Part shown: one piece after another, positions 1-64,000 of the stretch
How positions within the stretch are numbered: the stretch's first letter is position 1
Layout: every line of letters begins with the position of its first letter
From: an uncultured bacterium
Lineage (GTDB): Bacteria; Patescibacteriota; Minisyncoccia; Phycocordibacterales; UBA11359
Direction of reading: 5' to 3'
Assembly (NCBI GenBank): GCA_903831815.1
Contig: CAIKZC010000010.1
Span: forward strand, 14,914-78,913
Length of the DNA stretch: 64,000 nucleotides
Translations under genes and position numbers: made by a program
The notes under the pieces: model-generated
The model's database searches: none
Told to the model about the DNA's origin: nothing
The model's input: the letters and a program-made list of their open reading frames with translations, nothing else

Positions 1-278
1 CTTGGCGAGTTTATGGTCATGAAAAAACAAGCGCTGCGGATCGAATGCGTGTCGAGAATGAATTGGCTTTGGCTAATCAGCGTGCAATGCTTTTGAAAAC
101 TCAAGTTGATAATTTAAAAACAAAACAAGGAGTGGATGATGAGATACGTTCGAAATTTAACGTAGTTAAAGAAAATGAAGGAGTTGCGGTTATTGTGACT
201 GGCACAAGTGGTGTCAGCACGTCAACAATTCCGGCTGAGGAAAGATCGTGGTGGCAAAAGATGTTTGACATATTTTAG
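1..278 (+). CDS. Hypothetical protein, 5'-truncated at window edge (reading frame is open back to position 3); coiled-coil-like, C-terminus Gly/Ser/Thr-rich
   Basis: Frame containing ORF 45..278 has no upstream stop back to the window start; no recognisable family. Confidence 0.35.
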   Translation, partial: WRVYGHEKTSAADRMRVENELALANQRAMLLKTQVDNLKTKQGVDDEIRSKFNVVKENEGVAVIVTGTSGVSTSTIPAEERSWWQKMFDIF

Positions 279-351
279 CGGGATTAGTTTAGTGGTAGAA
301 CTTGTGCTTCCCAAGCATAGGGCGCCAGTTCGATTCTGGCATCCCGCACCA
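278..351 (+). tRNA. tRNA-Gly (anticodon CCC), CCA encoded
   Basis: Cloverleaf read by eye: acceptor GCGGGAT/ATCCCGC, anticodon loop TTCCCAA, T-arm GCCAG-TTCGATT-CTGGC, 3' ACCA. Confidence 0.85.
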
Positions 352-446
352 CAAGAAGTTTTTTTATGTTCTATTTTTGAAAATTTTGGAGGATATGTTA
401 CGGGTATGTTATAATCGGAAAATATCATTAATATTTGAAATATATC

Positions 447-680
447 ATGAAAAACATAACGATTTATTCAACGCCGACGTGTCACTTCTGTAATTTAGCC
501 AAGGATTTCTTCATTGAGCACAATATCGCATACACGGAATATGATGTGGCGGCCGATGTTAAAAAACGTCAAGAAATGGTTGATAAGACCGGCCAAATGG
601 GCGTGCCTGTCATTGATATTGATGGAGAGATCATGGTCGGATTTAACGAAGAAGCCATGGCAAAAGCCCTTGGTATATAG
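447..680 (+). CDS. Glutaredoxin/NrdH-like thiol-disulfide oxidoreductase
   Basis: CHFC active-site motif after a beta-strand (ITIYSTPTCHFC), ~78 aa, thioredoxin-fold pattern (GVPVIDIDG); ATG at 447 (track M at 435 is TTG). Confidence 0.75.
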   Translation: MKNITIYSTPTCHFCNLAKDFFIEHNIAYTEYDVAADVKKRQEMVDKTGQMGVPVIDIDGEIMVGFNEEAMAKALGI

Positions 681-706
681 TCCAAAAACAGCTTAAAAGT
701 GCCCTA

Positions 707-730
707 AAAGCCTCATAGCGAGGCTTTTTT
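707..730 (+). terminator. Rho-independent terminator (AAAGCCTC-ATAGC-GAGGCTTT + T6)
   Basis: Perfect stem followed by TTTTTT directly after the glutaredoxin stop. Confidence 0.7.
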
Positions 731-763
731 GTTGCTCTGGTCTATGTTATAGTTTCCGTGCCT

Positions 764-835
764 GCCCTCGTAGTTCAACGGATAGAACGATTCCGTCCTA
801 AGGAATAAATGTAGGTTCAATTCCTGCCGGGGGCA
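764..835 (+). tRNA. tRNA-Arg (anticodon CCT), no encoded CCA
   Basis: Acceptor GCCCTCG/CGGGGGC, anticodon stem ATTCC/GGAAT with loop GTCCTAA, T-loop TTCAATT. Confidence 0.8.
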
Positions 836-887
836 CAAATCTTCAGTCTTTGTTTTTCGGCATATCTGTGTTATCCTAGAAAAACCG

Positions 888-1142
888 ATGGATGAACAAG
901 AGCGAAAAATGCTTGAAGAAGTGGTAGCACTTTCTCGAGAAAATAACGTTGCGATTCGCAAGTTGATGGCTTCTCATCGACGAACTGTGATTTGGCGTTC
1001 TATCTATTGGACAATCATAATCGGAAGTACTATTGCGGCTTATTATTCGATCCAGCCGTACATGACTTCGCTCATCAGTTTGTATAGCGGTCAAGATATT
1101 AGTAAAGTTCTTGATACCTTCAACGCTTCGACGAGTCATTAA
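888..1142 (+). CDS. Hypothetical small membrane protein (one TM segment)
   Basis: ORF between two tRNAs; hydrophobic stretch WRSIYWTIIIGSTIAAYY. Confidence 0.4.
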   Translation: MDEQERKMLEEVVALSRENNVAIRKLMASHRRTVIWRSIYWTIIIGSTIAAYYSIQPYMTSLISLYSGQDISKVLDTFNASTSH

Positions 1143-1144
1143 AT

Positions 1145-1220
1145 GCTGAGGTAGCTCAGTTGGTAGAGCATTTCCCTGAAGAGGAAGGGGTCGCCGGTTC
1201 GATCCCGGCCCTCAGCACCA
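1145..1220 (+). tRNA. tRNA-Phe (anticodon GAA), CCA encoded
   Basis: GCTGAGG...CCTCAGC acceptor, anticodon loop CTGAAGA, T-loop TTCGATC, 3' ACCA. Confidence 0.85.
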
Positions 1221-1224
1221 TAAC

Positions 1225-1256
1225 AAAAAACCGCCTATTACTTTGGCGGTTTTTTG
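1225..1256. terminator. Bidirectional intrinsic terminator (CCGCC...GGCGG flanked by A6 and T6)
   Basis: AAAAAACCGCC-tattactttg-GGCGGTTTTTT lies between tRNA-Phe (+) and the hsp20 stop (-). Confidence 0.65.
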
Positions 1257-1257
1257 T

Positions 1258-1734
1258 TTAAACAGATTTAACGCGGAGTTTGGCTTGTCTTCGTTTATCT
1301 ATTTTTGGCAGACGGATTGTAAGCAAACCATGTTTTTGTGTCGCCTCAGCTTCTTCAACCTCGATCTCTTGCGGTAATGCAATCGTTCTTGAGAATGAAC
1401 CCCAATACAATTCGCGGCAGAAATAATCATCGTCGGTGACTTCGCGAACACCTTCTCGCTTGCCTTTGATCGTAACGGTATCTCGTCCGATGGAAATATC
1501 CAATTCATTTGGGTCCATGCCGGAAACCATGGCTTTGATAATGATATCATCAGGAGTTTGGTAAACATCAACGGTCAATTCGCCTTCAGGTTCTTCTTCA
1601 CCCCATTCACTTTTTATCGGCAAATGAGAAACGGGTTTTTTAGTTTCTTCCTCCTCTTCAACTTCCGGCTCCAATTCGTCGTCAATCTTGACGGTGCCGG
1701 TTAGTCTTTCAAAAAAAGATCTTTTTTCTTTCAT
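1258..1734 (-). CDS. Hsp20/alpha-crystallin family small heat-shock protein
   Basis: Alpha-crystallin-domain pattern (VDVYQT...ISIGRDTVTIKGKRE...GLLTIRLPK) with an acidic N-terminal extension. Confidence 0.8.
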   Translation of the reverse strand: MKEKRSFFERLTGTVKIDDELEPEVEEEEETKKPVSHLPIKSEWGEEEPEGELTVDVYQTPDDIIIKAMVSGMDPNELDISIGRDTVTIKGKREGVREVTDDDYFCRELYWGSFSRTIALPQEIEVEEAEATQKHGLLTIRLPKIDKRRQAKLRVKSV

Positions 1735-1736
1735 GT

Positions 1737-2492
1737 TTATAAATTATTTTTTAATAAAATCTGAGTTACCGGCGCTCTCATTCTTTTGATCTCTTCAAAA
1801 ACGAGGGCGAAACCTATCATTGTTATCCAGACTATCGAGAATATTAGGAAAATGCTGCCGCTACTTCCATCTATTATAAATAAATTAAAGATTGTATGCA
1901 ATACGATGGCCACAAATATGCCGCCGACAGCCCAAAATATTTTTTTAGCCTTGGATTTGTAAAAGCTCCAAGCCATGGCGATACCGATCGTTGATGAAGC
2001 GACAACGTGCAACAAATTGGCGCCGATAAAGCGCAAATTGGTCAGGAAAATAGTGCTATATATACTTGTATTGATTATTGCAGGCGTTCCTGAAACCGAG
2101 CTATTTAGAATAAATAACGTGTTTTCAAGGGCGGCAAAACCAAGAGCGGCGCACATCATATAAATAACAGCATCAAGCGGTTCGTCGAATTGTTTGGTGT
2201 GAAGGGCGGCGATGTAAGCGGCCGAAAACTTCAAAATTTCTTCAACGGCGGCCCAAGCGGTAAAACGCCAAAATGGAGTAGGTGAATTCTGATAAAAAAA
2301 TGCTTCAAGAGGAATTGCCAGAAAAATCATGGACATACCGGTCGTAAAAGTGAAAGCTAAAGTTGAACGCGGCTCGGGATGTTCTTTGTCTTCGTGAAGC
2401 CAAAACCACAACCAAACAAGTGCCGGCAAGAGGCCGGCAAAAAAGGCATAAACGATCGTTTCAAAAATATTCATTACTATATTATAGGCCAA
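1737..2492 (-). CDS. PrsW-family intramembrane protease-like membrane protein
   Basis: Multi-TM protein carrying EEILKF and FAALEN motifs, consistent with the PrsW/YhfC EExxK + FxxxEN signature. Confidence 0.55.
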   Translation of the reverse strand: MAYNIVMNIFETIVYAFFAGLLPALVWLWFWLHEDKEHPEPRSTLAFTFTTGMSMIFLAIPLEAFFYQNSPTPFWRFTAWAAVEEILKFSAAYIAALHTKQFDEPLDAVIYMMCAALGFAALENTLFILNSSVSGTPAIINTSIYSTIFLTNLRFIGANLLHVVASSTIGIAMAWSFYKSKAKKIFWAVGGIFVAIVLHTIFNLFIIDGSSGSIFLIFSIVWITMIGFALVFEEIKRMRAPVTQILLKNNL

Positions 2493-4681
2493 TTTTCCAC
2501 AATCAGCATCTTATCTGAGTTGGGGATAATTAATGACCAGAGTTCTTCGGTCACAAATGGCATAAATGGATGAAGAACTTTAAGAGAAGTCGTTAAAATC
2601 GTAAGCAAAGTTTTCTGACGGGAATTTTTGGCGGCGATATCGGCGCCAGCGAGGATCGGTTTACTTTGTTCGATTATAACATCGGCAAATTCACTCCAGA
2701 TATAATGGTAAATTTTTTCGGCAGCCATGTAGAAACGATATTCTTCGATATCTTTAGTGACGTCGACAACTTGAGCGTTGAGGGCGTCGATGAGCGCTTG
2801 ATCGGCTGGCAAAATCGTAATTTTTGTGGAAGCATTTTCCTCCGGCATATCCGTCGTGCTGGTCAAAACGAAACGAGCGATGTTCCAAATCTTGTTGGCG
2901 AAATGTTTATAACCTTTGATTTTGTCTTCGGAAAGTTTGCTGTCAGTGCCGGCACTTCCTGACATGATAAGAGCCATGCGACCAGCGTCGGCACCGTATT
3001 TGTCAGCTACATCTATCGGATCGATACCGTTGCCGAGTGACTTGGACATTTTTTGACCCTTGGCATCGCGAACTGTGCCGTGTAAATAAACGGTATGAAA
3101 GGGAATTGTGCCGATATGATATCCGGTCATAAGGATCATGCGAGCCACCCAGAAGAAAAGGATTTCGTAACCGGTTTCTAGGACGTCGGTTGGGTGATAA
3201 ATTTCCATGTCTTGTGTTTTTTCCGGCCAACCCAAAGTTGAAAACGTCCAAAGACCGGAAGAAAACCAAGTGTCAAGGGTGTCCTCGTCTTGTGTCCAAC
3301 CTTCTTCTTTCGGTGCTTCTATTCCGCAATAAATTTCTTTACCTTTATACCATACAGGAATGCGATGACCGTACCAGATCTGACGGCTGATGCACCAATC
3401 ACGCAAATTTTCGATCCAATGAAAATAAGTTTTGTCAAAATATTCAGGGATAATTTGAATTTGTTTTGAACTAACAGTTTTGGACATTATTTCTTTGAGG
3501 GTGGTTTCTGAACCGCTCGCAATGCCTTCAATGTTGGAATTTTTGATCGTAAATTTTTTATTTACAGCCACGAACCACTGATTCATGATTTGTGGTTCGA
3601 TCATGCCGCCAGTGCGTTCTGCTGTGGCGGTATTGTGAGTATAATCCTCTTCTTTTTCCACCAAGCCTTTAGATCGAAGTTTTTCAACTATTTTTGCTCG
3701 TGCATCGGTTATTTTCATTCCGGAAAATTCACCAGTAATAGGCAAAAGTTTTCCATATTTATCAATAATCTGCTCTTTGTCCAAATTGTGTCGCTCGGCT
3801 ATTTCAAAGTCCACAACAGAGTGCCAAGGAGTAATGGTCATAACGCCAGTTCCGAATTCCATATCGATGGCCGTATCTTTGATAACGGTGGCAGTGATTG
3901 GTCCGTTAATCCATTCCAAATCGATTTTTTGGCCGTCTTTGTATTCAGCATAGCGTTTGTCATCAGGATGCATGACGACGTATTTGTCACCAAACTTTGT
4001 CTCGGGACGCGAAGTACCAATAACGAAAGGTCCATATTTAAAATAATAGAATTTGGTTTTTTCTTCTTTGTAAACAATCTCGTCGTCGGAAATCGTGGTC
4101 TGACCTTTTGGATCCCAGTTAACAATACGTTTGCCTTGGTAGATTAAGCCGTCATCGAACATGTTTTTGAAGGCTGTACGAACAGCCAAACTTCTTTTTT
4201 CATCTAGAGTAAAAGCTTCACGAGTCCAATCGACGGAAGCACCGGTGCGTTTAACTTGTTCGACGATTGTGTCGTGGCTTTCTTGGGCAAATTTTTCGAT
4301 GCGTTTCAGCAATTCTTCGCGACCGAGGTCGTGACGATTTTTACCTTCTTTTTTGGCAATATCTTTTTCAACTTTTGATTGAGTGGCGATAGCGGCGTGA
4401 TCGGTTCCAGGAAGCCAAAGTGTGCGACGGCCGTTCATTCGATAATATCGAATCATGAGATCCTCGATGGCGATCATCAAAGCGTGTCCCATGTGCAAAA
4501 TACCAGTGACGTTTGGCGGAGGTAAAATAATAGTGTACGGCTTGGCGTCAGCTTTTGTGTAGCCTTTTTTGATGCAAGTTTCGGGATTAAAAAAACCGCT
4601 TGCTTCCCAAGTTTTGTAAATGCGTTGTTCTGTCTCTTTCGGATCGTACGGTTTTAAAAGTTTTTCCGGGATTTGGTTCAT
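2477..4681 (-). CDS. valS: Valine--tRNA ligase (shortened form, 734 aa)
   Basis: Class I HIGH region PPPNVTGILHMGHA and the KMSKSLGN motif; editing-domain-like middle region; lacks the long C-terminal coiled coil. Confidence 0.85.
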   Translation of the reverse strand: MNQIPEKLLKPYDPKETEQRIYKTWEASGFFNPETCIKKGYTKADAKPYTIILPPPNVTGILHMGHALMIAIEDLMIRYYRMNGRRTLWLPGTDHAAIATQSKVEKDIAKKEGKNRHDLGREELLKRIEKFAQESHDTIVEQVKRTGASVDWTREAFTLDEKRSLAVRTAFKNMFDDGLIYQGKRIVNWDPKGQTTISDDEIVYKEEKTKFYYFKYGPFVIGTSRPETKFGDKYVVMHPDDKRYAEYKDGQKIDLEWINGPITATVIKDTAIDMEFGTGVMTITPWHSVVDFEIAERHNLDKEQIIDKYGKLLPITGEFSGMKITDARAKIVEKLRSKGLVEKEEDYTHNTATAERTGGMIEPQIMNQWFVAVNKKFTIKNSNIEGIASGSETTLKEIMSKTVSSKQIQIIPEYFDKTYFHWIENLRDWCISRQIWYGHRIPVWYKGKEIYCGIEAPKEEGWTQDEDTLDTWFSSGLWTFSTLGWPEKTQDMEIYHPTDVLETGYEILFFWVARMILMTGYHIGTIPFHTVYLHGTVRDAKGQKMSKSLGNGIDPIDVADKYGADAGRMALIMSGSAGTDSKLSEDKIKGYKHFANKIWNIARFVLTSTTDMPEENASTKITILPADQALIDALNAQVVDVTKDIEEYRFYMAAEKIYHYIWSEFADVIIEQSKPILAGADIAAKNSRQKTLLTILTTSLKVLHPFMPFVTEELWSLIIPNSDKMLIVENWPII

Positions 4682-4723
4682 TTTAATTAACTGTAAATTG
4701 ATTGTGAAAATTGCTTGCGCGGT

Positions 4724-4879
4724 TTAATCTGGTTTATATTTCATTATTAACATTGCCCCGATAGTCAAGCAGAGCCAGAAAACAATAAAAGCCCAAAGAT
4801 AGGTTTGAAAATAATAAACAATTGCCACGCTCGCAGCTATTCCGGCAAATAAGATTAAGTATCCCAAAGCTCCTTTCAT
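4724..4879 (-). CDS. Small hydrophobic protein (51 aa, two predicted TM helices)
   Basis: Hand translation: MKGALGYLILFAGIAASVAIVYYFQTYLWAFIVFWLCLTIGAMLIMKYKPD; fills the valS-tsaD gap; too short for the ORF track. Confidence 0.3.
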   Translation of the reverse strand: MKGALGYLILFAGIAASVAIVYYFQTYLWAFIVFWLCLTIGAMLIMKYKPD

Positions 4880-4927
4880 GGTTGTATCTTAGCAAAAAGT
4901 TGCTATATATTCAATTTATCAACAAAC

Positions 4928-6184
4928 CTAGAGGCTCAGGTTGCCGACGGCTTTAAAATCGGTGCGCGAATGACGACCAAGAAGGAAATTGAAATAGCCG
5001 GCGACAGCGATCATGACAGCATTGTCGGTGGAAATAATGGTTGGCGGAATAATGAGATGGATGTGAGGCGATTGCAAGATCATTTTTTCAAAGGCGGTGC
5101 GAATGTGAGTGTTGGCTGTGACGCCGCCACCGAGGATCAGATTTTTCACGCCAAATTCATCAAAAGCTTTTTCGGTTTTGTAAACCAAGACGTCGGTGAC
5201 GGCGTTTTGAAACTCTTCAGCGATGACGGATTTGAGTTCGGGGGATAGATTTGTCGCGAGGTCCGGATTGGCATCTTTGATCTTTTTAATGAAATAAAGA
5301 ACGGAAGTTTTTAGGCCGGAAAAAGAAAAATCAAAATCTTTGGAGTCAATCATTGGGCGAGGGAATACGACGTTGTATTTTTCTTTGATTTCTCGACGCT
5401 TTTGTTCGTTGAATTGCTCGGCGAGTTTACTGATCTCCGGACCGCCTGGATATGGTAGGTCCAGCATGCGGGCCACTTTGTCAAAAGCTTCACCAACGGC
5501 ATCGTCTTTGGTTTGTCCGATGACTTGATAGTCAAGCCAATCTTTTATGACGACAAGTTCCGTATGACCGCCGCTAATGATGAGTGAAAGAGCGGGGAAA
5601 GCGATTTTTTGTAATTGATGCGCTTCAATGAGAGGCGAGAGCACGTGACCTTCGAGGTGATTGACCGGATAGACCGGCATGTTCCAAGCAATCGCTAGTG
5701 CTTTGGAAAAGTTGACTCCAACCCAAAGCGCTGGCTCGAGTCCCGGACCCATAGTCACCGAAATCATATCGATGGCAGGTCGATCGTATGTGTTAATGAA
5801 TTGCCAAAAATCTTCAAAAAGCCCTATCTCACGCTCGAGCAACGTTTGCAGCTGACTTTTTTTGGCCGCTAAAGTTTGCAAAAATTCCGTCGATTTGTTT
5901 GGCGATTTTTCTGAGTTTTTTTCCGAATCATTTGTCCGTTCAGATTGAATCGGCAACAGAACGTCAGCCTCCTTCAAAGCCTGTCCCAAAAGTGGCACCA
6001 GATTTTTAGCATGCTCGCGTTTAGCTAGAGCAGGAAAAACCCCGCCATATTCCTTGTGAATCGCGATTTGTGAATATAATGCATTACCAAGCACTTTAAA
6101 TTGTGCGGTCGAAACATCACCTTGCGCTTCAAGGAGACAAACCGCCGTTTCGTCGCAACTTGTTTCAATTCCTAAAATTTTCAT
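4928..6184 (-). CDS. tsaD: tRNA N6-adenosine threonylcarbamoyltransferase TsaD (Kae1/Gcp family) with a ~70-aa low-complexity insertion
   Basis: MKILGIETSCDETAVCL N-terminus, HLEGHVLSP metal-binding motif, GGVTANTHIR C-terminal motif. Confidence 0.85.
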   Translation of the reverse strand: MKILGIETSCDETAVCLLEAQGDVSTAQFKVLGNALYSQIAIHKEYGGVFPALAKREHAKNLVPLLGQALKEADVLLPIQSERTNDSEKNSEKSPNKSTEFLQTLAAKKSQLQTLLEREIGLFEDFWQFINTYDRPAIDMISVTMGPGLEPALWVGVNFSKALAIAWNMPVYPVNHLEGHVLSPLIEAHQLQKIAFPALSLIISGGHTELVVIKDWLDYQVIGQTKDDAVGEAFDKVARMLDLPYPGGPEISKLAEQFNEQKRREIKEKYNVVFPRPMIDSKDFDFSFSGLKTSVLYFIKKIKDANPDLATNLSPELKSVIAEEFQNAVTDVLVYKTEKAFDEFGVKNLILGGGVTANTHIRTAFEKMILQSPHIHLIIPPTIISTDNAVMIAVAGYFNFLLGRHSRTDFKAVGNLSL

Positions 6185-6247
6185 ATAATTTAGTATACAG
6201 AAAGGCTCTCGATATTGCTATCGAGAGCCGGGCGGTTGTTATATAAC

Positions 6248-6607
6248 TCATTGACACTTAAGGACTAGAGATGGGTCTGCAATCAGTACACCCTTAACGC
6301 TGATGCCATCAATCGCAAAGTCGAAGTTCATGCCCAAGACACGTTTCTTGTCTCTTCGATAAAACACGCACGAAGCAGACATAGATCCGGTCGTTGTGAA
6401 TTGAACGTTCACTACAAGCCGCGTTGAGATTTCATAGGCGATAGCCCAATACTGGCTCCATTCTTGAGGCGCATCAAGCCCCAAAAATTTTTTGCAAGAT
6501 GGGCCGATGAAACTGATGGATTCATCAAATCGTTCCCTTTGCATGGAAAGGCGACTCATTGCATGGCGTACGTCCTGAGAGACTGAGATAGAGATATTCT
6601 TAATCAC
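6248..6607 (-). CDS. Hypothetical protein
   Basis: 119-aa ORF with a GC hairpin (GGCTCTCGAT...ATCGAGAGCC, 6196..6228) downstream of its stop. Confidence 0.35.
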   Translation of the reverse strand: MIKNISISVSQDVRHAMSRLSMQRERFDESISFIGPSCKKFLGLDAPQEWSQYWAIAYEISTRLVVNVQFTTTGSMSASCVFYRRDKKRVLGMNFDFAIDGISVKGVLIADPSLVLKCQ

Positions 6608-6710
6608 CGTGATTCTCCTTTTGGAAATGGCTCACTGCGGCCAGTTGAACATCGGTGGCACAATACCACCTCTCTAATCCAAATAATATAAGACAATTAT
6701 AAAAAGTCAA

Positions 6711-6785
6711 TGGTCGGGGCACTGGGATTTGAACCCAGAGTCTTACGTACCCGAAACGTAAATGTTACCGTTACACTATGCCCCG
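6711..6785 (-). tRNA. tRNA-Pro (anticodon CGG), CCA encoded
   Basis: Reverse complement folds: CGGGGCA acceptor, anticodon stem TACGT/ACGTA with loop TTCGGGT, T-arm CTGGG-TTCAAAT-CCCAG, ACCA. Confidence 0.8.
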
Positions 6786-6805
6786 AATAAAATATTACTT
6801 AAATG

Positions 6806-6879
6806 TGGGCGGTGAGGAATTCGAATCCACGACCCTCGTCACGTCAAGACGATGCTCTAACCAGCTGAGCTAACCGCCC
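6806..6879 (-). tRNA. tRNA-Val (anticodon GAC), no encoded CCA
   Basis: Reverse complement: GGGCGGT acceptor, D-arm GCTCAGCTGGTTAGAGC, anticodon stem TCGTC/GACGA with loop TTGACGT. Confidence 0.8.
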
Positions 6880-7562
6880 ATCAACTTAATGGTCTTTTCA
6901 CAGAACCTCCTACTAAGATAGACTAATTTTCTCTGTATGGCAACAGTGCAGCAATTAACTACGCAAACACCTTTATAATTTGGGTATGTTGGTTTGCCTA
7001 CAGTTCTTTGATCTATTGATACTTGAGTAAATCTTTCAATTGTGGCATTTAGTTCTTTTGACCAATATTTCTTCATCTCTTGTGGATTTTGGTCGGCACG
7101 TAAGTGTAATGCGTATCGTATTTTTGTTGAATCGATATTATATATTTTCTTCATTCCAATTAAGAAGAATTTTAAAATTAATGGGTCAGAATTTCCGAGA
7201 CACGTTTTGTTCTTTTTTGATCCTTCACCTAGATATAACATAGCTAGCGCGAGTTCAAATGTTTCTTTTGAAGAGAGGTCGATTTTATTTAAAACACTCA
7301 ATGCTTGTTGTTCGGCAAATTCTAACCGATGTTTTTTCTGTGTATTGTGCCAAACAACAGCGTTTTTTCTTGCGTTATTTAATGCGATTTCTGAATTATG
7401 TTTTAGTTTAGCTATTTGTTTTTTGTTTAAGGTAATATTTTTAAACCAACCGCTAAGTGTCGATCTGGGGATTTTTAATCTTTTTTCTATAACAACAATC
7501 GATTCACCTTGTTTTCTTAGATGTAGAGCTTTTGATTTTAATTTGATCCACTTTGATTTCAT
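6870..7562 (-). CDS. HTH-domain protein of unknown function (N-terminal resolvase/IS30-like helix-turn-helix); 3' end overlaps tRNA-Val by 10 nt
   Basis: N-terminal GESIVVIEKRLKIPRSTLSGW HTH-like segment; LYLGEGSK segment faintly reminiscent of LAGLIDADG; sits between tRNAs and a divergent malic enzyme gene. Confidence 0.4.
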   Translation of the reverse strand: MKSKWIKLKSKALHLRKQGESIVVIEKRLKIPRSTLSGWFKNITLNKKQIAKLKHNSEIALNNARKNAVVWHNTQKKHRLEFAEQQALSVLNKIDLSSKETFELALAMLYLGEGSKKNKTCLGNSDPLILKFFLIGMKKIYNIDSTKIRYALHLRADQNPQEMKKYWSKELNATIERFTQVSIDQRTVGKPTYPNYKGVCVVNCCTVAIQRKLVYLSRRFCEKTIKLMGG

Positions 7563-7636
7563 TTATCAAGGCTAACATTTCGGAGATAAACTTTTCTAAA
7601 GTTATCAACTTACAAAAATATGCTAGAATACACCCC

Positions 7637-8794
7637 ATGAATTACAAAAAAGAATCACTAAAGAGACATCTGAAATTTCAGGGCAAAATCGAAATTAAAA
7701 ATAAATTCCCAGCGATAAAAACAAAAGATGATTTAAGTGTGGCATATACTCCCGGTGTGGCCGAGGTGTCGTCATTTCTCGCTAAAAATCCGGATCAAGC
7801 GCGAAAGTACTCAATTAAAGGCAACACTATCGCCGTGGTCTCCGACGGCTCGGCGGTTTTGGGTCTTGGCAATATTGGTCCGTACGGCGCGCTGCCCGTG
7901 ATGGAAGGGAAGTCTTTGCTTTTTAAGGAATTTGGCAACGTGGACGCATATCCGATCGTTTTGGCGACGCAGGATACGGAGGAGATCATCAAGATCGTCA
8001 AAGCTATTGCGCCGACTTTTGGCGGCATAAATTTGGAAGATATTTCTTCGCCTCGCTGTTTTGAGGTAGAAGAAAGGTTAATTAAGGAATTGGACATTCC
8101 GGTCTTTCATGATGATCAGCATGGAACGGCGATCGTGATTTTGGCGGCGCTTATCAATAGTTTGAAGTTGGTGAAAAAGCAAAAAGAAAATATAAAAATG
8201 GTGATCTGTGGTGCGGGTGCAGCAGGCATGGCCACCACTAAATTGTTAGTGAAATTTGGAATTAAAAATATTGTTTTGGTTGATTCAAAAGGAATCGTTT
8301 CCAAGGATCGAAAGGACCTCAATGGTGTGAAAATAGAAATGCTCAAGCTGACCAATTCGCAGAACCTTTCTGGAAGTTTAGCTGATGCATTAAAAGGTAC
8401 CGATGTTTTTGTGGGCGTGAGTACTGCCAATATTTTGAAACCGGAATTTATTAAACTTATGGCTGACAAACCAATTATTTTCGCCATGGCCAATCCATGC
8501 CCGGAAATTATGCCCGACCTCGCCAAGAAAGCCGGAGCTTATATCGTCGGTACCGGCCGAAGTGATTTCCCTAATCAGATAAATAATGTACTAGTTTTTC
8601 CCGGTTTGTTTCGTGGTGTTTTAGATAACGGCATCAGGCTCATCACGGATGAAATAAAAATTGCGGTGGCTCAAACGCTTGCCGATTCGCTCGCCAAAAA
8701 AGATCTCAGCGTCGACAAAATCTTGCCGAGCACTTTGGATAAAAGTATCGCGCAGCTCATCTCCAAAAAATTGAAAAAATTCAAAGGAAAATAA
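7637..8794 (+). CDS. NAD(P)-dependent malic enzyme (small ~385-aa type)
   Basis: YTPGVAEV, VVSDGSAVLGLGNIGP, GAGAAG Rossmann motif, NQINNVLVFPG; start taken at the internal Met (ORF track start 7553 would overlap the divergent gene). Confidence 0.8.
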   Translation: MNYKKESLKRHLKFQGKIEIKNKFPAIKTKDDLSVAYTPGVAEVSSFLAKNPDQARKYSIKGNTIAVVSDGSAVLGLGNIGPYGALPVMEGKSLLFKEFGNVDAYPIVLATQDTEEIIKIVKAIAPTFGGINLEDISSPRCFEVEERLIKELDIPVFHDDQHGTAIVILAALINSLKLVKKQKENIKMVICGAGAAGMATTKLLVKFGIKNIVLVDSKGIVSKDRKDLNGVKIEMLKLTNSQNLSGSLADALKGTDVFVGVSTANILKPEFIKLMADKPIIFAMANPCPEIMPDLAKKAGAYIVGTGRSDFPNQINNVLVFPGLFRGVLDNGIRLITDEIKIAVAQTLADSLAKKDLSVDKILPSTLDKSIAQLISKKLKKFKGK

Positions 8795-8819
8795 AATCCA
8801 TTTGAAATGTTTTTATTTC

Positions 8820-8909
8820 TGGCGGAGAGGGGGAGATTCGAACTCCCGAAGAACTTTCGCCCTTGCTGGTTTTCGAAACCAGTGCTTTCGACCACTCAGC
8901 CACCTCTCC
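8820..8909 (-). tRNA. tRNA-Ser (anticodon CGA), long variable arm, CCA encoded
   Basis: Reverse complement: GGAGAGG acceptor, anticodon stem CTGGT/ACCAG with loop TTCGAAA, extended variable arm, T-loop TTCGAAT, GCCA. Confidence 0.8.
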
Positions 8910-8970
8910 GTGCCTCTAAACCTAACACTTTTTTGCTTTTTTATCAAAAAATGTTATATTCAAGCCTACC

Positions 8971-9045
8971 GGCTCTATCGTCTAACGGTTAGGACACGGC
9001 CTTTTCAAGGCTGGAATCGGGGTTCGATTCCCCGTAGAGTCACCA
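8971..9045 (+). tRNA. tRNA-Glu (anticodon TTC), CCA encoded
   Basis: GGCTCTA acceptor, anticodon stem CGGCC/GGCTG with loop TTTTCAA, T-arm CGGGG-TTCGATT-CCCCG, ACCA. Confidence 0.8.
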
Positions 9046-10673
9046 GTTAACTTTTTACGTCTCAAAAGGGCTTCAAAACCGTCTTTTCCCTTGAAATCTA
9101 CTAGCTTTTTGTTGTTAAAGGTAAGTTCGGTAAACATCATTGCTGCAATATCCCTTTTTTCATTATCAAGAGCGAATTTATAGTACAGGCTCGCACGTTT
9201 GATGAGTTCGGAAAAAGTTGTTACGTATTTGAGCATTTCTTGTGCGGCTTCGCCGTATGCTCCGGCTTTCTGTCTGATCTCATTTAGTTGTCCCATCAGC
9301 CTGTTCTCCTCGGTTTTGGCATCTTCAATGCTCATTGAGTTCGTCCTTAGAAGGGTAATACGATTTTTAGTTAGATAATCCAGATCCGCATAGACTCGCT
9401 TCTCTTGATTGTGAAGATCGTCGAGCTCTTTGTTGCGTTTTATGGTAATCGCATCTATACCTGAGCGTGCTTTGACCTCAAGTTCTCGCAATTCTTCATC
9501 ATCGAAATGCATGCGGTCCATTAGCGACTGTATACTCGCGTGGATATCGCTCTCTTTTAGATTTCTATCTGGGTTATTGCACGTTGCAGCACATCGCAGT
9601 CGATAGTAGCCGATACCCTTTCTTATATAATGACAATATGCACGGCCGCAAGTGCATCGAATCAGTTTTCTGTAAGTTGCGAACTTTTTATTGACGTAAT
9701 ATACCGATACACAACGCGCCTTCAGAACCTCTTGAACCTTATTAAAGAGACTAGTATCTATGAGTGGTTGATGCGCGGTTGAGATTATGAAGCCCTCTTT
9801 TGTTCTGTTCTGGCCTATATAAAATGGGTTAGTTAATATGTGCTCGATCGTTTTGTGTGTCACAGGTCTTGAAATCTTAGGCATCGTTTCGAGTTCTATA
9901 TTGGATAAAATCTGGTCCTCTGTTCTTTTGCCGCGAGAAGGTTTTGTCGTCAGCCCTTGTTCGTTGGCCCATTTACTCAACTCGAGTACACTCCAATCGC
10001 CTGTGGCGTACAATTCAAATATACGCTTTACAATAGGTGCTCGTACTGGGTCTATTGGTTTGTCACCTGATCCATTATCGAGATAGCCGGTAGGAGAGCA
10101 GTTAATGAACTTGCCCTCGGCTCGTAATTTTCTGTTTGTGTTTCTTACTTTTTCACTGATAACTCTAGAGTAGTGGGTAGAGAACATGCCATCGATGTCC
10201 ATGTGTAAGTCACCGGAGCTACTTTTTTCGTAAGTTGTTTCGGAAAATCTAATGTCGCAACCCAGCTTAAGTAACTTTTTGATGATTACGTCATCTTGCC
10301 CGTTGCGACTCGCTCGGTCCCAACATAGGAATATGGCCCCTTTTATTTCTTTATTCTTGAGCATTCCAACAAGTCGCAGAAACTTTGGTCTTTCGATTTT
10401 ATATTGGACAGTGCCGTTCGGCATAATTTCAAAACATTCATCTTCCTTGAAACCGGAATGTCTTTCATTGATAATCCCAGCATTGCAGAAGTTTGGTATT
10501 GTCAGATCGGCTATATTTAATTTTTCTCTTTTTGCGAATCGTAAGTTTGCACCCCTCTGATATTCCAAAGAATTTTTTTGGTTGTCGGCGTCATCTGTAC
10601 TCTTACGGTCGTACACGATGTGCATGTCCCTGAAAGGACTTGATGTTTGTTTTATCTGGTTCTGATTTTTCAT
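8982..10673 (-). CDS. Large serine recombinase/integrase (563 aa); 3' end reads through tRNA-Glu on the opposite strand
   Basis: N-terminal resolvase catalytic domain with YDRKST catalytic-serine context; recombinase domain, Cys-rich zinc-ribbon region (CTCGRAYCH...C) and coiled coil; last ~21 codons are the antisense of the tRNA. Confidence 0.75.
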   Translation of the reverse strand: MKNQNQIKQTSSPFRDMHIVYDRKSTDDADNQKNSLEYQRGANLRFAKREKLNIADLTIPNFCNAGIINERHSGFKEDECFEIMPNGTVQYKIERPKFLRLVGMLKNKEIKGAIFLCWDRASRNGQDDVIIKKLLKLGCDIRFSETTYEKSSSGDLHMDIDGMFSTHYSRVISEKVRNTNRKLRAEGKFINCSPTGYLDNGSGDKPIDPVRAPIVKRIFELYATGDWSVLELSKWANEQGLTTKPSRGKRTEDQILSNIELETMPKISRPVTHKTIEHILTNPFYIGQNRTKEGFIISTAHQPLIDTSLFNKVQEVLKARCVSVYYVNKKFATYRKLIRCTCGRAYCHYIRKGIGYYRLRCAATCNNPDRNLKESDIHASIQSLMDRMHFDDEELRELEVKARSGIDAITIKRNKELDDLHNQEKRVYADLDYLTKNRITLLRTNSMSIEDAKTEENRLMGQLNEIRQKAGAYGEAAQEMLKYVTTFSELIKRASLYYKFALDNEKRDIAAMMFTELTFNNKKLVDFKGKDGFEALLRRKKLTGDSTGNRTPIPALKRPCPNR

Positions 10674-10687
10674 GAATTAGTCGCTAT

Positions 10688-10879
10688 TTACATATTACCG
10701 CATCTCTGGTTTGTTTGTAAGCGCGGTGGCTCGATAATTTGATCATCCTTAATTATGTAGCCTTCTCTCACTAAGCGCATGTGAATTCTCTTTAGTGCGA
10801 CGCCAAGAGCAGTAAGAGCATTGATCTCCATCTCATTGAATTTTTGGTTTTCAGAATTGGGTGTTGATTGTTCCTTCAC
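10688..10879 (-). CDS. Hypothetical small protein
   Basis: 63-aa ORF immediately upstream of and co-oriented with the serine recombinase; no family recognisable (an excisionase/RDF role would be pure speculation). Confidence 0.3.
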   Translation of the reverse strand: MKEQSTPNSENQKFNEMEINALTALGVALKRIHMRLVREGYIIKDDQIIEPPRLQTNQRCGNM

Positions 10880-11022
10880 CCTGTTATCCTATACCCGACA
10901 TTTTTATAGAAATGACTATTTTATATGGTCGAATCTGTCATCAATAAACCAGTGAGCAGGCTAAGGAGAGATTGGCCGGAAGTTCACCTTTTTCTAGTGA
11001 GTATTACTCTTTGTTGAGCTTT

Positions 11023-11140
11023 CATACACCTCATACACTATTGTAATTTAGTCCTTTTTTTAAGGGTATTTTGAGTGTATGTTCAAGTGTATGAGAATTT
11101 GTTGTGTATGATGGACATACAGAGGAGATGCTCATACACA
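11023..11140. repeat. Iteron-like array: about 7 copies of heptamer CATACAC/GTGTATG in both orientations
   Basis: tcatacacctcatacac ... gagtgtatgttcaagtgtatgagaatttgttgtgtatgatgg ... ctcatacacac within ~120 bp of non-coding DNA. Confidence 0.6.
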
Positions 11141-11157
11141 CTAAGCATTCACCCAAA

Positions 11158-12588
11158 TTAAGCCATAATCGCAGGGTCTTTTTTATCAGTGAAGGTTGGT
11201 GTAGGCACGATCTCAGTTTTGTTATCAAAGTATCCGCGGTAAACTTTTTCAACCTGTTCTTTTTTGAAAAGATACCGTTCGCCTTTGTTGTCTCTAGGCA
11301 ATTTTTCAGATGATAGATTGAATTTGTGAATAATTTTTCCGACCTGTGCGGATTGTTGCTTTGCCGATTCGGTGTTATCGAAATACATTTCATTTATGCC
11401 GCTTGCAATTTCCTTTGGCCTTAGGACCATGGAATCGATGTTAGTCAGGTTTTCCATCACTTTTTCTATGATCATTCGTTCTAAATCAGATACTTGGTAT
11501 TCGGCAAAATTGTATTGTGATAGGAATTGCTGCTTAGCATTTTGTTGTTCTGTTTCAGGGATATTGAGAACGGAAAACATGACCTCAAAGGGTATCCATA
11601 ACTCAAGTTGTCGGCCTACGAGTTCCGGTTTTTCTTGGTGTTTGTAAGCAGTTTTTGTTTGGTCATATTTAATTTGGGCAAAATTGAAATTGGAGATGAG
11701 TAATTTATATATGTCATTTCGTACGCCTTTCCAAATAGCATTTTCTTCGTCGAGTGGTTTATATATTTTGCTGCTTCTGATGAGTGAAATAATGAGACAC
11801 CGGTCGCGTAGGTCTTCAGGCAGTTGGTTGATCGAGGCAAAGGCTTTTGGCGTATATGCCTGAAATTCTTGTAGGTTCCAGTTCTTACCTTTATCAGCCA
11901 CCATCTTGCGTATATCGCCGCCGCCGCGTTTGTATGAGTCGGTTAAAATATCCAGAAGGTCATCCATGTTTGGTCTGTGTAAGGCATCAGCTTGATCCAT
12001 AAGATACGTGCCTCTCAACGCGTCGACGGTATCTCGCAATGCCGGTAGACTTGCACGAGCCTTGGTGGCGTTAAAACATATCTGGTTTAGGAAACCTAGA
12101 CACTGAGATTTCCCTGAACCTTTAGGGGCTTTTATATGTAGATATGGATACGCGGAGAATATAGGGAAAAAGTATGTACCAATGGCCCATGTGCACATTA
12201 ACGTTGCGTCCGCATCTTCTATGTCCATGTGCTGTTTCAATGCATCTTTAATGTCGGTGTACAGGTGTTGGGAGTTTATTTTATGCGCTGGCGATAGCCA
12301 ATTTTCGCGAAAGTCATCCAGATTTTTTCTGTCTAGCCTCTGAGAGAATTTTGCCAGTTTCCTTTTTTTGACGTCTATGTAATAGGTTTTGCCACTGATC
12401 ACGAATGACGGCTCTTTGGTAATTTGGAATTGACCCTCCGTAGTAGCAACTATGAATATCTCACTTTCTTTATCAATTTTAGGTTTTACTCTAAATCCAA
12501 GCACCAAGACGCCGTTTTTAATATCGAGAGATGGATGGAATGCTGGCTCATCAAAATAGTCTATATCCTGCGTTTTATTTTTGTCCAT
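11158..12588 (-). CDS. P-loop NTPase of phage/plasmid replication type (VirE/DUF3987-like, primase-associated helicase-like)
   Basis: Walker A-like KAPKGSGKSQ; 476 aa; sits beside the iteron array and a serine recombinase. Confidence 0.4.
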   Translation of the reverse strand: MDKNKTQDIDYFDEPAFHPSLDIKNGVLVLGFRVKPKIDKESEIFIVATTEGQFQITKEPSFVISGKTYYIDVKKRKLAKFSQRLDRKNLDDFRENWLSPAHKINSQHLYTDIKDALKQHMDIEDADATLMCTWAIGTYFFPIFSAYPYLHIKAPKGSGKSQCLGFLNQICFNATKARASLPALRDTVDALRGTYLMDQADALHRPNMDDLLDILTDSYKRGGGDIRKMVADKGKNWNLQEFQAYTPKAFASINQLPEDLRDRCLIISLIRSSKIYKPLDEENAIWKGVRNDIYKLLISNFNFAQIKYDQTKTAYKHQEKPELVGRQLELWIPFEVMFSVLNIPETEQQNAKQQFLSQYNFAEYQVSDLERMIIEKVMENLTNIDSMVLRPKEIASGINEMYFDNTESAKQQSAQVGKIIHKFNLSSEKLPRDNKGERYLFKKEQVEKVYRGYFDNKTEIVPTPTFTDKKDPAIMA

Positions 12589-12615
12589 TTTAATCTGTAT
12601 TTAGTTGATAATTTT

Positions 12616-12933
12616 TTAATCTTTCAGCCTGTCTAGTAATTCACGTCTGGCTTGCTCGTAAACGTGAACGTTTACTAACATATCCGGGTTAGCTCGGTCT
12701 CCGAATTTATAAATATCAACTAGGCGCTTCAGTTGGCTATTGTTCACAAACAAAAACTCCTTTTTATTTGGGTTCTCGGTTGCGTCGATTCCTGTGATCG
12801 GTTGGCCTTTGGCTACTAAGAAGCAGGCGAGCGTGAAAGAGCTCTGCCTATATGTTTTATTTGTGTTGTGCATGTCTATTTTTATATAAGAAAATAAGAC
12901 TATTAATAGCCTTATAATATCTGCACTCTCCAT
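12616..12933 (-). CDS. Hypothetical protein
   Basis: 105-aa ORF, no recognisable family. Confidence 0.3.
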   Translation of the reverse strand: MESADIIRLLIVLFSYIKIDMHNTNKTYRQSSFTLACFLVAKGQPITGIDATENPNKKEFLFVNNSQLKRLVDIYKFGDRANPDMLVNVHVYEQARRELLDRLKD

Positions 12934-12948
12934 ATGAAAATGACAGTT

Positions 12949-13722
12949 TTATAGTGGGGGATTTGTCATCTTGTATTTTTCTCTAAACCTCTTTCTTATT
13001 GTTCGTAATTCGTTCACTCTTTTTCTGTCTCTCGCTTCATCATCATTCGTTGCACTTTCCCAGATTTGACCAACTCGATCTAGATCGATAGCGCTATCAT
13101 CTTGTATTTTACCGTCTTCTCCGCGAGTATCATATACTATTCCTTTTGTTGCCCGTATCTCTATGTCTTTCAACGCGATAGATAGGTTATTCATCGAAGC
13201 CTTTGAAAAATTCTGCCTCTTGAAATTCGGCCATAACTTTTTTTGCTGTTTTTTTATCCAGAACCAGGCTTCCGCTATATCATCAACAGAGGTGTCTGGA
13301 TTCAAGGTTAATACAAGCCTCCGTTTCTCCTTTTTGTTTTTCTCGGCTTTTATATATAAATTGTAAATTGGCGGACTGAACCACCAGCTGATTATGAAAT
13401 CTGTTATAGTATTGAACCACTCCTGTCCCAAATCATTTTTATCTAAAAACTCATCAATATCGTTACTTAGTGCGATGGCTTTTTGAGCACTCAGTGAATT
13501 TATAAATGCTGTCCTTTTTGAATAAGCGATCGCATTTTTTCTTTTTACCTCATCATAACTATCACTATCAAAAAACCATCCCATGGGCTTTTTGAGGTGT
13601 TCAGATTTCCACTTGTCTACCAAACCAGTGATTGAGTCACTGAATTTTTTATTGGTATACAATGAGTCCAAGAAAATGAATGAATTCTTGAACAGATTTC
13701 TGTATGTATCTGATTTTTTCAT
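12949..13722 (-). CDS. Hypothetical protein
   Basis: 257-aa ORF, Lys/Trp-rich, no recognisable family. Confidence 0.35.
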   Translation of the reverse strand: MKKSDTYRNLFKNSFIFLDSLYTNKKFSDSITGLVDKWKSEHLKKPMGWFFDSDSYDEVKRKNAIAYSKRTAFINSLSAQKAIALSNDIDEFLDKNDLGQEWFNTITDFIISWWFSPPIYNLYIKAEKNKKEKRRLVLTLNPDTSVDDIAEAWFWIKKQQKKLWPNFKRQNFSKASMNNLSIALKDIEIRATKGIVYDTRGEDGKIQDDSAIDLDRVGQIWESATNDDEARDRKRVNELRTIRKRFREKYKMTNPPL

Positions 13723-13946
13723 TTTAATCTTTATCTCAATTTACCAATACTACCTCTACCTTAAGATTTTGTTAAGACAAAGATGGTGATTGCCTGAACA
13801 CCCCGCGACAAAGCCTCAAAAATGCCCAACGGCGCCTCGTTTTGCTCATTTAGCCATTAGTGCCTTACTGTGCCCAAAATGGGACTGAAAGATTGAAAAA
13901 GATGAGAAATTGATTTGTTGAGTAAACTTGATAACTTGAAAAACAA

Positions 13947-14444
13947 TTAACTAGTCAGTTCATCGATATTACTAGGTAACGTAGTCGTGCCGCAATTCTT
14001 GTCATTAAGAATGTTAGCTAAAAAACCAGAGGCTACATCGTCATTTGGGGCTCTCAGAAGTACATGGTAAAAAGCCGCACCTGCGTCAGCACAATTACCA
14101 AGACTATAAAGTGCGAATCCTCTGTGATTCCAAAAGTCTATATCGTTCCAAATTAAATCTTTGTGATTTTTGATACCATAGTCTGTCGCATTAACGACAA
14201 ATTGATAATCTTTATTTTGATTTCCCATAAATAAAAAACTATCACGGTCTGCGGATGATAGTGCGTACAAGTCCGGAGTAGTTGATGTGCTTTCTTGGGT
14301 TATGCTTACGGTTGTACTCGTAGAAGTAGCGCTTGAACTGGATTCCGTTCTTTGTGCTGGTTTTGAATGATAGAAAAGTACAACTAAAACAACAACGAGT
14401 CCTAATGCTATGATGCCGATAATTATTTTATTGTTGTTTTTCAC
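13947..14444 (-). CDS. Membrane-anchored extracellular protein (N-terminal TM, Ser/Thr-rich linker)
   Basis: N-terminal hydrophobic anchor IIIGIIALGLVVVLVVLF, then an S/T-rich stretch, then a globular domain with conserved Cys. Confidence 0.45.
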   Translation of the reverse strand: MKNNNKIIIGIIALGLVVVLVVLFYHSKPAQRTESSSSATSTSTTVSITQESTSTTPDLYALSSADRDSFLFMGNQNKDYQFVVNATDYGIKNHKDLIWNDIDFWNHRGFALYSLGNCADAGAAFYHVLLRAPNDDVASGFLANILNDKNCGTTTLPSNIDELTS

Positions 14445-14549
14445 TTTATTTTATTTTCCTTAACAGTATCTCGCTTAATGAGGAAATAGTCTATTGAGTA
14501 TTCGTAATGATATTTTCAATTAATCTTACAATGCGACTATTCATAGAGG

Positions 14550-15086
14550 CTATTGTGTCCAATCATCTTTCATCACTTTACTAATATAGATCATTGCAGA
14601 ATCGTAGTTAGATATAGAGGGGTTATACATAGGCCAAGTGTCATTTTTGTCGACTGGACCATCTATATTTATCCACCCCGTGTTGCCTTTATCTTTATCT
14701 TCAAATGCATAAGCTAATTCATCTTTTGTTTGGCCGTCATATAGAAATCTTGAGTAACTTCCTTTTGCCTCTAACGACCCCATATCACTAAACTCTACAT
14801 AACAGCGGTTCGTTGCTGGGTTATAATGCGAACTTTGGAGTCGAGAGTATCGGTAGTTGCCGCTTGGTTTGCTATCTGAGATTTTTTGACCAAGAGTAGC
14901 ACATTCTGATCGTAAATTGAATACCTCCGTAGCTGTGGGTAAATTATATACTTTTGTTTGCAAATCTAGATTTTGTTTGTTTACTTTACCTGATTCATTT
15001 TGAGTTTTGATAACGACAATAAGCAGAGCTAGGATGATAATGCCTAGCACCGACTCAAACCAATGTTCTTTGATTAATTTTTTCAT
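14550..15086 (-). CDS. Membrane-anchored extracellular protein
   Basis: N-terminal TM VLGIIILALLIVVI; 178 aa. Confidence 0.45.
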   Translation of the reverse strand: MKKLIKEHWFESVLGIIILALLIVVIKTQNESGKVNKQNLDLQTKVYNLPTATEVFNLRSECATLGQKISDSKPSGNYRYSRLQSSHYNPATNRCYVEFSDMGSLEAKGSYSRFLYDGQTKDELAYAFEDKDKGNTGWINIDGPVDKNDTWPMYNPSISNYDSAMIYISKVMKDDWTQ

Positions 15087-15091
15087 GCCAT

Positions 15092-15922
15092 TTAATTATT
15101 ACAACCCCCAGATAACGATAAGCGGTCGTAAAAACTAACCTGATTACAGTTAGGCCGCATCTGTTGAAGTTGTTGTTGAAATAGTTGTTGCTGTCGCTGT
15201 GCTTCTTGTTGTTGTTTCATTTGATCTAATGAACTCTGTACTTGCTGGAGCTGTTGCTGCTGTTGTTGCTGGAGAAGAATTGTTGCGTTTTGAGAAGATT
15301 GCTCAGCGTAGTTTGTGGTGTTATATGTTGGGAGAAAGATAGGAGCTGATTGTTGTCCAGTGTTCTGGCAAGATGTCCTAGTGCTGTTCCACATGTAGCC
15401 ACTTTTACAGAAACAAACAGGGCCACCACTTTCGTTTTTATTGCCAGAATCTACACTATTTTGGCCATACGAATCTTCGCATATTTGTTGATTTGTTTTT
15501 GGCACTGCTTGTGGCGGAGTCGGTTCGATAATTACGGTCGTCCCGTTTGGAAAAGTTGCGCAGTTACTTTCCAGTGTCGCTCCATTTGGACAGAGTGGAA
15601 CTGAGGCTGGTGCAGGTGTCGAAACTGGAACGGAAGTAAGATCAGGAGTAATTACTGTGTTAGAAACTTGTTTTTTAATAGCAGGTTTATTTTTTATTGT
15701 TGAAGTAGCAGTAGATGTTGCTGTATGCGTTTGTATAGTTACAGTTGTAGTACTTACAGAAGTGGTGGTTGTGGAAATATCTATCGGAGTAAATACGGTT
15801 TGAGGTTTAACTACGTTTGACCCAAACCATGTGAATGGATTCCACCAGGAGGCCATGGCTACGGAGGGAGTAACTACTGCTAGTACAATAATCGCAATAA
15901 ATACTTTGTTTAATTTCTGCAT
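15092..15922 (-). CDS. Secreted Thr-rich/Gln-rich protein with Cys-containing middle domain
   Basis: Signal peptide MQKLNKVFIAIIVLAVVTPSVAMA; poly-Thr linker; C-terminal poly-Q/coiled-coil QQQQQQQLQQ. Confidence 0.5.
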   Translation of the reverse strand: MQKLNKVFIAIIVLAVVTPSVAMASWWNPFTWFGSNVVKPQTVFTPIDISTTTTSVSTTTVTIQTHTATSTATSTIKNKPAIKKQVSNTVITPDLTSVPVSTPAPASVPLCPNGATLESNCATFPNGTTVIIEPTPPQAVPKTNQQICEDSYGQNSVDSGNKNESGGPVCFCKSGYMWNSTRTSCQNTGQQSAPIFLPTYNTTNYAEQSSQNATILLQQQQQQQLQQVQSSLDQMKQQQEAQRQQQLFQQQLQQMRPNCNQVSFYDRLSLSGGCNN

Positions 15923-15947
15923 ATTATTAGGCTAATGATGACTATGT

Positions 15948-15963
15948 GTACCACTGTACCACA
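15948..15963. promoter_or_regulatory. Tandem direct repeat TGTACCAC x2 in the divergent promoter region upstream of the XRE gene (candidate operator)
   Basis: tgtaccactgtaccac about 60 nt upstream of the XRE start. Confidence 0.3.
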
Positions 15964-16024
15964 TATTTTGTGATACTCATAGTCCGTCGCCTTAAAGTCA
16001 TCACACGCATACGCTTAGAGTGTA

Positions 16025-16249
16025 ATGATGCCTAAAAATAATGCTATATTAAAGAGCTTCGGTAATCGTGTTAGAGATCTCAGAATTGAGAAGGGTATTA
16101 ACTCACAAATTGCTTTGGCTAACAAAGCTGGGCTGGACCGCACATACATTGGCGGTGTAGAGCGTGGAGAGAGAAATGTGGGTCTTAAGAATATCGAAAA
16201 AATTGCCAAAGTTCTCGGCGTAAGTCTCGGTGAACTTTTTAGATTTTGA
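16025..16249 (+). CDS. XRE-family helix-turn-helix transcriptional regulator
   Basis: Cro/C1-type HTH pattern: [58 protein letters not shown]. Confidence 0.8.
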
Positions 16250-16374
16250 TTATCCGTAGTTTATTTCAAAATACTTATACACCGTTGACGTAAGCGTGAA
16301 TAAATGCTATTTTGAATGCGATCGACTCGGGAAGCGTTTTCCTGAGCATAACTGTTCCTTGAAAGGAGATTCAG

Positions 16375-17256
16375 ATGAAGATGATTATAGCGGTATTAGT
16401 TGTGATGTTTGTTTGTGCTGGCAACGTAATGGCTGGGGCATGGACCACCATTAACATACCTGGCGGCGGCACAAACTTGTTTGGGGTCAGTGGAAATAAC
16501 ATGGTTGGTAGTTCCTCTCGAGGTGGTTCATTCTACGATGGAACAAGCTGGGCTACCATTAACTATCCTGGGGCATCGAGTGCGGTCCCGTACGCGATCA
16601 GTGGCAACACTATCGTGGGTGAATACCGCGGAGGTACCCACAGTGGTCCTGGTAAGCAGGGCTATGGTTTCATCTATGACGGAACAAATTGGACCACCGT
16701 GGATGCCCCTGGACCAAACTACACAATTTTGTGCGGTATTTCTGGGAACAACATTGTTGGTCAGTACACCGATGCCTCTGACAACAATCACGGTTATTTC
16801 TACAATGGAACAAGTTGGGCGACCCTGGACTATCCTGGGGCAGGCGCAACATACCTACAAGGCATTTCCGGCACAAACATCGTTGGTTGGGAAGAAGGTG
16901 CTCCTGATGGTGACAACGCCTTTCTGTATGATGGAACGACGTGGAAAACTCTTGATATGCCCGGGGTGAATAGCTGGAGCATAGTTCCACGTGGCATTGA
17001 CGGCAGCAACATCGTTGGTTACTACAGCGCTCCAGACGCCACGCATGGTTTTCTCTACGACGGGACGACCTGGACCACACTTGATTACCCTGGGGCATTG
17101 GATACGATGGTGTATGGCATATCCGGTGGCGACATCGTTGGTGAGTATACTGACAACTCGGGGAACTATGGGTTTCTCTATACTGTTCCCGAACCAGCAA
17201 CACTTGGGCTGCTCAGTTTCGGTTTTCTGGCTCTGGTGCGCAGGCGACGGCGCTGA
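16375..17256 (+). CDS. Secreted repeat protein with a C-terminal PEP-CTERM sorting signal
   Basis: Signal peptide; about 7 repeats of a ~30-aa motif (Y/F)DGT(S/T)W(A/T)T(I/L)(D/N)YPGA...GISG.NIVG; C-terminus VPEPATLGLLSFGFLALVRRRRR-stop is a textbook PEP-CTERM (PEP, TM helix, Arg cluster); GC markedly above its surroundings. Confidence 0.7.
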   Translation: MKMIIAVLVVMFVCAGNVMAGAWTTINIPGGGTNLFGVSGNNMVGSSSRGGSFYDGTSWATINYPGASSAVPYAISGNTIVGEYRGGTHSGPGKQGYGFIYDGTNWTTVDAPGPNYTILCGISGNNIVGQYTDASDNNHGYFYNGTSWATLDYPGAGATYLQGISGTNIVGWEEGAPDGDNAFLYDGTTWKTLDMPGVNSWSIVPRGIDGSNIVGYYSAPDATHGFLYDGTTWTTLDYPGALDTMVYGISGGDIVGEYTDNSGNYGFLYTVPEPATLGLLSFGFLALVRRRRR

Positions 17257-17361
17257 TCTCGTGTCTTTGTTGGGAACAAAACAAGGCTGGTGGATTCATT
17301 TCCATCGGCCTTTTCTTTTATTTGGGTAATACCTAAGTTAGCCACCCGCTCTGAACATTAA

Positions 17362-17697
17362 TTATAACAAGTGGTCAACAAGCATTCCTTTGTATCTTCT
17401 GCTCCTGTATTCAAGATTTAGGCATTTCCGACAACCAATCTCTGAGTTTAACGGATGCACAAACAACGTACCAACACGTTCACTACATTTTGGGCACTTA
17501 AACCAATACCGCAAACCATTGAATGCGGTTTTAGATGGCGTAAGCTCGATAATCTGATCACTCATTTCAAGTTCGGCTGTTAACAGTACGCCCTTCAGTT
17601 TTGCCTTGGCCTGCCTGATATAGGTTGTGATGTTAATCTTCTGGCAGTCTTCAACCAGCATTTTTTCTCCTAAATCATTTGGGTTGAATGTTTTCAT
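17362..17697 (-). CDS. Hypothetical protein with C-terminal CxxC...CxxC zinc-ribbon
   Basis: CPKCSERVG...CRKC pairs; start taken at the internal Met MKTFNP. Confidence 0.35.
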   Translation of the reverse strand: MKTFNPNDLGEKMLVEDCQKINITTYIRQAKAKLKGVLLTAELEMSDQIIELTPSKTAFNGLRYWFKCPKCSERVGTLFVHPLNSEIGCRKCLNLEYRSRRYKGMLVDHLL

Positions 17698-18331
17698 GAT
17701 AATTACGATTATCGTTAATCTGCTGATTTTGAGCCACAAAAGCGTTGTGAGTTTTTATGTTCACTTCGAGTTGGGGTTGTTTCAATTGCCTTAAAGCCGT
17801 CATCATTGAAAGGAAGTTTCTGTATGATCTGTCGGCTTGTTTACTAAAGAAAGCGCCACATCTTGTTGAGGCGTCATCTACTTCTTCAACACAATTTAGA
17901 AAATCATTGAGTCGCTTCTGATCATTAATCACTTGTACATGAGCGAGCGCAACAAGCTCGGCTGTGGCTTTCTCAAGAGCAGTGGTGCATTTATAATCTT
18001 TTTCGATTTGTTGGACCACATTTAAGACTAGTGGCGCATATTTTTTACTGACGGAGTGTCTGAGATGGTAGTGATTTTCTAAACCTAAAGCCATCACAAA
18101 CTGATCGGATTGTTCCTGAAGATACTTTTTTGCTTCATCTTTTCCTTTTTTACTACCATCTTTCAGTTTCTGTAAGACGCCAGATATTTCACGAAACAAG
18201 TATTCAGGGTCACATCCGGCATGCATGCTATCACGCACAAACTGTTTGCTTTCCTCGGTGGTAGGGGGTTTTGATAAGGCCTTTGTGGTGTGGTTTTCAT
18301 TTTTATTTTGTATTTTGTTTGATATTGACAT
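17675..18331 (-). CDS. Hypothetical protein
   Basis: 218-aa ORF, charged/helical, no recognisable family. Confidence 0.35.
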   Translation of the reverse strand: MSISNKIQNKNENHTTKALSKPPTTEESKQFVRDSMHAGCDPEYLFREISGVLQKLKDGSKKGKDEAKKYLQEQSDQFVMALGLENHYHLRHSVSKKYAPLVLNVVQQIEKDYKCTTALEKATAELVALAHVQVINDQKRLNDFLNCVEEVDDASTRCGAFFSKQADRSYRNFLSMMTALRQLKQPQLEVNIKTHNAFVAQNQQINDNRNYHENIQPK

Positions 18332-18444
18332 GCATTTATCGTGATATACTGTGTTTTGTTAAGTCGTTTATGCCGCGGATGTTAGCTGCTTATTGCTAAG
18401 TGTGAGTTTGTCCAGGAACTTTAGACGGCTGAGTTTATCCATGC

Positions 18445-19983
18445 TTATTTTGATCGCAGGGTATATATTATAAAGTTCGGTAAATAGGTAAACAGGGTCA
18501 CCATTGTTGATGGGTCTCGCAAATATTCTTGATATATGCTGTAAATAGGCGTTAGTTTTGTGGTTCCAAATTTCTCCCCAGAAAAAGGCAGATTTTCTGC
18601 AAAGATTAAATTTTGGAACCGTAGTCTTTTCTCCGGTTTCTTCTCTAGCTTGCGCCAAGTCTCGGCAGTTTTTCTGATGAAGCTAAAACAATACTCTAAG
18701 GCCTCGTCCATATTGAATTCTTCAACTCGTTTGTCGTGAATTTGAGATTCTTTCAGAGCGATTTTTCTGTTTACGTTATCTTTCTGCATTATGAACTCCT
18801 CTTTGGTGTAGGTGTTGGATTCTAGAAGTTCAAATACACGTTGTCGTTGTTGCTCCAGTACTTTTATCTCTTTTCTGATCTGTGCGTTCTGCTCGTCGAA
18901 GTTTTTAAAATTGTTTTTCCAAATATCTAGGACGATAGCTTTGAAGGCTTTTTCATATTGCATGCTTGGATTGATTTCGTTTAGGTGTTCGACGAACATC
19001 TGCTCAAATGATTCTTTAGGAATGAATTTAGCGTGTTCACATTTCTGCTTGTGGTGGTGATAGTATGGGTACCTCTTGCCCGCTTGTCCGGTTGAGTGGC
19101 TACCAGTTAGAGGTTCGTGGCAAAATTGACATACGGCCAATTTCCTTAAGGGGAAAGAGCTGTTGTGTGTCAGGTGTGGCGAGTTCTTGTGTTTGCGACC
19201 GGATTCTTGGCAGAGGTAGAAAAGATTTTCGTCTACGATTGGTTCAAATGAGCCTTTGCTATCAATGTCCCAAACTCGGATAATTCCGCAATAGAGAGGG
19301 TTCTTGATGATTTTCTCAACAAGCTGAGGGATAGCGGTATTGCCTTGTCTGGTGACGAAACCACGCTTGTTTAAGAAGGTTGCCAGAGAGATATAGGTGT
19401 AAGTACCTTTTGAATATTCTTGAAATGCCATTTTGATATAGGGAGCATACTTTGGATCGGGTACGAGGTTGCCGGCTTTTTCGGTTCGACAATATCCGAG
19501 TGGTGCTTGCCAGACCCAGATACCTTGCTTGATTCTTTCTCGCATACCGTTGACGCTTCTTTCTGTTCTTACGTTGTTATCAAATTCAGCAAAACCGGAG
19601 AGCATGACTTCCATGAGTTTGCCGGATGGAGTGTCATCTATTTTTTCAGAAACGGAACGAATTTCGGTGCCGTAATTTTTGAGTTTTTGTTTGACGATGG
19701 CATAGTCAGTTTGGTTGCGGGAAAATCTATCGATTTTGTAGACGATAAAATAGGCAACTTTATTTTTCTTGTTGGAGCAAAGTGAAATGGCTTTGATGAA
19801 TTCAGTACGATCAGCAGTTTTTGCAGACTCGCCACGTTCGATATAAATCTGGAGGATGTTTACATTTTCTCGTTTAGCATATTCCTTGCACATACGCTCT
19901 TGAGATTCCAAACTGGTGCCGTCAACTTGTTCGAGTGAAGAGACTCGACAATATATTATTCCATTTTTGAGTTCGTTATTCAT
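18445..19983 (-). CDS. Large serine recombinase (512 aa), paralogue of the 26322..27860 recombinase
   Basis: YCRVSSLEQ catalytic-serine motif, resolvase domain, recombinase domain, Cys/His-rich zinc module (CQFCHEPL...YYHHHKQKCEH), C-terminal coiled coil. Confidence 0.75.
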   Translation of the reverse strand: MNNELKNGIIYCRVSSLEQVDGTSLESQERMCKEYAKRENVNILQIYIERGESAKTADRTEFIKAISLCSNKKNKVAYFIVYKIDRFSRNQTDYAIVKQKLKNYGTEIRSVSEKIDDTPSGKLMEVMLSGFAEFDNNVRTERSVNGMRERIKQGIWVWQAPLGYCRTEKAGNLVPDPKYAPYIKMAFQEYSKGTYTYISLATFLNKRGFVTRQGNTAIPQLVEKIIKNPLYCGIIRVWDIDSKGSFEPIVDENLFYLCQESGRKHKNSPHLTHNSSFPLRKLAVCQFCHEPLTGSHSTGQAGKRYPYYHHHKQKCEHAKFIPKESFEQMFVEHLNEINPSMQYEKAFKAIVLDIWKNNFKNFDEQNAQIRKEIKVLEQQRQRVFELLESNTYTKEEFIMQKDNVNRKIALKESQIHDKRVEEFNMDEALEYCFSFIRKTAETWRKLEKKPEKRLRFQNLIFAENLPFSGEKFGTTKLTPIYSIYQEYLRDPSTMVTLFTYLPNFIIYTLRSK

Positions 19984-19993
19984 GGCAGTAGTT

Positions 19994-20179
19994 TTACATA
20001 TCCAAATTTAGAAGTCTATCCACCCCAAGGGGATTATTGGAACCACATTTGTCCTCAATGAAACATTCAATGGCTAGTTGGGCTTGGCCATATAGTAAAT
20101 TACGAATTTTCGTTAATTCTTCGTCAGATTTTTCTTGCAAGGCCGGCTCTATTCTTTTGAGTTCATCGAGGGAGATCAT
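19994..20179 (-). CDS. Hypothetical small protein (overlaps the Rep gene by 4 nt: ATGA)
   Basis: 61-aa ORF translationally coupled to the upstream rep. Confidence 0.3.
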   Translation of the reverse strand: MISLDELKRIEPALQEKSDEELTKIRNLLYGQAQLAIECFIEDKCGSNNPLGVDRLLNLDM

Positions 20180-20982
20180 AGCAGTTCGCGAAGGTTGGGC
20201 AGGATGTCAAAAATCGACTGCTTTTTGCCAAGATTGTATTGTTTGTAGCCGACTGTTCCATTGTAAGAGCTTTCAAAATCTTTTTCTTTGGTGAGAAATT
20301 TTTGTGGTATCAGTTTAGAAATTCTGGTAGCTTTAATATGATCTTTGATCACGATAGGCCTGTGGAGGTAACGACTCGGAAAATATCTTTTTAATCCATC
20401 TAGTCGGCTGTCCGCTAAATTCTTGGACATATATTTTGAAATATACGCACCTACATTATTCACGTTTTCAATCGCTTTGATTTTGATATGACCGTATCGC
20501 CAGAGTTCAGCCAAAGTTTCTTTCTTGATGAATTTCAGATTGAAGAAAATAGTGTGATAGTGAATCGCTCCACGTTTTTGGAATTCAATGACCACGACAT
20601 ATTTGAGTAGATTGTTTTCGTCTACCGCATAATTAAGACGTTTAATAAAATTAGAAAATATTTTATTCGCTTCTTTTATGTTTTGGATATTTTCTTTAAA
20701 AGTAAAAGTAACGAAAACCGGAGGGTAGGGAACGGCATCTTTTTTGAACCATTGCCAAGCATTGGTGTTGACCAGTCTTCGCAAGATTGAATTTGTACGA
20801 TGAAGTGATCGTTGTTGAGATTCCGCTTTGCGCTGTTTGCTGGCTTCATCAGTCACCACAATTCTGGATCGAGTACGGCTTTGTTCGGGTACGGTAAAAT
20901 CATAGGACAGTGGTTTGTCGTCATAGCTGTATTCCTCAATAGTGGAACCAGAAAATATTAGTTTTTTCTTAGTTAATTTCAT
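20176..20982 (-). CDS. HUH rolling-circle replication initiator (two-tyrosine, phiX174 gpA/Microviridae VP4-like or plasmid Rep-like)
   Basis: Metal-binding HUH motif AIHYHTIFF and catalytic motif GAYISKYMSK (Y-x-x-K-Y); start taken at the internal Met MKLTKKK (track start 21063 would translate the upstream GC hairpin). Confidence 0.55.
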   Translation of the reverse strand: MKLTKKKLIFSGSTIEEYSYDDKPLSYDFTVPEQSRTRSRIVVTDEASKQRKAESQQRSLHRTNSILRRLVNTNAWQWFKKDAVPYPPVFVTFTFKENIQNIKEANKIFSNFIKRLNYAVDENNLLKYVVVIEFQKRGAIHYHTIFFNLKFIKKETLAELWRYGHIKIKAIENVNNVGAYISKYMSKNLADSRLDGLKRYFPSRYLHRPIVIKDHIKATRISKLIPQKFLTKEKDFESSYNGTVGYKQYNLGKKQSIFDILPNLRELL

Positions 20983-21034
20983 CCCTTTATGTGTGACTAT
21001 AATCAAGTCCAACCGGACTTCGCTTCGCTCGTCC

Positions 21035-21061
21035 GCCCGCCCCGCATAAGCGGGGGCGGGC
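21035..21061. promoter_or_regulatory. GC-rich hairpin immediately upstream of the Rep gene: candidate rolling-circle origin (nick-site stem-loop) or regulatory structure
   Basis: GCCCGCCCCGC-ATAA-GCGGGGGCGGGC: ~11-bp nearly pure-GC stem with one bulge in otherwise AT-rich DNA, ~50 nt upstream of the preferred Rep start. Confidence 0.4.
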
Positions 21062-21154
21062 ACCCGACAGCGATAGCAAAAAGACCATGATGTATTGTCA
21101 TGGCCAAGTATAAATAACGACTTAGAGAAAACTTTTCTAGAAATTCGGTAAAGT

Positions 21155-21895
21155 TTATAGAACCCTTAAATATTCTGGGTTAATTCGCACTTTTCCGGAT
21201 ATGGTAGAGTTAAAAATTAGAAATTGTTTGATCTTGTTGTCGGTCGCTTCTCGCACTTTTTCGTTGATGGCTTTGCAGGCAGAGTGATAGCGTTTCCAGT
21301 TATCTTTGTCTTTGGTGTATAGCTCCTTATTTTCGCCAAATTCCTCTCTGGCTATTTCAGCGTAATAGAACTCGTCTTTCAGATTATCTTCGTGATCAAT
21401 GAAAATATTTTTTAGAATTTTGTGTTCGTTGGTTACCTTGTCTTGTCTGGCGATTTTGATCTCGTGTTCACCAATTCGCAAGATACTTTCTGCTTCATTA
21501 AATTCCGGTGTTCTTATTATCTCTTTTGGTTCAATACCTCGCTTATACCGCTCCAGTACTTTATATATTGAATCGGCGACAATGACGTAGAATATTGGAA
21601 TTCGTATTACTCCGTTTACCGTATTATCTACGTCAAAATCGTCTACGTTAGGGTCGAACTTGGCCGGATCGCGAACGGTTTCAATAATTATGCAACCTTT
21701 TTGCTCTAAATATTCAAGAGCTGAACAAAAACCGTATCGGTTCATATTGAGCGGTTCGATATCTTCGCCATATATATCGATGGTAGGTGGTTCATCCTCC
21801 GATGTATGAAGATACCTAGCAGATATCTCAAATTCTTTGAGTTTGAAGACTAATAGCTCTAGTGTTTTGATGATTTCTTGGTCGAAATTGTCCAT
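21155..21895 (-). CDS. Hypothetical protein
   Basis: 246-aa acidic ORF, no recognisable family. Confidence 0.35.
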   Translation of the reverse strand: MDNFDQEIIKTLELLVFKLKEFEISARYLHTSEDEPPTIDIYGEDIEPLNMNRYGFCSALEYLEQKGCIIIETVRDPAKFDPNVDDFDVDNTVNGVIRIPIFYVIVADSIYKVLERYKRGIEPKEIIRTPEFNEAESILRIGEHEIKIARQDKVTNEHKILKNIFIDHEDNLKDEFYYAEIAREEFGENKELYTKDKDNWKRYHSACKAINEKVREATDNKIKQFLIFNSTISGKVRINPEYLRVL

Positions 21896-21970
21896 GGTTT
21901 TTATGCGGGTATATTAGCACTTTTTAGACTTGAAGTAATGGAGTTATGAACAGGCAAATGACCGGTTAGT

Positions 21971-21991
21971 AATATCCAAACTTTGGATATT
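21971..21991. promoter_or_regulatory. Perfect 21-bp palindrome AATATCCAAA-C-TTTGGATATT upstream of an XRE regulator (candidate operator)
   Basis: Dyad symmetry in the divergent promoter region ~30 nt upstream of the XRE start. Confidence 0.5.
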
Positions 21992-22019
21992 GAATATTTA
22001 GATAGACCATAGTAGTATT

Positions 22020-22241
22020 ATGACAAGGTCTATAAGAACAAGGGAATATGCTTATTTTGTCGAGCGATTAAGAAAAGCTCGTGAAGAGGCGGGATTAACT
22101 CAGGTGGAGGTTGCTAGGAAGTTAAAACGTCCGCAGTCGCATATTTCTAATGTGGAATCCGGACAGCAAAGGGTTGATGTTGTCGAACTTCAAAACTTTG
22201 CGAAGATCTATAATAAGGAAATAGGGTATTTTATTAAATAA
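22020..22241 (+). CDS. XRE-family HTH transcriptional regulator
   Basis: GLTQVEVARKLKRPQSHISNVESGQQRVDVVELQNFAKIY Cro/C1-type HTH. Confidence 0.8.
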   Translation: MTRSIRTREYAYFVERLRKAREEAGLTQVEVARKLKRPQSHISNVESGQQRVDVVELQNFAKIYNKEIGYFIK

Positions 22242-22247
22242 AAATTT

Positions 22248-22757
22248 ATGTTTTGTAAACATTGTGGGACTAGCTTGGAAGAAGGAGTGAAGTTTTGTGG
22301 TAAGTGTGGAGGAAAAAATGCAGATGCCGTTGCTCTTGCAGAATCTTCTTTTGTAATACAGGAAGGTTTTTTTGAGCGTATTTCCACGGGCAGACTCGGC
22401 AGACGAAATTATTTCTTTGGCTTATTGTACACAATTTTGCCGATTCCTATTTTGGTTACGTTTTGGGGGTTGATTAGTTTTCTTCTGGGTCAAGAGTCTC
22501 CGATCTTCTCATTTTTTAGCATGATAATCCCGCTTCTTATTGGTCTTGCTGTATTATGGTTCCTAGCCTCTCTTCCTGTGTCTATCTGCATAACAATTAG
22601 ACGTTGTCATGATTTCGGTTTGAGTGGGTGGTTTGTTCTATTAGGAGGCATAATAATGTTAATTGCATTATTTCCAGGTAGTAACAAAGGCTTAAATGAA
22701 TACGGTAAACCGCCGGTGAAAGGCAGGAAATTTTTATCTGATATTTTTAATAAATAA
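22248..22757 (+). CDS. Zinc-ribbon domain membrane protein with DUF805-like 4-TM region
   Basis: N-terminal MFCKHCG...KFCGKCG double CxxC zinc ribbon, then a DUF805-like hydrophobic core (YFFGLLYTILPIPILVTFW...). Confidence 0.6.
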   Translation: MFCKHCGTSLEEGVKFCGKCGGKNADAVALAESSFVIQEGFFERISTGRLGRRNYFFGLLYTILPIPILVTFWGLISFLLGQESPIFSFFSMIIPLLIGLAVLWFLASLPVSICITIRRCHDFGLSGWFVLLGGIIMLIALFPGSNKGLNEYGKPPVKGRKFLSDIFNK

Positions 22758-22762
22758 AAACC

Positions 22763-23896
22763 ATGTTTTGTAAAAATTGTGGGAACAAGATTAAAGATGA
22801 AGAAAAGTTTTGTTCATCTTGCGGAGTTGGAGCTGGGCAAGTTGGTAAAAGTGATCTGCCGGCAGATTCTGTTAAAAAGGAAGTAAGAGCAATAATTAAG
22901 TGTGGGAATTGCGCCTACATTGGTCCTGGAGAGCCAGCAAGAAGCATTGCCGGCATAATCCTAGCTTGGCTATGTGTTTTGTTCGCTCCGATAATCACAA
23001 TTATATATTTTGCGGCAACCCACAAATATAGGTGTCCAAAATGTAAGTCTACGTTTCTTGGTGTCAAAAACAGAGAAGGCAATTTTGTTGGTCAAAGTGG
23101 TGCTGGGCGAGTCGTTATTGTGATTGTTTTTCTACTTGTCGGTATTGCTGTTATGGGTATTTTATCTGCTATTGTTTTAGCATCATTAAATAGTGCACGC
23201 ACGAAAGCTAAAGATGCTCAAATTCAGGCAGGTCTTAGTAGTATGCGAGCGGCTGCCGAGATTTATTATTCAAAAAATTTAGAATCTTATTCAGTAGCTT
23301 CCGACTGTAATCATGGGATGTTTGCTTCCAGTGATCTTTCCGATCTTGTTTCTAACGTTCAGGAAAAAGGTACCAACGTAAAATGTTACGCAAATGGTGA
23401 CAGTTGGGCTGCTTCCTCTGTACTAACTAATTCAACGGGCGATAGTTGGTGTGTTGATAGTACTGGCAAAAGTCAAAATGGGACGGCTACAGAGAGTAAC
23501 TTGAAAGCTTTTTGTTCTAAAGATATTTCTTCAAATAGTTCAGTTGAAGATTCAAGTGATTCTATGACTAACGAAGAATATGTTAAACAAGTAGTTGTTG
23601 AAGCAAAAAAACAACTAACTCTCCCAAAAAAGACTGATGAAAATACGACTTTGACGGATATTGTCGCTGAACAATCAACCTTGCGTTATAAGTACACTCT
23701 GCAAGGGTTAGACCTAAGTGATTATACCGACAGTTCATTTAATAAAAAAATGAAGCCTTTGCTGGCCGATGATCTGTGTAAAAATGATAGTCTGACTGGT
23801 TTTCTGAATAGAGGCATAGATGTAAAGTATTCATATTTAGATTTAGAAACATACAAAAGTTATCTCATAACCTTTACTAAGGGTGATTGTTTATAA
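22763..23896 (+). CDS. Zinc-ribbon domain membrane protein fused to a type IV pilin-like N-terminal helix and a ~240-aa extracellular domain
   Basis: MFCKNCG...KFCSSCG zinc ribbon; TM; segment ILSAIVLASLNSARTKAKDAQIQAGLSSMRAAAEIYY resembles the pilin/pseudopilin N-terminal helix; Ser/Thr/Cys-containing C-terminal domain. Confidence 0.55.
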   Translation: MFCKNCGNKIKDEEKFCSSCGVGAGQVGKSDLPADSVKKEVRAIIKCGNCAYIGPGEPARSIAGIILAWLCVLFAPIITIIYFAATHKYRCPKCKSTFLGVKNREGNFVGQSGAGRVVIVIVFLLVGIAVMGILSAIVLASLNSARTKAKDAQIQAGLSSMRAAAEIYYSKNLESYSVASDCNHGMFASSDLSDLVSNVQEKGTNVKCYANGDSWAASSVLTNSTGDSWCVDSTGKSQNGTATESNLKAFCSKDISSNSSVEDSSDSMTNEEYVKQVVVEAKKQLTLPKKTDENTTLTDIVAEQSTLRYKYTLQGLDLSDYTDSSFNKKMKPLLADDLCKNDSLTGFLNRGIDVKYSYLDLETYKSYLITFTKGDCL

Positions 23897-23901
23897 AATA
23901 T

Positions 23902-24132
23902 ATGCACTGCACAAATTGTGGGAACAAAAATGATCCTGATACAAAATTCTGTGGTAAATGCGGAGCTGAGCATATCGTGAAAGACACAGACTCAAAAATA
24001 AATTTTGTATCTAATTCTACTTGGGCTACTCAAACAACAGGTGTCAAAATTGCAATATACATAGTACTTGCATTTGCTGGTCTAATACTTGTTTCTATGA
24101 TTCTTTTGTATATTCCTTCTTTTTGGCGTTAA
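23902..24132 (+). CDS. Small zinc-ribbon protein with C-terminal TM anchor
   Basis: MHCTNCG...KFCGKCG zinc ribbon, then IAIYIVLAFAGLILVSMILLYI. Confidence 0.5.
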   Translation: MHCTNCGNKNDPDTKFCGKCGAEHIVKDTDSKINFVSNSTWATQTTGVKIAIYIVLAFAGLILVSMILLYIPSFWR

Positions 24133-24326
24133 TGGCGGTCTATCCTGTAGAGAAATTTGTAAGATAAGCCTAAATTAAACGGCTTACTTATGTGTGGCTA
24201 TTCGCAAGTTGTGGATATCCAACAGCTTGACTTTTGTAGCCCCATGGAGTAAGATACTAAGTGAAAGTCACCTGCGCCAGCGAAAGCTGTGTGCAGGTTT
24301 TCGTTATGGGGTGTATAATACAGGCC

Positions 24327-25004
24327 ATGGAACGAATCTGTATACATATTGATGGGGGTAATTTCTACCATTTAGTCCTCAAAAAACTCGGTCTAAAAGA
24401 GAAAGATTTTGACTTTGATAAGTTCACTCAATTTCTCGCCGGAGAGAAAAGGACTATATCTGAAATGGGTAAACGATACTATGTGGGTACAGTAAGAGAA
24501 AAAGTTGGTGACGAGAGAAGTAAAATATCGATGGCTTTGCAAACCTCACTTTTTGCACGACTGAAATCTACTAAATGGGAAATAAAAACAAGCAAATTAA
24601 GGACGAGGATCGAAGAAATTGTTATTGACCAGAGAGTACAAGATTTTAAAAAACTGCAGAAATTGGGAATCAAATCTATTGTATTTGAAAGACAGCGAGA
24701 GAAGGGTATTGATGTAAAACTGGCTACTGATCTGATTGTCGGAGCAATAGATAACAAATATGATACAGCTATAGTAGTTAGTTCGGATGGTGATCTTATT
24801 CCAGCAATTGATTGGGTACGAAATAGATTTAAGAAGAAAATAGAATACGTCGGCTTTTCTATTGCAGATCCAAAAAATCCAAAAAATTCTACTAGACCGT
24901 TGCTTTCGATGATACCAAAAACAGATATTCAACGTACTTTGACAGCAGAGGACTTAAAGCCGTTTATCATTCGATTACCGTTAACCGATGGGGAGGTTGG
25001 CTAA
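24327..25004 (+). CDS. NYN-domain (LabA-like, PF01936) protein
   Basis: IHIDGGNFYH ... GIDVKLATDLI ... YDTAIVVSSDGDLIPAIDWV; a TATAAT hexamer sits 10 nt upstream of the ATG, so the mRNA is possibly leaderless. Confidence 0.7.
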   Translation: MERICIHIDGGNFYHLVLKKLGLKEKDFDFDKFTQFLAGEKRTISEMGKRYYVGTVREKVGDERSKISMALQTSLFARLKSTKWEIKTSKLRTRIEEIVIDQRVQDFKKLQKLGIKSIVFERQREKGIDVKLATDLIVGAIDNKYDTAIVVSSDGDLIPAIDWVRNRFKKKIEYVGFSIADPKNPKNSTRPLLSMIPKTDIQRTLTAEDLKPFIIRLPLTDGEVG

Positions 25005-25013
25005 AATCTATAT

Positions 25014-25667
25014 ATGCATAATATAATATTCAGACACTTTTCGGAGAAAAATACTTCCAATGTTGGTTCAATTGTTGATTGGATAACTATTCTCACATTT
25101 ATTACAACAATCGTTATTTTCTTAATTGATAGTTATTTCAATCGAAGACAAGAACATGAAAAGTGTTTGAATAGATTACTGTCTTTGAAATTTGAGCTTC
25201 AAAAAAATACGAATATAATAAATAAGTTTATCAACGAAATTGAAAAACAGTTATTAAGCGGGAGTAAAGTGGTTTATTACAGGTACGACACTTTGGTAAC
25301 GGAGTCTCTTATTTCAAGTGGAGAAATATTGGACTCGGATTTTCTTAGAAACCTTGATGCAATTTTAGGTGAAGAAAAACAAATAAACAGGCTTTTGGAC
25401 AGCATTGAAAAAATGGCAGATATGTCGCACGTAGATTCTGGTGACATTGCAAATTTGTTTAAAAATAGAATAACCACTGCTTCAAATTTGGTTGTATCAA
25501 TAAACAAAAATTTGACCAAATATTATCCAAAGGTAATCGATGGATTAGGTTCATATATTAGAAAAACAGAGGCAAAGAAATTTTTGGGCGTAAAGGCTTT
25601 TAATGTTTGTACTAATGAAAAGGAGATTAAAGAGGAGTTTTGGAAGGAGAAATATCAAATTTTATAG
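25014..25667 (+). CDS. Hypothetical protein with N-terminal TM helix
   Basis: 217 aa, TM ITILTFITTIVIFLI followed by a helical cytoplasmic domain. Confidence 0.4.
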   Translation: MHNIIFRHFSEKNTSNVGSIVDWITILTFITTIVIFLIDSYFNRRQEHEKCLNRLLSLKFELQKNTNIINKFINEIEKQLLSGSKVVYYRYDTLVTESLISSGEILDSDFLRNLDAILGEEKQINRLLDSIEKMADMSHVDSGDIANLFKNRITTASNLVVSINKNLTKYYPKVIDGLGSYIRKTEAKKFLGVKAFNVCTNEKEIKEEFWKEKYQIL

Positions 25668-25693
25668 CCACGATACCCTTAAACTCCTGGTGT

Positions 25694-25743
25694 GCCCTTA
25701 TATTCCCACAAACTTGGTCCCAATTCCATTTAACGAGGGTCAC
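25694..25743. repeat. Direct repeat copy 1 (50 bp, 45/50 identical to 26286..26335) flanking the NUDIX gene
   Basis: GCCCTTATATTCCCACAAACTTGGTCCCAATTCCATTTAACGAGGGTCAC. Confidence 0.6.
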
Positions 25744-25791
25744 TCGTGAACATCGTGAATGTTGTGAACATCTCTGGTACAATCATCTGAT

Positions 25792-26247
25792 ATGGATAAA
25801 AAGATTATTATTCGATGCAGAGCTATTATTCTCCACAAAGGAAAATTGTTGGTTGTTAAACATTCACCGGAAAATACTTTTTATGTGTTGCCTGGAGGCC
25901 ACTTTGAATGGGGCGAGGAGGTGAAGGAGTGTATGAGTCGTGAATTGGAGGAAGAGCTTGGCATAAAAGGTGATGTGGGGAGATTGTTTTATGTAAACAA
26001 TTTTGTGTGCGACGATACGGATTATATAAGTAAGGGTACACAATCTATTGAATTTTTCTTTGAAATAAAAAACTCTGCTGATTATGCAAATATGAACAAA
26101 CCAACTGGTTCGCATGCCGATGAGATCTATGAACTCAGATGGGTTAGCAAAGACGATGATGTGAATATTATGCCACTAAGTATTAGTAAAGATTTAAGAG
26201 ATGGTGAGCTTGGGTCTGAATCGCCCCGCTTCATTAGAAGTCAATAA
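25792..26247 (+). CDS. NUDIX hydrolase
   Basis: Nudix box GGHFEWGEEVKECMSRELEEELGI. Confidence 0.8.
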   Translation: MDKKIIIRCRAIILHKGKLLVVKHSPENTFYVLPGGHFEWGEEVKECMSRELEEELGIKGDVGRLFYVNNFVCDDTDYISKGTQSIEFFFEIKNSADYANMNKPTGSHADEIYELRWVSKDDDVNIMPLSISKDLRDGELGSESPRFIRSQ

Positions 26248-26285
26248 ATGGGTGTTACCTGACTAAAGCACTTAATTCCTGAAAA

Positions 26286-26335
26286 GCCCTTATATTTCCA
26301 CAAAGTTGGTTCCAATTCCATCTAACGTGGGTCAC
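26286..26335. repeat. Direct repeat copy 2 (matches 25694..25743); its GGGTCAC end abuts the left inverted repeat of the recombinase element
   Basis: GCCCTTATATTTCCACAAAGTTGGTTCCAATTCCATCTAACGTGGGTCAC. Confidence 0.6.
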
Positions 26336-27860
26336 ATTCAGATACTTCGGCAGTGGTGAGCGTAAAATGGGAGCGCGCCGCAGGCGCGCTGTAGGGTGAG
26401 AGGGAGGATTTCCCCTTGCGGGTGCGGACGAAAATGGAGGGCGGGCAAAATGAGATTGAGATAGTTTTGTCTTTTAGCGCGGGGTTCGTTCCAAAAGAGC
26501 GGAGAAAATCTCTCATCTCATGGAGATTTTCGCCCGTTGCCAGAAACCCCGCGCGTTTTGAATCCAAAATCCATTTCCGCAGGGGTTCGACCCAATTCTT
26601 TCTCTCGGCTCGGGCAGATGAAGATTTTGCTTGAAGCGAAAGTTTTTGACGCATGAGTGCGTCTTTTTTGGTCAAATATATCTCGCGCTCAATATCTTGG
26701 TTTAAGTACAAATCAACAAGTGCGTCTAACTTCGCTTCAAGAGTCTTCAAATCTTCCTTCATCTGCCCGAGACGATTTCCCGAAGCGTTGATTTCATCGT
26801 GCTCAAATTCTCCAACTTTTTTGAGCATATAATCTGCCCACGCTTCGGGAAACGACACTGATTGAAGCTGTTCCTTTATTTGGAGAGCGAGCGCACCTTC
26901 CTGCAAATATCCCTGACTACATTTTCCTTTCTTTTTCGTGCAACGATAATAGCGATACCTCCCGCCCATTTTTCCAGTACACCATTGAGCAGTAATCATA
27001 GAGTCACATTCGCCGCAACGAAAAAGACCGGTGAAAGGAAAATTGTGGGATATTTTGCTATGCCTCGGATGCGCTCGCTCCTCCAATCTTTTCTGTACAG
27101 CTTCAAACAGGGTCGGAGAAAGAATCGGTGCAAAGCTTCCGGGAAAAAATTCCCCATGATGTTTGGTGAAGCCGAGATACGCTCGATTGGTCAATATTCT
27201 TTTCACGGAAGCTTTGCCAAGTGGCGTTCCGGACTTTTGTGCTACACCGTGGAGAGCCAAAAACTGCGACAACGAAACTAGGGTATGTGAACCTTTTACA
27301 TATTCTTCATATGCTCGAACAATGATTTTAGATTTCACTGGATCAGGCTCTATGTTACGCGTAACGGGATTGTTCACATACCCGAATGGAGCCCGAGTCA
27401 ACCACTCTCCTCGTCGCAGTTTTTGGCGCATACCTCGCTCAACGTTTTGCTTTAAGTTGTCAGAATAATACTTACTTTGTCCGAACGCCACTTGAAGCAT
27501 AAAGAGACCATGCGGAGTTGGCTCAAACCAAAATGTCGGAAAGCGCAAAGAGACTATTTTAGAAGTGTCGACGGCATAAATGATGCGTCCACCGTCAATG
27601 CTGTTTCTGGCTAGACGGTCGGGGTGCCAGGCGAGAATTCCAACATTACCGACTTTCTCAATTTTAAGCATCATTTTGCCGAACACTTCTCTTCCGGGGC
27701 TCTTGGCGCTTTTCGACTCTTGAAATTCCTCAAGGATTTCAAGATTTTCTCTGCTCGCAAATTCACGAAGTTCTACAAGCTGGGCAGGAATGCTCATGAC
27801 TTGCTTGTCGTCATCTTCAGTACTCTTGCGAGCATAGAGAAAATATTTTGGTTTGTTCAT
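26322..27860 (-). CDS. Large serine recombinase (512 aa) of the IS-like element
   Basis: YARKSTEDDD catalytic-serine motif; resolvase + recombinase domains; zinc ribbon CGECDSM...YYRCTKKKGKC; coiled coil; last ~45 codons lie inside the left inverted repeat. Confidence 0.75.
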   Translation of the reverse strand: MNKPKYFLYARKSTEDDDKQVMSIPAQLVELREFASRENLEILEEFQESKSAKSPGREVFGKMMLKIEKVGNVGILAWHPDRLARNSIDGGRIIYAVDTSKIVSLRFPTFWFEPTPHGLFMLQVAFGQSKYYSDNLKQNVERGMRQKLRRGEWLTRAPFGYVNNPVTRNIEPDPVKSKIIVRAYEEYVKGSHTLVSLSQFLALHGVAQKSGTPLGKASVKRILTNRAYLGFTKHHGEFFPGSFAPILSPTLFEAVQKRLEERAHPRHSKISHNFPFTGLFRCGECDSMITAQWCTGKMGGRYRYYRCTKKKGKCSQGYLQEGALALQIKEQLQSVSFPEAWADYMLKKVGEFEHDEINASGNRLGQMKEDLKTLEAKLDALVDLYLNQDIEREIYLTKKDALMRQKLSLQAKSSSARAERKNWVEPLRKWILDSKRAGFLATGENLHEMRDFLRSFGTNPALKDKTISISFCPPSIFVRTRKGKSSLSPYSAPAARSHFTLTTAEVSECDPR

Positions 27861-28021
27861 ATATATGTTTTGGATTCAAAAAAGGAAACTATCTCAATCT
27901 CATTTTGCCCGCCCTCCATTTTCGTCCGCACCCGCAAGGGGAAATCCTCCCTCTCACCCTACAGCGCGCCTGCGGCGCGCTCCCATTTTACGCTCACCCC
28001 TGCCGAAGTATCTGAATGTGA
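26333..28021. mobile_element. Compact IS-like element: one large serine recombinase gene bounded by ~135-bp near-perfect terminal inverted repeats
   Basis: Reverse complement of 26333..26467 matches 27886..28021 almost perfectly (1-2 mismatches seen by eye); the repeats are far more GC-rich than flanking DNA, carry an internal palindrome GCGCGCCGCAGGCGCGC, and enclose only the recombinase. Confidence 0.65.
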
Positions 28022-28070
28022 TCTAATTGTATCCTTTGGAAAAAAGTTCGTGCAAAGGATACAATTAGAT
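28021..28070. terminator. Perfect 18-bp-stem hairpin (ATCTAATTGTATCCTTTG...CAAAGGATACAATTAGAT) abutting the right element end; likely terminator of the downstream minus-strand methyltransferase gene and/or insertion target
   Basis: Perfect inverted repeat with 14-nt loop, located between IRR and the stop of 28091..29023. Confidence 0.45.
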
Positions 28071-28090
28071 CACCGCGTCATTTTATTTTT

Positions 28091-29023
28091 CTATTTTACC
28101 AAAGCATATACAATGCCCGGTTTTTCTATGATGCTGTAATTTTTGTTATATTTTAATATCAATTCCCTTATTTTCTCTCCGTCACCCTTATTGTGATATG
28201 TGCAGATTGAAAGTTTCGGCGCAAATTTTTCGAGAGTGATTTTGGCGCCCTCAAGAGCTTTTAATTCCGCTCCTTCAATGTCCATTTTAATAAAATCAAT
28301 TTGAGATAATTTTTCTTTTATTACAAAATCATCGATCGTGGTCATGTTTTCATGAGTTTGAACTCCGCAAAAAAGCGGGACAATGGTAATTCGCGTACCA
28401 TTCAATTCTTTGATTAATTCTATTGGTCTGGCGTTTATTGGATCAGGTTCAAATGCAAAAACATTCTTCGCACCTTTAGCCGAACAAACTGCGGAAAAAT
28501 CGCCGGGTCCGGCACCAATATCAAAAACGACGTCACCTGGCTTGATGTTCACTTCATCAAAAAAATACGTAAAACCGTGGGCTACGAGATGCGAGTATTT
28601 AAAACCTGGTTCAATTCTGCCAATATTGTCTTTCCAATATATTAGTCTGGAATATTCTTTTTTTAGTGAAGAATAAAAGACTTCGTTTTGTTGATCGTTG
28701 TAAATGAATTTTTCGGCGTGCGGAATTAAAACATTGAACATTGAATCCGCGATCACTTTGAAAGGGATTTTAATGCCGGCAAAATCATAATATTCTCCAT
28801 TCTTGTATTTATGCCAAATTTTATTGAATTTGCGACAATTTCGATCGTATTCAACATAATCTTTTACACCATTTATGATGTTTTTTGGATCAACTTTTAA
28901 AATATGTATGATTCTCTTGATCCATCGATAGCTGGGGCTGGGTAAATAGTATAAAAAATGAAGAACTTTGGATTTGGCCAATTTCGGACGAATTTTATTT
29001 AGAAATTTCTTTAATGAATGCAT
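28091..29023 (-). CDS. FkbM-family methyltransferase
   Basis: DIGAGPGDFS SAM-binding motif and MDIEGAELKALEGAKITLEKFAPKLSICTYH. Confidence 0.65.
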   Translation of the reverse strand: MHSLKKFLNKIRPKLAKSKVLHFLYYLPSPSYRWIKRIIHILKVDPKNIINGVKDYVEYDRNCRKFNKIWHKYKNGEYYDFAGIKIPFKVIADSMFNVLIPHAEKFIYNDQQNEVFYSSLKKEYSRLIYWKDNIGRIEPGFKYSHLVAHGFTYFFDEVNIKPGDVVFDIGAGPGDFSAVCSAKGAKNVFAFEPDPINARPIELIKELNGTRITIVPLFCGVQTHENMTTIDDFVIKEKLSQIDFIKMDIEGAELKALEGAKITLEKFAPKLSICTYHNKGDGEKIRELILKYNKNYSIIEKPGIVYALVK

Positions 29024-29078
29024 ATTAGGTGGATGATAACACGCTTTACTTTTATATGATATATTTGAATTTAAAGTT

Positions 29079-29690
29079 ATGGATTTGAAATCGACTTATA
29101 ACAGAATAGCCGACGATTGGTTTAGGGATCACAAAGATGATGATTGGTGGCGTGAAGGTACGACAAAATTTATTTCCTATTTACCAAAAAATGCATCTAT
29201 TCTGGATATTGGCTGTGGGTCCGGAATGAAATCAAGATTTCTGGCTGACAACGGTTTCGAGGTTACTGGAATGGATTTTTCCGAAAAAATGATCGAGATT
29301 GCCAAAAGGGAATTGCCGAATATAAACTTTTTTGTTGGTGACGTATATGACATGGATTCATATCCGGAAAAATACGACGCGGTTTTTGCTCAGGCGATGC
29401 TTCTGCATATTCCCAAAAATGATGTCTTAAAAATTTTGGAAAAATTCAAGAATAAATTGAATAAGAACGGATTTCTGTATCTGGCCGTTAAAGAAGTGAA
29501 AAGTGACGGTTTGGCCGAAAAGGTAGTCAAAGAAAACGATTACGGCTATGAGTATGAAAGATTTTTCAGCTTTTTCACTTTGCCGGAAATTATGGAATAC
29601 ATTAACAAACTAGGACTGAAACTAGTTTGGGATGACGTAGCAAATTCCGGTAGAACAAATTGGATACAGGTTATTGCTCAGAATATTTAA
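29079..29690 (+). CDS. Class I SAM-dependent methyltransferase
   Basis: ILDIGCGSGMKSRFLADNGFEVTGMDFSEKMIEIAKREL (motif I and post-I). Confidence 0.7.
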   Translation: MDLKSTYNRIADDWFRDHKDDDWWREGTTKFISYLPKNASILDIGCGSGMKSRFLADNGFEVTGMDFSEKMIEIAKRELPNINFFVGDVYDMDSYPEKYDAVFAQAMLLHIPKNDVLKILEKFKNKLNKNGFLYLAVKEVKSDGLAEKVVKENDYGYEYERFFSFFTLPEIMEYINKLGLKLVWDDVANSGRTNWIQVIAQNI

Positions 29691-29702
29691 AGTGTATAAT
29701 AA

Positions 29703-30137
29703 ATGGGTATGGAACAAATAATTTTACAGGTTGGGGTGAAAATTTTGCTGAAAAATAAAGAAGGAAAATATTTGCTCAATCGTCGAAATCCGAAAAAATA
29801 TCCGGAAGGTGGCGGTCCGAAATGGGATGTTGTTGGCGGCAGGATCGACCCCGGCAGTTCATTGATGGAAAATCTCGATCGTGAAGTAATGGAAGAGACT
29901 GGCTTAAAGATTTTATCCAAACCGGTTTTGGTTGGAGCGCAAGATATTTTGCGATTGCCAGGAAGGCATGTTGTGCGTTTGACTTACACAGGCGATACCG
30001 AAGGTGAACCAGTTTTGAGTGAAGAAAGTTTAGATTTTGGTTGGTTTACTGCTGCCGAGATCAAAGCTATGCCTGAAACCGAATTGGATACTTACGTCAA
30101 AGAATTGATCGACAAAAATTTGTTGCAGATCAGTTAG
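29703..30137 (+). CDS. NUDIX hydrolase
   Basis: Nudix box GGRIDPGSSLMENLDREVMEETGL. Confidence 0.75.
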   Translation: MGMEQIILQVGVKILLKNKEGKYLLNRRNPKKYPEGGGPKWDVVGGRIDPGSSLMENLDREVMEETGLKILSKPVLVGAQDILRLPGRHVVRLTYTGDTEGEPVLSEESLDFGWFTAAEIKAMPETELDTYVKELIDKNLLQIS

Positions 30138-30141
30138 TTTT

Positions 30142-31080
30142 TTACTTCGCGCGGAGGTGAAGGTAGATGTCTTCGAGAGCTTTGGTGCCGTCGCCAGCCG
30201 CGATGTTGTTTTGATGATAGAGACCATCGGTGACGTCTCCGGCCGCCCAGATGCCTTCAGCTGAGGTTTTTTGCGTGCGTGGATCAACGATGATGTGTCC
30301 GGTTTTATTGAGTTCAACAACACCTTTTAGAAAATCGGTATTTGGTAGGGAACCAATCTCGACGAAAATACCGCTGACAGGCAACTCGATATTCTTGCCG
30401 GTATTTTTATCCAAATAGACGATTGAAGTTACAAATTTGTCGCCTTTGATTTCGACGAGCTCGGTGTTGGTGACAGCGCGCATTTGGGGATGAGAAAGCA
30501 CCTTTTTAACGGTGACTTCATCGGCGCGATATTCTGTTCCGCGCTGGATGAGGGTAACACTTTTACAGTAGGCGAGTAGTTGCGCAGCGGATTCAAATGC
30601 AGCATTGCCTCCACCAATCACAGCAACATCCATGGCGGCAAAAAGCGGTCCGTCGCAAGACGCACAATAAGTGACACCTTTATTTTCAAAAGTGGTAGCG
30701 CCTGGAATATTTAATTTACGTCGATTACTTCCAGTTGTAATTAAAATTGTTTTGACTTCGTAAGTATTTTTGGTTGAAGTTATTTTGAAATTTGTGCCGT
30801 TGGTATCATCAGGAATCTTTTCAATTTTCTGGACAAGCTCACCTTCTTTCAAATCCAAAATTCCTTCGGCGTAGGCCAGCAAATGTTTTTTTAAATTTTT
30901 GGCAAAATCTGCTCCGGAAATCGAAGGTGTTCCTATCCAATTCTGAATATCAGTTGAAACCACGCTCTGGCTCTCAAAATCCTTAGTAATAAAAACGGTT
31001 TTAAGTCTTTTGCGCGCAGCATAAACCCCCGCGGCCACACCCGCCGGCCCACCACCCAAAATTGCTAAGTCGTATATCAT
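30142..31080 (-). CDS. trxB: Thioredoxin-disulfide reductase
   Basis: FAD motif GGGPAGVAAGVYAAR, redox-active CASCDG, NAD(P)H motif VIGGGNAAFESA. Confidence 0.85.
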   Translation of the reverse strand: MIYDLAILGGGPAGVAAGVYAARKRLKTVFITKDFESQSVVSTDIQNWIGTPSISGADFAKNLKKHLLAYAEGILDLKEGELVQKIEKIPDDTNGTNFKITSTKNTYEVKTILITTGSNRRKLNIPGATTFENKGVTYCASCDGPLFAAMDVAVIGGGNAAFESAAQLLAYCKSVTLIQRGTEYRADEVTVKKVLSHPQMRAVTNTELVEIKGDKFVTSIVYLDKNTGKNIELPVSGIFVEIGSLPNTDFLKGVVELNKTGHIIVDPRTQKTSAEGIWAAGDVTDGLYHQNNIAAGDGTKALEDIYLHLRAK

Positions 31081-31098
31081 AGTTTAGACATTATATCG

Positions 31099-31214
31099 CA
31101 AAGCACAGAAAAGAGCGACCGAGAGGGGCTCTCGGACGCCGACGGGCGGAGAGTGAGCGCAATTTTCAGCAGAAAATTGACGCGGACCCTCGAGGTGCTT
31201 TTTTCTGTGCTTTG
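31099..31214. repeat. GC-rich structured palindromic repeat, copy a (family of three copies in this window)
   Basis: Perfect 16-18-bp outer stem GCAAAGCACAGAAAAG/CTTTTTTCTGTGCTTTGC enclosing the conserved core GAGGGGCTCTCGGACGCCGACGGGCGGAGAGTGAGCGCAATTTTCAGCAGAAAATTGACGCGGACCCTC. Confidence 0.7.
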
Positions 31215-31221
31215 CTTTAAA

Positions 31222-32439
31222 CTATTTAATCTTTGATCGTCTTAGAAACGCCGGTACTGCGCCCCAGTCATCGTCATGTTCTTCAATCTGTGGTAACTTC
31301 TTGTCATCAGTAATAACCGTAACTTTCGGAGTTTCTTTAACTTCTGCCTTTGTCTCTTTTGGAGTACTAATACTGTTGAAAATTTTACCTCGTTTTTCTT
31401 TTTCCTCAGGTTCTGCTGCTGCAGTGTGGGTAGGGAACAAAGAATGTTTAGCGGTGCCACCCGGGAATCCGGCTGCAACTACAGTCACACGCACTTCACC
31501 TTTTTGCATTCGATCATCGTGAATAGTTCCGAAAATAACTTTGGCGTCACTGTCGATAGATTCGGTAATAATTTTGGCTGCATCCTGAATTTCGTACATC
31601 GTGAGGTCATCACCGCCGGCAATCGAGAAGAGTACACCTTTGGCTCCGTGAATTGAAAGATCAAGAAGAGGAGAATTGATAGCGGCCTTGGCTGCGTCCT
31701 CCGCTCGTTTCTCGCCACTGCCGTTTCCAACACCCATAAGCGCGGAACCGGAGTTTTGCAAAATTGATCGGATATCGGCGAAGTCGATGTTGATAAATCC
31801 AGGGATGGTAATAAGATCGGAAATTCCTTCAACGGCTTGTTTCAAAACTTCATCGCAAGTTGCGAATGCGCTTTTGGCAGTCGTCTCTTTTGTAATGACG
31901 GCAAGTAATCGATCGTTTGGAATGACAATAATGGCATCAACTTCTTTGCGAAGTTCTTCGAGACCTTGTTCAGCCAATCGCATTCGGTGTTGTCCTTCAA
32001 AGAAAAATGGTTTGGTAACAACTGCGATGGTGAGTGCGCCTTGTTCTTTGGCGGTACGTGCAATACCGGGAGCTGCACCGGTGCAAGTGCCTCCGCCGAA
32101 ACCACCGGCGATAAAGACCATGTCTGCGCCTTTCAAAGCTTCCTGAACTTCTTCTTTGGTTTCTTCAACGGCGCGTTTGCCCATGTCCGGATTCATGCCA
32201 GTCCCGAGACCTTTAGTGAGGTTTTTGCCGATGTGAATTTTTTTCTGCGCTAGAGAATTATGTAAATCTTGAGCATCTGTGTTAATGGCAATAAATTCAA
32301 CACCTTTAACTTTGGCGTTGACCATGTGATTGAGGGCGTTTTTGCCGGATCCACCGACACCGACAACCTTTATTCGAGCAAATGTTTGAACTTCTGGTTT
32401 TATTTGTGGCATGTTGTTTGCAGGTCTTTTTGAGGCCAT
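31222..32439 (-). CDS. ftsZ: Cell division GTPase FtsZ
   Basis: Tubulin signature GGGTCTGAAPGIA, VGVGGSGKNALNHM, Lys-rich C-terminal tail. Confidence 0.9.
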   Translation of the reverse strand: MASKRPANNMPQIKPEVQTFARIKVVGVGGSGKNALNHMVNAKVKGVEFIAINTDAQDLHNSLAQKKIHIGKNLTKGLGTGMNPDMGKRAVEETKEEVQEALKGADMVFIAGGFGGGTCTGAAPGIARTAKEQGALTIAVVTKPFFFEGQHRMRLAEQGLEELRKEVDAIIVIPNDRLLAVITKETTAKSAFATCDEVLKQAVEGISDLITIPGFINIDFADIRSILQNSGSALMGVGNGSGEKRAEDAAKAAINSPLLDLSIHGAKGVLFSIAGGDDLTMYEIQDAAKIITESIDSDAKVIFGTIHDDRMQKGEVRVTVVAAGFPGGTAKHSLFPTHTAAAEPEEKEKRGKIFNSISTPKETKAEVKETPKVTVITDDKKLPQIEEHDDDWGAVPAFLRRSKIK

Positions 32440-32538
32440 TGCGCAGTTGGTTAATAAACGTTACCTATTTGCGGTCAATCATAGCAGATATTAAAAAAAA
32501 GCAAAACCCCTTGTACCGGCAGTCTTTTTGTGCTGTAA

Positions 32539-33708
32539 CTAAGGGAGAAATTGTTGAATGAACTTCCAAAGCTTACTGAAATATTCCTTAATTAGACCGT
32601 TGTTGTTGCGCGAATATCCGTTATCGCCGTTTAGACCAAAAATGCACAATCCGTAAGCTACCGACCACATGGAATTTTTAATTTGAGGACGAGTGACGCC
32701 GTCGGCGATAAGGTCGGCAATCCTTGAAGGAAGTTTGAGGGTGTCTTTGGCTTGGTCTTCGATGCTGGTCGTGTCCGATCCGCCACCGGTGATGACGATA
32801 CCGGCCGGCAACATACCGTTGCGATTTATTTTTCGCAAATGCGAATCGATCAGTTCAAAAATATCCGAAAGACGCGCGCCGATAATTTCTTCCAACTTTT
32901 TTCGCGGATATGTACTACCGCCGCTGATCTTAACCTTCTCAGCTTCTTCCAAAGGAATTTTTAATCCGAGCGCGATGTCGTTGGTGATGTCGTTGGAGCC
33001 GATTGGGAAAACTTCGAGAGAGATAGGAATATTGTTTTCAAAAACTACGATCGAAACCGTTTCTGCACCGATGTTAGCCAAGACGACGCCGGCGACTTTT
33101 TGCGCTTTGGTCAAAGTTACGAGGCTTGAAGCGAGCGGTGCGGCCATGACATCTTCAACGATGATGCCAGCTTCGCCGACCGCGGCAATTAAGTCGTTCA
33201 AATGTTGTTCGAGCGCGGAGATAAATAATATCCTTGTTTCCAGCTTTAGACCTTTCATGCCCTGCGGTCGTCCCATCAACGTCTTACCATCGATTCGATA
33301 TGCAATCGGTACGACATTTATTATTTTTCTGTTGAGAGAAAGAGGTCCGGGAATTTCTTGTTCGCAAACTTCCTGAACTTTTTTGACATCAAGATCGGTG
33401 ATCTCAGAATCGCCACGCGAAACCATAACCGCTCCTTGGCTAGTGTAGCCGGTCAGGCCAACGCCACCAACTGCTAAATAGGCTTTTTTGATCTGAACAC
33501 CGGAAGTTTTTTCCGCTTGAGCGGCGGCTTTTCTGATCGAACGCACAACTTCGCTGGAATTCATTATATAACCATGACGCAAGCCTTTTGATTCGGCTAT
33601 GCCGGTACCAATGATTCTTTCTGTTTTTGTTTGAGGATCGCTCTCGGCCACCACCACTTTGATCTGGTAGCTACCAATGTCGATTCCAACTGCGATGTGT
33701 CGTGTCAT
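32539..33708 (-). CDS. ftsA: Cell division protein FtsA (actin-like ATPase)
   Basis: IAVGIDIGSYQIKVVV N-terminus, actin-fold phosphate motifs, GIVITGGGS; immediately upstream of ftsZ. Confidence 0.85.
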   Translation of the reverse strand: MTRHIAVGIDIGSYQIKVVVAESDPQTKTERIIGTGIAESKGLRHGYIMNSSEVVRSIRKAAAQAEKTSGVQIKKAYLAVGGVGLTGYTSQGAVMVSRGDSEITDLDVKKVQEVCEQEIPGPLSLNRKIINVVPIAYRIDGKTLMGRPQGMKGLKLETRILFISALEQHLNDLIAAVGEAGIIVEDVMAAPLASSLVTLTKAQKVAGVVLANIGAETVSIVVFENNIPISLEVFPIGSNDITNDIALGLKIPLEEAEKVKISGGSTYPRKKLEEIIGARLSDIFELIDSHLRKINRNGMLPAGIVITGGGSDTTSIEDQAKDTLKLPSRIADLIADGVTRPQIKNSMWSVAYGLCIFGLNGDNGYSRNNNGLIKEYFSKLWKFIQQFLP

Positions 33709-33720
33709 CTATTAAATTTT

Positions 33721-34098
33721 TTAGACTCGAAATTCTTGACGGAATGTCTGTTCTATACTCTCCATTGTACTACTATGATCGAAACCTTTCAAATGCACTA
33801 AACCGTGGATAACTAGAAAAGCGACGAAATTGTCGAAATCGCGTTCAAATTTTGATGCTTCTTTTTTAGCTTCAGAAAAACAGAGGAAAATTTCACCGGA
33901 ATTTTCGGTCAGGGGGAAGCTCAGGATGTCGGTCGGCTTATTTTTGTTACGAAATCTCTTGTTGATTTGTTTTATTTCGTCGGCATCAACGATTGTGAGA
34001 CTAAGATCGTATTTTTCGCCCAAAATTTTCTCAACCATTTTATCATATGGGTGATTTGGCAGTTTTTCTTTTGTGATATTGGTAATTGTGAGTGACAT
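33721..34098 (-). CDS. ybeY: Endoribonuclease YbeY (rRNA maturation)
   Basis: Zinc-binding HGLVHLKGFDH motif; ~125 aa. Confidence 0.8.
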   Translation of the reverse strand: MSLTITNITKEKLPNHPYDKMVEKILGEKYDLSLTIVDADEIKQINKRFRNKNKPTDILSFPLTENSGEIFLCFSEAKKEASKFERDFDNFVAFLVIHGLVHLKGFDHSSTMESIEQTFRQEFRV

Positions 34099-34148
34099 GG
34101 TTACTTAAAATTTTTTAAAAGAAAACCCTCGAGTGAGGGTTCCTTTGT

Positions 34149-34388
34149 TTAACGTCGTGGAGCTTTTTCGATGATCTTACCGAGCTTGATGAGGCGACGG
34201 GTTTCGGCTTGTCGACCGAGAGTGGCCAGGGTGTGTTTCTTTTTGGTGTATTCCGAAGGCTTGCGAGCTTTGTATCGGTTGGATCGAACTTTGCGCAAAA
34301 CGCCGGCGCTTTGAACACGCTTGGTAAATCGCTTGATCATGTTAATGCTGCTTTCGTTTGGGTTCTTCTCTATTTGTACGTTTATCAT
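34149..34388 (-). CDS. rpsU: 30S ribosomal protein S21
   Basis: MINVQIEKNPNESSINMIKRFTKRVQSAGVLRKVRSNRYKARKPSEYTKKKH matches the S21 pattern (RRFKR...GVL...R...Y.KPS); start chosen at the internal Met inside ORF 34149..34496. Confidence 0.7.
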   Translation of the reverse strand: MINVQIEKNPNESSINMIKRFTKRVQSAGVLRKVRSNRYKARKPSEYTKKKHTLATLGRQAETRRLIKLGKIIEKAPRR

Positions 34389-34550
34389 GTGGAAATACCA
34401 TAGCATAGGGCCATTTTTTTGGCAAGTATGCGAAAAAATCCTATGCATTAAAATTTTTTGTATATAAAAAAGTCCCTCCCACGCGCCTTTGCTCACGTGA
34501 GAGGGAACCGAACTGCCCTAGACCTACGAATGGTCCTCGAACCAAGTCTG

Positions 34551-34841
34551 TTATGCTGCTGGTTTTCGTTCGACTAGTTTTGACCACTTCTCACGATCTG
34601 TCAGAAGTTTATCGATGGAACGATCAAATTCCTCCTGTTCCTCAAACCAATCAGAAGGACAATAGTCATGGAATTTGACCACCCACAGTTTTTTCTTGAA
34701 TACCAACACGTGGGCAAAATATCCTTCGCCTGCTTGAATCCTATGATTGCACTGCGCACAGTCTCCGTGGTCTTTGTGAGCCACGCTTTCAAACCAACGA
34801 AGCATGCGAGGCCTTTTGGGGGCCCTCATGATTTTCATCAT
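34551..34841 (-). CDS. Hypothetical Cys/His-containing small protein
   Basis: 96 aa with HKDHGDCAQCNH and HDYC, possible metal-binding. Confidence 0.35.
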   Translation of the reverse strand: MMKIMRAPKRPRMLRWFESVAHKDHGDCAQCNHRIQAGEGYFAHVLVFKKKLWVVKFHDYCPSDWFEEQEEFDRSIDKLLTDREKWSKLVERKPAA

Positions 34842-34917
34842 TCAAGACCTCCTTTTTGTACTTGTTTCTGGTGTAAATATACTTGGAAAATAACTAATTG
34901 CAAAGAAAAATTTGTAG

Positions 34918-34947
34918 TTGACAAATAGCTAACGAGTATGGTATAAT
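34918..34947 (+). promoter_or_regulatory. Near-consensus sigma70 promoter with extended -10 (TTGACA-18 nt-TGgTATAAT)
   Basis: TTGACA at 34918, TGgTATAAT at 34939..34947, ~55 nt upstream of the ORF beginning 35014. Confidence 0.55.
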
Positions 34948-35013
34948 ATCAGACAGAAAAGTGTCGTATCGTTCTATATCATTTAGTATCCAACCCCTAA
35001 CATGGAGGAACAA

Positions 35014-35418
35014 ATGGGTCAGGAAAGAATAACGAATGAGGATGGTGTTTCAGACACCACGATCAAGGAGTGGGTCACCGAAGCGCGTGTTTCGAGAAAG
35101 CTAACACCGGAGATGTCGAAAGAAGCGCGGCGTGATGCAACGGTAAAGGCTTTCGAGAAGGTGTTGATTAAGCATAACCGATCCCTATTACTATCCAGTG
35201 AAAAGGGACAGCGCTTGAAACATCGCATGCATGTTGAATCAGGATTCCGAGGCGGTTGCGTAACCGCCCGGCGTCGGCAGATTCAGCAAGAGCTTGATGC
35301 GGAAGCTGGTGCGGAGGAGGTTGAAAAAACCCGATCCAAACGCCAAGCGAAGCAACATGCGACAGCGCCAACGCTTGTCTTCGCAAGATCACTCTTCGAT
35401 ACTACGAGGTTGTATTAG
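35014..35418 (+). CDS. Hypothetical highly charged small protein; monocistronic with consensus promoter, GGAGG SD and strong terminator
   Basis: GGAGG-aacaa-ATG; 134 aa, Lys/Arg/Glu-rich; GC above neighbouring genes. Confidence 0.45.
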   Translation: MGQERITNEDGVSDTTIKEWVTEARVSRKLTPEMSKEARRDATVKAFEKVLIKHNRSLLLSSEKGQRLKHRMHVESGFRGGCVTARRRQIQQELDAEAGAEEVEKTRSKRQAKQHATAPTLVFARSLFDTTRLY

Positions 35419-35437
35419 AAACCAACTTCAATAAGCA

Positions 35438-35480
35438 AACGGGACTTTCCTTTCGGAAAGTCCCGTTATCTTTTGTATTT
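35438..35480. terminator. Strong bidirectional intrinsic terminator (AACGGGACTTTCC-TTTC-GGAAAGTCCCGTT + T-run)
   Basis: Perfect 13-bp stem between convergent genes, followed by atcttttgtattttttt. Confidence 0.75.
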
Positions 35481-35502
35481 TTTTATTTTAATTTTTATTT
35501 CG

Positions 35503-36744
35503 CTATTTCAAACGCTTTAAATGTTTTGGAAGCTCGTCTAGCGTGACGGTTTCCTGCGAGCAATTTTTGGTGGCGCGCACCAAAACCGTATGCTCGATAC
35601 TTTCTTTTTGGCCCATGAGTAAAATATATGGCACACAACACTGCTCGGCGTGCATCAATTGATGAGTCAACGTGTCTCGTATCAATGAATATACGACCGG
35701 CATTTTGGCTTGACGCAAAATTTCCAAAGTGTACAAACTTTTTAGTTTGGCTTCGAAGCCGATGTGCACGAAATAAAATAAAGCTCGTTTTTTTGAAGGC
35801 AGATCTTTTTTCTTTAAAGCGCCAATTTTTGTTTTTTGCAAATAAATTACCACGCGCGCAACAGGTACTTCTTTTTTGTAACCGATCTTTTTGGAAACCG
35901 GATTATAACGGAATCCGATAGCACAAGGATCTTCGTCTGTGGGTGCATTAGCGCGGCGAATCGTGAAAACTGTTTCGGAATAAATATTTCGATTGGCGAT
36001 CAATTTTGGATTGATGCGATATGGAATGTTGAGTGTCTCCATAAATTCCAAGACCTCTTTGAATTGGGTGCGACTTGATTCCGATAGGCAACTGATCGAT
36101 TGCGGAGCATTGACCGCCAACTCAATGGCTTTTGGATTGTCGGAGGTGACCACCAAAGTCGGGTCTTTTTTTAGAGTGCTTTGAAGAGTTGCAGGAAGTT
36201 CACCCAAGAATTTTCTGTAGTAATTGTGTAATTCACGGTTAAAGCGTGCAGCCGAATCTCGATCGCCGAGACTGTTTAATTCTACGACCATATCTTCTTT
36301 ATATTCTTCACACAAAATAGTATAAGCGGTGTGAATTAGAGCGGCCTCGGAAATACTTTTTGAAGATCCGATGATGTCGAGCGTTATTTGTCTTGTTGCG
36401 GCACCGGATTGTTCATTTTCTCGGGGCAGGTGACTCTCATAATAGAACATCGGTGTCTGTTGATATCCTGAAAATTTTCTATCGGCATAAGCGCGAAGGA
36501 TGGCCGAAAGCTCGTCGGTATTTATTTTTGAAAAGGGAGAGTGTTGCTCTTGGGGACATCGTAATTCTCTGGCGACATGCATGTCGTGTCGTGTGACTTG
36601 AATTTTTGGCAGCAAAGAAAAACCGTAATACTCGGCGATCTTAGCAGCCTTTTCCATGGAATCATAGCGAGGAGTAAACTTCTGTTGTGACGATTTATCT
36701 TTTTGGCTGGCCTGTCGAATTTTTCGTAATGCTATTTTCGTCAT
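35503..36744 (-). CDS. Divergent histidine--tRNA ligase-like class II aaRS (HisRS/HisZ-like)
   Basis: C-terminal anticodon-binding-domain pattern (PYILLMGQKESIEHTVLVR...VTLDELPKHL); degenerate class II motifs (RQITLDIIG ~ motif 2, GFRYNPVSKKIGYKKEVPVARVVI ~ motif 3); length typical of HisRS. Confidence 0.45.
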   Translation of the reverse strand: MTKIALRKIRQASQKDKSSQQKFTPRYDSMEKAAKIAEYYGFSLLPKIQVTRHDMHVARELRCPQEQHSPFSKINTDELSAILRAYADRKFSGYQQTPMFYYESHLPRENEQSGAATRQITLDIIGSSKSISEAALIHTAYTILCEEYKEDMVVELNSLGDRDSAARFNRELHNYYRKFLGELPATLQSTLKKDPTLVVTSDNPKAIELAVNAPQSISCLSESSRTQFKEVLEFMETLNIPYRINPKLIANRNIYSETVFTIRRANAPTDEDPCAIGFRYNPVSKKIGYKKEVPVARVVIYLQKTKIGALKKKDLPSKKRALFYFVHIGFEAKLKSLYTLEILRQAKMPVVYSLIRDTLTHQLMHAEQCCVPYILLMGQKESIEHTVLVRATKNCSQETVTLDELPKHLKRLK

Positions 36745-36762
36745 GGAATTTTTTATTAAGGC

Positions 36763-37353
36763 TTATCTGTTTGTAACTTGGGATTCACCTGGCAGAAACG
36801 ATATCTGATTGAAAGGGAAGAGTCTCATGAACGGTCTTCCGATGATATATTTTTTGTCGAGCGGTCCCCAAGATCGAGAATCAAAACTGGCGGCGCGATT
36901 ATCACCCATTGTGAAGTATTGGCTGTTGGAAAGAGTTATCGTAAGTTTGTTGGAAGTAATATTGGTTGGCGCCACATACTTTTCCGTCAAAGTGAAACCA
37001 AGAGGATGATCTTTGTTGGTAATAATGACCTTGGAACCCTCGATTTGGACTGTTTCTCCGGGAAGTCCGATAACGCGTTTAATGAAATATTTGCTGGTAT
37101 CGTTCGGATATTTGAAGATGATGACATCGCCTCGCTCGATTGGTTCAAAACGATATGTAAGTTCGTCAACTATCAGATATTGATTGGAGGCGAATGTTGG
37201 GTCCATTGAAGAACCGTCAACAATGAAAGGTTGGGCAACAAAAAAGCGAATTGGAAGGATGATGGCGAGAGCGATAATGGCAAATATTGCAGTATCCTTC
37301 CAGAAATTTGCTTTTTTAGGAGGAAGAGTAGTTTCTACAATTTTTGTTTCCAT
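36763..37353 (-). CDS. lepB: Signal peptidase I
   Basis: Catalytic Ser box GSSMDPTF, Lys box YFIKRVIGLPGE, box E GDNRAASFDSRSWGPL. Confidence 0.85.
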   Translation of the reverse strand: METKIVETTLPPKKANFWKDTAIFAIIALAIILPIRFFVAQPFIVDGSSMDPTFASNQYLIVDELTYRFEPIERGDVIIFKYPNDTSKYFIKRVIGLPGETVQIEGSKVIITNKDHPLGFTLTEKYVAPTNITSNKLTITLSNSQYFTMGDNRAASFDSRSWGPLDKKYIIGRPFMRLFPFNQISFLPGESQVTNR

Positions 37354-37464
37354 ATTTTGAATATATTGTACTACGCTCGCTGTGTTGACACAAGCGAAAA
37401 TATGATGTTTGATGGTTTTTTAAAAAATTTCGCAAGTTTGGTGCAGTCGTGATAGACTACTTTT

Positions 37465-38055
37465 ATGTTTATAATCGCCGGACTGGGAAATCCCGATCAA
37501 GAATACATTGGAACGCGACACAACACAGGCAGGATAATGCTGGAAGTTTTTCGAGCACGACATAATTTGCCTGCTTGGGACGCTGACAAAAAATCTAAAA
37601 GTTTAATTTCCAAAGGTGAGGTGGCAGGTGAAAAAGTAACATTGGTTGAGCCGGAAACTTATATGAACAAATCCGGATCGGCATTGTCATATTTTATAAA
37701 ATCAAAAAAAGCGGCTGAAAATCTGATTGTGATCTATGATGATCTGGATTTGCCTGTCGGTTCAATAAAGGTATCTTTCAATAAGAGTTCCGGCGGTCAC
37801 CGGGGATTGCAATCGATAATTTCGGCGGTCAAGACCGAAGCCTTTCTCCGTATCCGCGTCGGCATCTCCCCGGTGACCGCCTCCGGCAAACTCAAAAAAC
37901 CGAAAGGCGAGGATGCTGTCGGTAAACACATTTTAGGTGTCTTTAAAAAACCGGAACAAGATATTTTGAAAAAAGTGGCAATGCGTGTCAGTGATGCTTT
38001 AGAAATGCTTCTGACCGAAGGTAAAGAAAAAGCTATGGGTGAGTTCAATAAATAA
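37465..38055 (+). CDS. pth: Peptidyl-tRNA hydrolase
   Basis: IIAGLGNPDQEYIGTRHNTG N-terminal signature, VIYDDLDLPVG, GGHRGLQSII. Confidence 0.85.
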   Translation: MFIIAGLGNPDQEYIGTRHNTGRIMLEVFRARHNLPAWDADKKSKSLISKGEVAGEKVTLVEPETYMNKSGSALSYFIKSKKAAENLIVIYDDLDLPVGSIKVSFNKSSGGHRGLQSIISAVKTEAFLRIRVGISPVTASGKLKKPKGEDAVGKHILGVFKKPEQDILKKVAMRVSDALEMLLTEGKEKAMGEFNK

Positions 38056-38061
38056 AAAAAG

Positions 38062-38097
38062 TAGCCGCAGGCGATCGTGGGAGATCGGCTGCGGCTA
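38062..38097 (+). terminator. Stem-loop after pth (TAGCCGCAG...CTGCGGCTA); weak T-tract
   Basis: 9-bp outer stem with internal GATCG pairing. Confidence 0.3.
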
Positions 38098-38254
38098 TTG
38101 AGATGGTACTCTTTGGGGTTCAGGCAAAGAGTGTGGAACCACCTCGCTATGAGCACGAAACGGCTGGAGGGATGGCGGGGTGCCGTTCCGTTTTTGGTGG
38201 AGGAACGATTTTTGCCGCACGTTCCTTCACCGGGAGGGCTCGGGTAGTCGGGTG

Positions 38255-38485
38255 CTACTCTATATCACGCCACATATCACCCGGAAGAGGAATGGGCTGA
38301 GTTGTCCCAGAAATTCCTCCACTCGTTCGGGCATTTGTATCCGCCTGTTCATCAAGATATCGGTTCATGGCTTCGCAAGCTACTTCGCCGGCGGGGCCTT
38401 CATTGGCGGGTGGTGCACCCTCTTCGCTGGTCGGTTGAATCATACCAATTCCTAATTCAAGTCCGGTTAAACCATTGCGGTTCAT
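38255..38485 (-). CDS. Hypothetical small acidic Gly/Pro/Thr-rich protein (76 aa), GC-rich
   Basis: GGAGG-ttagt-ATG SD before MNRNGLTGLELGIGMIQ...; possible promoter TTGTTT-16-TATATT upstream; located in a ~400-bp GC-elevated segment. Confidence 0.3.
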   Translation of the reverse strand: MNRNGLTGLELGIGMIQPTSEEGAPPANEGPAGEVACEAMNRYLDEQADTNARTSGGISGTTQPIPLPGDMWRDIE

Positions 38486-38586
38486 ACTAACCTCCATGTT
38501 TGTTGGAGACACTGAGACCTATTTGTACTGCAACTCTGGCATGAATATACCACAGCTTCTGTAAAAAACAAGTTTAATTTTATAAA

Positions 38587-38696
38587 CAAAAGAAAATAGC
38601 AGTTTTGAGGGACTCACGGAGCGCGACGGCGCGAGTGTGAAGGAAATTTCCAGCAGGAAATTTACCTGTGCCCTCAAAACTGCTATTTTCTTTTGT
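38587..38696. repeat. GC-rich structured palindromic repeat, copy b
   Basis: Perfect 26-bp outer stem ACAAAAGAAAATAGCAGTTTTGAGGG/CCCTCAAAACTGCTATTTTCTTTTGT enclosing core GAGGGACTCACGGAGCGCGACGGCGCGAGTGTGAAGGAAATTTCCAGCAGGAAATTTACC. Confidence 0.7.
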
Positions 38697-38705
38697 TTCT
38701 TATTC

Positions 38706-39866
38706 CTACTTCTTTCCTACAAACGCTAATGCCATTTTTTGATCCTTGGCATCAAATAAAGTTATCTTGAAATCGTAAGTCTTTCCAAGTTCAAGAGCTT
38801 CTCGAAGTTTGTCATCACTTCCAAATTCTGAAACGTGTACTAATCCAGCAATTCCTTCTTCAATCGAAGCCAACGCACCGTGTCGATTGTATTTAATGAT
38901 GACACCTTTGACCAAAGCATCTTTCTTGTATTTCTTTGAAGCTTCAACCCAAGGATTTGGTTTCAAAGCTTTGATTGAAAGAGAAATTTTATTGTCTTTG
39001 ATCTCAATAATTTTCACTTTGACAGTTTCGCCAACTTTGTAGAGAGCGCGAGGATCTTCAACGAGTGACCAATCGAGTTCGGAGATGTGGACAAGTCCTT
39101 CCAAACCTTCCTCGATCTTGACGAAGATTCCAAAATCAACGGTACCGGTGACTTCACCTTTAACTTCATCGCCAACCGTATATTTGCCGATAATTTTCTC
39201 TTTATCTTTTTGGGTTGGGCTCTTTTCTGAGAAAATAAGTTTGCCTTCCTTTGGAGTTGCACCAATAATCGTGACGTGAATTTTTGTATTTACTAATTTT
39301 CGCAATTCCTCAAGAATTTTATCCTTGTCGCCATCAACGATGCGAGGATAATGCTCAGGTTTAAGTTGTGAAGCCGGCAAAAATCCTTGGATGCCTTGCC
39401 ACAATATAATAAGACCACCTTTGTTGGCATCGGTGACCATGACTTCGATCAAAGTTTTATTCTTGATTGCTTCCTCGGCTTCGTTCCAGATAATTGCTTG
39501 CTTTGCTTCCTTGAGAGAAAGCTCGATGTATCCTTCAACGTTGTCGATATCAATAACTTTGGCTGCAACTTTGTCGCCAATGTTTATTTTTCGAACGATA
39601 TCGCGAGCGTTGGTAAATTCGCGACCGTAAATAATACCAGTTCCGTATGGAGCTAGATCTACATATACGGCAGCTTTGTCGATACTGATAACTGGACCTT
39701 CAACCATGTCGCCGACGTTTGGAGTCGCGATTGATTGCTCGATAAATTTAACCATTGGACCAGTAAGAACAGGCACAACAGGGGATTTACCTTTTTTAAC
39801 CTTTGCTAAAATTCCTTCCGCAGGTTTTTTACCTGCAGTTTTTTCGACTGCAACTTCTTTTTTCAT
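38706..39866 (-). CDS. rpsA: 30S ribosomal protein S1 (four S1 domains)
   Basis: Four tandem S1/OB repeats (GDMVEGPVISIDKAAVYVDL..., GDKVAAKVIDIDN..., GDEVKGEVTGTVDFGIFVK..., ALVKGVIIKYNRHGALASI). Confidence 0.75.
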   Translation of the reverse strand: MKKEVAVEKTAGKKPAEGILAKVKKGKSPVVPVLTGPMVKFIEQSIATPNVGDMVEGPVISIDKAAVYVDLAPYGTGIIYGREFTNARDIVRKINIGDKVAAKVIDIDNVEGYIELSLKEAKQAIIWNEAEEAIKNKTLIEVMVTDANKGGLIILWQGIQGFLPASQLKPEHYPRIVDGDKDKILEELRKLVNTKIHVTIIGATPKEGKLIFSEKSPTQKDKEKIIGKYTVGDEVKGEVTGTVDFGIFVKIEEGLEGLVHISELDWSLVEDPRALYKVGETVKVKIIEIKDNKISLSIKALKPNPWVEASKKYKKDALVKGVIIKYNRHGALASIEEGIAGLVHVSEFGSDDKLREALELGKTYDFKITLFDAKDQKMALAFVGKK

Positions 39867-40041
39867 ACATTAATAGGGAACCTGACTGGTCCGTTGTCGC
39901 ACTCGAGCCTAGGGGCTCAACATGCTATGGGCAACGGGATTAGCAGAAAGGCGCTCTTATAATTAAACAAAAACCGCATAACGGTTTTGATAGGGGAAGT
40001 ATACACTAAAATTGGGGGTTGTAAAGAGATGTTTTTAAAAT

Positions 40042-40364
40042 AAAAAAAGTCGCCGCTCCCTAGGTGGGGGCGGCGCTGAAACAGGTCTTCTCGGTTTAGG
40101 GTTGGGTGCGACGATTATGAGGCACCCGACTTCAGGATCAATGGATCCTTACTCTGGATCATCCTAGGCGGACAATATTTCTGTCCGGTACTGCCGAGCA
40201 CCGAACTATTGTGCCTGCCATGTTGGAGTCCGTAACTCCACAATATTCCTTCTACAGGAAATATCTTGTGTTTGCCCTATTCCCTTATTTCTGATCTCCA
40301 CCCGGGCGAGCTTAAACCATTTTGGGGGAATCGAGATTTCTTTCTTCCTAAAAGAACTGTTTCA
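40042..40364 (-). ncRNA. Candidate ~320-nt non-coding RNA or long regulatory leader upstream of rpsA (own promoter and intrinsic terminator, no ORF of 60 aa or more)
   Basis: Minus-strand TTGACA (40393..40398), 16-nt spacer, TATACT (40371..40376); GC-rich hairpin CGCCGC..GCGGCG + T7 at 40042..40076 on minus; ~650-bp ORF-free, GC-elevated gap between rpsA and the NYN gene. Confidence 0.35.
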
Positions 40365-40516
40365 GAAAAGAGTATATACCTAGGTTAAATTATGTCAATA
40401 GTTTGTAAATGGGGATATCTTAAGTGATATGCAATATCACTAAGTGTGTCCCTTGTGGATAAAGTAGCTTGCAACAAAATTATTTTTGATATAGTGCAAA
40501 AGTCCATCTACCCAAC

Positions 40517-41035
40517 ATGAAAATTCAGGAAAATAATTACGCATTTATTGATAGTCAAAATCTTAACTTGAATATTCGTAATCAGGGTTGGAGTTTAGAT
40601 TTCGCTCGTTTTCGTGTGTATTTAAAAGAGAAATATGGAGTAACAAAAGCTTTTTTGTTTGTTGGGTATGTAGAAGAAAATCAAGAATTGTACGATTTTT
40701 TAATTCGTTCTAATTATGTTTGCATTTTCAAACCTATTTTATATAAAGACGGTGTGATAAAAGGAAATTGTGACGCGGAACTTGTTTTGTAGGCAATGAT
40801 TGAATATGAAAAATATGATAAAGCGGTAATTGTATCCGGTGACGGAGATTTTTATTGTTTAGCAAAATATCTTCTTGGGAAAAATAAGTTGAAGTTTATT
40901 GTCATCCCAAACAAACTTAAGTATTCTGCTTTATTGAAGTTTGAAATATTTCGCGAATATCGCAGATATTTGAACGATTTGAAGGAAAAATTGGAGTATA
41001 AAAAGAAAAGGCCCCACAAGGACGAAACCTTGTAG
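40517..41035 (+). pseudogene. NYN-domain (LabA-like) gene interrupted by a single in-frame TAG at 40790..40792
   Basis: ORFs 40517..40792 and 40796..41035 are in the same frame; joined they read ...NCDAELVL*AMIEYEKYDKAVIVSGDGDFYCLAKYL, the conserved NYN core where the stop replaces a normally conserved residue (TAG vs CAG is one substitution). Confidence 0.6.
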
Positions 41036-41133
41036 GGTGGACTTTTCCATTCTTAGTACTGCTTTATGATATCAAAATAGAAACCAAGCTGTCAAGCTGA
41101 AAAATTTTTAAAATATGATACAATGTCGGTATT

Positions 41134-41772
41134 ATGGTCATCACACATTACGGCGGAGAATTTTTTAAGATCCAGTTTGGCGAAGCGACACTCGCACTTA
41201 ATCCTGTTTCCAAAGATTCAAAATTAAAGTCAGCACGATTTGGTGCAGACGTCGCTCTCGTCAGTTTAAATGACCCGGATTTTAACGGCGTGGATCAAAT
41301 TGGTTTTGGCGAAAAAATGCCATTCATTGTTAATGGTCCTGGTGAATATGAGATCAAAGGTATTTTTATCAAAGGTTTTGGTTCAACTTCAAAATATGGT
41401 GGTGAAAGTCGCATCAACACGATTTATTCTATTTCTCTAGAAAATATGAATCTCTGTTTTCTGGGTGCGCTTGGTACGACGGAATTGTCAGCTGAAATAA
41501 AAGAGGCACTTGGAGATATAGATATCGTCTTTTTGCCGATTGGTGGAGAAGGAGTGCTTACGGCGGCTGAAGCCAATAAAGTGGCGACAGGACTCGAGCC
41601 AAAAATGATTATTCCGATGCATTTTGACGGTATGGGTGACAAAAGTTCTCTTACAAAATTTTTAAAAGAATCGGGATCTGAAGACGTAAAACCGGCCGAC
41701 AAATTAACCATCAAGAAAAAAGATTTGGAAGGCAAGGAAGGGGATGTTGTGGTCTTGTCTTCACAAGCGTAA
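41134..41772 (+). CDS. MBL-fold metal-dependent hydrolase (UPF0173-like)
   Basis: ~212 aa; beta-lactamase-fold pattern with His/Asp clusters (HFDGMGD), N-terminal VITHYGGEFFKI. Confidence 0.45.
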   Translation: MVITHYGGEFFKIQFGEATLALNPVSKDSKLKSARFGADVALVSLNDPDFNGVDQIGFGEKMPFIVNGPGEYEIKGIFIKGFGSTSKYGGESRINTIYSISLENMNLCFLGALGTTELSAEIKEALGDIDIVFLPIGGEGVLTAAEANKVATGLEPKMIIPMHFDGMGDKSSLTKFLKESGSEDVKPADKLTIKKKDLEGKEGDVVVLSSQA

Positions 41773-41790
41773 AATATAATTAAATAAAAA

Positions 41791-42213
41791 ATGGATCTCA
41801 TAAATCGTCTCCGCGAAAAACCAAGGTCAACAAAAAATGCGATTGCGATCACAACGAGCGCTGTGGTGACACTAGTGATTTTTGGATTGTGGATGTCGGT
41901 TTTTAATTTTGGAATGAGTACAAAACCGGCTGAGATCACGGCGGCGGTTCAAAATTCCGAAACTGATTTAAATCCATTTTCCGCTTTTTGGTCGGTGCTT
42001 TCAAAAGGTTGGGGAGGTTTGATGGAAAGTATAAATCAAGCTAAATCGGGGTTTGCTCAAATTCAAAATATTGCATCTTCGACGCAAGCTGCCGTGCAAT
42101 CGGGAGTAATTTTGGATACTCCGGCGACACAATCAACAAAAGACACAACCCCTAATCCATCTTCTCAAAAAGACGTATTAATCCTTACGGGTGACGAGAA
42201 TAACGGCAATTAA
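41791..42213 (+). CDS. Hypothetical membrane-anchored protein
   Basis: N-terminal TM AIAITTSAVVTLVIFGLW; 140 aa. Confidence 0.35.
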   Translation: MDLINRLREKPRSTKNAIAITTSAVVTLVIFGLWMSVFNFGMSTKPAEITAAVQNSETDLNPFSAFWSVLSKGWGGLMESINQAKSGFAQIQNIASSTQAAVQSGVILDTPATQSTKDTTPNPSSQKDVLILTGDENNGN

Positions 42214-42297
42214 ATTACGCCATAAAATTGTTTAAAATGGCTGTTATTTTGCTTCCAAATATGGTATAATAGACCGACATAATTCATCAAAATCAGT

Positions 42298-44763
42298 ATG
42301 GCTAAAGACAATTCTAAAGACATAAAAACCCCGCCGTTGGAGGCTAAAGCTCTGGTTGCGCGCAATATTTCGACCGAAATGAAAGAGTCGTTTATCGACT
42401 ATGCTATGTCGGTTATTACCGATCGAGCACTTACTGATGTGCGTGATGGTTTCAAACCGGTGCATCGTCGTATTTTGTACGCGATGAACGAAATGGGTCT
42501 CACGGCCGGTGGCAAAAATCGTAAATCAGCAGCTGTTGTTGGAGAGGTGCTCGGTAACTATCATCCGCACGGTGATGTCGCGGTTTATGAATCCATGGTC
42601 AAAATGGCGCAGGGTTTCTCGATGCGCTACCCGATGGTTTTAGGTCAAGGAAACTTTGGATCGATTGATGGAGACTCGGCTGCTGCGATGCGTTACACCG
42701 AAGCTAAGATGTCTAGGCTTGCCGGTGAAATGCTTAAAGATATTGAAAAAGAAACGGTGGATTTCCGACCAAACTATGACGGTACACGCAAAGAGCCTGT
42801 GGTTTTACCGGCCGCTGTTCCGAACTTACTCCTTAATGGTACTCTCGGCATCGCTGTTGGTATGGCTTCTAACGTGCCACCACACAATTTGCGCGAGATT
42901 GTTGATGCGACGATACATTTAATAGACAACTCGGATGCAACGACTGAGGACTTGATGCAATTTGTCAAAGGTCCGGATTTTCCGACCGGTGGAGTGGCTT
43001 TTGGTTACAAAGATATTCAACATGCTTATGCCAATGGTAAAGGAGGTGTCGTGGTGCGTGGTGAAGCGGAAATTGTGGAGACTAAAGCTGGCGCTTTCCA
43101 AATTATCATTACTTCAATTCCATATCGCGTAAATAAATCTGAATTGATTCAGAAAATTGCCGAATTGGTGCGTGAGAAAAAGGTTGAAGGCATTAACGAG
43201 CTTCGTGATGAGTCGACCAAGGATATTCGTGTTGTGGTGGGGTTGAAGCGCGACGCGCATGCTCAAGCCGTGCTCAACTTTTTATACAAACATACGCAGT
43301 TGGAGGAAGCTTTCAATTACAATATGGTCGCGCTTCTTAAAGGTGTTCCCCAAACTCTCTCCCTCAAAACCATTTTGGAAGAATTTATCGATCACCGTAA
43401 AGTGGTTATTCGTCGACGTACCGAATTCGATCTCCGAAAAGCCGAAGATCGCGAGCATATTTTGCTCGGTTTGAAAAAAGCGCTCGATCATATCGACGAA
43501 ATCGTTCAGCTCATCAAAAAATCCAAAGATACTCCGACCGCTCATGCCAATTTGATCGCCAAATTCCGTTTTTCCGACAAACAAGCGGCCGCAATTTTGG
43601 AAATGAAGCTCTCGCGACTTGCCGGTCTTGAGCGACAGAAAATTGAGGATGAATTAAATGCTGTTCAAGCTTTGATCCAAGAGCTCAAAGAAATTTTGTC
43701 CAATATTAAAAAATTGGTGGGCATTGTTAAAACAGAACTCAAAGAAATTTCAGAAAAATATGGCGATGAGCGACGCACCAAGATCGTCAAACATGCCGTT
43801 CAAGAATTTTCTATGGAAGATTTGATTCCAAACGAAGAAAGCGTTTTGGTTTTGACTAAAGGTGGATATATAAAACGTACCAATCCGGATGAATATCGCA
43901 AACAGCGTCGAGGTGGCGTTGGTGTGGTTGACCTTGATACTAAAGAGGAAGATTTTGTCACACATTTCTTGAAAGCCAGCACGCACAACGATTTGCTTTT
44001 CTTTACCGACAAAGGCAAGGCCTATCAGATCAAGATGTACGATATTCCTGAGGGACGACGAGCGACTCGTGGCAAGTCAATCATGAACTTTTTGTCTTTG
44101 AATCAGGAAGAAAAAGTGACTTCAATTTTGCCAATGCCAAAAGAGATCAAAGGCAGTACACTTTCGCTTGTAATGGTAACGCGTCAGGGAGTTTCCAAAA
44201 AATGCGCCGCTGAAAGTTTCCAAGATGTTCGACGATCGGGAATTATCGCAATCAAACTTGGCGAAGGTGATGAACTTATTTCCGTTGGATTTGCGGACAA
44301 GGGCGACGACATATTCGTGGCCACTCATAAAGGACAATCAATCCGATTTAAAGAGGCAAATGTACGCGAAATGGGTCGCGCTGCTGCCGGTGTGATTGGT
44401 ATGAAACTTGGCAAAGGTGATTTCATTATTGGTGCCGGTGTGGTCAAGAAAGATAAACAAGATTCCGAGATTTTGGCCATTTCAGAAAACGGTTACGGTA
44501 AAAAGACCAAGAGCGAAGAATACAAAACGCAAAATCGTGGTGGTTCCGGTATCAAAACATTTAAAGTGACTTCAAAGACCGGCAATTTAATCGGCGCGCA
44601 AGTGGTGACCGAAGAGGAGGAAGAAGTTGTGGCCATTTCCAAAAAGAGTCAGGTCATCAGATTGGATATCAAAGAAATTCCATCTCTTGGACGACAGACG
44701 CAAGGTGTGCGCATTATGAAACTGCGAGAAGGGGACTCGATCGCCTCGACCATTTGTTTGTAA
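42298..44763 (+). CDS. gyrA: DNA gyrase subunit A
   Basis: [28 protein letters not shown] with active-site Tyr region; C-terminal beta-pinwheel repeats; 821 aa. Confidence 0.9.
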
Positions 44764-44794
44764 CAGACGAGACATTAAAAATATAAAAAAGGAA

Positions 44795-44823
44795 GCGCAG
44801 TTTTGCTCGGAGCAAAACTGCGC
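44795..44823. terminator. Bidirectional terminator hairpin (GCGCAGTTTTGC...GCAAAACTGCGC)
   Basis: Perfect ~12-14-bp stem between convergent gyrA and 44840..45181, with an A-run upstream and T-rich downstream. Confidence 0.6.
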
Positions 44824-44839
44824 TTTCACGTTTCTGGCA

Positions 44840-45181
44840 CTACTTCACCGAAGGTTTGGACAGAATAAAGACGGCCGACGAACTTCTGCATCCATGCAAT
44901 TTGTCCATCCCCGCGTTCAAACCATGTCTATCTGCCAAAACCCTGGCGAACAGACCATAGTCATTGTGAGGTTCGATCTTCACTTTGACCATGGCTTGGA
45001 TGTGGTCAGGGTGTTCGGGGGTTATCCACCCGAGTCTCACGTCGTTTCGAAAGACGGAAAGTTCCACCCTATGTTTGTCAAAAACCAAATGATCCTCCGC
45101 ATGCAGGTTAGTGCGACCGACGTATTGTCCACGAGCATCGAGTAGCACAAGCCCCGCATATCTTTTTTCGTACATAAGCAC
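44840..45181 (-). CDS. Hypothetical protein
   Basis: 113-aa ORF with GC above average; no recognisable family. Confidence 0.3.
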   Translation of the reverse strand: MLMYEKRYAGLVLLDARGQYVGRTNLHAEDHLVFDKHRVELSVFRNDVRLGWITPEHPDHIQAMVKVKIEPHNDYGLFARVLADRHGLNAGMDKLHGCRSSSAVFILSKPSVK

Positions 45182-45350
45182 TCCTTTGATTACGGTTTCG
45201 TGACTTATAAAAACAACATCTGCATATAGACTGTTCCTTTTAAATATAATGTCAAGTTAATAAATTTTGGAGGAAATACCTACGAAATATGATTTACTTT
45301 GCTCAAGCTATCCACTTCCTACTTTACTCAGTGTGTCATATAATAGAAGC

Positions 45351-45887
45351 ATGTTTGCTAATCCGCAGGAAAATCTTGAAAAGTTCGGACTTTCTCCCGG
45401 AACAATCGTTGCTGATCTTGGCGCCGGAACAGGGCACTATACTTTAGCTGCAGCCAAAATGGTGGAGGGAAAGGATATGAACGGCAAGGTTTACGCTATT
45501 GATGTTCAAAAAGACTTGCTCGACAGGATAAAAACGGAAGCTAATCGCGAACACCTCGCCAATATTGAAATAATTTGGGGTAATGCCGAGAAAATTGGCG
45601 GCACTAAACTGCACGATGGCAGTGTCGATGTCGTTATTGCTTCAAATATCTTTTTTCAAGTCGAGGATCGGGTTTCTTTCGCCAAAGAAATCTCGCGAAT
45701 TCTTAAGTCTAAAGGACGTCTATTGTTTATCGAGTGGAGCGATTCGTTTGGCGGTATCGGACCACACAAAGATGCCGTGGTGACCGAAAATCAAGCCCGA
45801 GATTTTTTTGAAAAGAACGGTTTTGTAATTGAAAAAGGACTAGCGGTCGGTTCGCATCATTATGGGCTTGTAATTAGAAAAAAATAA
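45351..45887 (+). CDS. Class I SAM-dependent methyltransferase
   Basis: GTIVADLGAGTGHYTLAAAKMV motif I, VYAIDVQKDLL post-I; start at internal Met (ORF track start 45267). Confidence 0.65.
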   Translation: MFANPQENLEKFGLSPGTIVADLGAGTGHYTLAAAKMVEGKDMNGKVYAIDVQKDLLDRIKTEANREHLANIEIIWGNAEKIGGTKLHDGSVDVVIASNIFFQVEDRVSFAKEISRILKSKGRLLFIEWSDSFGGIGPHKDAVVTENQARDFFEKNGFVIEKGLAVGSHHYGLVIRKK

Positions 45888-45888
45888 C

Positions 45889-47217
45889 ATGGCTAATTTA
45901 AGTAAATTTCAATTATTTTTTATTGGTGGTCTGATCGTTGCTATTGTGGCGGCGGTCGGAGTTTTTGCTTTAAACAAGTCTGCCGGTGGCGGTTCTACGG
46001 CAACAATAACAATTTGGGGAACTTTACCTGACGCGACTATACAGGAATTTCTTCAAAAAACCGAAATTTCCACATTGCTCGATGCCAAAAAAGTTAATGT
46101 CGTTTATGTCGCAAAACCGGCTGATACTTTTGACCGAAATGTCGTTGAAGCAATCGCGAGCGGAAAGGGTCCTGATGCGGTCATGATCTCTCAGGATGCA
46201 ATCTTGCAATATTTGGACAAGATCGTTCAAATTCCTTTTTCCTCTTTTCCTGAACGCACGTTCAAGGATATGTACATCCAGGAAGCAGAATTGTTCCTGA
46301 CTGATCAAGGTGTCGCCGCAGTGCCATTCACGATTGATCCATTAGTTATGTATTGGAATCGCACATTACTTACAAATGCCGGTATTTCCAATCCACCAAC
46401 GCTTTGGTCTCAGCTTTATGTCCCAGATGGAGTTATTGCTAAAATTAACAAGACTGACGTTAATAATAATATTGTCAAAACCGCTTTGGCTCTTGGAACC
46501 AATAATAATGTTTTTCACTCCAAGGATATTTTGTCTCTACTTATGATGCAGGCCGGAGCGCCGATAGTGGTGAAAAATACCAATGGTAGTTTGCAAAATG
46601 CATTATCAAATTCAAATAGCTCCATAAATCAGAACGGAGCGGAAGCGGCTCTCAGTTTTTACACGCAGTTCGTTGATCCGGTCAAGAGTATTTATTCATG
46701 GAACACTTCTTTGCCACTTTCACGAGATATGTTTACAGCAGGTGACTTGGCCTTATATTTTGGATATGCCAGCGAACTCGGCAATCTAAATGCTCGTAAT
46801 CCAAATCTCAATTTTGATGTTGCTCTTATGCCACAAAGTCAGTCAAGCTCGGTCAAAATGACATATGGCAAGGTTTATGGTTTGGCAATTTTAAAAAGTT
46901 CTCCGAATGTTGTGGCGGCCACCAATGCTTTTTATGCTTTAACTTCGTCAGCGGCACAAACGGTATGGAGTAACGAAAGCGGATATCCACCGGTGGTCCG
47001 AAGTTTATTGACACAAAAAACCAGCAGTCCTTTTATGTCGGTTTTCAACACCGCGGCTCTTCAAAGTCAGGGATGGCTCGATCCAAATCGCTCCGCTACG
47101 AACGAAATATTTAATGATATGATTGGGTCAGTGATCTCGGGCGACAAACAGCCTTCAGGAGCTGTGCAAGATGCGGGGAACAGTTTAGATCAATTGCTAA
47201 AAGGATTTTCCAATTAA
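45889..47217 (+). CDS. Extracellular solute-binding-protein-like secreted protein
   Basis: N-terminal signal anchor; ~440 aa with type 1/2 periplasmic binding protein-like composition; weak similarity only. Confidence 0.4.
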   Translation: MANLSKFQLFFIGGLIVAIVAAVGVFALNKSAGGGSTATITIWGTLPDATIQEFLQKTEISTLLDAKKVNVVYVAKPADTFDRNVVEAIASGKGPDAVMISQDAILQYLDKIVQIPFSSFPERTFKDMYIQEAELFLTDQGVAAVPFTIDPLVMYWNRTLLTNAGISNPPTLWSQLYVPDGVIAKINKTDVNNNIVKTALALGTNNNVFHSKDILSLLMMQAGAPIVVKNTNGSLQNALSNSNSSINQNGAEAALSFYTQFVDPVKSIYSWNTSLPLSRDMFTAGDLALYFGYASELGNLNARNPNLNFDVALMPQSQSSSVKMTYGKVYGLAILKSSPNVVAATNAFYALTSSAAQTVWSNESGYPPVVRSLLTQKTSSPFMSVFNTAALQSQGWLDPNRSATNEIFNDMIGSVISGDKQPSGAVQDAGNSLDQLLKGFSN

Positions 47218-47222
47218 TATAT

Positions 47223-47660
47223 ATGCTTAAAAATTTAGCGAAAAAAATATCAATAACCCTTCTAATTTCATTTTGCTTGTGGGGAACTTTCAGTTCAACT
47301 ATTTTGGCGGCTGATTCTGCGCTTGTTCAGTGCGGAAGAGAAGGTAGTCCCGGTGTGAATGCTACGAGCGGAACACCTCTTGCATTGGGATGCGGATTTG
47401 CCGATTTTATTAAACTCATAAATACGATCATAAATTACTTGATTATCATTTCGATGCCGCTTGCCGCCGTGGCCTTTGCTTGGGCCGGTTGGTTATATCT
47501 ATCGGCGGGCGAAGATACGGGTAAAGTAAAAACTGCTCGTGCGATATTTACTGATGTGGGCATTGGTTTGATTATTCTTTTGTCCGGATGGTTGGTGTTT
47601 AAATTAATCGCCGACAACTTTTTAAACACGTTTTATGCCGGCAGCACGTTTTTAAATTAA
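47223..47660 (+). CDS. TrbC/VirB2-like small membrane (pilin-like) protein, paralogue 1 of 5
   Basis: Signal/TM at N-terminus, then two closely spaced C-terminal TM helices separated by a short charged loop (AGWLYLSAGEDTGKVKTARAIF). Confidence 0.5.
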   Translation: MLKNLAKKISITLLISFCLWGTFSSTILAADSALVQCGREGSPGVNATSGTPLALGCGFADFIKLINTIINYLIIISMPLAAVAFAWAGWLYLSAGEDTGKVKTARAIFTDVGIGLIILLSGWLVFKLIADNFLNTFYAGSTFLN

Positions 47661-47666
47661 ATTATT

Positions 47667-48194
47667 ATGAAAAAAACATTTTTGATCATAGGGATAATTT
47701 CGGTGATGGTGTCGTCGTTTTATTTTATGTCAGATCGTTTAGTTTTTGCTGATAATTTGGCTGTGAACCTTCCTTCTCAGAACACTTCTGCAAGTGATAA
47801 TACTTTAATCCCTTCGCAGAACACTTCTGCTGGTGACAATGTGTCCGTTAACCCTTCTTCAATTTCAGATCACTCGGGAGAAAATAATTCAATTGGAATA
47901 CAAAATCCCTTAAAAAACATCAATTCGATCCCACAACTCATAGGAGCGGTGTTAAAATTCGTAGTTAATTTACTTTCCATAGCCGGTGCGCTTTATATCA
48001 TTTGGTCTGGATTTATGTTCGTCAAAGCTCAAGGTAATGAGAAAGAATTGGAAGCGGCGAAAAAATCTTTCGTAAATGCTATCATAGGGATGGCTATAAT
48101 CTTGGGAGCATGGGGACTCGCACAAGTTATTGCCAAAACGATCGATAGTGTGACGGGTGTTCAATCGGGTTTCGGAACGGTTTTAGGTGGTTAA
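47667..48194 (+). CDS. TrbC/VirB2-like small membrane protein, paralogue 2 of 5
   Basis: Same architecture: N-terminal TM, C-terminal TM-loop-TM (IIWSGFMFVKAQGNEKELEAAKKSFVNAIIGMAIILGAWGL). Confidence 0.5.
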   Translation: MKKTFLIIGIISVMVSSFYFMSDRLVFADNLAVNLPSQNTSASDNTLIPSQNTSAGDNVSVNPSSISDHSGENNSIGIQNPLKNINSIPQLIGAVLKFVVNLLSIAGALYIIWSGFMFVKAQGNEKELEAAKKSFVNAIIGMAIILGAWGLAQVIAKTIDSVTGVQSGFGTVLGG

Positions 48195-48218
48195 AATAAT
48201 TAGTAATTAATATTTAAT

Positions 48219-48626
48219 ATGAAAAAATGTCTTAAGTTGGTGGCGCTTGGTTCAATGTTTTTTGCCGCCCAGAATGTTTTTGCGGCGGCTCTTATTCCTC
48301 CGGGTACGGATCTTACCGGATTGATCGGAAATGTTAAAACCATTTTGAGTAGTTTGGTTGGTTTGCTGGTTGTCGCCGCTCTCGTTGTATTCCTATATGG
48401 AACTTTCATTTTTATCGCTAAAGCAAGTCAGGGTGACGCCGAAGGTCGAACAGAAGGAAGAAAGTTCATGATCTATGGGGTCATCGGTCTCGCTGTCATG
48501 ATTTCTGTTTGGGGACTTGTTGAATTCGTGACAAATGCATTAGGTGTAGGTCATACGCTCATTCAATTTAATAGTAACGCAGGCCCAGTCGATAACAGTA
48601 CTCAAAACGGTCCGGAACGAATATAA
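48219..48626 (+). CDS. TrbC/VirB2-like small membrane protein, paralogue 3 of 5
   Basis: Signal peptide + FLYGTFIFIAKASQGDAEGRTEGRKFMIYGVIGLAVMISVWGL. Confidence 0.5.
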   Translation: MKKCLKLVALGSMFFAAQNVFAAALIPPGTDLTGLIGNVKTILSSLVGLLVVAALVVFLYGTFIFIAKASQGDAEGRTEGRKFMIYGVIGLAVMISVWGLVEFVTNALGVGHTLIQFNSNAGPVDNSTQNGPERI

Positions 48627-48731
48627 CTATGGACTTCCGGCACATTAGATATCCACAGTTTGAATTGTAGGGCCTGGAATAAAGGGGTATAATATATATT
48701 GTGATTATTTATTAGCAGTTTTATTAATATT

Positions 48732-49103
48732 ATGAATAAAATAAAAGTTATCGTAAGCGCATTGTTGGGTTCTTTGGGTCTTTTGCCGGCATTGGCTTTT
48801 GCTCAAAGCAACTTTAATTTGTCTTCGGGTGGAATTAGTGGCATCCTCGTTCAAATTCAGGATATTTTGGGTATGGTGGTTCCTTTGCTTATTGGCCTTG
48901 CCGTCATCGTTTTCCTATGGGGCGTTTTGAAGTTCCTCATGAATGCTAATGATCCTGATAAACGAGGTGAAGGCAGAATGTTTATGATCTGGGGTATTGT
49001 CGGAATCGTCATAATGGTATCTGTCTGGGGCCTTGTAGGGTTCGTTCAGCGAGCAACAGGTGTTCGTGGCGGTGCTGCTCCACAAGCTCCTGCAATTCCT
49101 TAG
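48732..49103 (+). CDS. TrbC/VirB2-like small membrane protein, paralogue 4 of 5
   Basis: Signal peptide + FLWGVLKFLMNANDPDKRGEGRMFMIWGIVGIVIMVSVWGL. Confidence 0.55.
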   Translation: MNKIKVIVSALLGSLGLLPALAFAQSNFNLSSGGISGILVQIQDILGMVVPLLIGLAVIVFLWGVLKFLMNANDPDKRGEGRMFMIWGIVGIVIMVSVWGLVGFVQRATGVRGGAAPQAPAIP

Positions 49104-49119
49104 AACTCTCTAATTTCAA

Positions 49120-49383
49120 ATGGATATTGTCGACAAAATAATTACTGTTATAGTAAATCCTCTTCTAACCCTTCTTTTCAGTTTGGCCGGTCTTTATTTT
49201 CTGTATGGAGTGTTTAAATTTATCCAAAATGCGGAAAATTCGGAAAAGAGGCTAGAGGGTGCGAGACATATGCTGTGGGGAATCATAGGTATTGCGATAA
49301 TGTTTTCGGTATTTGCTTTCATTCATGTGATCCGTCAAACTGTCGGTCCAAGTCCGTATAATGAGACGCCGAGTTTGAAATAG
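49120..49383 (+). CDS. TrbC/VirB2-like small membrane protein, paralogue 5 of 5 (shortest)
   Basis: LYGVFKFIQNAENSEKRLEGARHMLWGIIGIAIMFSVFAF. Confidence 0.45.
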   Translation: MDIVDKIITVIVNPLLTLLFSLAGLYFLYGVFKFIQNAENSEKRLEGARHMLWGIIGIAIMFSVFAFIHVIRQTVGPSPYNETPSLK

Positions 49384-49421
49384 GGGAGAAAGAAAAAGTA
49401 AAAAAAGAAATAAAAAAAGAT

Positions 49422-49449
49422 GGCGCGGGACTCAGCTGAGTCCCGCGCC
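49422..49449. terminator. Perfect 28-bp palindrome GGCGCGGGACTCAG/CTGAGTCCCGCGCC (bidirectional terminator)
   Basis: Flanked by A-run upstream and TTTTG downstream, between the plus-strand TrbC array and the minus-strand GC island. Confidence 0.65.
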
Positions 49450-49467
49450 ATTTTGCTTCGCATGTAG

Positions 49468-50076
49468 CTACTGGTTTCCGACCAGTATCTGCATCGGACG
49501 GTCATCTCCTTCCGGCCGAATCGGTTCCACGTACATAGTCGTGAATGCTTTCGGCTTTATCGGAACCTTTCTGGAGTCGGAGTATTTGATCGGTTCCGGA
49601 TCGACCAAGTGTTCCTTCCCTTGGGGATCGGTGATCATTCGGTAGATGAGAAAATCATCATCTTTCAGTGCCGGTCTTGCACAAAGTCCGGCGTACTTCT
49701 TGATGGTCACTTTAACTCGCTGGTGAGGATAAGCCCAGATCTCATCCATCTGGCCGGCGGGTGCAGGGGATTCCGCTATTGGCGCCGACTTCGCGGCATC
49801 CGTTGCTCGAGGTGTAGACGAGGGGATCCCGCTGTAACTCTCGCAGATTCGTACCGTGACGATGACCACAATCGTCATTGCAACTATGATCGAGGTCGCT
49901 GCGATCTTGTCGATACGACGAGCTCGCCACAGCTTCCACATGAGACCTGTGACAATTGTCACAAACATCAAGATCCAGAAAGAAGTGGGGTGCAGCAAAT
50001 AGTACAAAATATCTAACGCTGCAACGATAGCGGCTATTATTGCCACCCACTTCGTAAATGTCCGTAAACTTGGCAT
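49468..50076 (-). CDS. Hypothetical membrane protein (GC-rich island)
   Basis: Three N-terminal TM helices then a soluble domain; GC clearly above genome average. Confidence 0.4.
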   Translation of the reverse strand: MPSLRTFTKWVAIIAAIVAALDILYYLLHPTSFWILMFVTIVTGLMWKLWRARRIDKIAATSIIVAMTIVVIVTVRICESYSGIPSSTPRATDAAKSAPIAESPAPAGQMDEIWAYPHQRVKVTIKKYAGLCARPALKDDDFLIYRMITDPQGKEHLVDPEPIKYSDSRKVPIKPKAFTTMYVEPIRPEGDDRPMQILVGNQ

Positions 50077-50202
50077 TGCTACCTCTCTTTCTTTTCCGTG
50101 TTTTTTGTTGTCAAAGGTAGCAACGCGCTACCAAACTAGGCACAGAGTATTGTATCATAATACAACGATAAAGTCAAGAATCGTGAAAATATATAAAAAA
50201 AT

Positions 50203-50240
50203 AACCGCGGACACCAGTTTTTAAACTGGCGCCGCGGTTT
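50203..50240 (-). terminator. Intrinsic terminator hairpin (AACCGCGG...CCGCGGTT with inner palindrome CCAGTTTTTAAACTGG)
   Basis: Downstream of the stop of 50273..51085 on the minus strand, followed by a T-run on that strand. Confidence 0.5.
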
Positions 50241-50272
50241 GTTGACCTTCTTCGTCGTAGTGGTCAAGAGTG

Positions 50273-51085
50273 CTACGGTGACATTGGGACTCCGGAAGCG
50301 GAGTTAGCCCCAGCCACAGACCTCGAAGCGGAAATAGATTCGGAAGCAGCAGACTGAGTCTGCTGTTGTCCCTGAACCTGAAATGCGTTACCGCCTCTTC
50401 CACCGGCACCGCCCAAACCGATGCCACCACCACCGCCGGCTCCGCCCGCGCCGCCGTTAGCTTTGACCACAGTGGAACTGCGTGCTGGCCGAATTAATGC
50501 TCCGGCTACAGCAACACCTGTGCCTTGAGCAATACCTTGCCCAAGACCGTCCATTATGCGTGTGTTTTTGCCAGACGCACTTCCGCTGGCGGAATTCACC
50601 AGGTAAGAATTTCCTGGTTGATTTTCAACCGGCGGATTGGGAACAGCAGTCATTTGCTGTGGCTGCGGAGTGCCGTAGTTTGGAACGGCAGTCGGCGTTT
50701 GCATAATCGGCTGCCGAGCATCGTAGGTGACCTGAGCTGCACCGAATGGTTGCTGCGTCGGCGCCCACGGTTTCGGCGATGTAAATCCGGTTGTCGGAAT
50801 GTTGGCCGGCGGCAGCTGCGGCGGTTGCTGCGCACTTATGTCAGTCGTCTGCTGTGGTGGCGCCACGGGCTCGATCTCAGTAGCGTAGGTGTCGACTTTC
50901 GTCACCACTACGCCACTGTCGTCTTTGTAAGAGACGACGCGATCACGAAGCTTCATGTTGCCGTTTTGGTACGGCTCGCCGATCCAGTGAGAGGTCTCGT
51001 ACTTGTTTGCGCAGCCAACGAGGCCACACAAGATTGTCGCCATAATAGCGACGATGAACAGTTTCATTTTCATGGTTTCTCCCAA
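50273..51085 (-). CDS. Pro/Gln-rich lipoprotein with Gly-rich C-terminus (GC-rich island)
   Basis: Signal peptide + lipobox LVGC; long P/Q-rich low-complexity region; GGAGGAGGGGGIGLGGAGGRGG tract. Confidence 0.5.
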   Translation of the reverse strand: MGETMKMKLFIVAIMATILCGLVGCANKYETSHWIGEPYQNGNMKLRDRVVSYKDDSGVVVTKVDTYATEIEPVAPPQQTTDISAQQPPQLPPANIPTTGFTSPKPWAPTQQPFGAAQVTYDARQPIMQTPTAVPNYGTPQPQQMTAVPNPPVENQPGNSYLVNSASGSASGKNTRIMDGLGQGIAQGTGVAVAGALIRPARSSTVVKANGGAGGAGGGGGIGLGGAGGRGGNAFQVQGQQQTQSAASESISASRSVAGANSASGVPMSP

Positions 51086-51130
51086 AAAAGAACGAAAAAC
51101 AAAACGAAGGATCGAACTTCCTTGCTCAGC

Positions 51131-52204
51131 TTATGGCTGAGAGGGCAAGGAGAGTGGAATCGTTAACAACCCCGATCCTGCTGGCGCATACGGAAAGTTT
51201 CCCGGACTCGCCATGTAGCGTGTAAAACCTCCACCTTGGTAAAATCGCGAGGGACTGACGTTTGTCACCGGGGTTACCAGTTTGGCAACTTCAGGTGAGT
51301 AAACGATCTGGCCGGTCGCGTTGTCTACCGTAAAAGGAAGGCTATACATGACAACATACGGCCAATCGTTTGGCACGCCGTTCACCCAAAAGCGGGTGTG
51401 TTTGCTGCCATCGGGTTGGCTAAAGTCGTTCATGTAGACACCGTCAACAGCCTTGACCAAAGCTCCATCATCCAGACACAAAAGGATATTCACCTTCCAT
51501 ATCGGAGGAGCATTGCCAGAAAGTATGGCGCCGCGATCCTTTTGGGGGATTTGCGCCAACACTTTCTGAAAATCTTGACTCAGTCCATCGAGCTTGCTTC
51601 CCAGCTTGTCTCCAAGCTCTTTCATGTCGGCCTTGGTAGCCAATGGACTTGTCGTCGGATCGAAGATCTGGCGACGCTGTTCGTCGAACTGCGCCTGAGT
51701 TTTCTTGACGACACGTTCGGCCACATCGTCGGCATATTTCGTCCAGTTATCGGCGGTGACGAGCTTCTCCTTATCTTTGAGAATCTCGTTCCGCAATTCG
51801 CTGATGATCTTGCCGCTTGAGTCGCTTGCGCCAGACTTCATGCTATCGGACTTCAAGAGCCAGATACCGAATCCGACAACAACGATCAGGGCGATGATAG
51901 CCAGGATAAACCAAGCAATCTCCGACCACTTGGCAATCCTCGACGCGACCTGACTCGGTGCGGGTGCCGGTTGCCCAGGCGGATTGGGATCCGTGTTCCT
52001 GGTTGCGACACCAGGGACCAAACCGAACTGTTCCATGGATATTCTTCTCAGATAACCTGCGCGCTCCATCTCCTCGACTACAGGATCGCGAATTTCTTCG
52101 CGTCCTCGTGCGGGCGCAGGTGCGGGTGCCGGTGGAACTGTACTCGACGCAGGTGCAGGGCCCGGATTAGGGGGACTTGCAGGGTTATTCGGAACTTGTG
52201 ACAT
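51131..52204 (-). CDS. Hypothetical surface protein: Pro-rich N-terminus, one TM, extracellular domain (GC-rich island)
   Basis: PAPAPAPA-type N-terminus, TM WFILAIIALIVVVGFGIWLL, ~230-aa C-terminal domain. Confidence 0.45.
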   Translation of the reverse strand: MSQVPNNPASPPNPGPAPASSTVPPAPAPAPARGREEIRDPVVEEMERAGYLRRISMEQFGLVPGVATRNTDPNPPGQPAPAPSQVASRIAKWSEIAWFILAIIALIVVVGFGIWLLKSDSMKSGASDSSGKIISELRNEILKDKEKLVTADNWTKYADDVAERVVKKTQAQFDEQRRQIFDPTTSPLATKADMKELGDKLGSKLDGLSQDFQKVLAQIPQKDRGAILSGNAPPIWKVNILLCLDDGALVKAVDGVYMNDFSQPDGSKHTRFWVNGVPNDWPYVVMYSLPFTVDNATGQIVYSPEVAKLVTPVTNVSPSRFYQGGGFTRYMASPGNFPYAPAGSGLLTIPLSLPSQP

Positions 52205-52343
52205 GTGTCACCTCCTAATTGCGTTCTACTATTGCAGAAAAAGACGCGAAATCGCGCCGATTTCTTGTTCGTTTCAACGAACAGGACCTATGTTTGTACT
52301 ACCATATCTAAAGAGATTTGTAAAGGGGTATTCTCTTTGTGGG

Positions 52344-52370
52344 CGAGGAGGGACTTGGTCACGCATAAAT
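52344..52370. repeat. Direct repeat 1 (CGAGGAGGGACTTGGTCACGCATAAAT; 26/27 identical to 52748..52774)
   Basis: Read directly; the pair brackets a 65-aa ORF and lies between the GC island and tRNA-Leu. Confidence 0.55.
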
Positions 52371-52465
52371 TCCCATGAAAAATACTCGGTAAATTATAAA
52401 AGAGATAAAAGATAACCCACGATTGAGTTCGTGGGTTTAAGAGGAGCTGACTGTGTGGTCGAATT

Positions 52466-52663
52466 TTATCGAGAACCAAGGATGCGGCGCCTTCGAAGTT
52501 CAAAGACAAGTTCTTGGGCTCTCAATCGCTTCATATCCGCTTTAACCGCGATCTCGGTTGCTTTTTCGCGTATCCATGCAGACAGAGTTGCTGCTTCTCG
52601 CAGGGGAAGTGACAGTTTCAACACAATCACTTTCTCGGTTTTTTTACCGTTTACTACTCGCAT
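52466..52663 (-). CDS. Hypothetical small basic protein (65 aa)
   Basis: MRVVNGKKTEKVIVLKLSLPLREAA...; bracketed by the 27-bp direct repeats. Confidence 0.25.
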   Translation of the reverse strand: MRVVNGKKTEKVIVLKLSLPLREAATLSAWIREKATEIAVKADMKRLRAQELVFELRRRRILGSR

Positions 52664-52747
52664 TGGCCACTCAACCTTTCTTTGGGGTTAAAATCTAATT
52701 TAATTTTACATAAAGTAGTTACTTTTGCAATGTAAATATTATATTTA

Positions 52748-52774
52748 CGAGGGGGGACTTGGTCACGCATAAAT
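52748..52774. repeat. Direct repeat 2 (CGAGGGGGGACTTGGTCACGCATAAAT)
   Basis: ~43 nt from the 3' end of tRNA-Leu(TAG). Confidence 0.55.
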
Positions 52775-52816
52775 CGTTTAAAACAAAACCGCCAAAATAG
52801 CGGTATGTTTTGTCTG

Positions 52817-52897
52817 TGGGCGAGGGGGGACTTGAACCCCCACGCCTTGCGGCACTAGCTCCTAAGGCTAGCGTGTATGCCATTTCACCACTCGCCC
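52817..52897 (-). tRNA. tRNA-Leu (anticodon TAG), long variable arm, no encoded CCA
   Basis: Reverse complement: GGGCGAG acceptor, anticodon stem CTAGC/GCTAG with loop CTTAGGA, long variable arm, T-arm GGGGG-TTCAAGT-CCCCC. Confidence 0.75.
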
Positions 52898-52924
52898 ATG
52901 AATGATCTTTCTTCGCATACCTTG

Positions 52925-52997
52925 TGCACCCAGTTGGATTCGAACCAACGACCGTCTCCTTAAGAGGGAGTCGCTCTACCAACTGAGCTATGGGTGC
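52925..52997 (-). tRNA. tRNA-Lys (anticodon CTT), no encoded CCA
   Basis: Reverse complement: GCACCCA acceptor, D-arm AGCTCAGTTGGTAGAGC, anticodon loop CTCTTAA, T-loop TTCGAAT. Confidence 0.7.
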
Positions 52998-53062
52998 ATT
53001 TCTTTTAATACTCGAAAAATTTAACAGATTTTTCGACTTTCGGCAAATTTTCTTTTTACCGG

Positions 53063-53144
53063 TGCCCAGGGCGGGAATCGAACCCACATCCCTTGCGAGA
53101 CAACATTTTAAGTGTTGCGTGTATACCAGTTCCACCACCTGGGC
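53063..53144 (-). tRNA. tRNA-Leu (anticodon TAA), long variable arm
   Basis: Reverse complement: GCCCAGG acceptor, anticodon stem CAACA/TGTTG with loop CTTAAAA, long variable arm, T-loop TTCGATT. Confidence 0.75.
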
Positions 53145-53200
53145 ATTTTTAATTTATTAAAAAACAGAAATGTTTTTTGCTAATAGATACACTATTAGTG

Positions 53201-53274
53201 AGGCGTAGATCAGGTTCGAACTGATGCATAGCAGTTTTGCAGACTGCCGCGTTAACCAACTTCGCCACTACGCC
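53201..53274 (-). tRNA. tRNA-Cys (anticodon GCA), no encoded CCA
   Basis: Reverse complement: GGCGTAG acceptor, anticodon stem GCAGT/ACTGC with loop CTGCAAA, T-loop TTCGAAC, discriminator U. Confidence 0.75.
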
Positions 53275-53304
53275 GTTATTTCGCGATTTTTTATCGCGCT
53301 GGTT

Positions 53305-53637
53305 CTACTTTTTTAAATCCTGCTGACTTAACTCATCAAGTCGTTGTCTATTCTTTTCGCCATAGTCTATTTTGAAGGAAAGAGTAGGTATGCGACCGAT
53401 CTTTGAATTGTCGTGTACGTACTCGACAAATTCAGTGCGTTTCCTTTTGACGAACTCTTCCGCGGCTTCTTCGTTGTCAGTCGGGAAAACGCTGATGAAG
53501 ATAGTAGCATATTTTTGGTTATCCGACAGCTCACAGCGAGTGACGGTAATTAGCGAGGTGCGATTGGACTCACGTTGCAGGAAATTGGCAGCGAGGTGCT
53601 GAAGTTCTTCGGCGAGTTTTTCGGAGCGGTGTGACAT
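53305..53637 (-). CDS. rbfA: Ribosome-binding factor A
   Basis: ~110 aa KH-like pattern (SNRTSLITVTRCELSDNQKYATIFISVF), immediately downstream of infB. Confidence 0.7.
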   Translation of the reverse strand: MSHRSEKLAEELQHLAANFLQRESNRTSLITVTRCELSDNQKYATIFISVFPTDNEEAAEEFVKRKRTEFVEYVHDNSKIGRIPTLSFKIDYGEKNRQRLDELSQQDLKK

Positions 53638-53675
53638 GATGGGGAATTAAAATAAGTAGGGGAATTATTCAATAA

Positions 53676-55253
53676 TTACAAAAGTTTGACGGCTTCGATG
53701 GTGTCGCCGGTGGCCATTTCGATTTTTGATTCGATTTGAGCCCCGAATTCTTTACCTTCGATAACAGTGTCGGTATTGGCTTTCATTTGTTGAAGGTTAC
53801 GAATTTTACCTGTGCCGATTTGAGCGGCGCGGCGACGAATCGTGACGAGCTCGCCGACCTTAATCGCGCCGCTCACCACTTTCCCGCCCACAACTTGTCG
53901 GTCGCGCTGTTTGCCGAAGATTTTTAGAATATTTGCCGTCCCGCGAATCTCTTCCGTCGGTTTCGGAGCGCGCTCATTGGCAAGTCCAGCCAAATATTCA
54001 GATAATTTATAAATCACGGTAAAGTTTTGCACATTAATACCTGATCTTTCCGCGAGGTTGAGTGCGGCGTTGTCGATACGTACATTAAATCCGAGCACCG
54101 CGGCGCCGGCAGCACCAAGCGCCCCCTTAATGTCAATTTCTGAAATCGGCCCGATACCTTTTTGAATAAGACGGACCTCAACTTCTTCGTGATGAAGTTT
54201 TCCGATCTCATGTTCAATACCTTCGAGACTTCCAACCGTGTCGGCTTTCAAAATTACAGGGATCAAAACTTTTTCCACGGTGGCTTTTTCTTCAGGATTA
54301 TCTTTGGAAATTTTGACCGGACCGTTGTTGGCAACTTTAACCACGACATTTTTCACAGCTGCTGCTTTCACAATCGCCGCTTCAGTCGCATATTTTGCCG
54401 CTTCCTCCTCAGCGAGTTTTTTCGAATCAACAGCATAAAATAAACTCCCAACTTCCGGCAATTTACTCCAACCAATAATTTGCACCGGACTGCCAAACAT
54501 CGCGCTCTCGATTGGTTTACCTAAAAAGTTTTCCATAATTCGCACTGGTGTCCAAGCATCGCCGGCCACAATATATGAACCGCGTTTCAAAACTCCGTCT
54601 TTGATCACAAGTACTGCTGAAATACCTTTTTTGGTATCGAGTTTAGTTTCAATGACAATTCCTTCGGCCGCTTTATTCACATCACCGGTAAATCCACCCA
54701 TTTCTGCCACAAGCAAAATCAAATCTAGTAATTCAGGAATACCTTCTCCTGTTTTCGCAGAAATAGCAACCCAAGAAATATCACCACCATATCCTTCCAA
54801 ATAGACATCAGCTTCGGCCAACTTTTGCTTGGTCATTTCAATATTGGCATTTGGCTTATCAATTTTGTTGATGGCTACGACGAAGGGGAGGCCAGCCGTG
54901 CGAATCGCTTTGATGGCTTCGATCGTCTGAGGCTTCACGCCGTCTTCGGCGGAAACAACGAGCACGGCAATGTCAGCCGCAATCGCGCCACGTGATCGCA
55001 TTTTAGAAAAAGCTTCATGACCGGGCGTATCGAGAAAAGTTATTCTTTTATCCGCACCATCTTTTTTGTGAACAACTTCGTACGCGGAAATATGCTGTGT
55101 GATGCCACCCGCTTCTTTATCAACAATATTTGTTTTGCGAATATAATCTAGGAGAGTCGATTTGCCGTGGTCAATGTGACCCATGATAACCACAACGGGC
55201 GTTCGCTCGCTCTGCTCCTTGGCAGTATTATTTTGTGGTTTTTTTGTAGCCAT
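53676..55253 (-). CDS. infB: Translation initiation factor IF-2 (short form lacking N-terminal domains)
   Basis: G-domain motifs GHIDHGKST, DTPGHEAF, NKID; C-terminal beta-barrel domains; 525 aa. Confidence 0.9.
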   Translation of the reverse strand: MATKKPQNNTAKEQSERTPVVVIMGHIDHGKSTLLDYIRKTNIVDKEAGGITQHISAYEVVHKKDGADKRITFLDTPGHEAFSKMRSRGAIAADIAVLVVSAEDGVKPQTIEAIKAIRTAGLPFVVAINKIDKPNANIEMTKQKLAEADVYLEGYGGDISWVAISAKTGEGIPELLDLILLVAEMGGFTGDVNKAAEGIVIETKLDTKKGISAVLVIKDGVLKRGSYIVAGDAWTPVRIMENFLGKPIESAMFGSPVQIIGWSKLPEVGSLFYAVDSKKLAEEEAAKYATEAAIVKAAAVKNVVVKVANNGPVKISKDNPEEKATVEKVLIPVILKADTVGSLEGIEHEIGKLHHEEVEVRLIQKGIGPISEIDIKGALGAAGAAVLGFNVRIDNAALNLAERSGINVQNFTVIYKLSEYLAGLANERAPKPTEEIRGTANILKIFGKQRDRQVVGGKVVSGAIKVGELVTIRRRAAQIGTGKIRNLQQMKANTDTVIEGKEFGAQIESKIEMATGDTIEAVKLL

Positions 55254-55316
55254 TTTGTTTTCATGAACGTCGCACTATTTTGCATTTTGCGCATTTTTTT
55301 CGCTTCTATTTTCATT

Positions 55317-55859
55317 TTATGCATCTCGTGTTTCTTGCGCTTTTTTCACCGCCATTTTTTCTTCTTCGGAAAGTCCGTGCTCAGAATTATGATCTTTTAA
55401 TGGTTTCGAAAAAACACTAGTTCGCTCTCGGCCATACAGACTTGAAAAAACAACGCCATCGCCATGCTGATTCATAATCGCAGTTGCGAAACTTTGATTG
55501 GCACCGACACCTTCAAAAGCATTAAAACGAACGGTCTCAACAGCTTGCACGCTTTTCTGTAAACGTTTCTCGACGTCGGTCAAATACTTTTCCATTTCAC
55601 TCATAAACTTCTCGGCTTCTTTTTGATTATTTTTGAGATGAGTGATGGATTCCTCAAGATTACCAGACGCACCGGCTGTCAATTTACGAAACTTCATTTC
55701 CAAACGAATTATCCAAATGACCAATAAAATTACAATCAAACTTGCCAATATCGCCATTCTAAGCGGATCTTGAAGATAATTAGCAATTGAATTGATGAAT
55801 GAGTACATATGGATATTTAAGCCAAGAAATATCCTGTGATTATACATATAAAACGACAT
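55317..55859 (-). CDS. Hypothetical membrane protein with coiled-coil region
   Basis: TM MAILASLIVILLVIWIIRL, then helical charged segment. Confidence 0.35.
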   Translation of the reverse strand: MSFYMYNHRIFLGLNIHMYSFINSIANYLQDPLRMAILASLIVILLVIWIIRLEMKFRKLTAGASGNLEESITHLKNNQKEAEKFMSEMEKYLTDVEKRLQKSVQAVETVRFNAFEGVGANQSFATAIMNQHGDGVVFSSLYGRERTSVFSKPLKDHNSEHGLSEEEKMAVKKAQETRDA

Positions 55860-55895
55860 TTTGCAAAATTCAGTTATACACTATAATATGACGAT

Positions 55896-57206
55896 ATGGA
55901 TATATTTAAATATTTTGGAAAGAAGCCGGTAATTATTGACTCAAAGCTTTTGGAAAAAGAGCGAAAAGAGAGGGAAGATAAGGAAGCGGACGAGGAAAAA
56001 AATAAACAAACCGCAAGAGAGACATCAAAAAATCGTCTTTATTTTGACCACGCTTCTATCACGCCAATCGATCCGAAAGTCGAACAAACCATGCGCGAAT
56101 TGTCCGCTCGTTTTCATAATCCTTCTTCACTCTATGCCGAAGCTGTTGCCAACAAATCCCTGATCACCGAAGCTCGTAAAACCATTGCTTCGTTTTTCAA
56201 TGTGCAAAGCGATGAAATTATTTTTACGGCGACCGGCACTGAAGCTAACAATTTGGCGATTCTCGGAGTCTTCAACGCATATCGTGGTAAAAAAACTCCG
56301 CACTTTGTGGTTTCCGCGATTGAACATCCTTCAATTTTGGAAGCTTGTGCTGAAGTTGAACGTCTTGGTGGGCAAGTCTCGTATGTTTTGCCGGAAAAGA
56401 ACGGCATGATCGATCCTAAAAAAGTTCGAGCCGCTTTGAAAACTTCAACCGTGTTGGTGTCGGTGATGTACGCCAACAATGAGATTGGTACGATTCAACC
56501 TGTCAGTGCAATCGGTCGTGCGGTCAAAGAATATCGCGCGTCTCGAGCAGAACAACATAAAACAAATAGTGACGAAATAGAATATCCGTTTTTCCATACT
56601 GATGCGAGCCAAGCGCCAAACTATATGCCGATTCATATGGGACAACTTTCGGCTGACATGGTGACGCTTGATGGCGGTAAAGTTTATGGTCCGCGCGGCG
56701 TCGGCCTGCTGGCCGTACGCCGCGCTGTCCCACTCCACCCAATCATCTTTGGCGGTGGTCAGGAAAAAGGTTTGCGGTCTGGCACCGAAAATGTGGCGGC
56801 CATTGTTGGTTTCGCTCAAGCGCTAGATATCACCGAAAAAATGCGCGAAGCGGAAGGGGAGAGGCTCATTGAACTTCGCGAATATGCGGAGGAGGAAATA
56901 AAAAATAAATTTCCCGAAGCAATTATTCACGGCGACGGCGCTCCGCGCTTGCCAAACATTTTTAATATTTGTTTTCCAGGACTCGATTCCGAATTCGCGG
57001 TTATAAAACTTGATCACGAAGGTATTTTAGCCAGCTCCGCCAGCGCCTGCCAAAACAACGCCGAAGAAAATTACTCCCCAACTGTCGCCGCACTCCCCGA
57101 CATCGGTGACACCTGCAAACGTTCCTCCCTCCGCTTCTCCATGGGTCGCACCACCACCAAAAAAGATGTTGACGTGCTTTTAAGCTCACTCGGTAAATTA
57201 TTCTAG
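55896..57206 (+). CDS. Cysteine desulfurase family aminotransferase (class V), with Lys/Glu-rich N-terminal extension
   Basis: NifS/IscS-like pattern: ANNEIGTIQPV, HTDASQAPNYMPI with PLP-lysine region, C-terminal active-site Cys region (SASACQN). Confidence 0.65.
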   Translation: MDIFKYFGKKPVIIDSKLLEKERKEREDKEADEEKNKQTARETSKNRLYFDHASITPIDPKVEQTMRELSARFHNPSSLYAEAVANKSLITEARKTIASFFNVQSDEIIFTATGTEANNLAILGVFNAYRGKKTPHFVVSAIEHPSILEACAEVERLGGQVSYVLPEKNGMIDPKKVRAALKTSTVLVSVMYANNEIGTIQPVSAIGRAVKEYRASRAEQHKTNSDEIEYPFFHTDASQAPNYMPIHMGQLSADMVTLDGGKVYGPRGVGLLAVRRAVPLHPIIFGGGQEKGLRSGTENVAAIVGFAQALDITEKMREAEGERLIELREYAEEEIKNKFPEAIIHGDGAPRLPNIFNICFPGLDSEFAVIKLDHEGILASSASACQNNAEENYSPTVAALPDIGDTCKRSSLRFSMGRTTTKKDVDVLLSSLGKLF

Positions 57207-57308
57207 TTTTATTTTTTTGACTTTTTCTATAAACATGGTATCTTTTTGGTTAGAAATGAACAACGTGTTCTAGTGTCTGCTTTGATCTTTGGCAAGAGGA
57301 GAATTATC

Positions 57309-58040
57309 ATGGCTACAACAGCCATTCTAGAGCGTCGAGGGATTTCAGTTGTTTCGGTTGATTCGGAAGACAGTATTCTGGTTGAAGCTCGGAAAGAGCT
57401 TTTCCAAGAGGCTGAACGGGTGCTCGGCTATAGGCCGCAATCTGGTATTCAGGCCGCAGAAATCGGTTGGCGAACGACCAACACGGTGGCGGTGGCTTTT
57501 GGGGATGACATCAAACCCTTTACCACCAAATCGGTGGATACCTACAAACGCCGGATTACGAAATGGAATTGGTTGGCTCACACAATCAGTGGCCTGCCAG
57601 ACGATGATGGTAACCGCTTGATGAAATTGCTTGTGATGTTGGGGTCATTATCCTTTATCGTCTCCCTTTTCGGTTTTGTGATGATCTGGTCAGGTGATGC
57701 CAGCAGAATTTCCAGGGGTTGGAGAGTCGCAGGAATCTCTGGTCTGTCCATGTCCGCCTGTATTGTACTTTTGTTTGGTATGTTAGTGCTGGCTGACAAG
57801 GTAAAAGTTCTTTCGTGGCACCTTGTCGACCTTAATGGATTTCAGGACGAAGTTCCGGACTTTGTCCTGCAAACGGCGATAACCATTAAGAAGCGACTGC
57901 CGGAAGCTACGTTTTTCGTGGATGTATGCCAGAAGGAGAAGCTCAACGTTGATCCCTTCTTGGTTATGCAGTTTCGTGGTGAGAGCTACTACCTCGAGGT
58001 TTGGAACGAGCCGAAATTCGAAAAGGGCTCCTCGACTTAA
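57309..58040 (+). CDS. Hypothetical membrane protein (two TM helices), GC-rich
   Basis: AGAGGAG SD then ATG (MATTAILERRG); TM helices LMKLLVMLGSLSFIVSLFGFVMIW and ISGLSMSACIVLLFGMLVLA. Confidence 0.4.
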   Translation: MATTAILERRGISVVSVDSEDSILVEARKELFQEAERVLGYRPQSGIQAAEIGWRTTNTVAVAFGDDIKPFTTKSVDTYKRRITKWNWLAHTISGLPDDDGNRLMKLLVMLGSLSFIVSLFGFVMIWSGDASRISRGWRVAGISGLSMSACIVLLFGMLVLADKVKVLSWHLVDLNGFQDEVPDFVLQTAITIKKRLPEATFFVDVCQKEKLNVDPFLVMQFRGESYYLEVWNEPKFEKGSST

Positions 58041-58159
58041 CCTCGCGACATCGAATCAGTTTTCGCAGAACATCAGCCGCCACAATCCTGTGGCGGCTTT
58101 TCATTTTTTTTGAATTGTCATTTTAGAATTCTGAAAACGGCATTTATAGTGCAACCTTA

Positions 58160-58269
58160 AGCTTCCGGGAGTGCTATCTGAGGGGACTCTCGGACGCCGA
58201 CGGGCGGAGAGTGAACGAAATTTCCAGCAGGAAATTTACGCGGGCCCCGAAGATAGCACTCGCGGAAGC
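58160..58269. repeat. GC-rich structured palindromic repeat, copy c
   Basis: 19-bp outer stem GCTTCCGGGAGTGCTATCT/AGATAGCACTCGCGGAAGC (1 mismatch) enclosing core GAGGGGACTCTCGGACGCCGACGGGCGGAGAGTGAACGAAATTTCCAGCAGGAAATTTACGCGGGCCCC. Confidence 0.7.
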
Positions 58270-58369
58270 GTAAATTTGACTCCCACTTTTTAATTTTGCA
58301 TAATTGGGGTATCCGAACGACTTATTTCTGAATTCCTCTATTAACGCCTTAATTTAAGCCATTTTAACT

Positions 58370-61102
58370 ATGTTACCATTCAATCATTTCACAACTAAAG
58401 CCAAAGAAGCTATTCGCCGAGCGCACGAACTCGCCATTGAACGTGGCCAAAATCACGTCAATCCGATGCACTTGCTGGCCGCTCTCATTTTGCAGGAGGA
58501 AAGCATGGTCACTTCCATTTTGGAAAAATTGGAAATCGACACCATGTTGTTGACCGATTCGATTCTAGAAACTATTGAAGGAGCCGAAGGTGGTTCATCA
58601 ACTTTGTCGCCTTCATATCAAATTTATTTGACTCCGGAATTGAGTCAGGCAATTGAGTCGTCGGCCAAAATTGCCGAATCACTCAAAGATGAATTTGTTT
58701 CGACTGAACACTTGTTTATTTCCGTACTAGAAGTGCCGGGTGCTGCGCGAGAAATGCTGACAAAATTTAAGATTGATAAAAATGCGGTGCTCAAAGTGTT
58801 GGAAGAAATTCGAACGACCAAAACGGCCGATGTTAAAGAGTCTAAGAAATTTAAATCGCTTTTGAAATACACTCGAAACCTGACGACGCTTGCTCGCGAA
58901 AATAAACTTGATCCTGTCATCGGCCGTGACGCGGAAATTTCGCGCATCATTCAAATTCTTTCTCGTCGCACCAAAAATAATCCGATTTTGATTGGTGAAG
59001 CCGGGGTTGGTAAGACGGCAATCGTTGAAGGTCTGGCAATTCGTATGTCGGTTGGCGATATTCCTGAATCTCTCAAAGACAAGGAACTTGTTTCTCTTGA
59101 TCTTGGTTTGCTTATTGCTGGCACAAAATATCGTGGCGAGTTTGAAGAGCGTTTGAAGAATATTATGAAAGAGATCGAGCGTGCTGACGGCAAGATCGTT
59201 CTCTTTATTGATGAGATCCACACGATTGTCGGAGCTGGCGCAGCCGAAGGTGCGATGGATGCTTCCAACATGTTGAAACCTGCTCTGGCTCGCGGAGAAC
59301 TTCGAGCGATTGGTGCGACGACGACCAAGGAATATCAAAAACATATTGAAAAAGATCCAGCGTTGACTCGTCGTTTCCAGCCGGTCTATGTCAACGAGCC
59401 TAGTATTGACGATGCGATCGCAATCATGCGCGGACTCAAAGAAAAATATGAGTTGTATCACGGCGTGCACATTACTGATGATGCAATTGTCGCTGCGGTA
59501 AATCTTTCTAGTCGATATATTTCTGATCGATTTTTGCCTGACAAAGCAGTGGACTTGGTTGATGAAGCTGCTTCAGCTCTCCGTATTTCGTTGGAAAACA
59601 AACCACCGATTCTTGAGGAAACAGATCGAAAAATTGTGCGTTTGGAAATCGAGCGTGAAGCTCTAAAAAAAGATGCCGTTCATTCAAAAGTAGCTAAGGC
59701 TCGCACCAAAGTTATCGAAGCTGAAATTGCTAACTTACGAGAGAAAACCAGCGAGCTTGAACTTAAATGGAAAAATGAAAAAGATACTTTGACTGGCATC
59801 AAATCGATTAAAAAAGAATTAGAACAGTTGCGAAATGAAGCGGAAGGTGCAGAAGCTCGCGCCGACCTTTCTCGCGCAGCTGAAATTCGTTACGGAAAAA
59901 TTCCTGAACTTCAAAAAGATTTGGAAACCAAGACCAAACGTCTGAAACGTTTGCAAAGTACTCGCCGGATTCTCAAGGAAGAGGTGACTGAAAATGATAT
60001 TGCGCAGGTCGTGGCAAAGTGGACCAGTATTCCGGTCACTCGCATGCTTGAAGAGGAAGCTCAAAAACTGACTCGCATGGAAGACGACCTCAAAAAGAAA
60101 ATTGTCGGCCAAGACGAAGCTGTTAAAAAGATTTCCGACACCATCAAACGTTCTCGTGCCGGTATTGCCGATCCAAATCGTCCAATTGGTTCGTTTATTT
60201 TCCTTGGACCTACAGGAGTTGGTAAAACGGAACTGACCAAAAAACTAGCCGAGTTCATGTTCGACGACGAGAAAGCTTTGATCCGCGTTGATATGTCCGA
60301 ATTCATGGAACGACATTCAGTTTCAAAATTGATTGGTGCGCCTCCAGGCTATGTCGGATATGAAGAAGGCGGTAACTTGACCGAAATGGTGCGTCATCGA
60401 CCGTATGCCGTGATTCTTTTCGACGAGATCGAAAAAGCCCACCCGGAAGTTTTCAACGTGCTTCTACAGGTGCTTGATAACGGACGATTGACGGATGCTA
60501 AGGGGCGATTGGTGAACTTCAAAAACACTATCATTATAATGACATCAAACGTTGGTGCTCAGCATATTCAGAAAATGGAAAAAATTGGTTTCGGCGGTGT
60601 TGAGACCGACATCCAGAAATATCAAAGTGTTAAAGAAAAACTTAGTTCATCGCTCAAAGATTATTTCCGTCCGGAATTCTTGAACCGTATTGATGACATT
60701 ATTATCTTTGATATCTTGAACGAGAAAGCTATTGAAGAAATTGTGAAAATTCAAGTTGATATTGTTAAGGAGCGATTGTCGGTCAAAGATATCAAACTCG
60801 ATATTACTCCCGATGTTTACAAATATCTGGCCAAGGAAGGTTACAATCCGGAATACGGTGCACGACCTTTGAAACGTTTGATTCAGACCAAGATTCTAAA
60901 TCCTGTCGCTAACCTCATTATCTCACAAGGTGTAATGAAGGGCGGAGAGATTATGGTGGGAATTAAATCAGTTGATGCAAAATCGACAGAAGTGCAGAGT
61001 GTGCAAACGGGTGTACAACCAGTCGAATTTACTTTTGAGGTCAAGAAAGGGAAAAGGGGATCGATTGTCACATCGGCGATTGAGCAAGCGATGAGTAAGT
61101 AA
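58370..61102 (+). CDS. clpB: ATP-dependent chaperone ClpB (AAA+ disaggregase)
   Basis: Clp N-domain, two AAA+ modules ([13 protein letters not shown]; [15 protein letters not shown]), long middle coiled-coil domain between them. Confidence 0.85.
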
Positions 61103-61224
61103 GACAAAACAAAACACACTTTAAAAAAGCTGCATCTTTCCTCTTGTCTAAAAGGGCTATTTTTCTAATGTATACATGCTAAAATAATATAGGTAATATT
61201 AATGCAGGCTAATAACCAATTAAA

Positions 61225-64000
61225 ATGAAAAATATTTTAAACGAAATCGCAGATGGGTATTTATTCAACAAATATTTTCATATTAAAAAACTGGTCTCAA
61301 TTATTTTGATCATTATTCTCGCGATTCCTTTTGGATTTTGGCCAACAAAACAAGCGGAGGCTGCAGATCAAACTATCACTCTAACTTCCCAAAATGACTT
61401 TAAAGCCGGAACAATCGAAGATGGTTTGGATGCGGATCAGTCAGCCGGAGATTTAAGATTGAAATATAAAACTATTACCTCTACCGATACCACGGACAGT
61501 GATTTTTATTTGGGCAAGACTTTAACTGACGGTTTTTTTATGAGTAACGTTTCATCAGCCGATGGTGGAAAAGTGACAATTAATCAAGGGTATACCTATC
61601 AGAGTAATTCTTCTCCCGCTCTTAGTAATTATCCGTATGCCTCCTTTTTAGACGCCTCCTCCAGTCTTTTGTATGTTAGCACTTGGGGTGGAGGCCTATC
61701 CGTCATTGATACTAAAGGCACAGTCAGTCCGTCTGACGACACTCTGCTGAAATCATATACTACGGCTACCACCCCGGCTATTGCTAATAATAAGGTCATG
61801 TATACTATTTTAGATGCTTCCTCCAGTCTTTTGTATGTTAGCACTAATGGCGGTTTATCTGTCATCGATACTAAAGGCACAAAAGATCCGGCAGACGACA
61901 CTTTGGTCATAACATATACTACAACCTCCACTCCAGCTATTAATGACAACATTGTGAATCATTCCTTTTTGGACGCTTCCTCTAGTCTTTTATACGTTAG
62001 CACCGGTGAAGGTGGAGTATCCGTCATTGATACTAAAGGCACAAAAGATCCGACTGACGACACTTTAGTTAGAACATATACTACAACTAGCACCCCGGCT
62101 ATTGGTAGTGGCAATGTGTATCATTCCTTTTTAGACGCCTCCTCCAGTTATTTGTATATCAGTGTTTATGGTAGCGGTCTATCCGTCATTGATACTAAAG
62201 GCACAAAAGATCCGTTAGACGACACTTTAGTTAAAACATATACTAAAGCTAGCAGCCCGGCTATTGGAAGTAATAATGTCGAGCATTCCTTTTTAGACGC
62301 CTCCTCCAGTCTTTTGTATGTTAGCACTTGGGGTGGCGGTCTATCCGTCATTGATACTAAAGGTACAAAAAGTGCGGCTGACGACACTTTGGTTAGATCG
62401 TATACCACAACTAGTACTCCAGGTATTAGTGACGATAATACTTATTCTACTTATTTGGACGCTACCTCCAGTCTTTTGTATGTTAGCAATTATGGCGGTT
62501 TATCGGTTGTTAGCTTAAATAATCTTTACAACACCCGAGGTGTATATAACAAAACTGTATCAGACGATAAAACTAATTTTTGGCAAACTAAAACCGAAAT
62601 GCCATCAGCAGTACTGGCTGCTGGAAGTGCGGTAATTGGCGACACAATATATGTTATCGGAGGAATGGATAGTGATAGCAGTCCGGTTAATACCGTGTAT
62701 GCTTATGATACTAAAACTAATACTTGGACAACCAAAGCACCACTTCCGGCAGAACGATCCAATGTTTTAGTCGGAGTAATAGGTGGTAAATTGTATGTAG
62801 CTGGTGGAAAGAATTCTGATGGAGATGCCACCAAAACTGTATATGAATATAATCCCACTTCCAATGCGTGGGCGACTAAAACCTCTATGTCACAAGATAG
62901 GATTGGTCCTGTAGGCGGAGTCTATAATGGCAAGCTGTACGTAGGAGGCGGGATGAATAGTTCGTGCGGGGTAAGTGCGTCAAGTATTGAGGAGTATAAT
63001 CCTGATCTAAATACTTGGACTACAAAAACTCCGGCACCGAGCAAAAAACTCGGCAGTGCAACCGCCCAATTTATTAACGGAAAGTTATATGTCGCGGGTG
63101 GGCAGAGTTGTAGTCCATTATCTGACTCATTACTAATATATGATGTGGCGACCGATTCATGGACTACGGGTGCTCCTCTTCCGTTTCATAGAGTTGGGGG
63201 AACATCCGCCGTGCACGATGGCAAGCTATTGTATATTGGTGGATCGGATGGTGTTAATGTTCATTCAGATATGTATATTTATGACCCCGTAACGGATATT
63301 TGGAATTTTTTTAACAATCTTCCGCAAGCTAGGCACAGAGCAATAGCTGAAATTGTTAACGGTGATCTGTATGTGATTGGGGGAGCATTAGATGTTTATG
63401 GCGAAATAACAAATATCACCTACAAACTCCCTTCGACCTATCTCTCCGACACATATCAAAAAAATGCATACAGTCAATTATCTTGGGCGGCCACTACTCC
63501 TTCCGGCACGTCAGTGGAGTTACTCTACTCTTTTGATGACGGAAAAACCTACACCAGTCTTGGCACTACTCCGGGCGACTTCTATCTCCCACCAAACAGA
63601 AGTTACGACTTAACCTACAAAGCTATCCTTTCAACTGACAACACTTCAGTTACTCCAAGTCTGGATAGTGTAACTGTCAAATATGCGCAAGGTGAAAACG
63701 GTCTCTACGCCACATCTTCCGCTGCTTTCACATCCGCTATTGTAGATTTCGGATCGGGACGAGATACTGGAAGATTTATCGCCGACGCCACAACAACAGC
63801 CAGCACTTCCATCGCATATTCCTTCCGTTCCGGATCTACCGCGACACCGGATGGAACATGGACAGGTTGGCAAGTGATCACAGATACATTGCCTGCATAC
63901 TCTCGATACGGTCAGGTCAAAGCTACCCTCAGCACCACCGACCTATCACTCACCCCCACACTTTCCACTCTCACATTTACAACCGACGAGACTGTACCAG
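61225..64000 (+). CDS. Very large secreted/surface protein, 3'-truncated at window end: signal anchor, six tandem ~53-aa repeats, six Kelch-type beta-propeller blades, further S/T-rich domain
   Basis: Hand translation shows an open frame from ATG 61225 to the window end (no stop; absent from the ORF track for that reason); MKNILNEIADGY...IILIIILAIPFGFWPTKQAEA signal; repeats LDASSSLLYVSTWGGGLSVIDTKGTKDP.DDTLV.TYTTTSTPAI; Kelch blades (IYVIGG...W...PLP, KLYVAGG...). Confidence 0.6.
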   Translation, partial: MKNILNEIADGYLFNKYFHIKKLVSIILIIILAIPFGFWPTKQAEAADQTITLTSQNDFKAGTIEDGLDADQSAGDLRLKYKTITSTDTTDSDFYLGKTLTDGFFMSNVSSADGGKVTINQGYTYQSNSSPALSNYPYASFLDASSSLLYVSTWGGGLSVIDTKGTVSPSDDTLLKSYTTATTPAIANNKVMYTILDASSSLLYVSTNGGLSVIDTKGTKDPADDTLVITYTTTSTPAINDNIVNHSFLDASSSLLYVSTGEGGVSVIDTKGTKDPTDDTLVRTYTTTSTPAIGSGNVYHSFLDASSSYLYISVYGSGLSVIDTKGTKDPLDDTLVKTYTKASSPAIGSNNVEHSFLDASSSLLYVSTWGGGLSVIDTKGTKSAADDTLVRSYTTTSTPGISDDNTYSTYLDATSSLLYVSNYGGLSVVSLNNLYNTRGVYNKTVSDDKTNFWQTKTEMPSAVLAAGSAVIGDTIYVIGGMDSDSSPVNTVYAYDTKTNTWTTKAPLPAERSNVLVGVIGGKLYVAGGKNSDGDATKTVYEYNPTSNAWATKTSMSQDRIGPVGGVYNGKLYVGGGMNSSCGVSASSIEEYNPDLNTWTTKTPAPSKKLGSATAQFINGKLYVAGGQSCSPLSDSLLIYDVATDSWTTGAPLPFHRVGGTSAVHDGKLLYIGGSDGVNVHSDMYIYDPVTDIWNFFNNLPQARHRAIAEIVNGDLYVIGGALDVYGEITNITYKLPSTYLSDTYQKNAYSQLSWAATTPSGTSVELLYSFDDGKTYTSLGTTPGDFYLPPNRSYDLTYKAILSTDNTSVTPSLDSVTVKYAQGENGLYATSSAAFTSAIVDFGSGRDTGRFIADATTTASTSIAYSFRSGSTATPDGTWTGWQVITDTLPAYSRYGQVKATLSTTDLSLTPTLSTLTFTTDETVP
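61640..62520 (+). repeat. Six tandem ~159-165-bp coding repeats inside the large surface-protein gene
   Basis: Recurrent ttagacgcctcctccagtcttttgtatgttagcac...gtcattgatactaaaggcacaaaagatcc units; they explain the spurious antisense ORFs 61629..61952 and 62166..62408. Confidence 0.75.

Follow-up and report, generated by a model that had tools for sequence, protein, structure and literature searches.

The four consecutive genes at 22020-24132 of the 64,000-nt stretch of DNA analysed here (the window) are tentatively explained as autoregulated cargo, organised as one operon, of an integrative element of the large-serine-recombinase type in a Patescibacteria genome. Their products would alter the cell envelope, probably in or around the type IV pilus/DNA-uptake surface. 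The 377-aa product of the third gene is related to pilins by both fold and sequence profile. The XRE regulator encoded by the first gene and its palindromic operator are the conserved head of a widespread family of serine-recombinase elements and are not specific to the three membrane protein genes that follow them in the window. Type IV pili are central to DNA uptake, movement and host attachment of the ultra-small Patescibacteria, and many unexplained pilin-like genes are found in their genomes.

Operon layout, palindrome and XRE regulator

The features of the operon and of the element backbone, which is divergent from it, are listed below.

18445..21895, minus strand: element backbone (recombinase, Rep and two further ORFs)
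18445..19983, minus strand: large serine recombinase (Resolvase, Recombinase and Zn_ribbon_recom)
19994..20179, minus strand: 61-aa ORF
20176..21063, minus strand: rolling-circle Rep (PF23343 REP_ORF2-G2P, E 3.4e-24)
21155..21895, minus strand: 246-aa ORF without assigned function
21971..21991, no strand: candidate operator, perfect 10+1+10 palindrome AATATCCAAACTTTGGATATT, unique in the window and conserved at fixed spacing elsewhere
21990..22019, plus strand: promoter-like stretch, read from the sequence, with putative hexamer roles
22020..22241, plus strand: XRE-family HTH regulator of 73 aa, HTH domain only (HTH_31 45 bits, E 1.1e-11; HTH_3 44 bits, E 2.3e-11)
22248..22757, plus strand: 169-aa protein, zinc ribbon (aa 1-22) and polytopic DUF805 membrane domain (PF13240 27.8 bits; PF05656 52.8 bits)
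22763..23896, plus strand: 377-aa four-module protein (PF13240 26.4 bits)
23902..24132, plus strand: 76-aa tail-anchored protein, zinc ribbon and C-terminal membrane anchor (PF13240 31 bits)

The perfect 21-bp palindrome, the XRE gene and three tightly packed genes that each start with a zinc ribbon had been reported in a preliminary description of this DNA and were all confirmed in the sequence. The intergenic gaps across the four-gene run are 6, 5 and 5 nt, and all three ribbons score above the PF13240 cut-off of 25 bits. The DUF805 fusion named there also held, with a PF05656 score well above the cut-off of 25.7 bits, a match over profile positions 5-111 of 111 and hydrophobic stretches over aa 54-147, as did the assignment of just a C-terminal anchor to the last protein, which has a single hydrophobic stretch (aa 44-76) and is predicted to expose nearly nothing outside the cell. 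The length of 76 aa is counted from the ATG; an upstream TTG start would give 81 aa. The starts of the first and second zinc-ribbon genes are alike over 72 nt at 71% identity, and this likeness includes upstream DNA, which suggests duplication. No terminator-like site was found inside the operon by the promoter/terminator scan, no Rfam match was obtained in 18000-29000, and the three zinc-ribbon proteins were without match in PADLOC. PHROGs placed them in one zinc-ribbon family without assigned function and two families labelled just as membrane proteins.

The palindrome was matched in none of 100 shuffles and lies 28 nt upstream of the XRE start; in L012, another genome locus, an identical copy precedes the XRE gene by the same number of nucleotides. 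The conserved 19-bp operator core, ATATCCAAA[C/G]TTTGGATAT, was found in 95 metagenome stretches, and 76 core sites (L012 and the window included; 64 distinct upstream regions) lie 46-50 nt upstream of the gene start of an XRE homologue. Moreover, at loci found through the XRE protein alone the core was present with 0-2 mismatches in 4/4 distinct upstream regions. A -35-like hexamer (TTGAAT, 21990-21995) overlaps the end of the palindrome, the following 17-nt spacer carries a third copy of the half-site, TTTAGATA, at 21997-22004, and a -10-like hexamer (TAGTAT, 22013-22018) stands directly before the ATG. The pattern TTGAnnnnTTrGATAGAnnATnnTAnTAT(T)ATG is kept across the 64 upstream regions.

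The regulator is an XRE-family HTH protein with a palindrome in its own promoter region, and the palindrome is conserved together with the gene. Its matches in PHROGs are families annotated as repressors (E ~1e-10), its closest solved structures, 3eus and 3f6w, are XRE-like, and the PADLOC Control_protein models match it weakly (E ~1e-4). XRE relatives form 884 clusters, the best 120 of which are at least 82% identical. As regards the anti-sigma-like role that had been suggested earlier, the neighbouring ORFs scanned gave no sigma domain, the only Sigma70_r4 match being a sub-threshold overlap with the helix-turn-helix of the XRE protein.

According to the explanation favoured here, an XRE dimer would bind the palindrome that overlaps the -35-like hexamer, with a third half-site in the spacer, and would thereby set the level of one transcript covering 22020-24132, as Cro/CI or controller (C) proteins do. 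That the best -10-like hexamer adjoins the ATG counts against this explanation. Chance adjacency or a gene-calling artefact, with a palindrome that is not a binding site, would fit the promoter scan, in which promoter-like sites were no more numerous than in shuffled sequence. ORFs starting with a zinc ribbon, however, number only 3 of the 79 in the window and are all adjacent to one another (chance of being consecutive ~0.001), all domains are supported by HMMs, the palindrome is conserved, with constant spacing, at dozens of independent loci, and the AF2 model of the 377-aa protein is confident (pLDDT 85.6). Since both the gene arrays at genome loci and the operator sites are conserved, such an artefact is already contradicted and extremely improbable.

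The four modules of the 377-aa protein

The protein at 22763..23896 consists of the following modules, all on the plus strand.

22763..22828, plus strand: module 1, N-terminal C4 zinc ribbon, aa 1-22 (PF13240; pLDDT ~91)
22892..23092, plus strand: module 2, LITAF-like split zinc ribbon with a hydrophobic helical hairpin between its halves, aa 44-110 (invariant cysteines; AF2 model)
23105..23512, plus strand: module 3, type IV pilin/pseudopilin fold (fold and sequence profile)
23567..23896, plus strand: module 4, C-terminal alpha/beta domain with the PA3611/T2SS-pilotin (AspS/EpsS) fold, aa 269-377

Among 106 relatives, the module 1 cysteines (C3, C6, C17 and C20) show a conservation of 90% or more. 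Module 3 shows the pilin fold, an extended N-terminal alpha1 helix (aa 115-171, with residues ~115-140 predicted to span the membrane) packed on an antiparallel beta sheet, and its beta-sheet head contains four cysteines. The family profile matched PilA4 (E 8.6e-9), geopilin (E 1.4e-8) and GspG (E 1.9e-6) in the PDB. PF08334 matches 20 of the 106 relatives; no Pfam pilin family matched the window protein. The pilin-like helix that had been noticed earlier (aa 133-169) thus stands as a pilin relation by fold and profile, but the N_methyl signal of a pilin N-terminus is not supported: PF07963 (N_methyl) gave no match in the 377-aa protein at E up to 10, neither a cleavage motif of the G-[FMILV]-[ST]-L-I-E type nor an acidic residue within the 18 positions that lead up to the G-I-L motif is present in any of the 106 relatives, and the column equivalent to Glu5 holds I, C, V, L, A or F. 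Similarly, the region described as an extracellular domain of ~240 aa exists, but it is made up of two domains, the pilin head and the PA3611-like module 4.

These data bear on a rival reading in which the 377-aa protein truly belongs to a type IV or competence pilus machine, whether as a basal membrane subunit that anchors or ends the fibre or as a PilN/PilO-type alignment protein. The complete pilin fold with its GspG/PilA-like alpha1 sequence, the C-terminal fold common to T2SS pilotins and the conservation of the family across many Patescibacteria records would all suit such a part. Both the cleavage site and Glu5 are required for assembly into known fibres, however, and the family has neither; nor is it found in pilus operons, its gene in the window lies on a mobile element, and pilotins act on outer-membrane secretins, which Patescibacteria are not known to have. 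Membership of the pilus machinery is therefore considered quite unlikely.

Module 2 contains a second CxxC...CxxC pair (C47, C50, C91 and C94), which the preliminary description had overlooked. The four cysteines are invariant in the 106 relatives and flank the first hydrophobic segment of the protein. The AF2 model of this module comprises strands (44-55), two helices (62-74 and 76-85) and strands (99-110), and this predicted helix-break-helix hairpin with strands on both sides is consistent with a monotopic insertion. A profile search with module 2 retrieved 135 representatives among 1.84 billion proteins. About 35 small stand-alone proteins were found with the module profile, and with an E limit of 1, PF10601 matches 25 of these 35 (best 1.5e-6); those checked individually scored 21-22 bits, just below the PF10601 cut-off. 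The module aligned with the stand-alone set in hhalign at 98.7% probability. Compared directly with PF10601, the window module scores 8.5 bits (E 3), a non-significant value well below the cut-off of 23.8. At the same E limit of 1, BRI3 (PF10164) matches 26 of the 106 relatives, the best with E 3.5e-4, and a BFVD fold search with module 2 gave weak matches, with an iridovirus LITAF protein at rank 8 (E 0.8).

The topology proposed for the operon products places all three zinc ribbons and the split ribbon on the cytoplasmic side. The hairpin would dip into the inner leaflet without crossing the membrane, alpha1 would cross once, and the pilin head and the end domain would lie outside with four and two cysteines, respectively. 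Since such a protein could be neither cleaved nor extracted from the membrane, it would stay there as an anchored pseudopilin. The predicted design, a protein of pilin fold whose cleavage signal is lost and which two zinc-binding modules keep in the membrane, has not been described before. Literature searches on zinc ribbons with pilins in Patescibacteria/CPR, on LITAF in prokaryotes and on PF13240 returned nothing relevant.

Element, cargo and zinc-ribbon gene arrays

The arrangement of recombinase on the minus and XRE on the plus strand recurs at other loci, where the cargo varies and the whole backbone is inserted between housekeeping genes. Other cargo behind the same XRE and operator includes DUF5667 and large secreted proteins. 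In 40 of 50 non-redundant loci the gene directly behind XRE codes for a membrane or secreted product, compared with 19 of the 49 ORFs that lie in the window but not in the island (Fisher p 3.6e-5). Behind the membrane genes come defence-type genes: NYN (HEC-09, E 5e-17) and NUDIX (PDC-S07, E 7e-12) in the window, HEPN_AbiU2 and SocA_Panacea elsewhere. No match to the 377-aa protein was obtained by tblastn in the phages of GenBank or the plasmids of PLSDB, nor to the palindrome core in IMG/VR, so nothing marks the element as a recognised virus or plasmid.

The pseudopilin family is small, and its named records are mostly from Patescibacteria. Its gene is usually the first in arrays of 2-7 zinc-ribbon membrane genes. 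Co-occurrence in other genomes is conserved: homologues of the 377-aa protein lie in such same-strand arrays at most of 17 genome loci, and the same XRE, the same palindrome and a zinc-ribbon array recur together in L012 and in about 14 metagenome loci. The interpretation first given to these genes is partly supported; the regulator and operator are not tied to the membrane trio.

The surface and pilus interaction listed among the functions first proposed for these genes appears the most plausible of them, and signalling is less likely. For the latter, a transmembrane or anti-sigma-like device has been considered, in which the outer domains sense a cue and the cytoplasmic zinc ribbons bind and release a regulator, possibly XRE itself. 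A regulator gene does sit with membrane proteins that bear cytoplasmic zinc modules, and the tail-anchored 76-aa protein could serve as a tether. Neither the operon nor the genes next to it, however, were found to encode a sigma factor, a kinase or another signalling domain, all ribbons are of the PF13240 type, to our knowledge a plain C4 ribbon and not the HxxxCxxC motif of zinc-dependent anti-sigma factors, and the XRE protein has no partner-binding domain according to Pfam. Moreover, the same XRE and operator head quite different cargo elsewhere, so XRE does not depend on zinc-ribbon partners. The anti-sigma suggestion is accordingly unsupported, and a signalling device in general is very unlikely.

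The three proteins might also be ordinary envelope proteins without a link to pili. The zinc ribbon would then be a generic cytoplasmic cap or oligomerisation tag of membrane proteins with an inside N-terminus, the pilin fold a stalk displaying variable outer domains, and the arrays a product of tandem duplication and domain shuffling that XRE drives here by happenstance. This would be in line with the alikeness of the first two ribbon gene starts and with the C-terminal domains of the family, which vary between FKBP, DUF4352, Fib_succ and PA3611-like. The membrane or outer domains of the array partners are likewise unrelated (DUF805, DUF6804, DUF2569, TPR and 8xMP), which argues against one fixed machine. 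The family gene is also found solitary between housekeeping genes (L007, L014), thus the pseudopilin family is not only element cargo, and no canonical pilin or pilus-machinery gene is present in the window or beside the family gene at the 17 genome loci. The last three findings, together with the lack of PADLOC matches for the zinc-ribbon proteins, also weigh against the favoured explanation. On the other side, next to nothing of the 76-aa protein lies outside, so that its zinc ribbon itself must be the functional end; the split ribbon and pilin helix, with invariant residues and 73% mean column identity, are conserved far beyond the needs of a stalk; and envelope proteins are enriched after XRE, with defence genes adjoining. 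Ordinary envelope proteins are thus a serious but somewhat unlikely alternative.

In prophages and integrative elements, genes for membrane-located exclusion are often situated beside repressor and integrase, as with the lactococcal Sie proteins and mycobacteriophage defence genes. If the operon is autoregulated element cargo as favoured here, its products may alter the host envelope such that incoming DNA or phage is excluded or attachment is changed. A bolder and rather unlikely idea is that Patescibacteria evolved non-extractable "anchor pseudopilins", pilins joined to a LITAF-like monotopic zinc domain, which mobile elements deploy together with small zinc-ribbon membrane partners to cap, poison or re-target the type IV pilus/DNA-uptake apparatus.

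An uncleavable, membrane-held pilin with two cytoplasmic zinc modules would, if real, represent a new use of the pilin fold as an anchor, cap or inhibitor. The LITAF-type membrane-embedded zinc ribbon, so far described from eukaryotes, would then extend to bacteria, and a pilus-directed exclusion mechanism would be without described counterpart. Together, XRE, operator and serine recombinase mark out a family of elements that is very widespread in these bacteria, and its variable slot, enriched in envelope and defence genes, is a practical handle for accessory functions in uncultivated lineages.

Comparison with known systems

The regulator resembles Cro/CI repressors and the controller (C) proteins of restriction-modification systems in being an HTH-only XRE protein of about 75 aa with a palindrome overlapping its own promoter region and in being co-oriented with its putative target genes, whereas operator sequence and cargo differ and restriction-modification genes do not follow it. 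The membrane genes share with those of prophage superinfection-exclusion proteins such as lactococcal Sie the encoding of small membrane proteins between recombinase/regulator and defence-type genes, a likeness of position only, without similarity of sequence or fold. Module 4 is 13-18% identical to PA3611 (PDB 3npd; Pfam QSregVF) and the T2SS pilotins AspS/EpsS; the protein that carries it has no lipoprotein signal, and the PA3611-like domain is present in only a few members of the pseudopilin family.

The LITAF/SIMPLE-like zinc ribbon (PF10601) and BRI3 (PF10164) have been described as eukaryotic monotopic membrane domains (PMC5142333). As in these, two CxxC knuckles of module 2 stand on either side of a ~24-residue hydrophobic stretch, for which a helical hairpin with strands on both sides is predicted, both module ends would share the cytoplasmic side, and the C-terminal motif (K-Y-R-C-P-K-C-x-S-T-F) resembles the H/R-x-C-P-x-C knuckle. 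Unlike them, module 2 is bacterial and fused between a zinc ribbon and a pilin, and its putative link to PF10601 runs through intermediate small proteins that score mostly just below the cut-off.

Type IV pilins such as PilA4 of Thermus and the pseudopilins of T2SS (GspG/PulG/EpsG; PF08334 T2SSG) are related to the 377-aa protein by fold and sequence profile. In contrast to these, the 377-aa family has no class III signal peptide, Gly-1/Phe+1 or Glu5 (0/106), and ~112 cytoplasmic residues with two zinc modules precede the helix; the 377-aa protein is therefore expected in the membrane and not in a fibre.

The operon, its operator and the element family

A perfect 10+1+10 palindrome, AATATCCAAACTTTGGATATT, is located in the 124-nt gap between a 246-aa ORF (start 21895, - strand) and an XRE gene. 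It is present as a single copy in the 64-kb window and had no match in 100 shuffles. Three further genes on the + strand follow the XRE gene with gaps of 6, 5 and 5 nt, and no terminator-like sites were found between the four genes.

21971-21991, palindrome
22020-22241, +, XRE regulator with helix-turn-helix domain (Pfam HTH_31, 45 bits; HTH_3, 44 bits)
22248-22757, +, 169-aa membrane protein with PF13240 zinc ribbon (27.8 bits) and DUF805 (52.8 bits)
22763-23896, +, 377-aa pseudopilin with PF13240 zinc ribbon (26.4 bits)
23902-24132, +, 76-aa membrane protein with PF13240 zinc ribbon (31 bits)

The ribbons are N-terminal in all three membrane proteins (Pfam cut-off 25 bits). Among the 79 ORFs of the window only these three, all adjacent, open with a double CxxC (chance probability ~0.001). 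The palindrome, XRE gene and three consecutive zinc-ribbon genes are present as given in the preliminary description, and Pfam backs the helix-turn-helix, PF13240 and DUF805 assignments; PF07963 (N_methyl), which had also been proposed, gave no Pfam match at any threshold. Over 72 nt, about 20 of them upstream of the genes (TAAATAAAAA..ATG), the starts of the first two zinc-ribbon genes (22227-22298 and 22742-22813) are 71% identical, which fits a tandem duplication that took in both the ribbon module and the region of its translation start.

At the genome locus L012 a near-identical XRE (E 2.8e-41) was found with the identical 21-bp palindrome equally far from its start and three zinc-ribbon genes behind it, adjoining a large serine recombinase. 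An exact search for the 19-nt operator core yielded 95 metagenome stretches and no occurrence in IMG/VR; 76 core sites, L012 and the window included, precede the ATG of an XRE homologue by 46-50 nt and represent 64 distinct upstream sequences. At the centre either C or G occurs, and the conserved downstream pattern TTGAnnnnTTrGATAGAnnATnnTAnTAT(T)ATG holds a third copy of the half-site. Because this search selected for the palindrome, an independent set of three XRE homologues was chosen by protein similarity alone, and the site was in place in all four of their distinct upstream regions (0, 0, 1 and 2 mismatches). An XRE dimer is predicted to bind the palindrome and would thereby set the expression of one transcript spanning the four genes. 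The palindrome shares positions with a -35-like TTGAAT, which a 17-nt spacer separates from TAGTAT; since this -10-like hexamer abuts the ATG, the transcription start is uncertain.

The regulator is conserved and very widespread: its relatives comprise 884 clusters, of which the best 120 show at least 82% identity, and its own 90% cluster contains 163 members. Between housekeeping genes, a large serine recombinase (-), the XRE gene (+) and a few cargo genes form a recurrent layout. Of about 62 loci, about 14 have a zinc-ribbon array as cargo; the others carry large secreted, DUF5667 or small membrane proteins. By a crude test applied equally to both sets, 40 of 50 non-redundant loci have a signal or membrane segment encoded in the first gene after XRE, compared with 19 of 49 window ORFs outside the island (p 3.6e-5). 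Defence-type genes are often located downstream, in other loci HEPN_AbiU2 and SocA_Panacea.

Mobile elements and cargo in the window

Three serine recombinases mark the region of ~9-28 kb, which has a lower G+C content, as a patchwork of integrated elements.

8820-8909, tRNA-Ser
8971-9045, tRNA-Glu
8982-10673, -, large serine recombinase (Resolvase and Recombinase domains)
16375-17256, +, 293-aa protein ending in a PEP-CTERM motif (E 2.4e-6), with four internal repeats at a spacing of 126-255 nt
18445-19983, large serine recombinase, backbone side
20176-21063, -, rolling-circle Rep (PF23343 REP_ORF2-G2P, E 3e-24; PHROGs replication initiation)
24327-25004, NYN protein (PADLOC HEC-09, E 5e-17)
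25682-25743 and 26274-26335, 62-nt direct repeat, 84% identical
25792-26247, NUDIX protein (PADLOC PDC-S07, E 7e-12)
26322-27860, -, large serine recombinase
26332-26475 and 27878-28021, 144-nt inverted repeat, 97% complementary
28018-28038 / 28053-28073, perfect 21-nt hairpin

The backbone side also carries two unknown ORFs. The Rep gene lies between the recombinase at 18445-19983 and XRE; once excised, the element may be replicated in circular form. The recombinase at 8982-10673 overlaps or abuts a tRNA gene, which suggests another integrated element and thus an accessory region extending over ~9-28 kb. With the NYN gene, whose family HEC-09 is a candidate defence family in PADLOC, and the NUDIX gene just downstream of the operon, the cargo region has the appearance of a small defence island.

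The 62-nt repeats flank the NUDIX gene, the second copy overlapping the stop region of the serine recombinase gene at 26322-27860, and may be what is left of the attachment sites of a small cassette. The 144-nt repeat brackets the last recombinase gene, with one arm in its last ~50 codons and the other just upstream of its start. This unit (G+C 0.44-0.47, around it 0.34-0.37), followed by the hairpin, could be IS-like or an invertible segment; Rfam returned nothing at the repeat and hairpin. To our knowledge, a PEP-CTERM/exosortase system is unusual for Patescibacteria.

The pseudopilin, its gene arrays and a proposed role

For the 377-aa protein, 5.8 billion proteins were searched and the 8,000 top candidates scored, which gave at least 107 relatives. 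They are mostly 230-280 aa long, sparsely annotated and cover the first ~63% of the query. The strongest conservation is at residues 44-150, not at the N-terminal ribbon, and comprises in order IIKCGNCxYIGPGExARS, the hydrophobic ILAWLCVxFAPLITIIYFxAT, HKYRCPKCKSTFLGVKNKxGVF, a Gly-rich turn and xIxVGIAxIGILSSVVLASLNSARxKxxDA; C47, C50, C91 and C94 are invariant. The structure prediction proposed in the preliminary description resulted in an AlphaFold2 model with a mean pLDDT of 85.6.

N-terminus, small ribbon, then disordered linker
44-55 and 99-110, beta strands around a helix-break-helix hairpin (62-74, 76-85)
115-171, 57-residue helix
207-240, four-stranded sheet
270-376, alpha/beta domain, preceded by a Ser-rich low-confidence linker

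The predicted topology places residues 1-112 on the inner side, from which the hairpin would dip into the membrane; after a single crossing by the alpha1 helix, residues 141-377 would face outward. The basic residues near the second knuckle fit this arrangement, as does the even count of cysteines on the outer side (182, 208, 230, 251; 339, 376). Processing of a pilin and its extraction into a fibre are enabled by a cleavage motif and an acidic residue. The family lacks both: a G-F-T-L-I-E-like motif occurs in no member, and the 18 residues that precede the G-I-L motif are never acidic. Predicted to be neither cleavable nor extractable, the pseudopilin should stay a membrane-anchored pilin head with a PA3611-like domain; that it is a true basal pilus component, as its pilin fold might suggest, is improbable.

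In 17 genome loci, mostly of Patescibacteria MAGs, the family gene is very often the first of a same-strand run of genes whose products open with a zinc ribbon and continue with membrane segments (run lengths by locus):

L018, 7
L008, 6-7
L009 and L017, ~6
L010, 5
L012 and L013, 3
L005, L006 and L015, 2
L007, L014, L016, L019 and L020, family gene solitary

The array partners are heterogeneous, with ribbons fused to DUF6804, DUF2569, TPR repeats, an 8xMP-like domain or Zn_ribbon_15. The most regular one is a small polytopic zinc-ribbon protein of 127-200 aa, 1-3 genes from the pseudopilin, whose place is taken in the window by the DUF805 protein. The grouping singled out beforehand is therefore conserved across genome loci, and adjacency by chance is very improbable. 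L017 has two copies of the pseudopilin-family gene, each with two small flanking ORFs, in opposite orientations at 619-1596 (-) and 5597-6574 (+) on either side of ~3.5 kb; this region is possibly invertible and would then switch which array is expressed.

The ribbons of the three membrane proteins would be positioned on the cytoplasmic face. Since the 76-aa protein has nothing outside, the ribbon itself may be a working part, perhaps by mutual association, beyond serving as a topology cap. A signalling or anti-sigma device, one of the roles suggested in the preliminary description, would accord with cytoplasmic ribbons next to a regulator, and we consider it slightly less probable still than the basal pilus component. 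Tentatively, and at somewhat below even chance, we favour the view that the element alters the envelope through these proteins, probably at or near the pilus/DNA-uptake surface; the leading specific idea, that incoming DNA or phage is excluded, is held with less confidence. This proposal is based on the position of the operon in a variable slot beside a repressor-type gene and a recombinase, the richness of this slot in envelope proteins and the defence genes nearby. Against it, pilin or pilus-machinery genes were not found in the window or beside the family gene in the 17 genome loci, the zinc-ribbon proteins had no match in the defence database (PADLOC), and members of the family are also found among housekeeping genes. 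Generic envelope scaffolds with no tie to pili are the nearest alternative, somewhat less likely than the favoured reading.

The split ribbon and comparison with known systems

The split ribbon of the 377-aa protein, in which two cysteine pairs enclose a hydrophobic hairpin, has the design of the eukaryotic LITAF/SIMPLE domain; that domain binds zinc and anchors monotopically in the membrane, so that its two ends are both cytosolic (PMC5142333). The direct Pfam match of the split ribbon to PF10601 was not significant (E 3). BRI3 (PF10164), a domain of the same layout, was touched by 26 of 106 relatives (best E 3.5e-4). A 73-column module profile found only 135 proteins among 1.84 billion representatives, 95 of them below 1e-10, so that the fused family is small; its named genome records are mostly Patescibacteria MAGs. 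The tail of this search contained about 35 stand-alone proteins (P0169-P0208), 60-130 aa long, that share the pattern CPNCxYxG-hydrophobic-CPKC. PF10601 was matched by 25 of 35 at E up to 1 (best 1.5e-6), many of them narrowly below the cut-off of 23.8 bits (those checked individually reached 21-22 bits), and hhalign gave 98.7% probability between module and stand-alone set. On this indirect evidence we describe the module as LITAF-like in its design and as a probable distant relative. A viral-structure search with the module gave weak matches. The stand-alone set is scattered, and some of its hairpins match Pmp3 (PF01679). Its occurrence in the genome and metagenome library suggests that these proteins are prokaryotic; if so, they would be seemingly undescribed counterparts of the LITAF domain.

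No literature was found on the fusion, the zinc-ribbon arrays or the XRE-headed element family. The structure and context of the operon are solid, and three features appear to be undescribed: the fusion of zinc ribbon, LITAF-like split ribbon and non-processable pilin, the pseudopilin's habit of heading arrays of zinc-ribbon membrane genes, and the place of XRE plus operator at the front of a family of serine-recombinase elements that is very common in Patescibacteria. Each alone, XRE-plus-palindrome operons, pilin-like proteins and zinc-ribbon membrane proteins are already ordinary, and the proposed action of XRE would resemble that of Cro/CI regulators or of restriction-modification controller proteins, to the latter of which XRE is weakly similar.

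What the first reader, a model, noticed from the sequence alone, without database searches (positions are those of the whole stretch)
26333..28021. Minimal IS-like element: one large serine recombinase bounded by ~135-bp near-perfect inverted repeats
The reverse complement of 26333..26467 is almost identical to 27886..28021 (I see only 1-2 mismatches). The pair encloses a single 512-aa large serine recombinase gene, and the recombinase C-terminus is encoded inside the left repeat. The repeats are strikingly GC-rich and carry an internal palindrome GCGCGCCGCAGGCGCGC. The right end abuts a perfect 18-bp-stem hairpin (28021..28070) and the left end abuts a 50-bp direct repeat. Known serine-recombinase transposons (IS607 family, Tn4451/Tn5397, Tn554 relatives) generally lack long terminal inverted repeats, so this looks like an unusual, compact mobile unit. 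A paralogous recombinase (18445..19983, same domain order and zinc module) lies 7 kb away without obvious repeats.
Basis: seen in the sequence. Interest (0 to 1): 0.7.

Follow-up and report, generated by a model that had tools for sequence, protein, structure and literature searches.

The report
tRNA-targeting serine-integrase island with duplicated ends
The inverted repeats and the recombinase gene are real, but rather than a self-contained insertion sequence they are the integrase module of a large, apparently undescribed family of small genomic islands that insert at the 3' ends of tRNA genes in Patescibacteria, and the window holds a stripped-down copy.

Summary
Observation confirmed: a 144-nt inverted repeat (97%; 26332-26475 / 27878-28021) brackets an intact 512-aa large serine recombinase (LSR). 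It is not an artefact: three other assemblies reproduce both junctions exactly. It is a family trait: at least 584 species-level genomes encode relatives (the 80 loci fetched are all candidate-phyla/Patescibacteria-type MAGs). 64 of 65 loci examined carry the same IR, and in 56 of 58 its gene-distal tip overlaps the 3' end of a convergent tRNA or tmRNA.

The IS-like reading is only partly right. The left IR tip (TCAC, 26332) is an element end; the right IR tip is not. Beyond it lies a conserved promoter-like motif, U. In the window the 'hairpin' is a truncated inverted U plus a full U, ending in a second direct TCAC (28070-28073). The element therefore spans 26332-28073. The '50-bp direct repeat' is a degenerate tRNA-Glu 3' part.

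The two IR tips are mirror images, so a serine recombinase could invert the cassette between them but not excise it.

Best model: attP = U-core-IR tip and attB = tRNA 3' end. The LSR gene is flanked by an inverted duplicate of its attP, kept alike at the DNA level. Why the duplicate exists is unresolved. New variant of a known kind.

The parts
26274..26335 (+). Degenerate tRNA-Glu-like 3' part ('frag2'); the B-type arm of the left junction (attL). It ends in the core TCAC.
   Evidence: No tRNA is called here. The sequence aligns colinearly with the anticodon arm to 3' end of the window's tRNA-Glu and of L081's target tRNA, with a 4-nt insertion. In 56 of 58 relatives an intact tRNA/tmRNA 3' end sits at this position.
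25682..25743 (+). Second copy of the tRNA-like fragment ('frag1'), 84% identical to frag2. Together with frag2 it brackets the NUDIX gene.
   Evidence: family D1.
26332..26335 (+). Left core TCAC (putative crossover region); a direct repeat of 28070-28073.
   Evidence: Read directly. The same core appears at the tRNA|IR junction and the U|host junction in L019, L059, L064 (GCAC) and L074 (CCGCAA).
26332..26475 (.). Left IR arm, downstream of the gene. Its tip is the putative P' arm of attL, and it encodes the last ~48 codons of the ORF.
   Evidence: The outer ~25 codons show no codon periodicity across 57 relatives, the inner ~14 are partly constrained, and the tip is conserved as DNA.
26322..27860 (-). 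Large serine recombinase, 512 aa, intact.
   Evidence: PF00239 + PF07508 + PF13408. More than 100 homologues at 65-96% identity with full coverage. Only distant matches to SPbeta SprA (E=4e-6) and to CcrB/XisF, below their cut-offs.
27878..28021 (.). Right IR arm, upstream of the gene (5' leader of the LSR). Together with U1 it forms an internal inverted copy of the attP-like junction.
28018..28038 (+). GTGA core plus a truncated reverse-complemented U1 (17 nt); left stem of the hairpin.
   Evidence: Relatives read ...GAATGTGA + TCTAATTGTATCCTTTGCACGAAC... at this position (L001). The stem region 28036-28073 matches L004 and L009 at 92-97%.
28038..28069 (+). Full U2 motif, GGAAAAAAGTTCGTGCAAAGGATACAATTAGA. 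It is promoter-like and points outward; putative P arm of attR.
   Evidence: the only U in the window. Sigma-70-like prediction TTGGAA-18-TACAAT at 28036-28065 on the + strand.
28070..28073 (+). Right core TCAC, the right end of the element. Unrelated AT-rich DNA follows.
   Evidence: The analogous U2-core|non-IR junctions occur in L019, L059, L064 and L074.

Best explanation
The locus is a reduced member of a large family of LSR-driven integrative islands of Patescibacteria that insert at the extreme 3' end of tRNA/tmRNA genes.

Shown:
- The LSR gene always lies convergent to the target tRNA.
- Its 3' end and its 5' leader are an inverted repeat of 115-155 nt.
- On the 5' side, a promoter-like motif U follows the repeat. 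In fuller islands come a GC-rich putative operator region, a divergent HTH_XRE gene and cargo.
- Where both ends are visible (five loci), the island ends at a second, inverted copy of U followed by the same 3-9-nt core found at the tRNA junction, in direct orientation.

Inferred:
- attP = U-core-IR tip and attB = tRNA 3' end-core-downstream DNA. The tRNA|IR junction is attL and the U2|host junction is attR.
- The junction U1-core-IR upstream of the LSR is therefore an intact inverted duplicate of attP.
- An excised circle would carry two inverted attP-bearing repeats separating an LSR segment from a cargo segment.
- Integration through the 3'-side copy leaves promoter U1 attached to the LSR gene.
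- LSR binding at the 5' copy could autoregulate the promoter.
- The two copies are kept alike by DNA-level homogenisation.

In the window, the cargo has shrunk to a 14-nt loop and U1 to 17 nt. The neighbouring 'tRNA' is a decayed tRNA-Glu 3' fragment that lies 17 kb from the real tRNA-Glu, at the far end of an array of other islands. This copy (26332-28073, 1742 bp) is probably old and poorly expressed, although the ORF is intact.
For: - Distribution: at least 584 genome loci; the best 80 are all candidate-phyla/Patescibacteria-type MAGs.
- IR in 64 of 65 loci at fixed positions. Arms are 76-100% alike within a locus but only ~70-80% alike between loci.
- tRNA/tmRNA 3' end within 8 nt of the IR tip in 56 of 58 loci, on 17 different tRNA species. 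The tip sequence covaries with the tRNA end.
- U is conserved next to the other tip.
- Second inverted U/GC copies are 100% identical over 164-226 nt and end exactly at the core in L019, L059 (a closed chromosome, CP060229) and L074. Short versions occur in L064 and the window.
- Many contigs start k-1 nt upstream of the core (k127: 122 nt; k141: 137 nt). This is what a repeated U with two different continuations predicts.
- Arm mismatches: 129 transversions, 67 A.C, 57 G.U. There is no RNA-pairing bias, so similarity is maintained as DNA.
- A 42%-identical LSR clade has the same IR. It sits in a chain where each LSR module has U on its 5' side and U or a tRNA on its 3' side.
- The window's real tRNA-Glu is occupied by a third LSR, and frag1/frag2 are tRNA-Glu-like.
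Against: - No empty attB and no circular junction were recovered. Mobility rests on distribution across tRNAs and on assembly-graph breaks.
- If both attP copies are identical, integration should give both orientations. In fact 63 loci show one orientation. The only 2 opposite cases (L001, L023) are contigs that end inside the IR and could be mis-paths.
- The P, P' and B arms show no clear shared half-site motif at the spacing known for serine integrases (my reading; inconclusive).
- No directionality factor was identified.
- The far end was seen in only 5 loci; in most others the island exceeds the 4 kb fetched.
- In the window the LSR-facing U1 has lost its -35 element.
Confidence: 0.6

Rival explanations
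1. IS-like transposon: the cassette IR-LSR-IR is itself the mobile unit, its IRs are terminal inverted repeats, and it inserts between a tRNA end and U.
For: - The cassette is compact and single-gene, and the IR is conserved in 64 of 65 loci.
- Short palindromes occupy the same slot between tRNA and U in LSR-less loci, and could be read as MITE-like derivatives.
- L005 has only ~9 nt of U next to the arm.
Against: - The tips are mirror images (TCAC...GTGA). The two junctions therefore carry the core in inverted orientation, so conservative serine recombination between them inverts rather than excises.
- No self-complementary dinucleotide is conserved at a fixed position in the tips.
- One flank is U in nearly all loci and the other a tRNA, so there are no varied insertion sites.
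- The stems of the short palindromes lack the conserved GAAACTTC tip motif.
Confidence: 0.1
2. Invertible cassette: the LSR flips its own gene between the inverted sites at the IR tips. This would switch it between the regulated U promoter and read-through from the tRNA gene.
For: - The geometry is that of an inverton: inverted identical sites around the gene.
- L001 (93% nt identity to the window) and L023 show the LSR 3' arm joined to reverse-complemented U, the flipped state.
- High arm identity fits frequent exchange between the arms.
Against: - 63 of 65 genome loci and all ~20 U-anchored LSR loci of this family in the metagenome set have one orientation.
- Both 'flipped' contigs end inside the other arm, and L001 has an NN gap, which is the pattern of an assembler mis-path through a repeat.
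- The window's four independent contigs show only one orientation.
- Canonical LSRs do not recombine attL-like sites with attP-like sites.
Confidence: 0.12
3. RNA-level function: the arms pair in the LSR transcript (5' leader with 3' end), or act as antisense or terminator structures that control expression. The DNA repeat would be a by-product.
For: - The arms are GC-rich with a conserved internal GC hairpin.
- In LSR-less loci the same slot holds bidirectional terminator-like hairpins.
- U is promoter-like and fires into the arm.
Against: - Arm mismatches show no G.U excess on either strand: 57 G.U against 67 A.C, plus 129 transversions.
- No Rfam family matches.
- The arms end exactly at the recombination core.
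Confidence: 0.06
4. Assembly artefact (fold-back or collapsed repeat).
For: Contigs break inside the IR, and palindromic contigs exist in this family (L106, L112).
Against: - Both junctions are reproduced at 100% in three other samples.
- The arms differ at 4 positions.
- The same architecture appears in 64 loci, including a closed chromosome.
Confidence: 0.01

Closest known systems
Serine-integrase integrative elements (phiC31, Bxb1, A118, SPbeta SprA; LSR-borne genomic islands, ICEs and IMEs)
   Same: - Three-domain LSR.
- The integrase gene sits at the edge of the element next to the att site.
- A short common core is repeated directly at both junctions.
- The target gene is conserved and left intact.
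   Different: - Only distant sequence relation (SprA E=4e-6; Ccr and XisF below cut-off).
- The target is the extreme 3' end of tRNA/tmRNA genes, which is usual for tyrosine integrases.
- The integrase gene is bracketed by a 115-155-nt inverted duplicate of the att arm, and the cargo by a second inverted pair (U/GC). I know of no such arrangement, and none turned up in the literature searches.
Tycheposons of Prochlorococcus (Hackl et al., doi 10.1101/2020.12.28.424599)
   Same: - Small cargo-carrying islands at tRNA genes in streamlined genomes.
- The integrase lies next to the tRNA.
- Partial tRNAs and stacked arrays of elements occur.
- 27 of the 937 integrase-carrying elements in that survey (tycheposons plus cryptic elements) carry an LSR.
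   Different: - Mostly tyrosine recombinases.
- No inverted duplication around the integrase is described.
- Different phylum.
- Homology was not tested here.
Tn4451/Tn5397 (TnpX/TndX large-resolvase transposons)
   Same: - An LSR is the sole mobility enzyme.
- From my own knowledge, the joint of the Tn4451 circular form creates the tnpX promoter. Here a promoter-like arm (U) also abuts the core and reads into the LSR.
   Different: - Those elements have GA dinucleotide ends, no long inverted repeats and no tRNA target.
- Cores here are TCAC, GCAC or CCGCAA.
Yeast 2-micron plasmid (FLP/FRT within 599-bp inverted repeats)
   Same: Architectural analogy only: the inferred circle would have two inverted repeats, each holding the recombination site, dividing it into two unique segments.
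   Different: - Tyrosine recombinase, eukaryotic plasmid, no integration.
- No circle has been observed here.
Serine DNA invertases (Hin, Gin, Pin)
   Same: The recombinase gene lies between or next to inverted sites.
   Different: - Those are small, enhancer-dependent recombinases with 26-bp sites.
- Both orientations are readily seen in their populations, which is not the case here.

Membership tests
Large serine recombinase | N-terminal resolvase catalytic domain with the serine nucleophile | tested here: met
   PF00239 E=8.9e-20, residues 7-153. The motif YARKST sits at the N-terminus.
Large serine recombinase | Recombinase domain followed by a zinc-ribbon domain | tested here: met
   PF07508 at residues 174-262 and PF13408 at residues 275-332, both above their cut-offs.
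Large serine recombinase | Catalyses attP x attB recombination | not testable with these tools
   Needs a recombination assay.
Site-specific integrative element (genomic island type) | The same class of target is occupied across relatives | tested here: met
   tRNA/tmRNA 3' end within 8 nt of the IR tip in 56 of 58 loci.
Site-specific integrative element (genomic island type) | Identical short core at both element-host junctions, in direct orientation | tested here: met
   Window: TCAC at 26332 and at 28070. L019 TCA, L059 TCAC, L064 GCAC, L074 CCGCAA.
Site-specific integrative element (genomic island type) | Empty site and/or circular junction observed | tested here: inconclusive
   None was recovered. 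The only hints are contig ends at k-1 nt from the core on both sides (L081). The window's own strain shows only the occupied state.
Site-specific integrative element (genomic island type) | Recombination directionality factor for excision | not tested
   No candidate was identified. The only conserved neighbour is the HTH_XRE gene.
Insertion sequence / transposon with terminal inverted repeats | The inverted repeats are the two termini: homology between copies stops at both tips | tested here: not met
   Conservation continues 32 to ~550 nt beyond the promoter-side arm.
Insertion sequence / transposon with terminal inverted repeats | Copies at many unrelated sites | tested here: not met
   One flank is a tRNA/tmRNA and the other is U in nearly all loci.
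Insertion sequence / transposon with terminal inverted repeats | The enzyme's chemistry is compatible with excision between the two tips | tested here: not met
   The tips carry the core in inverted orientation (TCAC / GTGA). No fixed self-complementary dinucleotide is present. This relies on established serine-recombinase mechanism.
IS607 family | Small serine transposase (~200 aa, catalytic domain C-terminal to an HTH) and no inverted repeats | tested here: not met
   The protein is 512 aa with LSR architecture. NCBIfam transpos_IS607 gives no hit for it.
Tn4451/Tn5397 type | GA dinucleotide at both ends and at the target | tested here: not met
   Cores are TCAC, GCAC or CCGCAA.
Inverton (DNA inversion switch) | Both orientations present in natural populations | tested here: inconclusive
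   63 loci in one orientation against 2 in the other. The 2 (L001, L023) are contigs that end inside the repeat.
Tycheposon | tRNA-adjacent integrase, partial tRNAs, stacked cargo islands | tested here: met
   for the window, and for chains. Sequence homology to tycheposon integrases was not tested.

The most novel reading that the evidence does not exclude
A phylum-wide class of modular serine-integrase elements in which every module (integrase or cargo) is bracketed by its own perfect inverted repeat, and modules are joined at short cores. The attP arm doubles as a repressor-controlled promoter and is kept in two inverted copies. Islands grow into chains by integrating into the distal U-core end of resident islands as well as into tRNA ends. 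The LSR may also invert modules. This would be a new organisational principle for integrative elements, and a source of compact tRNA-end-specific integrases whose att sites can be predicted.
Probability: 0.3. Interest if true: 0.72.

Novelty: new variant of a known kind. Interest (0 to 1): 0.56.

Why it matters
Patescibacteria have tiny genomes and few recognised mobile elements. A single LSR family present in hundreds of species, sitting at tRNA and tmRNA ends and carrying defence, restriction-modification, surface-protein and other cargo, would be a major route of gene flux in this group.

The nested inverted-repeat design is unusual for serine integrases. In it, an intact copy of the putative attP is retained next to the integrase in the integrated state. 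This raises testable questions about autoregulation, orientation choice and how islands stack.

The covariation of the core with the tRNA end gives ready-made attP/attB predictions for many orthogonal small integrases.

Tried and rejected
- Rfam (gathering thresholds) on the window and on 12 loci: only tRNAs and one tmRNA; nothing in the IR, U or GC-rich region.
- Direct repeats of the tRNA 3' part within 4 kb upstream, as tyrosine-integrase islands would show: none.
- IMG/VR search for the LSR: no relatives, so no sign of a phage origin.
- Exact-protein look-up of the window's LSR: not on record. The neighbouring genes were on record and gave independent contigs, but no empty site.
- RNA-pairing test on arm mismatches: negative.
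- Folded single-stranded attP, by analogy with CTX phage or integron attC. I rejected this on paper: double-strand exchange with a hairpin stem would give hairpin-capped chromosome ends and inverted copies of the tRNA around the cassette, which is not what is seen.
- Shared half-site motif: AGTTC occurs at -25..-21 in U and at -19..-15 in the tRNA arm, a 6-nt offset reminiscent of the zinc-domain motif shift between attP and attB. The IR-tip arm does not fit, so I left this as inconclusive.
- Long inverted repeats around the other two LSR genes of the window: none.
- My first automatic 'state B' class in the metagenome set was mostly a false call. The reverse translation of the upstream arm mimics the C-terminus.
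Full report
**1.

The window contains one long inverted repeat, with arms at 26332-26475 and 27878-28021. It is 144 nt long and 97% complementary. Of its four mismatches, only one lies in the outer 135 nt. Nothing comparable exists elsewhere in the 64 kb.

Between the arms lies ORF 26322..27860 on the minus strand. It encodes 512 aa with the three domains of a large serine recombinase (LSR): PF00239, PF07508 and PF13408, all above their cut-offs. The last ~48 codons are inside the left arm.

The flanking features are also real:
- The hairpin is a perfect 21-bp stem at 28018-28038 / 28053-28073.
- The direct repeat is 62 nt at 84% identity, 25682-25743 / 26274-26335.
- The element is GC-richer than its surroundings.

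Contigs from three other samples carry the same NUDIX or methyltransferase neighbours. They reproduce the left junction and the right junction (hairpin included) at 100% identity, and they break inside the repeat. This excludes a one-off assembly artefact.

**2. The repeat is a family trait, and the family sits at tRNA ends.**

The protein has more than 100 homologues at 65-96% identity over its full length. A scan of one genome per species found at least 584 loci. The 80 best are all candidate-phyla/Patescibacteria-type MAGs, labelled Paceibacteria, Minisyncoccia, Nomurabacteria, Zambryskibacteria and the like.

In 64 of 65 loci the gene is bracketed by an inverted repeat of 115-155 nt. The upstream arm ends 20-60 nt before the ATG, and the downstream arm ends within 5 nt of the stop codon.

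Arms are 76-100% alike within a locus but only ~70-80% alike between loci, so they evolve in concert.

Outside the downstream arm, 56 of 58 loci have the 3' end of a convergent tRNA or tmRNA within 8 nt of the tip. There are 31 tRNA-Glu, plus Ala, Ser, Arg, Ile, Gly, Pro, Leu, Val and tmRNA. The first 3-6 nt of the tip covary with the tRNA's terminal bases: TCAC, CCAC, GCAC, GGAC, TCCGC.

Several MAGs hold two family members at different tRNAs, for example L009/L076, L013/L036 and L025/L056.

**3. The right IR tip is not an element end.**

Outside the upstream arm, nearly every locus has a conserved ~32-nt motif that I call U: GGAAAAAAGTTCGYGCAAAGGATAnnATTAGA, followed by the core. It reads as a -35 (TTGAAA / TCGAAA / TGGAAA), a 17-18-nt spacer and a TAnnAT -10, placed about 7 nt before the core.

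Further upstream lies a ~200-nt GC-rich stretch with two direct repeats of the type CACCACGCA-N-CGGAGCGTGCG. In many loci a divergent 66-82-aa HTH_XRE gene follows.

In L019, L059 (a closed chromosome) and L074, a second copy of U plus the GC-rich stretch lies 2.3-3.2 kb further out, in inverted orientation. It is 100% identical over 164-226 nt and stops exactly at the core, after which unrelated DNA follows. L064 has the same arrangement with only 134 nt in between.

Many contigs begin k-1 nt upstream of the core (122 nt for k127, 137 nt for k141). A repeated U with two different continuations predicts exactly this.

The cargo between the U copies varies: a PKD surface protein, a cytidine deaminase, a GrpB-like protein and zinc-ribbon repeat proteins.

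**4. Re-reading the window.**

On the plus strand the order is:
- frag2, a degenerate tRNA-Glu 3' part;
- core TCAC at 26332-26335;
- the left arm, the LSR gene (reverse strand) and the right arm;
- GTGA plus 17 nt of reverse-complemented U1 (28018-28038);
- a full U2 (28038-69, its first 15 nt forming the hairpin loop);
- core TCAC at 28070-28073, followed by AT-rich DNA.

The 'hairpin' is therefore U1 and U2 with the cargo reduced to nothing. The element spans 26332-28073 (1742 bp), with the core as a direct repeat at both ends.

Only the outward-facing U2 scores as a promoter. The LSR-facing copy has lost its -35 element.

The real tRNA-Glu(ttc) lies at 8971-9045. A third LSR (8982..10673, 25% identical, no IR) abuts its 3' end.

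The stretch 9046-28073 thus looks like an array of islands downstream of tRNA-Glu. The element under study lies at its far end, next to a displaced and decayed tRNA fragment.

**5. Mechanism.**

Serine recombinases exchange strands at a 2-nt overlap, which must read the same in both partner sites (established mechanism). The two IR tips carry the core as mirror images (TCAC...GTGA). They are therefore sites in inverted orientation, and recombination between them could invert the cassette but not excise it. No self-complementary dinucleotide is conserved at a fixed tip position.

By contrast, the tRNA|IR junction and the U2|host junction carry the core as a direct repeat in all five loci where both are visible.

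I therefore infer that attP = U-core-IR tip, attB = tRNA 3' end, attL = tRNA|IR and attR = U2|host. The junction U1-core-IR upstream of the LSR is then an inverted duplicate of attP. An excised circle would have two inverted attP-bearing repeats separating an LSR segment from a cargo segment.

The duplicate is maintained as DNA, not as an RNA helix. Arm mismatches are 129 transversions, 67 A.C and 57 G.U. The outer ~25 codons of the ORF inside the arm show no codon periodicity, while the tip is conserved at the nucleotide level.

A plausible rationale, which is inference only: integration through the 3' copy keeps the regulated promoter U1 joined to the LSR, and the 5' copy could act as an operator for the LSR itself.

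**6. Wider context from a U-anchored metagenome scan.**

U occurs more often without this LSR than with it. The contexts found were:
- About 20 of ~120 occurrences lead into IR plus LSR.
- At least 8 lead through a short perfect palindrome, which starts at the core, into the reverse-complemented 3' end of a genuine tRNA. Behind U these loci carry HTH_XRE and restriction-modification, helicase or Hsp20 cargo. I read them as LSR-less islands of the same kind.
- Others lead into unrelated DNA, like attR.
- Three lead into the 3' end of more distant LSRs.

One of those distant LSRs (42% identical) has its own 116-nt IR at 98% identity. It sits in a chain U | LSR module | U-cargo-U | LSR module | U. 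This suggests islands can stack at the distal U-core end.

**7. What remains open.**
- No empty site and no circle were recovered.
- Identical attP copies should give both orientations, yet 63 loci show one. The only two opposite cases (L001, which is 93% identical to the window's element, and L023) are contigs ending inside the other arm, and L001 has an NN gap. They may be true alternative integrants, inversions or assembler mis-paths.
- The arms show no convincing shared half-site motif.
- No directionality factor is known.

**8. Comparison and verdict.**

This is a bona fide LSR, only distantly related to characterised ones. It works like the integrase of a tRNA-targeting genomic island, closest in lifestyle to tycheposons and to serine-integrase islands generally.

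It fails the tests for an IS with terminal inverted repeats, for IS607 and for Tn4451-type elements. The inverton reading is not excluded.

Literature searches found no description of the inverted duplication of the att arm around the integrase, of the second inverted pair around the cargo, or of this family in Patescibacteria.

I rate it a new variant of a known kind, of moderate to good interest. The specific copy in the window is a reduced, probably ageing member.

Noticed in passing
window 8971-10673: A third large serine recombinase (8982..10673, minus strand, 563 aa, PF00239 + PF07508, 25% identical to the one studied). Its 3' end overlaps the 3' end of the intact tRNA-Glu(ttc) at 8971-9045, convergent. 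This is the same topology as the family studied, but without any inverted repeat.
   Followed up: partly
window 17362-21895: The paralogous LSR (18445..19983, minus strand) lies beside a rolling-circle Rep gene (20176..21063, PF23343). Nearby are small genes with no significant Pfam domain, which look like a separate integrated plasmid- or ssDNA-phage-like element. No long inverted repeat surrounds it.
   Followed up: partly
window 31125-31189, 38609-38673, 58183-58247: Three copies of a 65-nt GC-rich element in an AT-rich genome. They fold into a conserved two-hairpin structure, and 8 of 26 pairs show compensatory changes. No Rfam family matches at gathering score. This may be a small RNA or a REP-like repeat.
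   Followed up: partly
window 25682-26335: The NUDIX gene (25792..26247) is bracketed by the two tRNA-Glu-like 62-nt fragments as direct repeats. It looks like a tiny island remnant within the array.
   Followed up: no
window 61635-62490: Tandem array of ~162-nt units (5 copies, 61-80% identity), presumably a repeat-domain protein.
   Followed up: no
window 22227-22298 and 22742-22813: Two adjacent genes share a 72-nt start region, including an N-terminal zinc-ribbon-like motif (MFCKxCG). A third gene at 23887 has the same motif. This is a small paralogous family of membrane proteins.
   Followed up: no
L110, L116, L158, L169, L174, L179, L098 (just after the U-core-hairpin): A recurrent 'pseudo-tRNA 3' end': an acceptor-like ...CTTAGGGTCAC and a T-arm-like TTCGATTC separated by an inserted hairpin. 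ARAGORN does not call it. It resembles the window's frag1/frag2 and may be a decoy or secondary attachment arm.
   Followed up: no
L155 1-3331, L168 1-6553, L140, L086: LSR-less islands with the same U / GC-rich / HTH_XRE end module, facing a tRNA through a short palindrome. Their cargo includes restriction-modification methylases, helicases, an Hsp20 and a LexA-like/methyltransferase fusion.
   Followed up: partly
L001 1491-3098 and L023 1640-1700: The LSR 3' arm is joined to reverse-complemented U, the opposite orientation to all other loci. In L001 an NN gap follows, then 23 nt of IR tip and a tRNA-Glu. These are either true alternative integrants, inversions or assembler mis-paths.
   Followed up: partly
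L106, L112: Perfectly palindromic metagenome contigs: cargo between two inverted U copies that both run into the same IR/LSR 5' sequence. These are probably fold-back assembly products of the U/GC repeat.
   Followed up: no
genome loci L012 and L014; one further locus: ARAGORN calls the target tRNA as tRNA-Ser with anticodon ACT in two loci, and as a tRNA with anticodon TTA ('Stop') in one. These are odd anticodons that may be miscalls or unusual tRNAs.
   Followed up: no

Follow-up and report, generated by a model that had tools for sequence, protein, structure and literature searches.

Dispersed structured repeats such as the Rickettsia palindromic elements, ERIC, Correia and bcr1 are non-autonomous sequences of ~100–150 nt that are gained and lost and often co-transcribed; they are conserved over their whole length, terminal inverted repeats included, and usually carry direct target duplications. 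Terminators and palindromes also serve as safe landing sites, with a preferred orientation, for autonomous, protein-coding elements, namely IS1397 and ISKpn1 in REP loops, class C group II introns by terminators and Tn7 behind glmS. In integrons, the strand of attC sites that folds is antisense to the ORF before it and begins immediately after the stop codon of that ORF, and structure is conserved more than sequence; these sites keep their outer R''/R' boxes (RYYYAAC/GTTRRRY), vary at the apex and lie in cassette arrays beside a tyrosine integrase. Bidirectional intrinsic terminators are ordered as A-tract, GC stem and T-tract around a loop of 3–8 nt. Finally, the REP, BIME and REPIN repeats are palindromes of 20–40 bp in GTAG- and CGTC-tagged families, with a tetranucleotide head at one end (PMC3733652).

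The elements analysed here occur as three hairpins (copies a, b and c) in a 64-kb stretch of Patescibacteria DNA, referred to as the window, where each conserved core caps a stem of 20–30 bp with a locus-specific sequence. The best reading is that they are REP/MITE-like in behaviour, yet stand outside those families. Like REPs, they are short non-coding hairpin repeats, intergenic and mostly found a short way past gene ends, where the next ORF is co-directional or convergent, with copy numbers that vary between relatives, and for both a role as terminator or mRNA 3′ stabiliser and strand-specific recognition of folded single-stranded DNA (ssDNA) have been proposed. However, the stem is the conserved part of a REP, whereas here the apical junction of 65–73 nt is conserved and the stem varies; CGTC (GACG on the + strand) is found in the apical loop of an internal hairpin (hairpin A) and the hairpin ends share no conserved motif; and REPs are usually species- or genus-specific, whereas the present family covaries across divergent CPR lineages. 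Unlike MITEs, it has no conserved terminal inverted repeats, and its flanks are inverted rather than direct repeats. The shared ends are limited to a 4–5-bp helix (P1) that itself covaries, in agreement with the opinion, expressed in the initial annotation, that this is no terminal-inverted-repeat transposon. The same feature of locus-specific inverted repeats over the outer 20–30 bp, with no direct target-site duplication visible in the flanks, separates it from the Rickettsia palindromic elements, ERIC, Correia and bcr1, and its nature as a 70-nt non-coding module inside a loop separates it from IS1397, ISKpn1, class C introns and Tn7 (at the element loci searched, no Rfam group II intron match was obtained). 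Of the two options first offered, a novel structured RNA or a REP/MITE-like repeat, the second is the closer in behaviour, and an RNA acting in place is doubtful.

In the window, a repeat search finds a single three-member family, with cores at 31125–31189, 38609–38673 and 58183–58247 and mutual identities of 71–89%. Searches with degenerate patterns, written for each core half, return the same three sites (chance expectation 0.02 to 1), as does the covariance model R1 with its filters off (86–92 bits, all on the + strand), so that the structured family initially announced is real; its consensus and compensatory changes, AATTTTC/GAAAATT versus AATTTCC/GGAAATT and CGCC/GGCG versus GCGC/GCGC, also hold as stated. 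Folded as RNA, copies a, b and c reach −72, −66 and −67 kcal/mol (z = −8.4 to −12.4), a stability matched by 0 of 200 shuffles, and DNA parameters reproduce the same fold. The GC content of the cores is 55–62%, to be compared with about 36–49%, near 42%, for the window, a value above the ~38% previously assigned to the genome. The description of the elements as perfectly palindromic with a perfect outer stem in each copy must likewise be amended: the core itself is non-palindromic, and the outer stem is perfect in copy b only (28 bp including P1), that of copy a having a G·T pair, a bulge and tandem GA/GA and that of copy c mismatches. Plain long palindromes, devoid of the core, also follow genes in the window, and inverted repeats at 26.6–27.4 kb, located inside a serine-recombinase gene, are unrelated to the element. 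The location just downstream of genes, also claimed at the outset, is verified for copies a and b, which follow ftsZ and an S1-domain, ribosomal-protein-like gene, respectively, 4–8 nt beyond their stop codons (7 nt for copy b); both genes are on the opposite (−) strand. It does not hold for copy c: the preceding 264-aa ORF (+ strand) ends 120 nt before it and has a terminator of its own, and clpB (+ strand) follows 100 nt farther on. On its 5′ side, copy a is 18 nt from the start of the next gene. Coordinates are collected in Table 1.

Table 1. Features of the three copies and their surroundings in the window (positions counted from the first nucleotide of the window)
Feature	Position	Strand	Evidence or remark
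Copy a, whole hairpin (outer stem and core)	31098..31215	+	Fold −72.2 kcal/mol, z −9.3; inverted repeat I1
Copy a, core, three-way junction	31121..31193	+	R1 86.8 bits, E 2.6e-23
Copy a, P1	31123-31127 pairing with 31187-31191	+	Structure, covariation
Copy a, hairpin A	31129-31155	+	Structure, covariation
Copy a, junction A	31156	+	Structure, covariation
Copy a, hairpin B	31157-31183	+	Structure, covariation
Copy a, junction GGA	31184-31186	+	Structure, covariation
Copy a, alternative GC-rich hairpin CCGAGAG-CCC-CTCTCGG	31119..31135	− (mRNA strand)	Terminator-like match; followed by T-rich 3′ arm
Thioredoxin-reductase-like gene	start 31080	−	Other flank of copy a
ftsZ	31222..32439	−	Pfam Tubulin/FtsZ_C; stop codon 31222-31224 adjoins copy a
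Copy b, whole hairpin	38584..38698	+	Fold −65.6 kcal/mol, z −12.4; inverted repeat I2, 100% complementary
Copy b, core	38605..38677	+	R1 92.0 bits, E 7.6e-25
S1-domain (rpsA-like) gene	38706..39866	−	Pfam S1, three repeats; stop codon 38706-38708
Promoter-like site TTTAGA-17-TATAGT	58122..58150	+	Consensus scan, 9/12 matches; ends 10 nt before copy c base
Copy c, whole hairpin	58161..58269	+	Fold −66.9 kcal/mol, z −8.4; inverted repeat I3
Copy c, core	58179..58251	+	R1 85.9 bits
Second promoter-like site, for clpB	58276-58304		Promoter scan; separate, better promoter after copy c
clpB, downstream of copy c	58370..61102	+	Pfam AAA_2/ClpB_D2-small/Clp_N

The core is a Y-shaped three-way junction made of P1, hairpin A and hairpin B, with a consensus drawn from a parse of about 98 copies and supported by alignments of 73 sequences (A1) and of 123 model matches (A2). 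Below it, the outer stem has a median length of 27 bp, and tandem 5′-GA/5′-GA is frequent immediately outside P1. The 4–5 bp of P1 are followed by a junction A or G and by hairpin A, which reads C-U-C-N-C, GGA, four covarying pairs, the loop GACG, GA and G-N-G-U-G and is separated by a junction A from hairpin B; the latter is built of 3–4 pairs, then 7–8 pairs, is closed by a loop that in most cases reads AGCA, has an A bulging out of its 3′ side, and leads through the junction G-(U/G)-N to P1′. Within hairpin A, the pair N3/N23 is U-A, A-U or G-C and, in variants beyond the search pattern, C2-G24 becomes A-U, which defines a register with a conserved U·U mismatch and a 3×2 GGA/GA internal loop; in the model-fitted alignment, covariation of pairs 11-75, 12-73 and 13-72 sets this register. 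Hairpin B exists in AU-rich and GC-rich versions (AAAUUUUC/GAAAAUUU and GCCCGGGCC/GGCCCGGGA), so the conservation of its pairing is beyond doubt.

Across 113 distinct sequences, 95.2% of the cells hold standard pairs, 23 of the 24 pairs show changes in both partners and 761 cells are altered on both sides versus 219 in shuffles, figures somewhat inflated since the alignment was fitted to the model, with a MAFFT alignment giving the same picture. None of 500 shuffles reaches the observed values, and shifting the 3′ partners by 1–3 columns lowers pairing to 37–49%. Selection on structure over sequence, proposed from three copies, is thereby confirmed. N3/N23 of hairpin A is associated with the first triplet of hairpin B, without strict linkage; this is read as subfamily structure, and a tertiary contact was rejected. 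One lineage displays a conserved block of ~112 nt, composed of the core, 18 bp of proximal stem and a 3×3 purine loop, which recurs with sharp edges in eight unrelated gene contexts, each copy being flanked by its own inverted repeat of 7–13 bp.

The family is a CPR-wide, strongly covarying structured repeat, previously uncatalogued and absent from Rfam. The model finds 123 matches in 693 kb of Patescibacteria DNA. About 120 copies beyond the three of the window come from genomes and metagenomes, in related and in more distant members of the group. With a strict pattern, it is recovered in Candidatus Taylorbacteria, in Parcubacteria GW2011_GWA2_40_14 and in an uncultured Saccharibacteria bin, and a match in a Lachnospiraceae genome is considered a chance match. 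A looser pattern matches at least 120 metagenome contigs; among the matches listed about 98 are real, the remainder being high-GC coding matches, and the model adds about 25 divergent copies in the flanks of the retrieved loci. The viral contigs scanned gave 0 matches, hence no pointer to a phage origin, and the closest relatives of the FtsZ and S1 proteins of the window are labelled Paceibacterota, Taylorbacteria or Patescibacteria. Copies number 3 in the 64 kb of the window, 2 in 21 kb of L132 and 2 in 17 kb of L133, the two closest relatives, which corresponds to a density of about one copy per 10–20 kb. When searched with Rfam 15 at gathering thresholds, the window yields tRNAs only; for copy a at E ≤ 10 the one relevant match is Ysr49 (18 bits versus a threshold of 95), and for three other loci at E ≤ 1 no match falls at element positions, so the element stays without a named family, as first supposed. 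By-eye comparison with consensus sequences of hammerhead, twister-type and K-turn motifs, group II intron domains V–VI, SRP, 5S and Y RNA gives no fit, with mismatches in junction strands and loops, and full-text literature searches found no description of the element.

The two strands of the element are not equivalent. Non-Watson–Crick pairs in the core are G·A (77), A·A (23) and G·T (30) versus C·T (1), T·T (3) and A·C (16), and those in the outer stem are G·A (162) and G·T (73) versus A·C (29); the same bias is seen in the 39 copies with a + strand antisense to the abutting gene (G·T 36 versus A·C 12, G·A 78 versus C·T 7). Conserved unpaired bases, with sequence conservation across divergent CPR lineages, are almost all purines on the + strand (G14, G15 and A16, G66 and A67, GACG, A84, AGCA, A113 and G118). 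Moreover, the fold of the + strand is the more stable one in 79 of 84 copies, with a mean advantage of 7.0 kcal/mol, and DNA parameters agree for the three copies of the window. Taken together, the pair asymmetry, the purine bias and the difference in stability indicate that selection on folding acts on the + strand. Conserved purines of this kind point to a functional RNA more than to selfish DNA of the REP type, and together with the pair asymmetry, the better folding of the + strand and the deep covariation across lineages they speak for a reading of the copies as paralogous genes, not selfish DNA, for a stable, structured non-coding RNA (ncRNA) of a new class, read from the + strand; the product would be a protein-bound or catalytic particle with a long stem that has only to pair. 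Copy c would suit such a gene, being placed between a terminator and the clpB promoter and being the sole copy of the window with a promoter-like site, in a consensus scan, for independent + sense transcription. Nevertheless, sigma-70-like promoters at the base of the hairpin are present in just 8 of 81 copies on the + strand (copy c included) versus 4 on the − strand, with no enrichment, no positional promoter motif and no conserved flank motif around the copies, and the hypothesis that each copy has its own promoter, as an independent small RNA gene would, was rejected. Half of the copies overlap the stop codon of a convergent gene with their 3′ arm and, on their 5′ side, are a few to tens of nucleotides from the start of the next gene; a density of one copy per 10–20 kb and a quick turnover (see below) are also at odds with such genes. 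As the + strand is usually antisense and a promoter is rarely present, a trans-acting RNA made in situ is doubtful, and this explanation, ranked second, is regarded as unlikely.

In 40 of 48 cases the right arm, in the orientation of the core, lies no more than 16 nt to either side of a stop codon belonging to a − strand gene (median offset −2 nt); the left arm lies within 30 nt of that of a + strand gene in 10 of 31. These counts rest on crude ORF calls. The better-folding (+) strand is antisense to the abutting gene 40 times and sense 10 times, a ratio of ~4:1, so that in about four-fifths of cases the RNA of the upstream gene carries the − strand, the less stable one. Abutting genes are housekeeping genes, typically highly expressed, and encode EF-G, GyrA, GyrB, S9, L11, L7/L12, S1, GroES, GrpE, SecY, SecA, FtsZ, FtsA, LepA and RNase J. 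The orientation of the element is mixed within contigs and bears no relation to GC skew after correction for coding strand, which makes the shared + orientation of the three copies, correctly noted in the initial annotation for the window, a coincidence and not a rule. Replication strand was rejected as its determinant: in flanking genes the GC skew, corrected for coding, is about −0.02 and the sign of the GC3 skew is negative in 18 cases versus positive in 14 (p = 0.11).

A structured strand that is antisense to the upstream ORF and begins directly after its stop codon, with more conservation of structure than of sequence, recalls attC sites, in which an integrase acts on folded ssDNA at the 3′ ends of cassettes. 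That the elements are sites of this type is nonetheless highly improbable, given that conservation resides in the apex and not in outer R/L boxes (ends of the GTTRRRY type are not conserved), that copies are dispersed rather than arrayed, that they lie beside core housekeeping genes whose synteny is conserved (ftsA-ftsZ-trxB) instead of cassettes, and that no integron integrase was seen next to them, the three recombinases of the window being serine recombinases 3–20 kb away. Even less credence is given to a cis-regulatory leader, that is a riboswitch or thermosensor aptamer built into a terminator and controlling the + strand gene on its right. Its anatomy, a three-way junction atop a terminator-like stem, could be that of a leader, and 27 copies have a + strand gene beginning at a median of 30 nt to the right, with copy c preceding clpB; yet the genes on this other side, rightward + strand genes included, show no common functional theme, unlike the targets of riboswitch leaders, most copies face the 3′ end of a convergent gene, and clpB has a separate and better promoter after copy c.

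Position and anatomy also bring the element close to bidirectional intrinsic terminators, with outer arms that are A-rich on the 5′ side and T-rich on the 3′ side and with plain versions at the same sites in relatives. It differs from them by the conserved 65–73-nt junction that replaces the short loop and by stems that are AT-rich and 20–30 bp long. A scan with an intrinsic-terminator consensus does not fit the composite hairpin and flags only the local − strand hairpin of copy a, where the mRNA orientation offers the canonical terminator hairpin CCGAGAG-CCC-CUCUCGG. An explanation in accordance with the location at stop codons of highly expressed genes and with the composition of the arms would be that the elements are ordinary terminators, vertically inherited and immobile, with an elaborate lineage-specific apex, and that their likeness results from common selection or gene conversion. 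Comparison of orthologous sites gives this explanation one further argument. The ftsZ–trxB site is filled in the window, in L133 (FtsZ 90% identical), in L135 (91%) and in L136 (88%), with diverged cores and partly alignable arms that differ by paired changes, as in orthologous copies of the window, L133 and L135. But the site is empty in L132, where FtsZ is 92% identical and the spacer is 10 nt, so that filled and empty sites coexist among relatives with 88–92% identical FtsZ, and in L137 and L138 (78–80%) a plain terminator, CAAAACACAGACCACC-TTTCATA-GGGTGGTTTTTGTTTTG, follows ftsZ. After the S1 gene, the site is filled in the window, L133, L139 and L140; L132 has an unrelated long hairpin, and L141 and L142 (79–81%) have plain terminators, e.g. 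CAACAAAAAACTCGC-TCT-GCGAGTTTTTTGTTG. Conversely, the site after a gene for an HGTP-anticodon-domain protein is filled in L132, and in the window it holds a plain GAAA hairpin of 13 bp. The core of this L132 copy is almost identical to that of copy b, located at a different locus, and the positional orthologue of copy b in L133 is divergent; non-orthologous copies are thus more alike than positional orthologues. Near-identical cores at different loci of related genomes, the 112-nt block with sharp edges in eight unrelated contexts, and the fact that the RNA of the upstream gene has the less stable strand of the element, all go against vertical inheritance of immobile terminators, which is considered improbable.

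The origin of the outer stems was approached through the plain terminators. At the same sites, the 5′ arms of plain terminators resemble those of the elements, as in CAACAAAAA--ACTC versus CAACAAAAAGTACTC (and AAAAAACTC in L139) or in CAAAACACAGA versus CAAAGCACAGA. In local alignments with shuffle controls, this likeness has p values of 0.015–0.03 versus 0.47–0.6 in cross-site controls, for matches that are short and of modest significance, and MAFFT on orthologous spacers did not place the arms of plain terminators against those of elements; the resemblance is accordingly to be taken as suggestive. An inverted target duplication at insertion was rejected, because the empty ftsZ–trxB site of L132 contains neither arm, which also implies that the arms were not copied from that flank. 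In the genome fragments analysed, no transposase, reverse transcriptase or other partner gene came to light, nor a RAYT gene, the IS200/IS605-type Y1 transposase that accompanies REPs; by inspection, no RAYT-like small ORF was found between the clustered inverted copies in L094. The stems, initially described as completely different between copies, are indeed locus-specific; they are best explained as resident terminator arms followed by rapid compensatory drift, and not as a designed part of an RNA. Correction by template switching is a known way of keeping quasi-palindromes perfect.

The explanation ranked first, at about even confidence, is that of a non-autonomous structured module lodged in terminator loops, with the host terminator supplying the variable stem. 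The data show the family, its covarying structure, its placement at stop codons, its turnover among relatives and the likeness of its arms to plain terminators of the same sites; movement into loops, a terminator role and the nature of the strand recognised are inferred. Each locus would then be a hairpin of ~115–125 nt at a gene end, in which the A-rich/T-rich outer stem corresponds to the intrinsic-terminator-like hairpin of the gene and the apical loop has been taken up by the 65–73-nt three-way-junction module. The module may have spread, as a dispersed non-coding repeat, into terminator loops of Patescibacteria; the resident terminator would give the stem, which would subsequently drift and lengthen with its pairing kept. 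The likeness of the arms, the sharp-edged 112-nt block and the coreless palindromes of the window fit a module entering resident terminator loops. The composite hairpin most likely still acts as a putative terminator or 3′-end hairpin of the upstream, typically housekeeping, gene. Strand-specific constraints would maintain the module, probably through recognition of one strand, as ssDNA or RNA, by a propagating or binding factor. The strand polarity itself could have several causes: a strand-specific propagation intermediate or a binding partner, ssDNA or RNA being concerned; selection of the insertion orientation, the GC-rich hairpin A adjoining the U-rich 3′ arm in the mRNA orientation; or low-level antisense transcription. 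In a broader formulation, put forward tentatively, the element is either a new kind of non-coding mobile element, a 70-nt three-way-junction module devoid of genes that homes with strand polarity into the apical loops of intrinsic terminators throughout the CPR, or the RNA of a new CPR-wide ribonucleoprotein; under homing, it would propagate by way of a single-stranded intermediate, DNA or RNA, whose fold an enzyme of the host or of other origin recognises.

Patescibacteria represent a large share of bacterial diversity and, to our knowledge, almost nothing is known of their non-coding DNA, terminators and mobile elements. Here, a family that is abundant, easily recognised and strongly structured had nevertheless been missing from Rfam. 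If terminator loops have been colonised, the family would be a clean case of selfish DNA in a ‘safe harbour’ that spares host function, and such colonisation, if true, would help to account for the uncommon length of the palindromes that end genes in these reduced genomes. The discrepancy between best-folding and transcribed strand raises a concrete, testable question, namely which single-stranded nucleic acid is the target of recognition, and what recognises it. In practical terms, a covariance model of the family would improve the annotation of CPR genomes and serve as a marker of strain-level variation.

Among the copies of the element found at loci fetched from relatives and metagenome contigs (L-numbers), structural variants of both the conserved core and the outer stem are encountered. 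The copy at L139:2071-2157 carries an additional nested hairpin within hairpin A of the core, so that the match to R1, the covariance model of the element, is 87-99 nt long; this locus and L003:7047-7145 belong to one and the same genome. In a subfamily (L020, L040, L044, L054, L060, L061, L082, L118 and L126), the proximal stem of 18 bp is conserved (GCAAGAAYAYAGTGCTAG / YTAGTACTRTRTTTTGC) and the internal loop is of the 3x3 purine type, with the same arms being common to two core subtypes, namely CTCTC...GCG and CTCAC...AGG.

Other sequences occupy the ends of the ftsZ and S1-domain genes in relatives. Downstream of the S1 gene, the site of the terminator is taken up in L132 (3658-3795) by a different long hairpin of ~135 nt, which had no match to the element model in a covariance-model search and may belong to a second family of inserts at terminator tips. 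After ftsZ in L136, the stop codon is separated from the element by an insertion of ~140 nt (L136:1367-1510). This insertion contains hairpins of its own as well as a canonical terminator, and the final ftsZ codons (AAGATTAAATAA) are present as a direct repeat on either side of it. Within the window, four long, perfect or near-perfect palindromes devoid of the core (listed below with the recombinase genes) are candidates for plain terminators or for 'empty' element sites.

Core-less palindromes and serine recombinase genes in the window
Feature	Position	Strand	Remark
Palindrome, 19-bp arms, 0-nt loop	49417-49454		Just past gene end, without core
Palindrome, 16-bp arms, 1-nt loop	44793-44825		Just past gene end, without core
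Palindrome, 21-bp arms, 14-nt loop	28018-28073		Just past gene end, without core
Palindrome, 13-18-bp arms, GAAA loop	35433-35472		Just past gene end, without core
Large serine recombinase gene	8982-10673	-	Resolvase + Recombinase domains (domain content)
Large serine recombinase gene	18445-19983	-	Resolvase + Recombinase domains (domain content)
Large serine recombinase gene	26322-27860	-	Resolvase + Recombinase domains (domain content)

The presence of three large serine recombinase genes inside 20 kb suggests that the region from 9 to 28 kb of the window contains integrated mobile DNA. Eleven ordinary tRNA genes, grouped in three clusters (278-1217, 6714-9042 and 52817-53274), help to mark the window as chromosomal. 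Tandem repeats at 61635-62490 and 16525-17147, whose units recur every 162 nt and every 126-141 nt or so and are 60-84% identical, may lie within repeat-containing coding sequence. Upstream of the 21-bp inverted repeat, the segment 27880-28000 is non-coding and GC-rich, with a serine recombinase gene on one side and a methyltransferase gene on the other.

The thioredoxin-reductase-like gene has a TATAAT motif ~11 nt before its ATG (window 31081-31097, minus strand) that is conserved in the window, L133 and L135, and a Shine-Dalgarno sequence is absent before the ATG in these three sequences, whereas in L132 the gene is located only 10 nt after ftsZ. Because of the conserved TATAAT and the missing Shine-Dalgarno sequence, the sequence suggests that the thioredoxin-reductase-like mRNA would be leaderless, starting right after the element.
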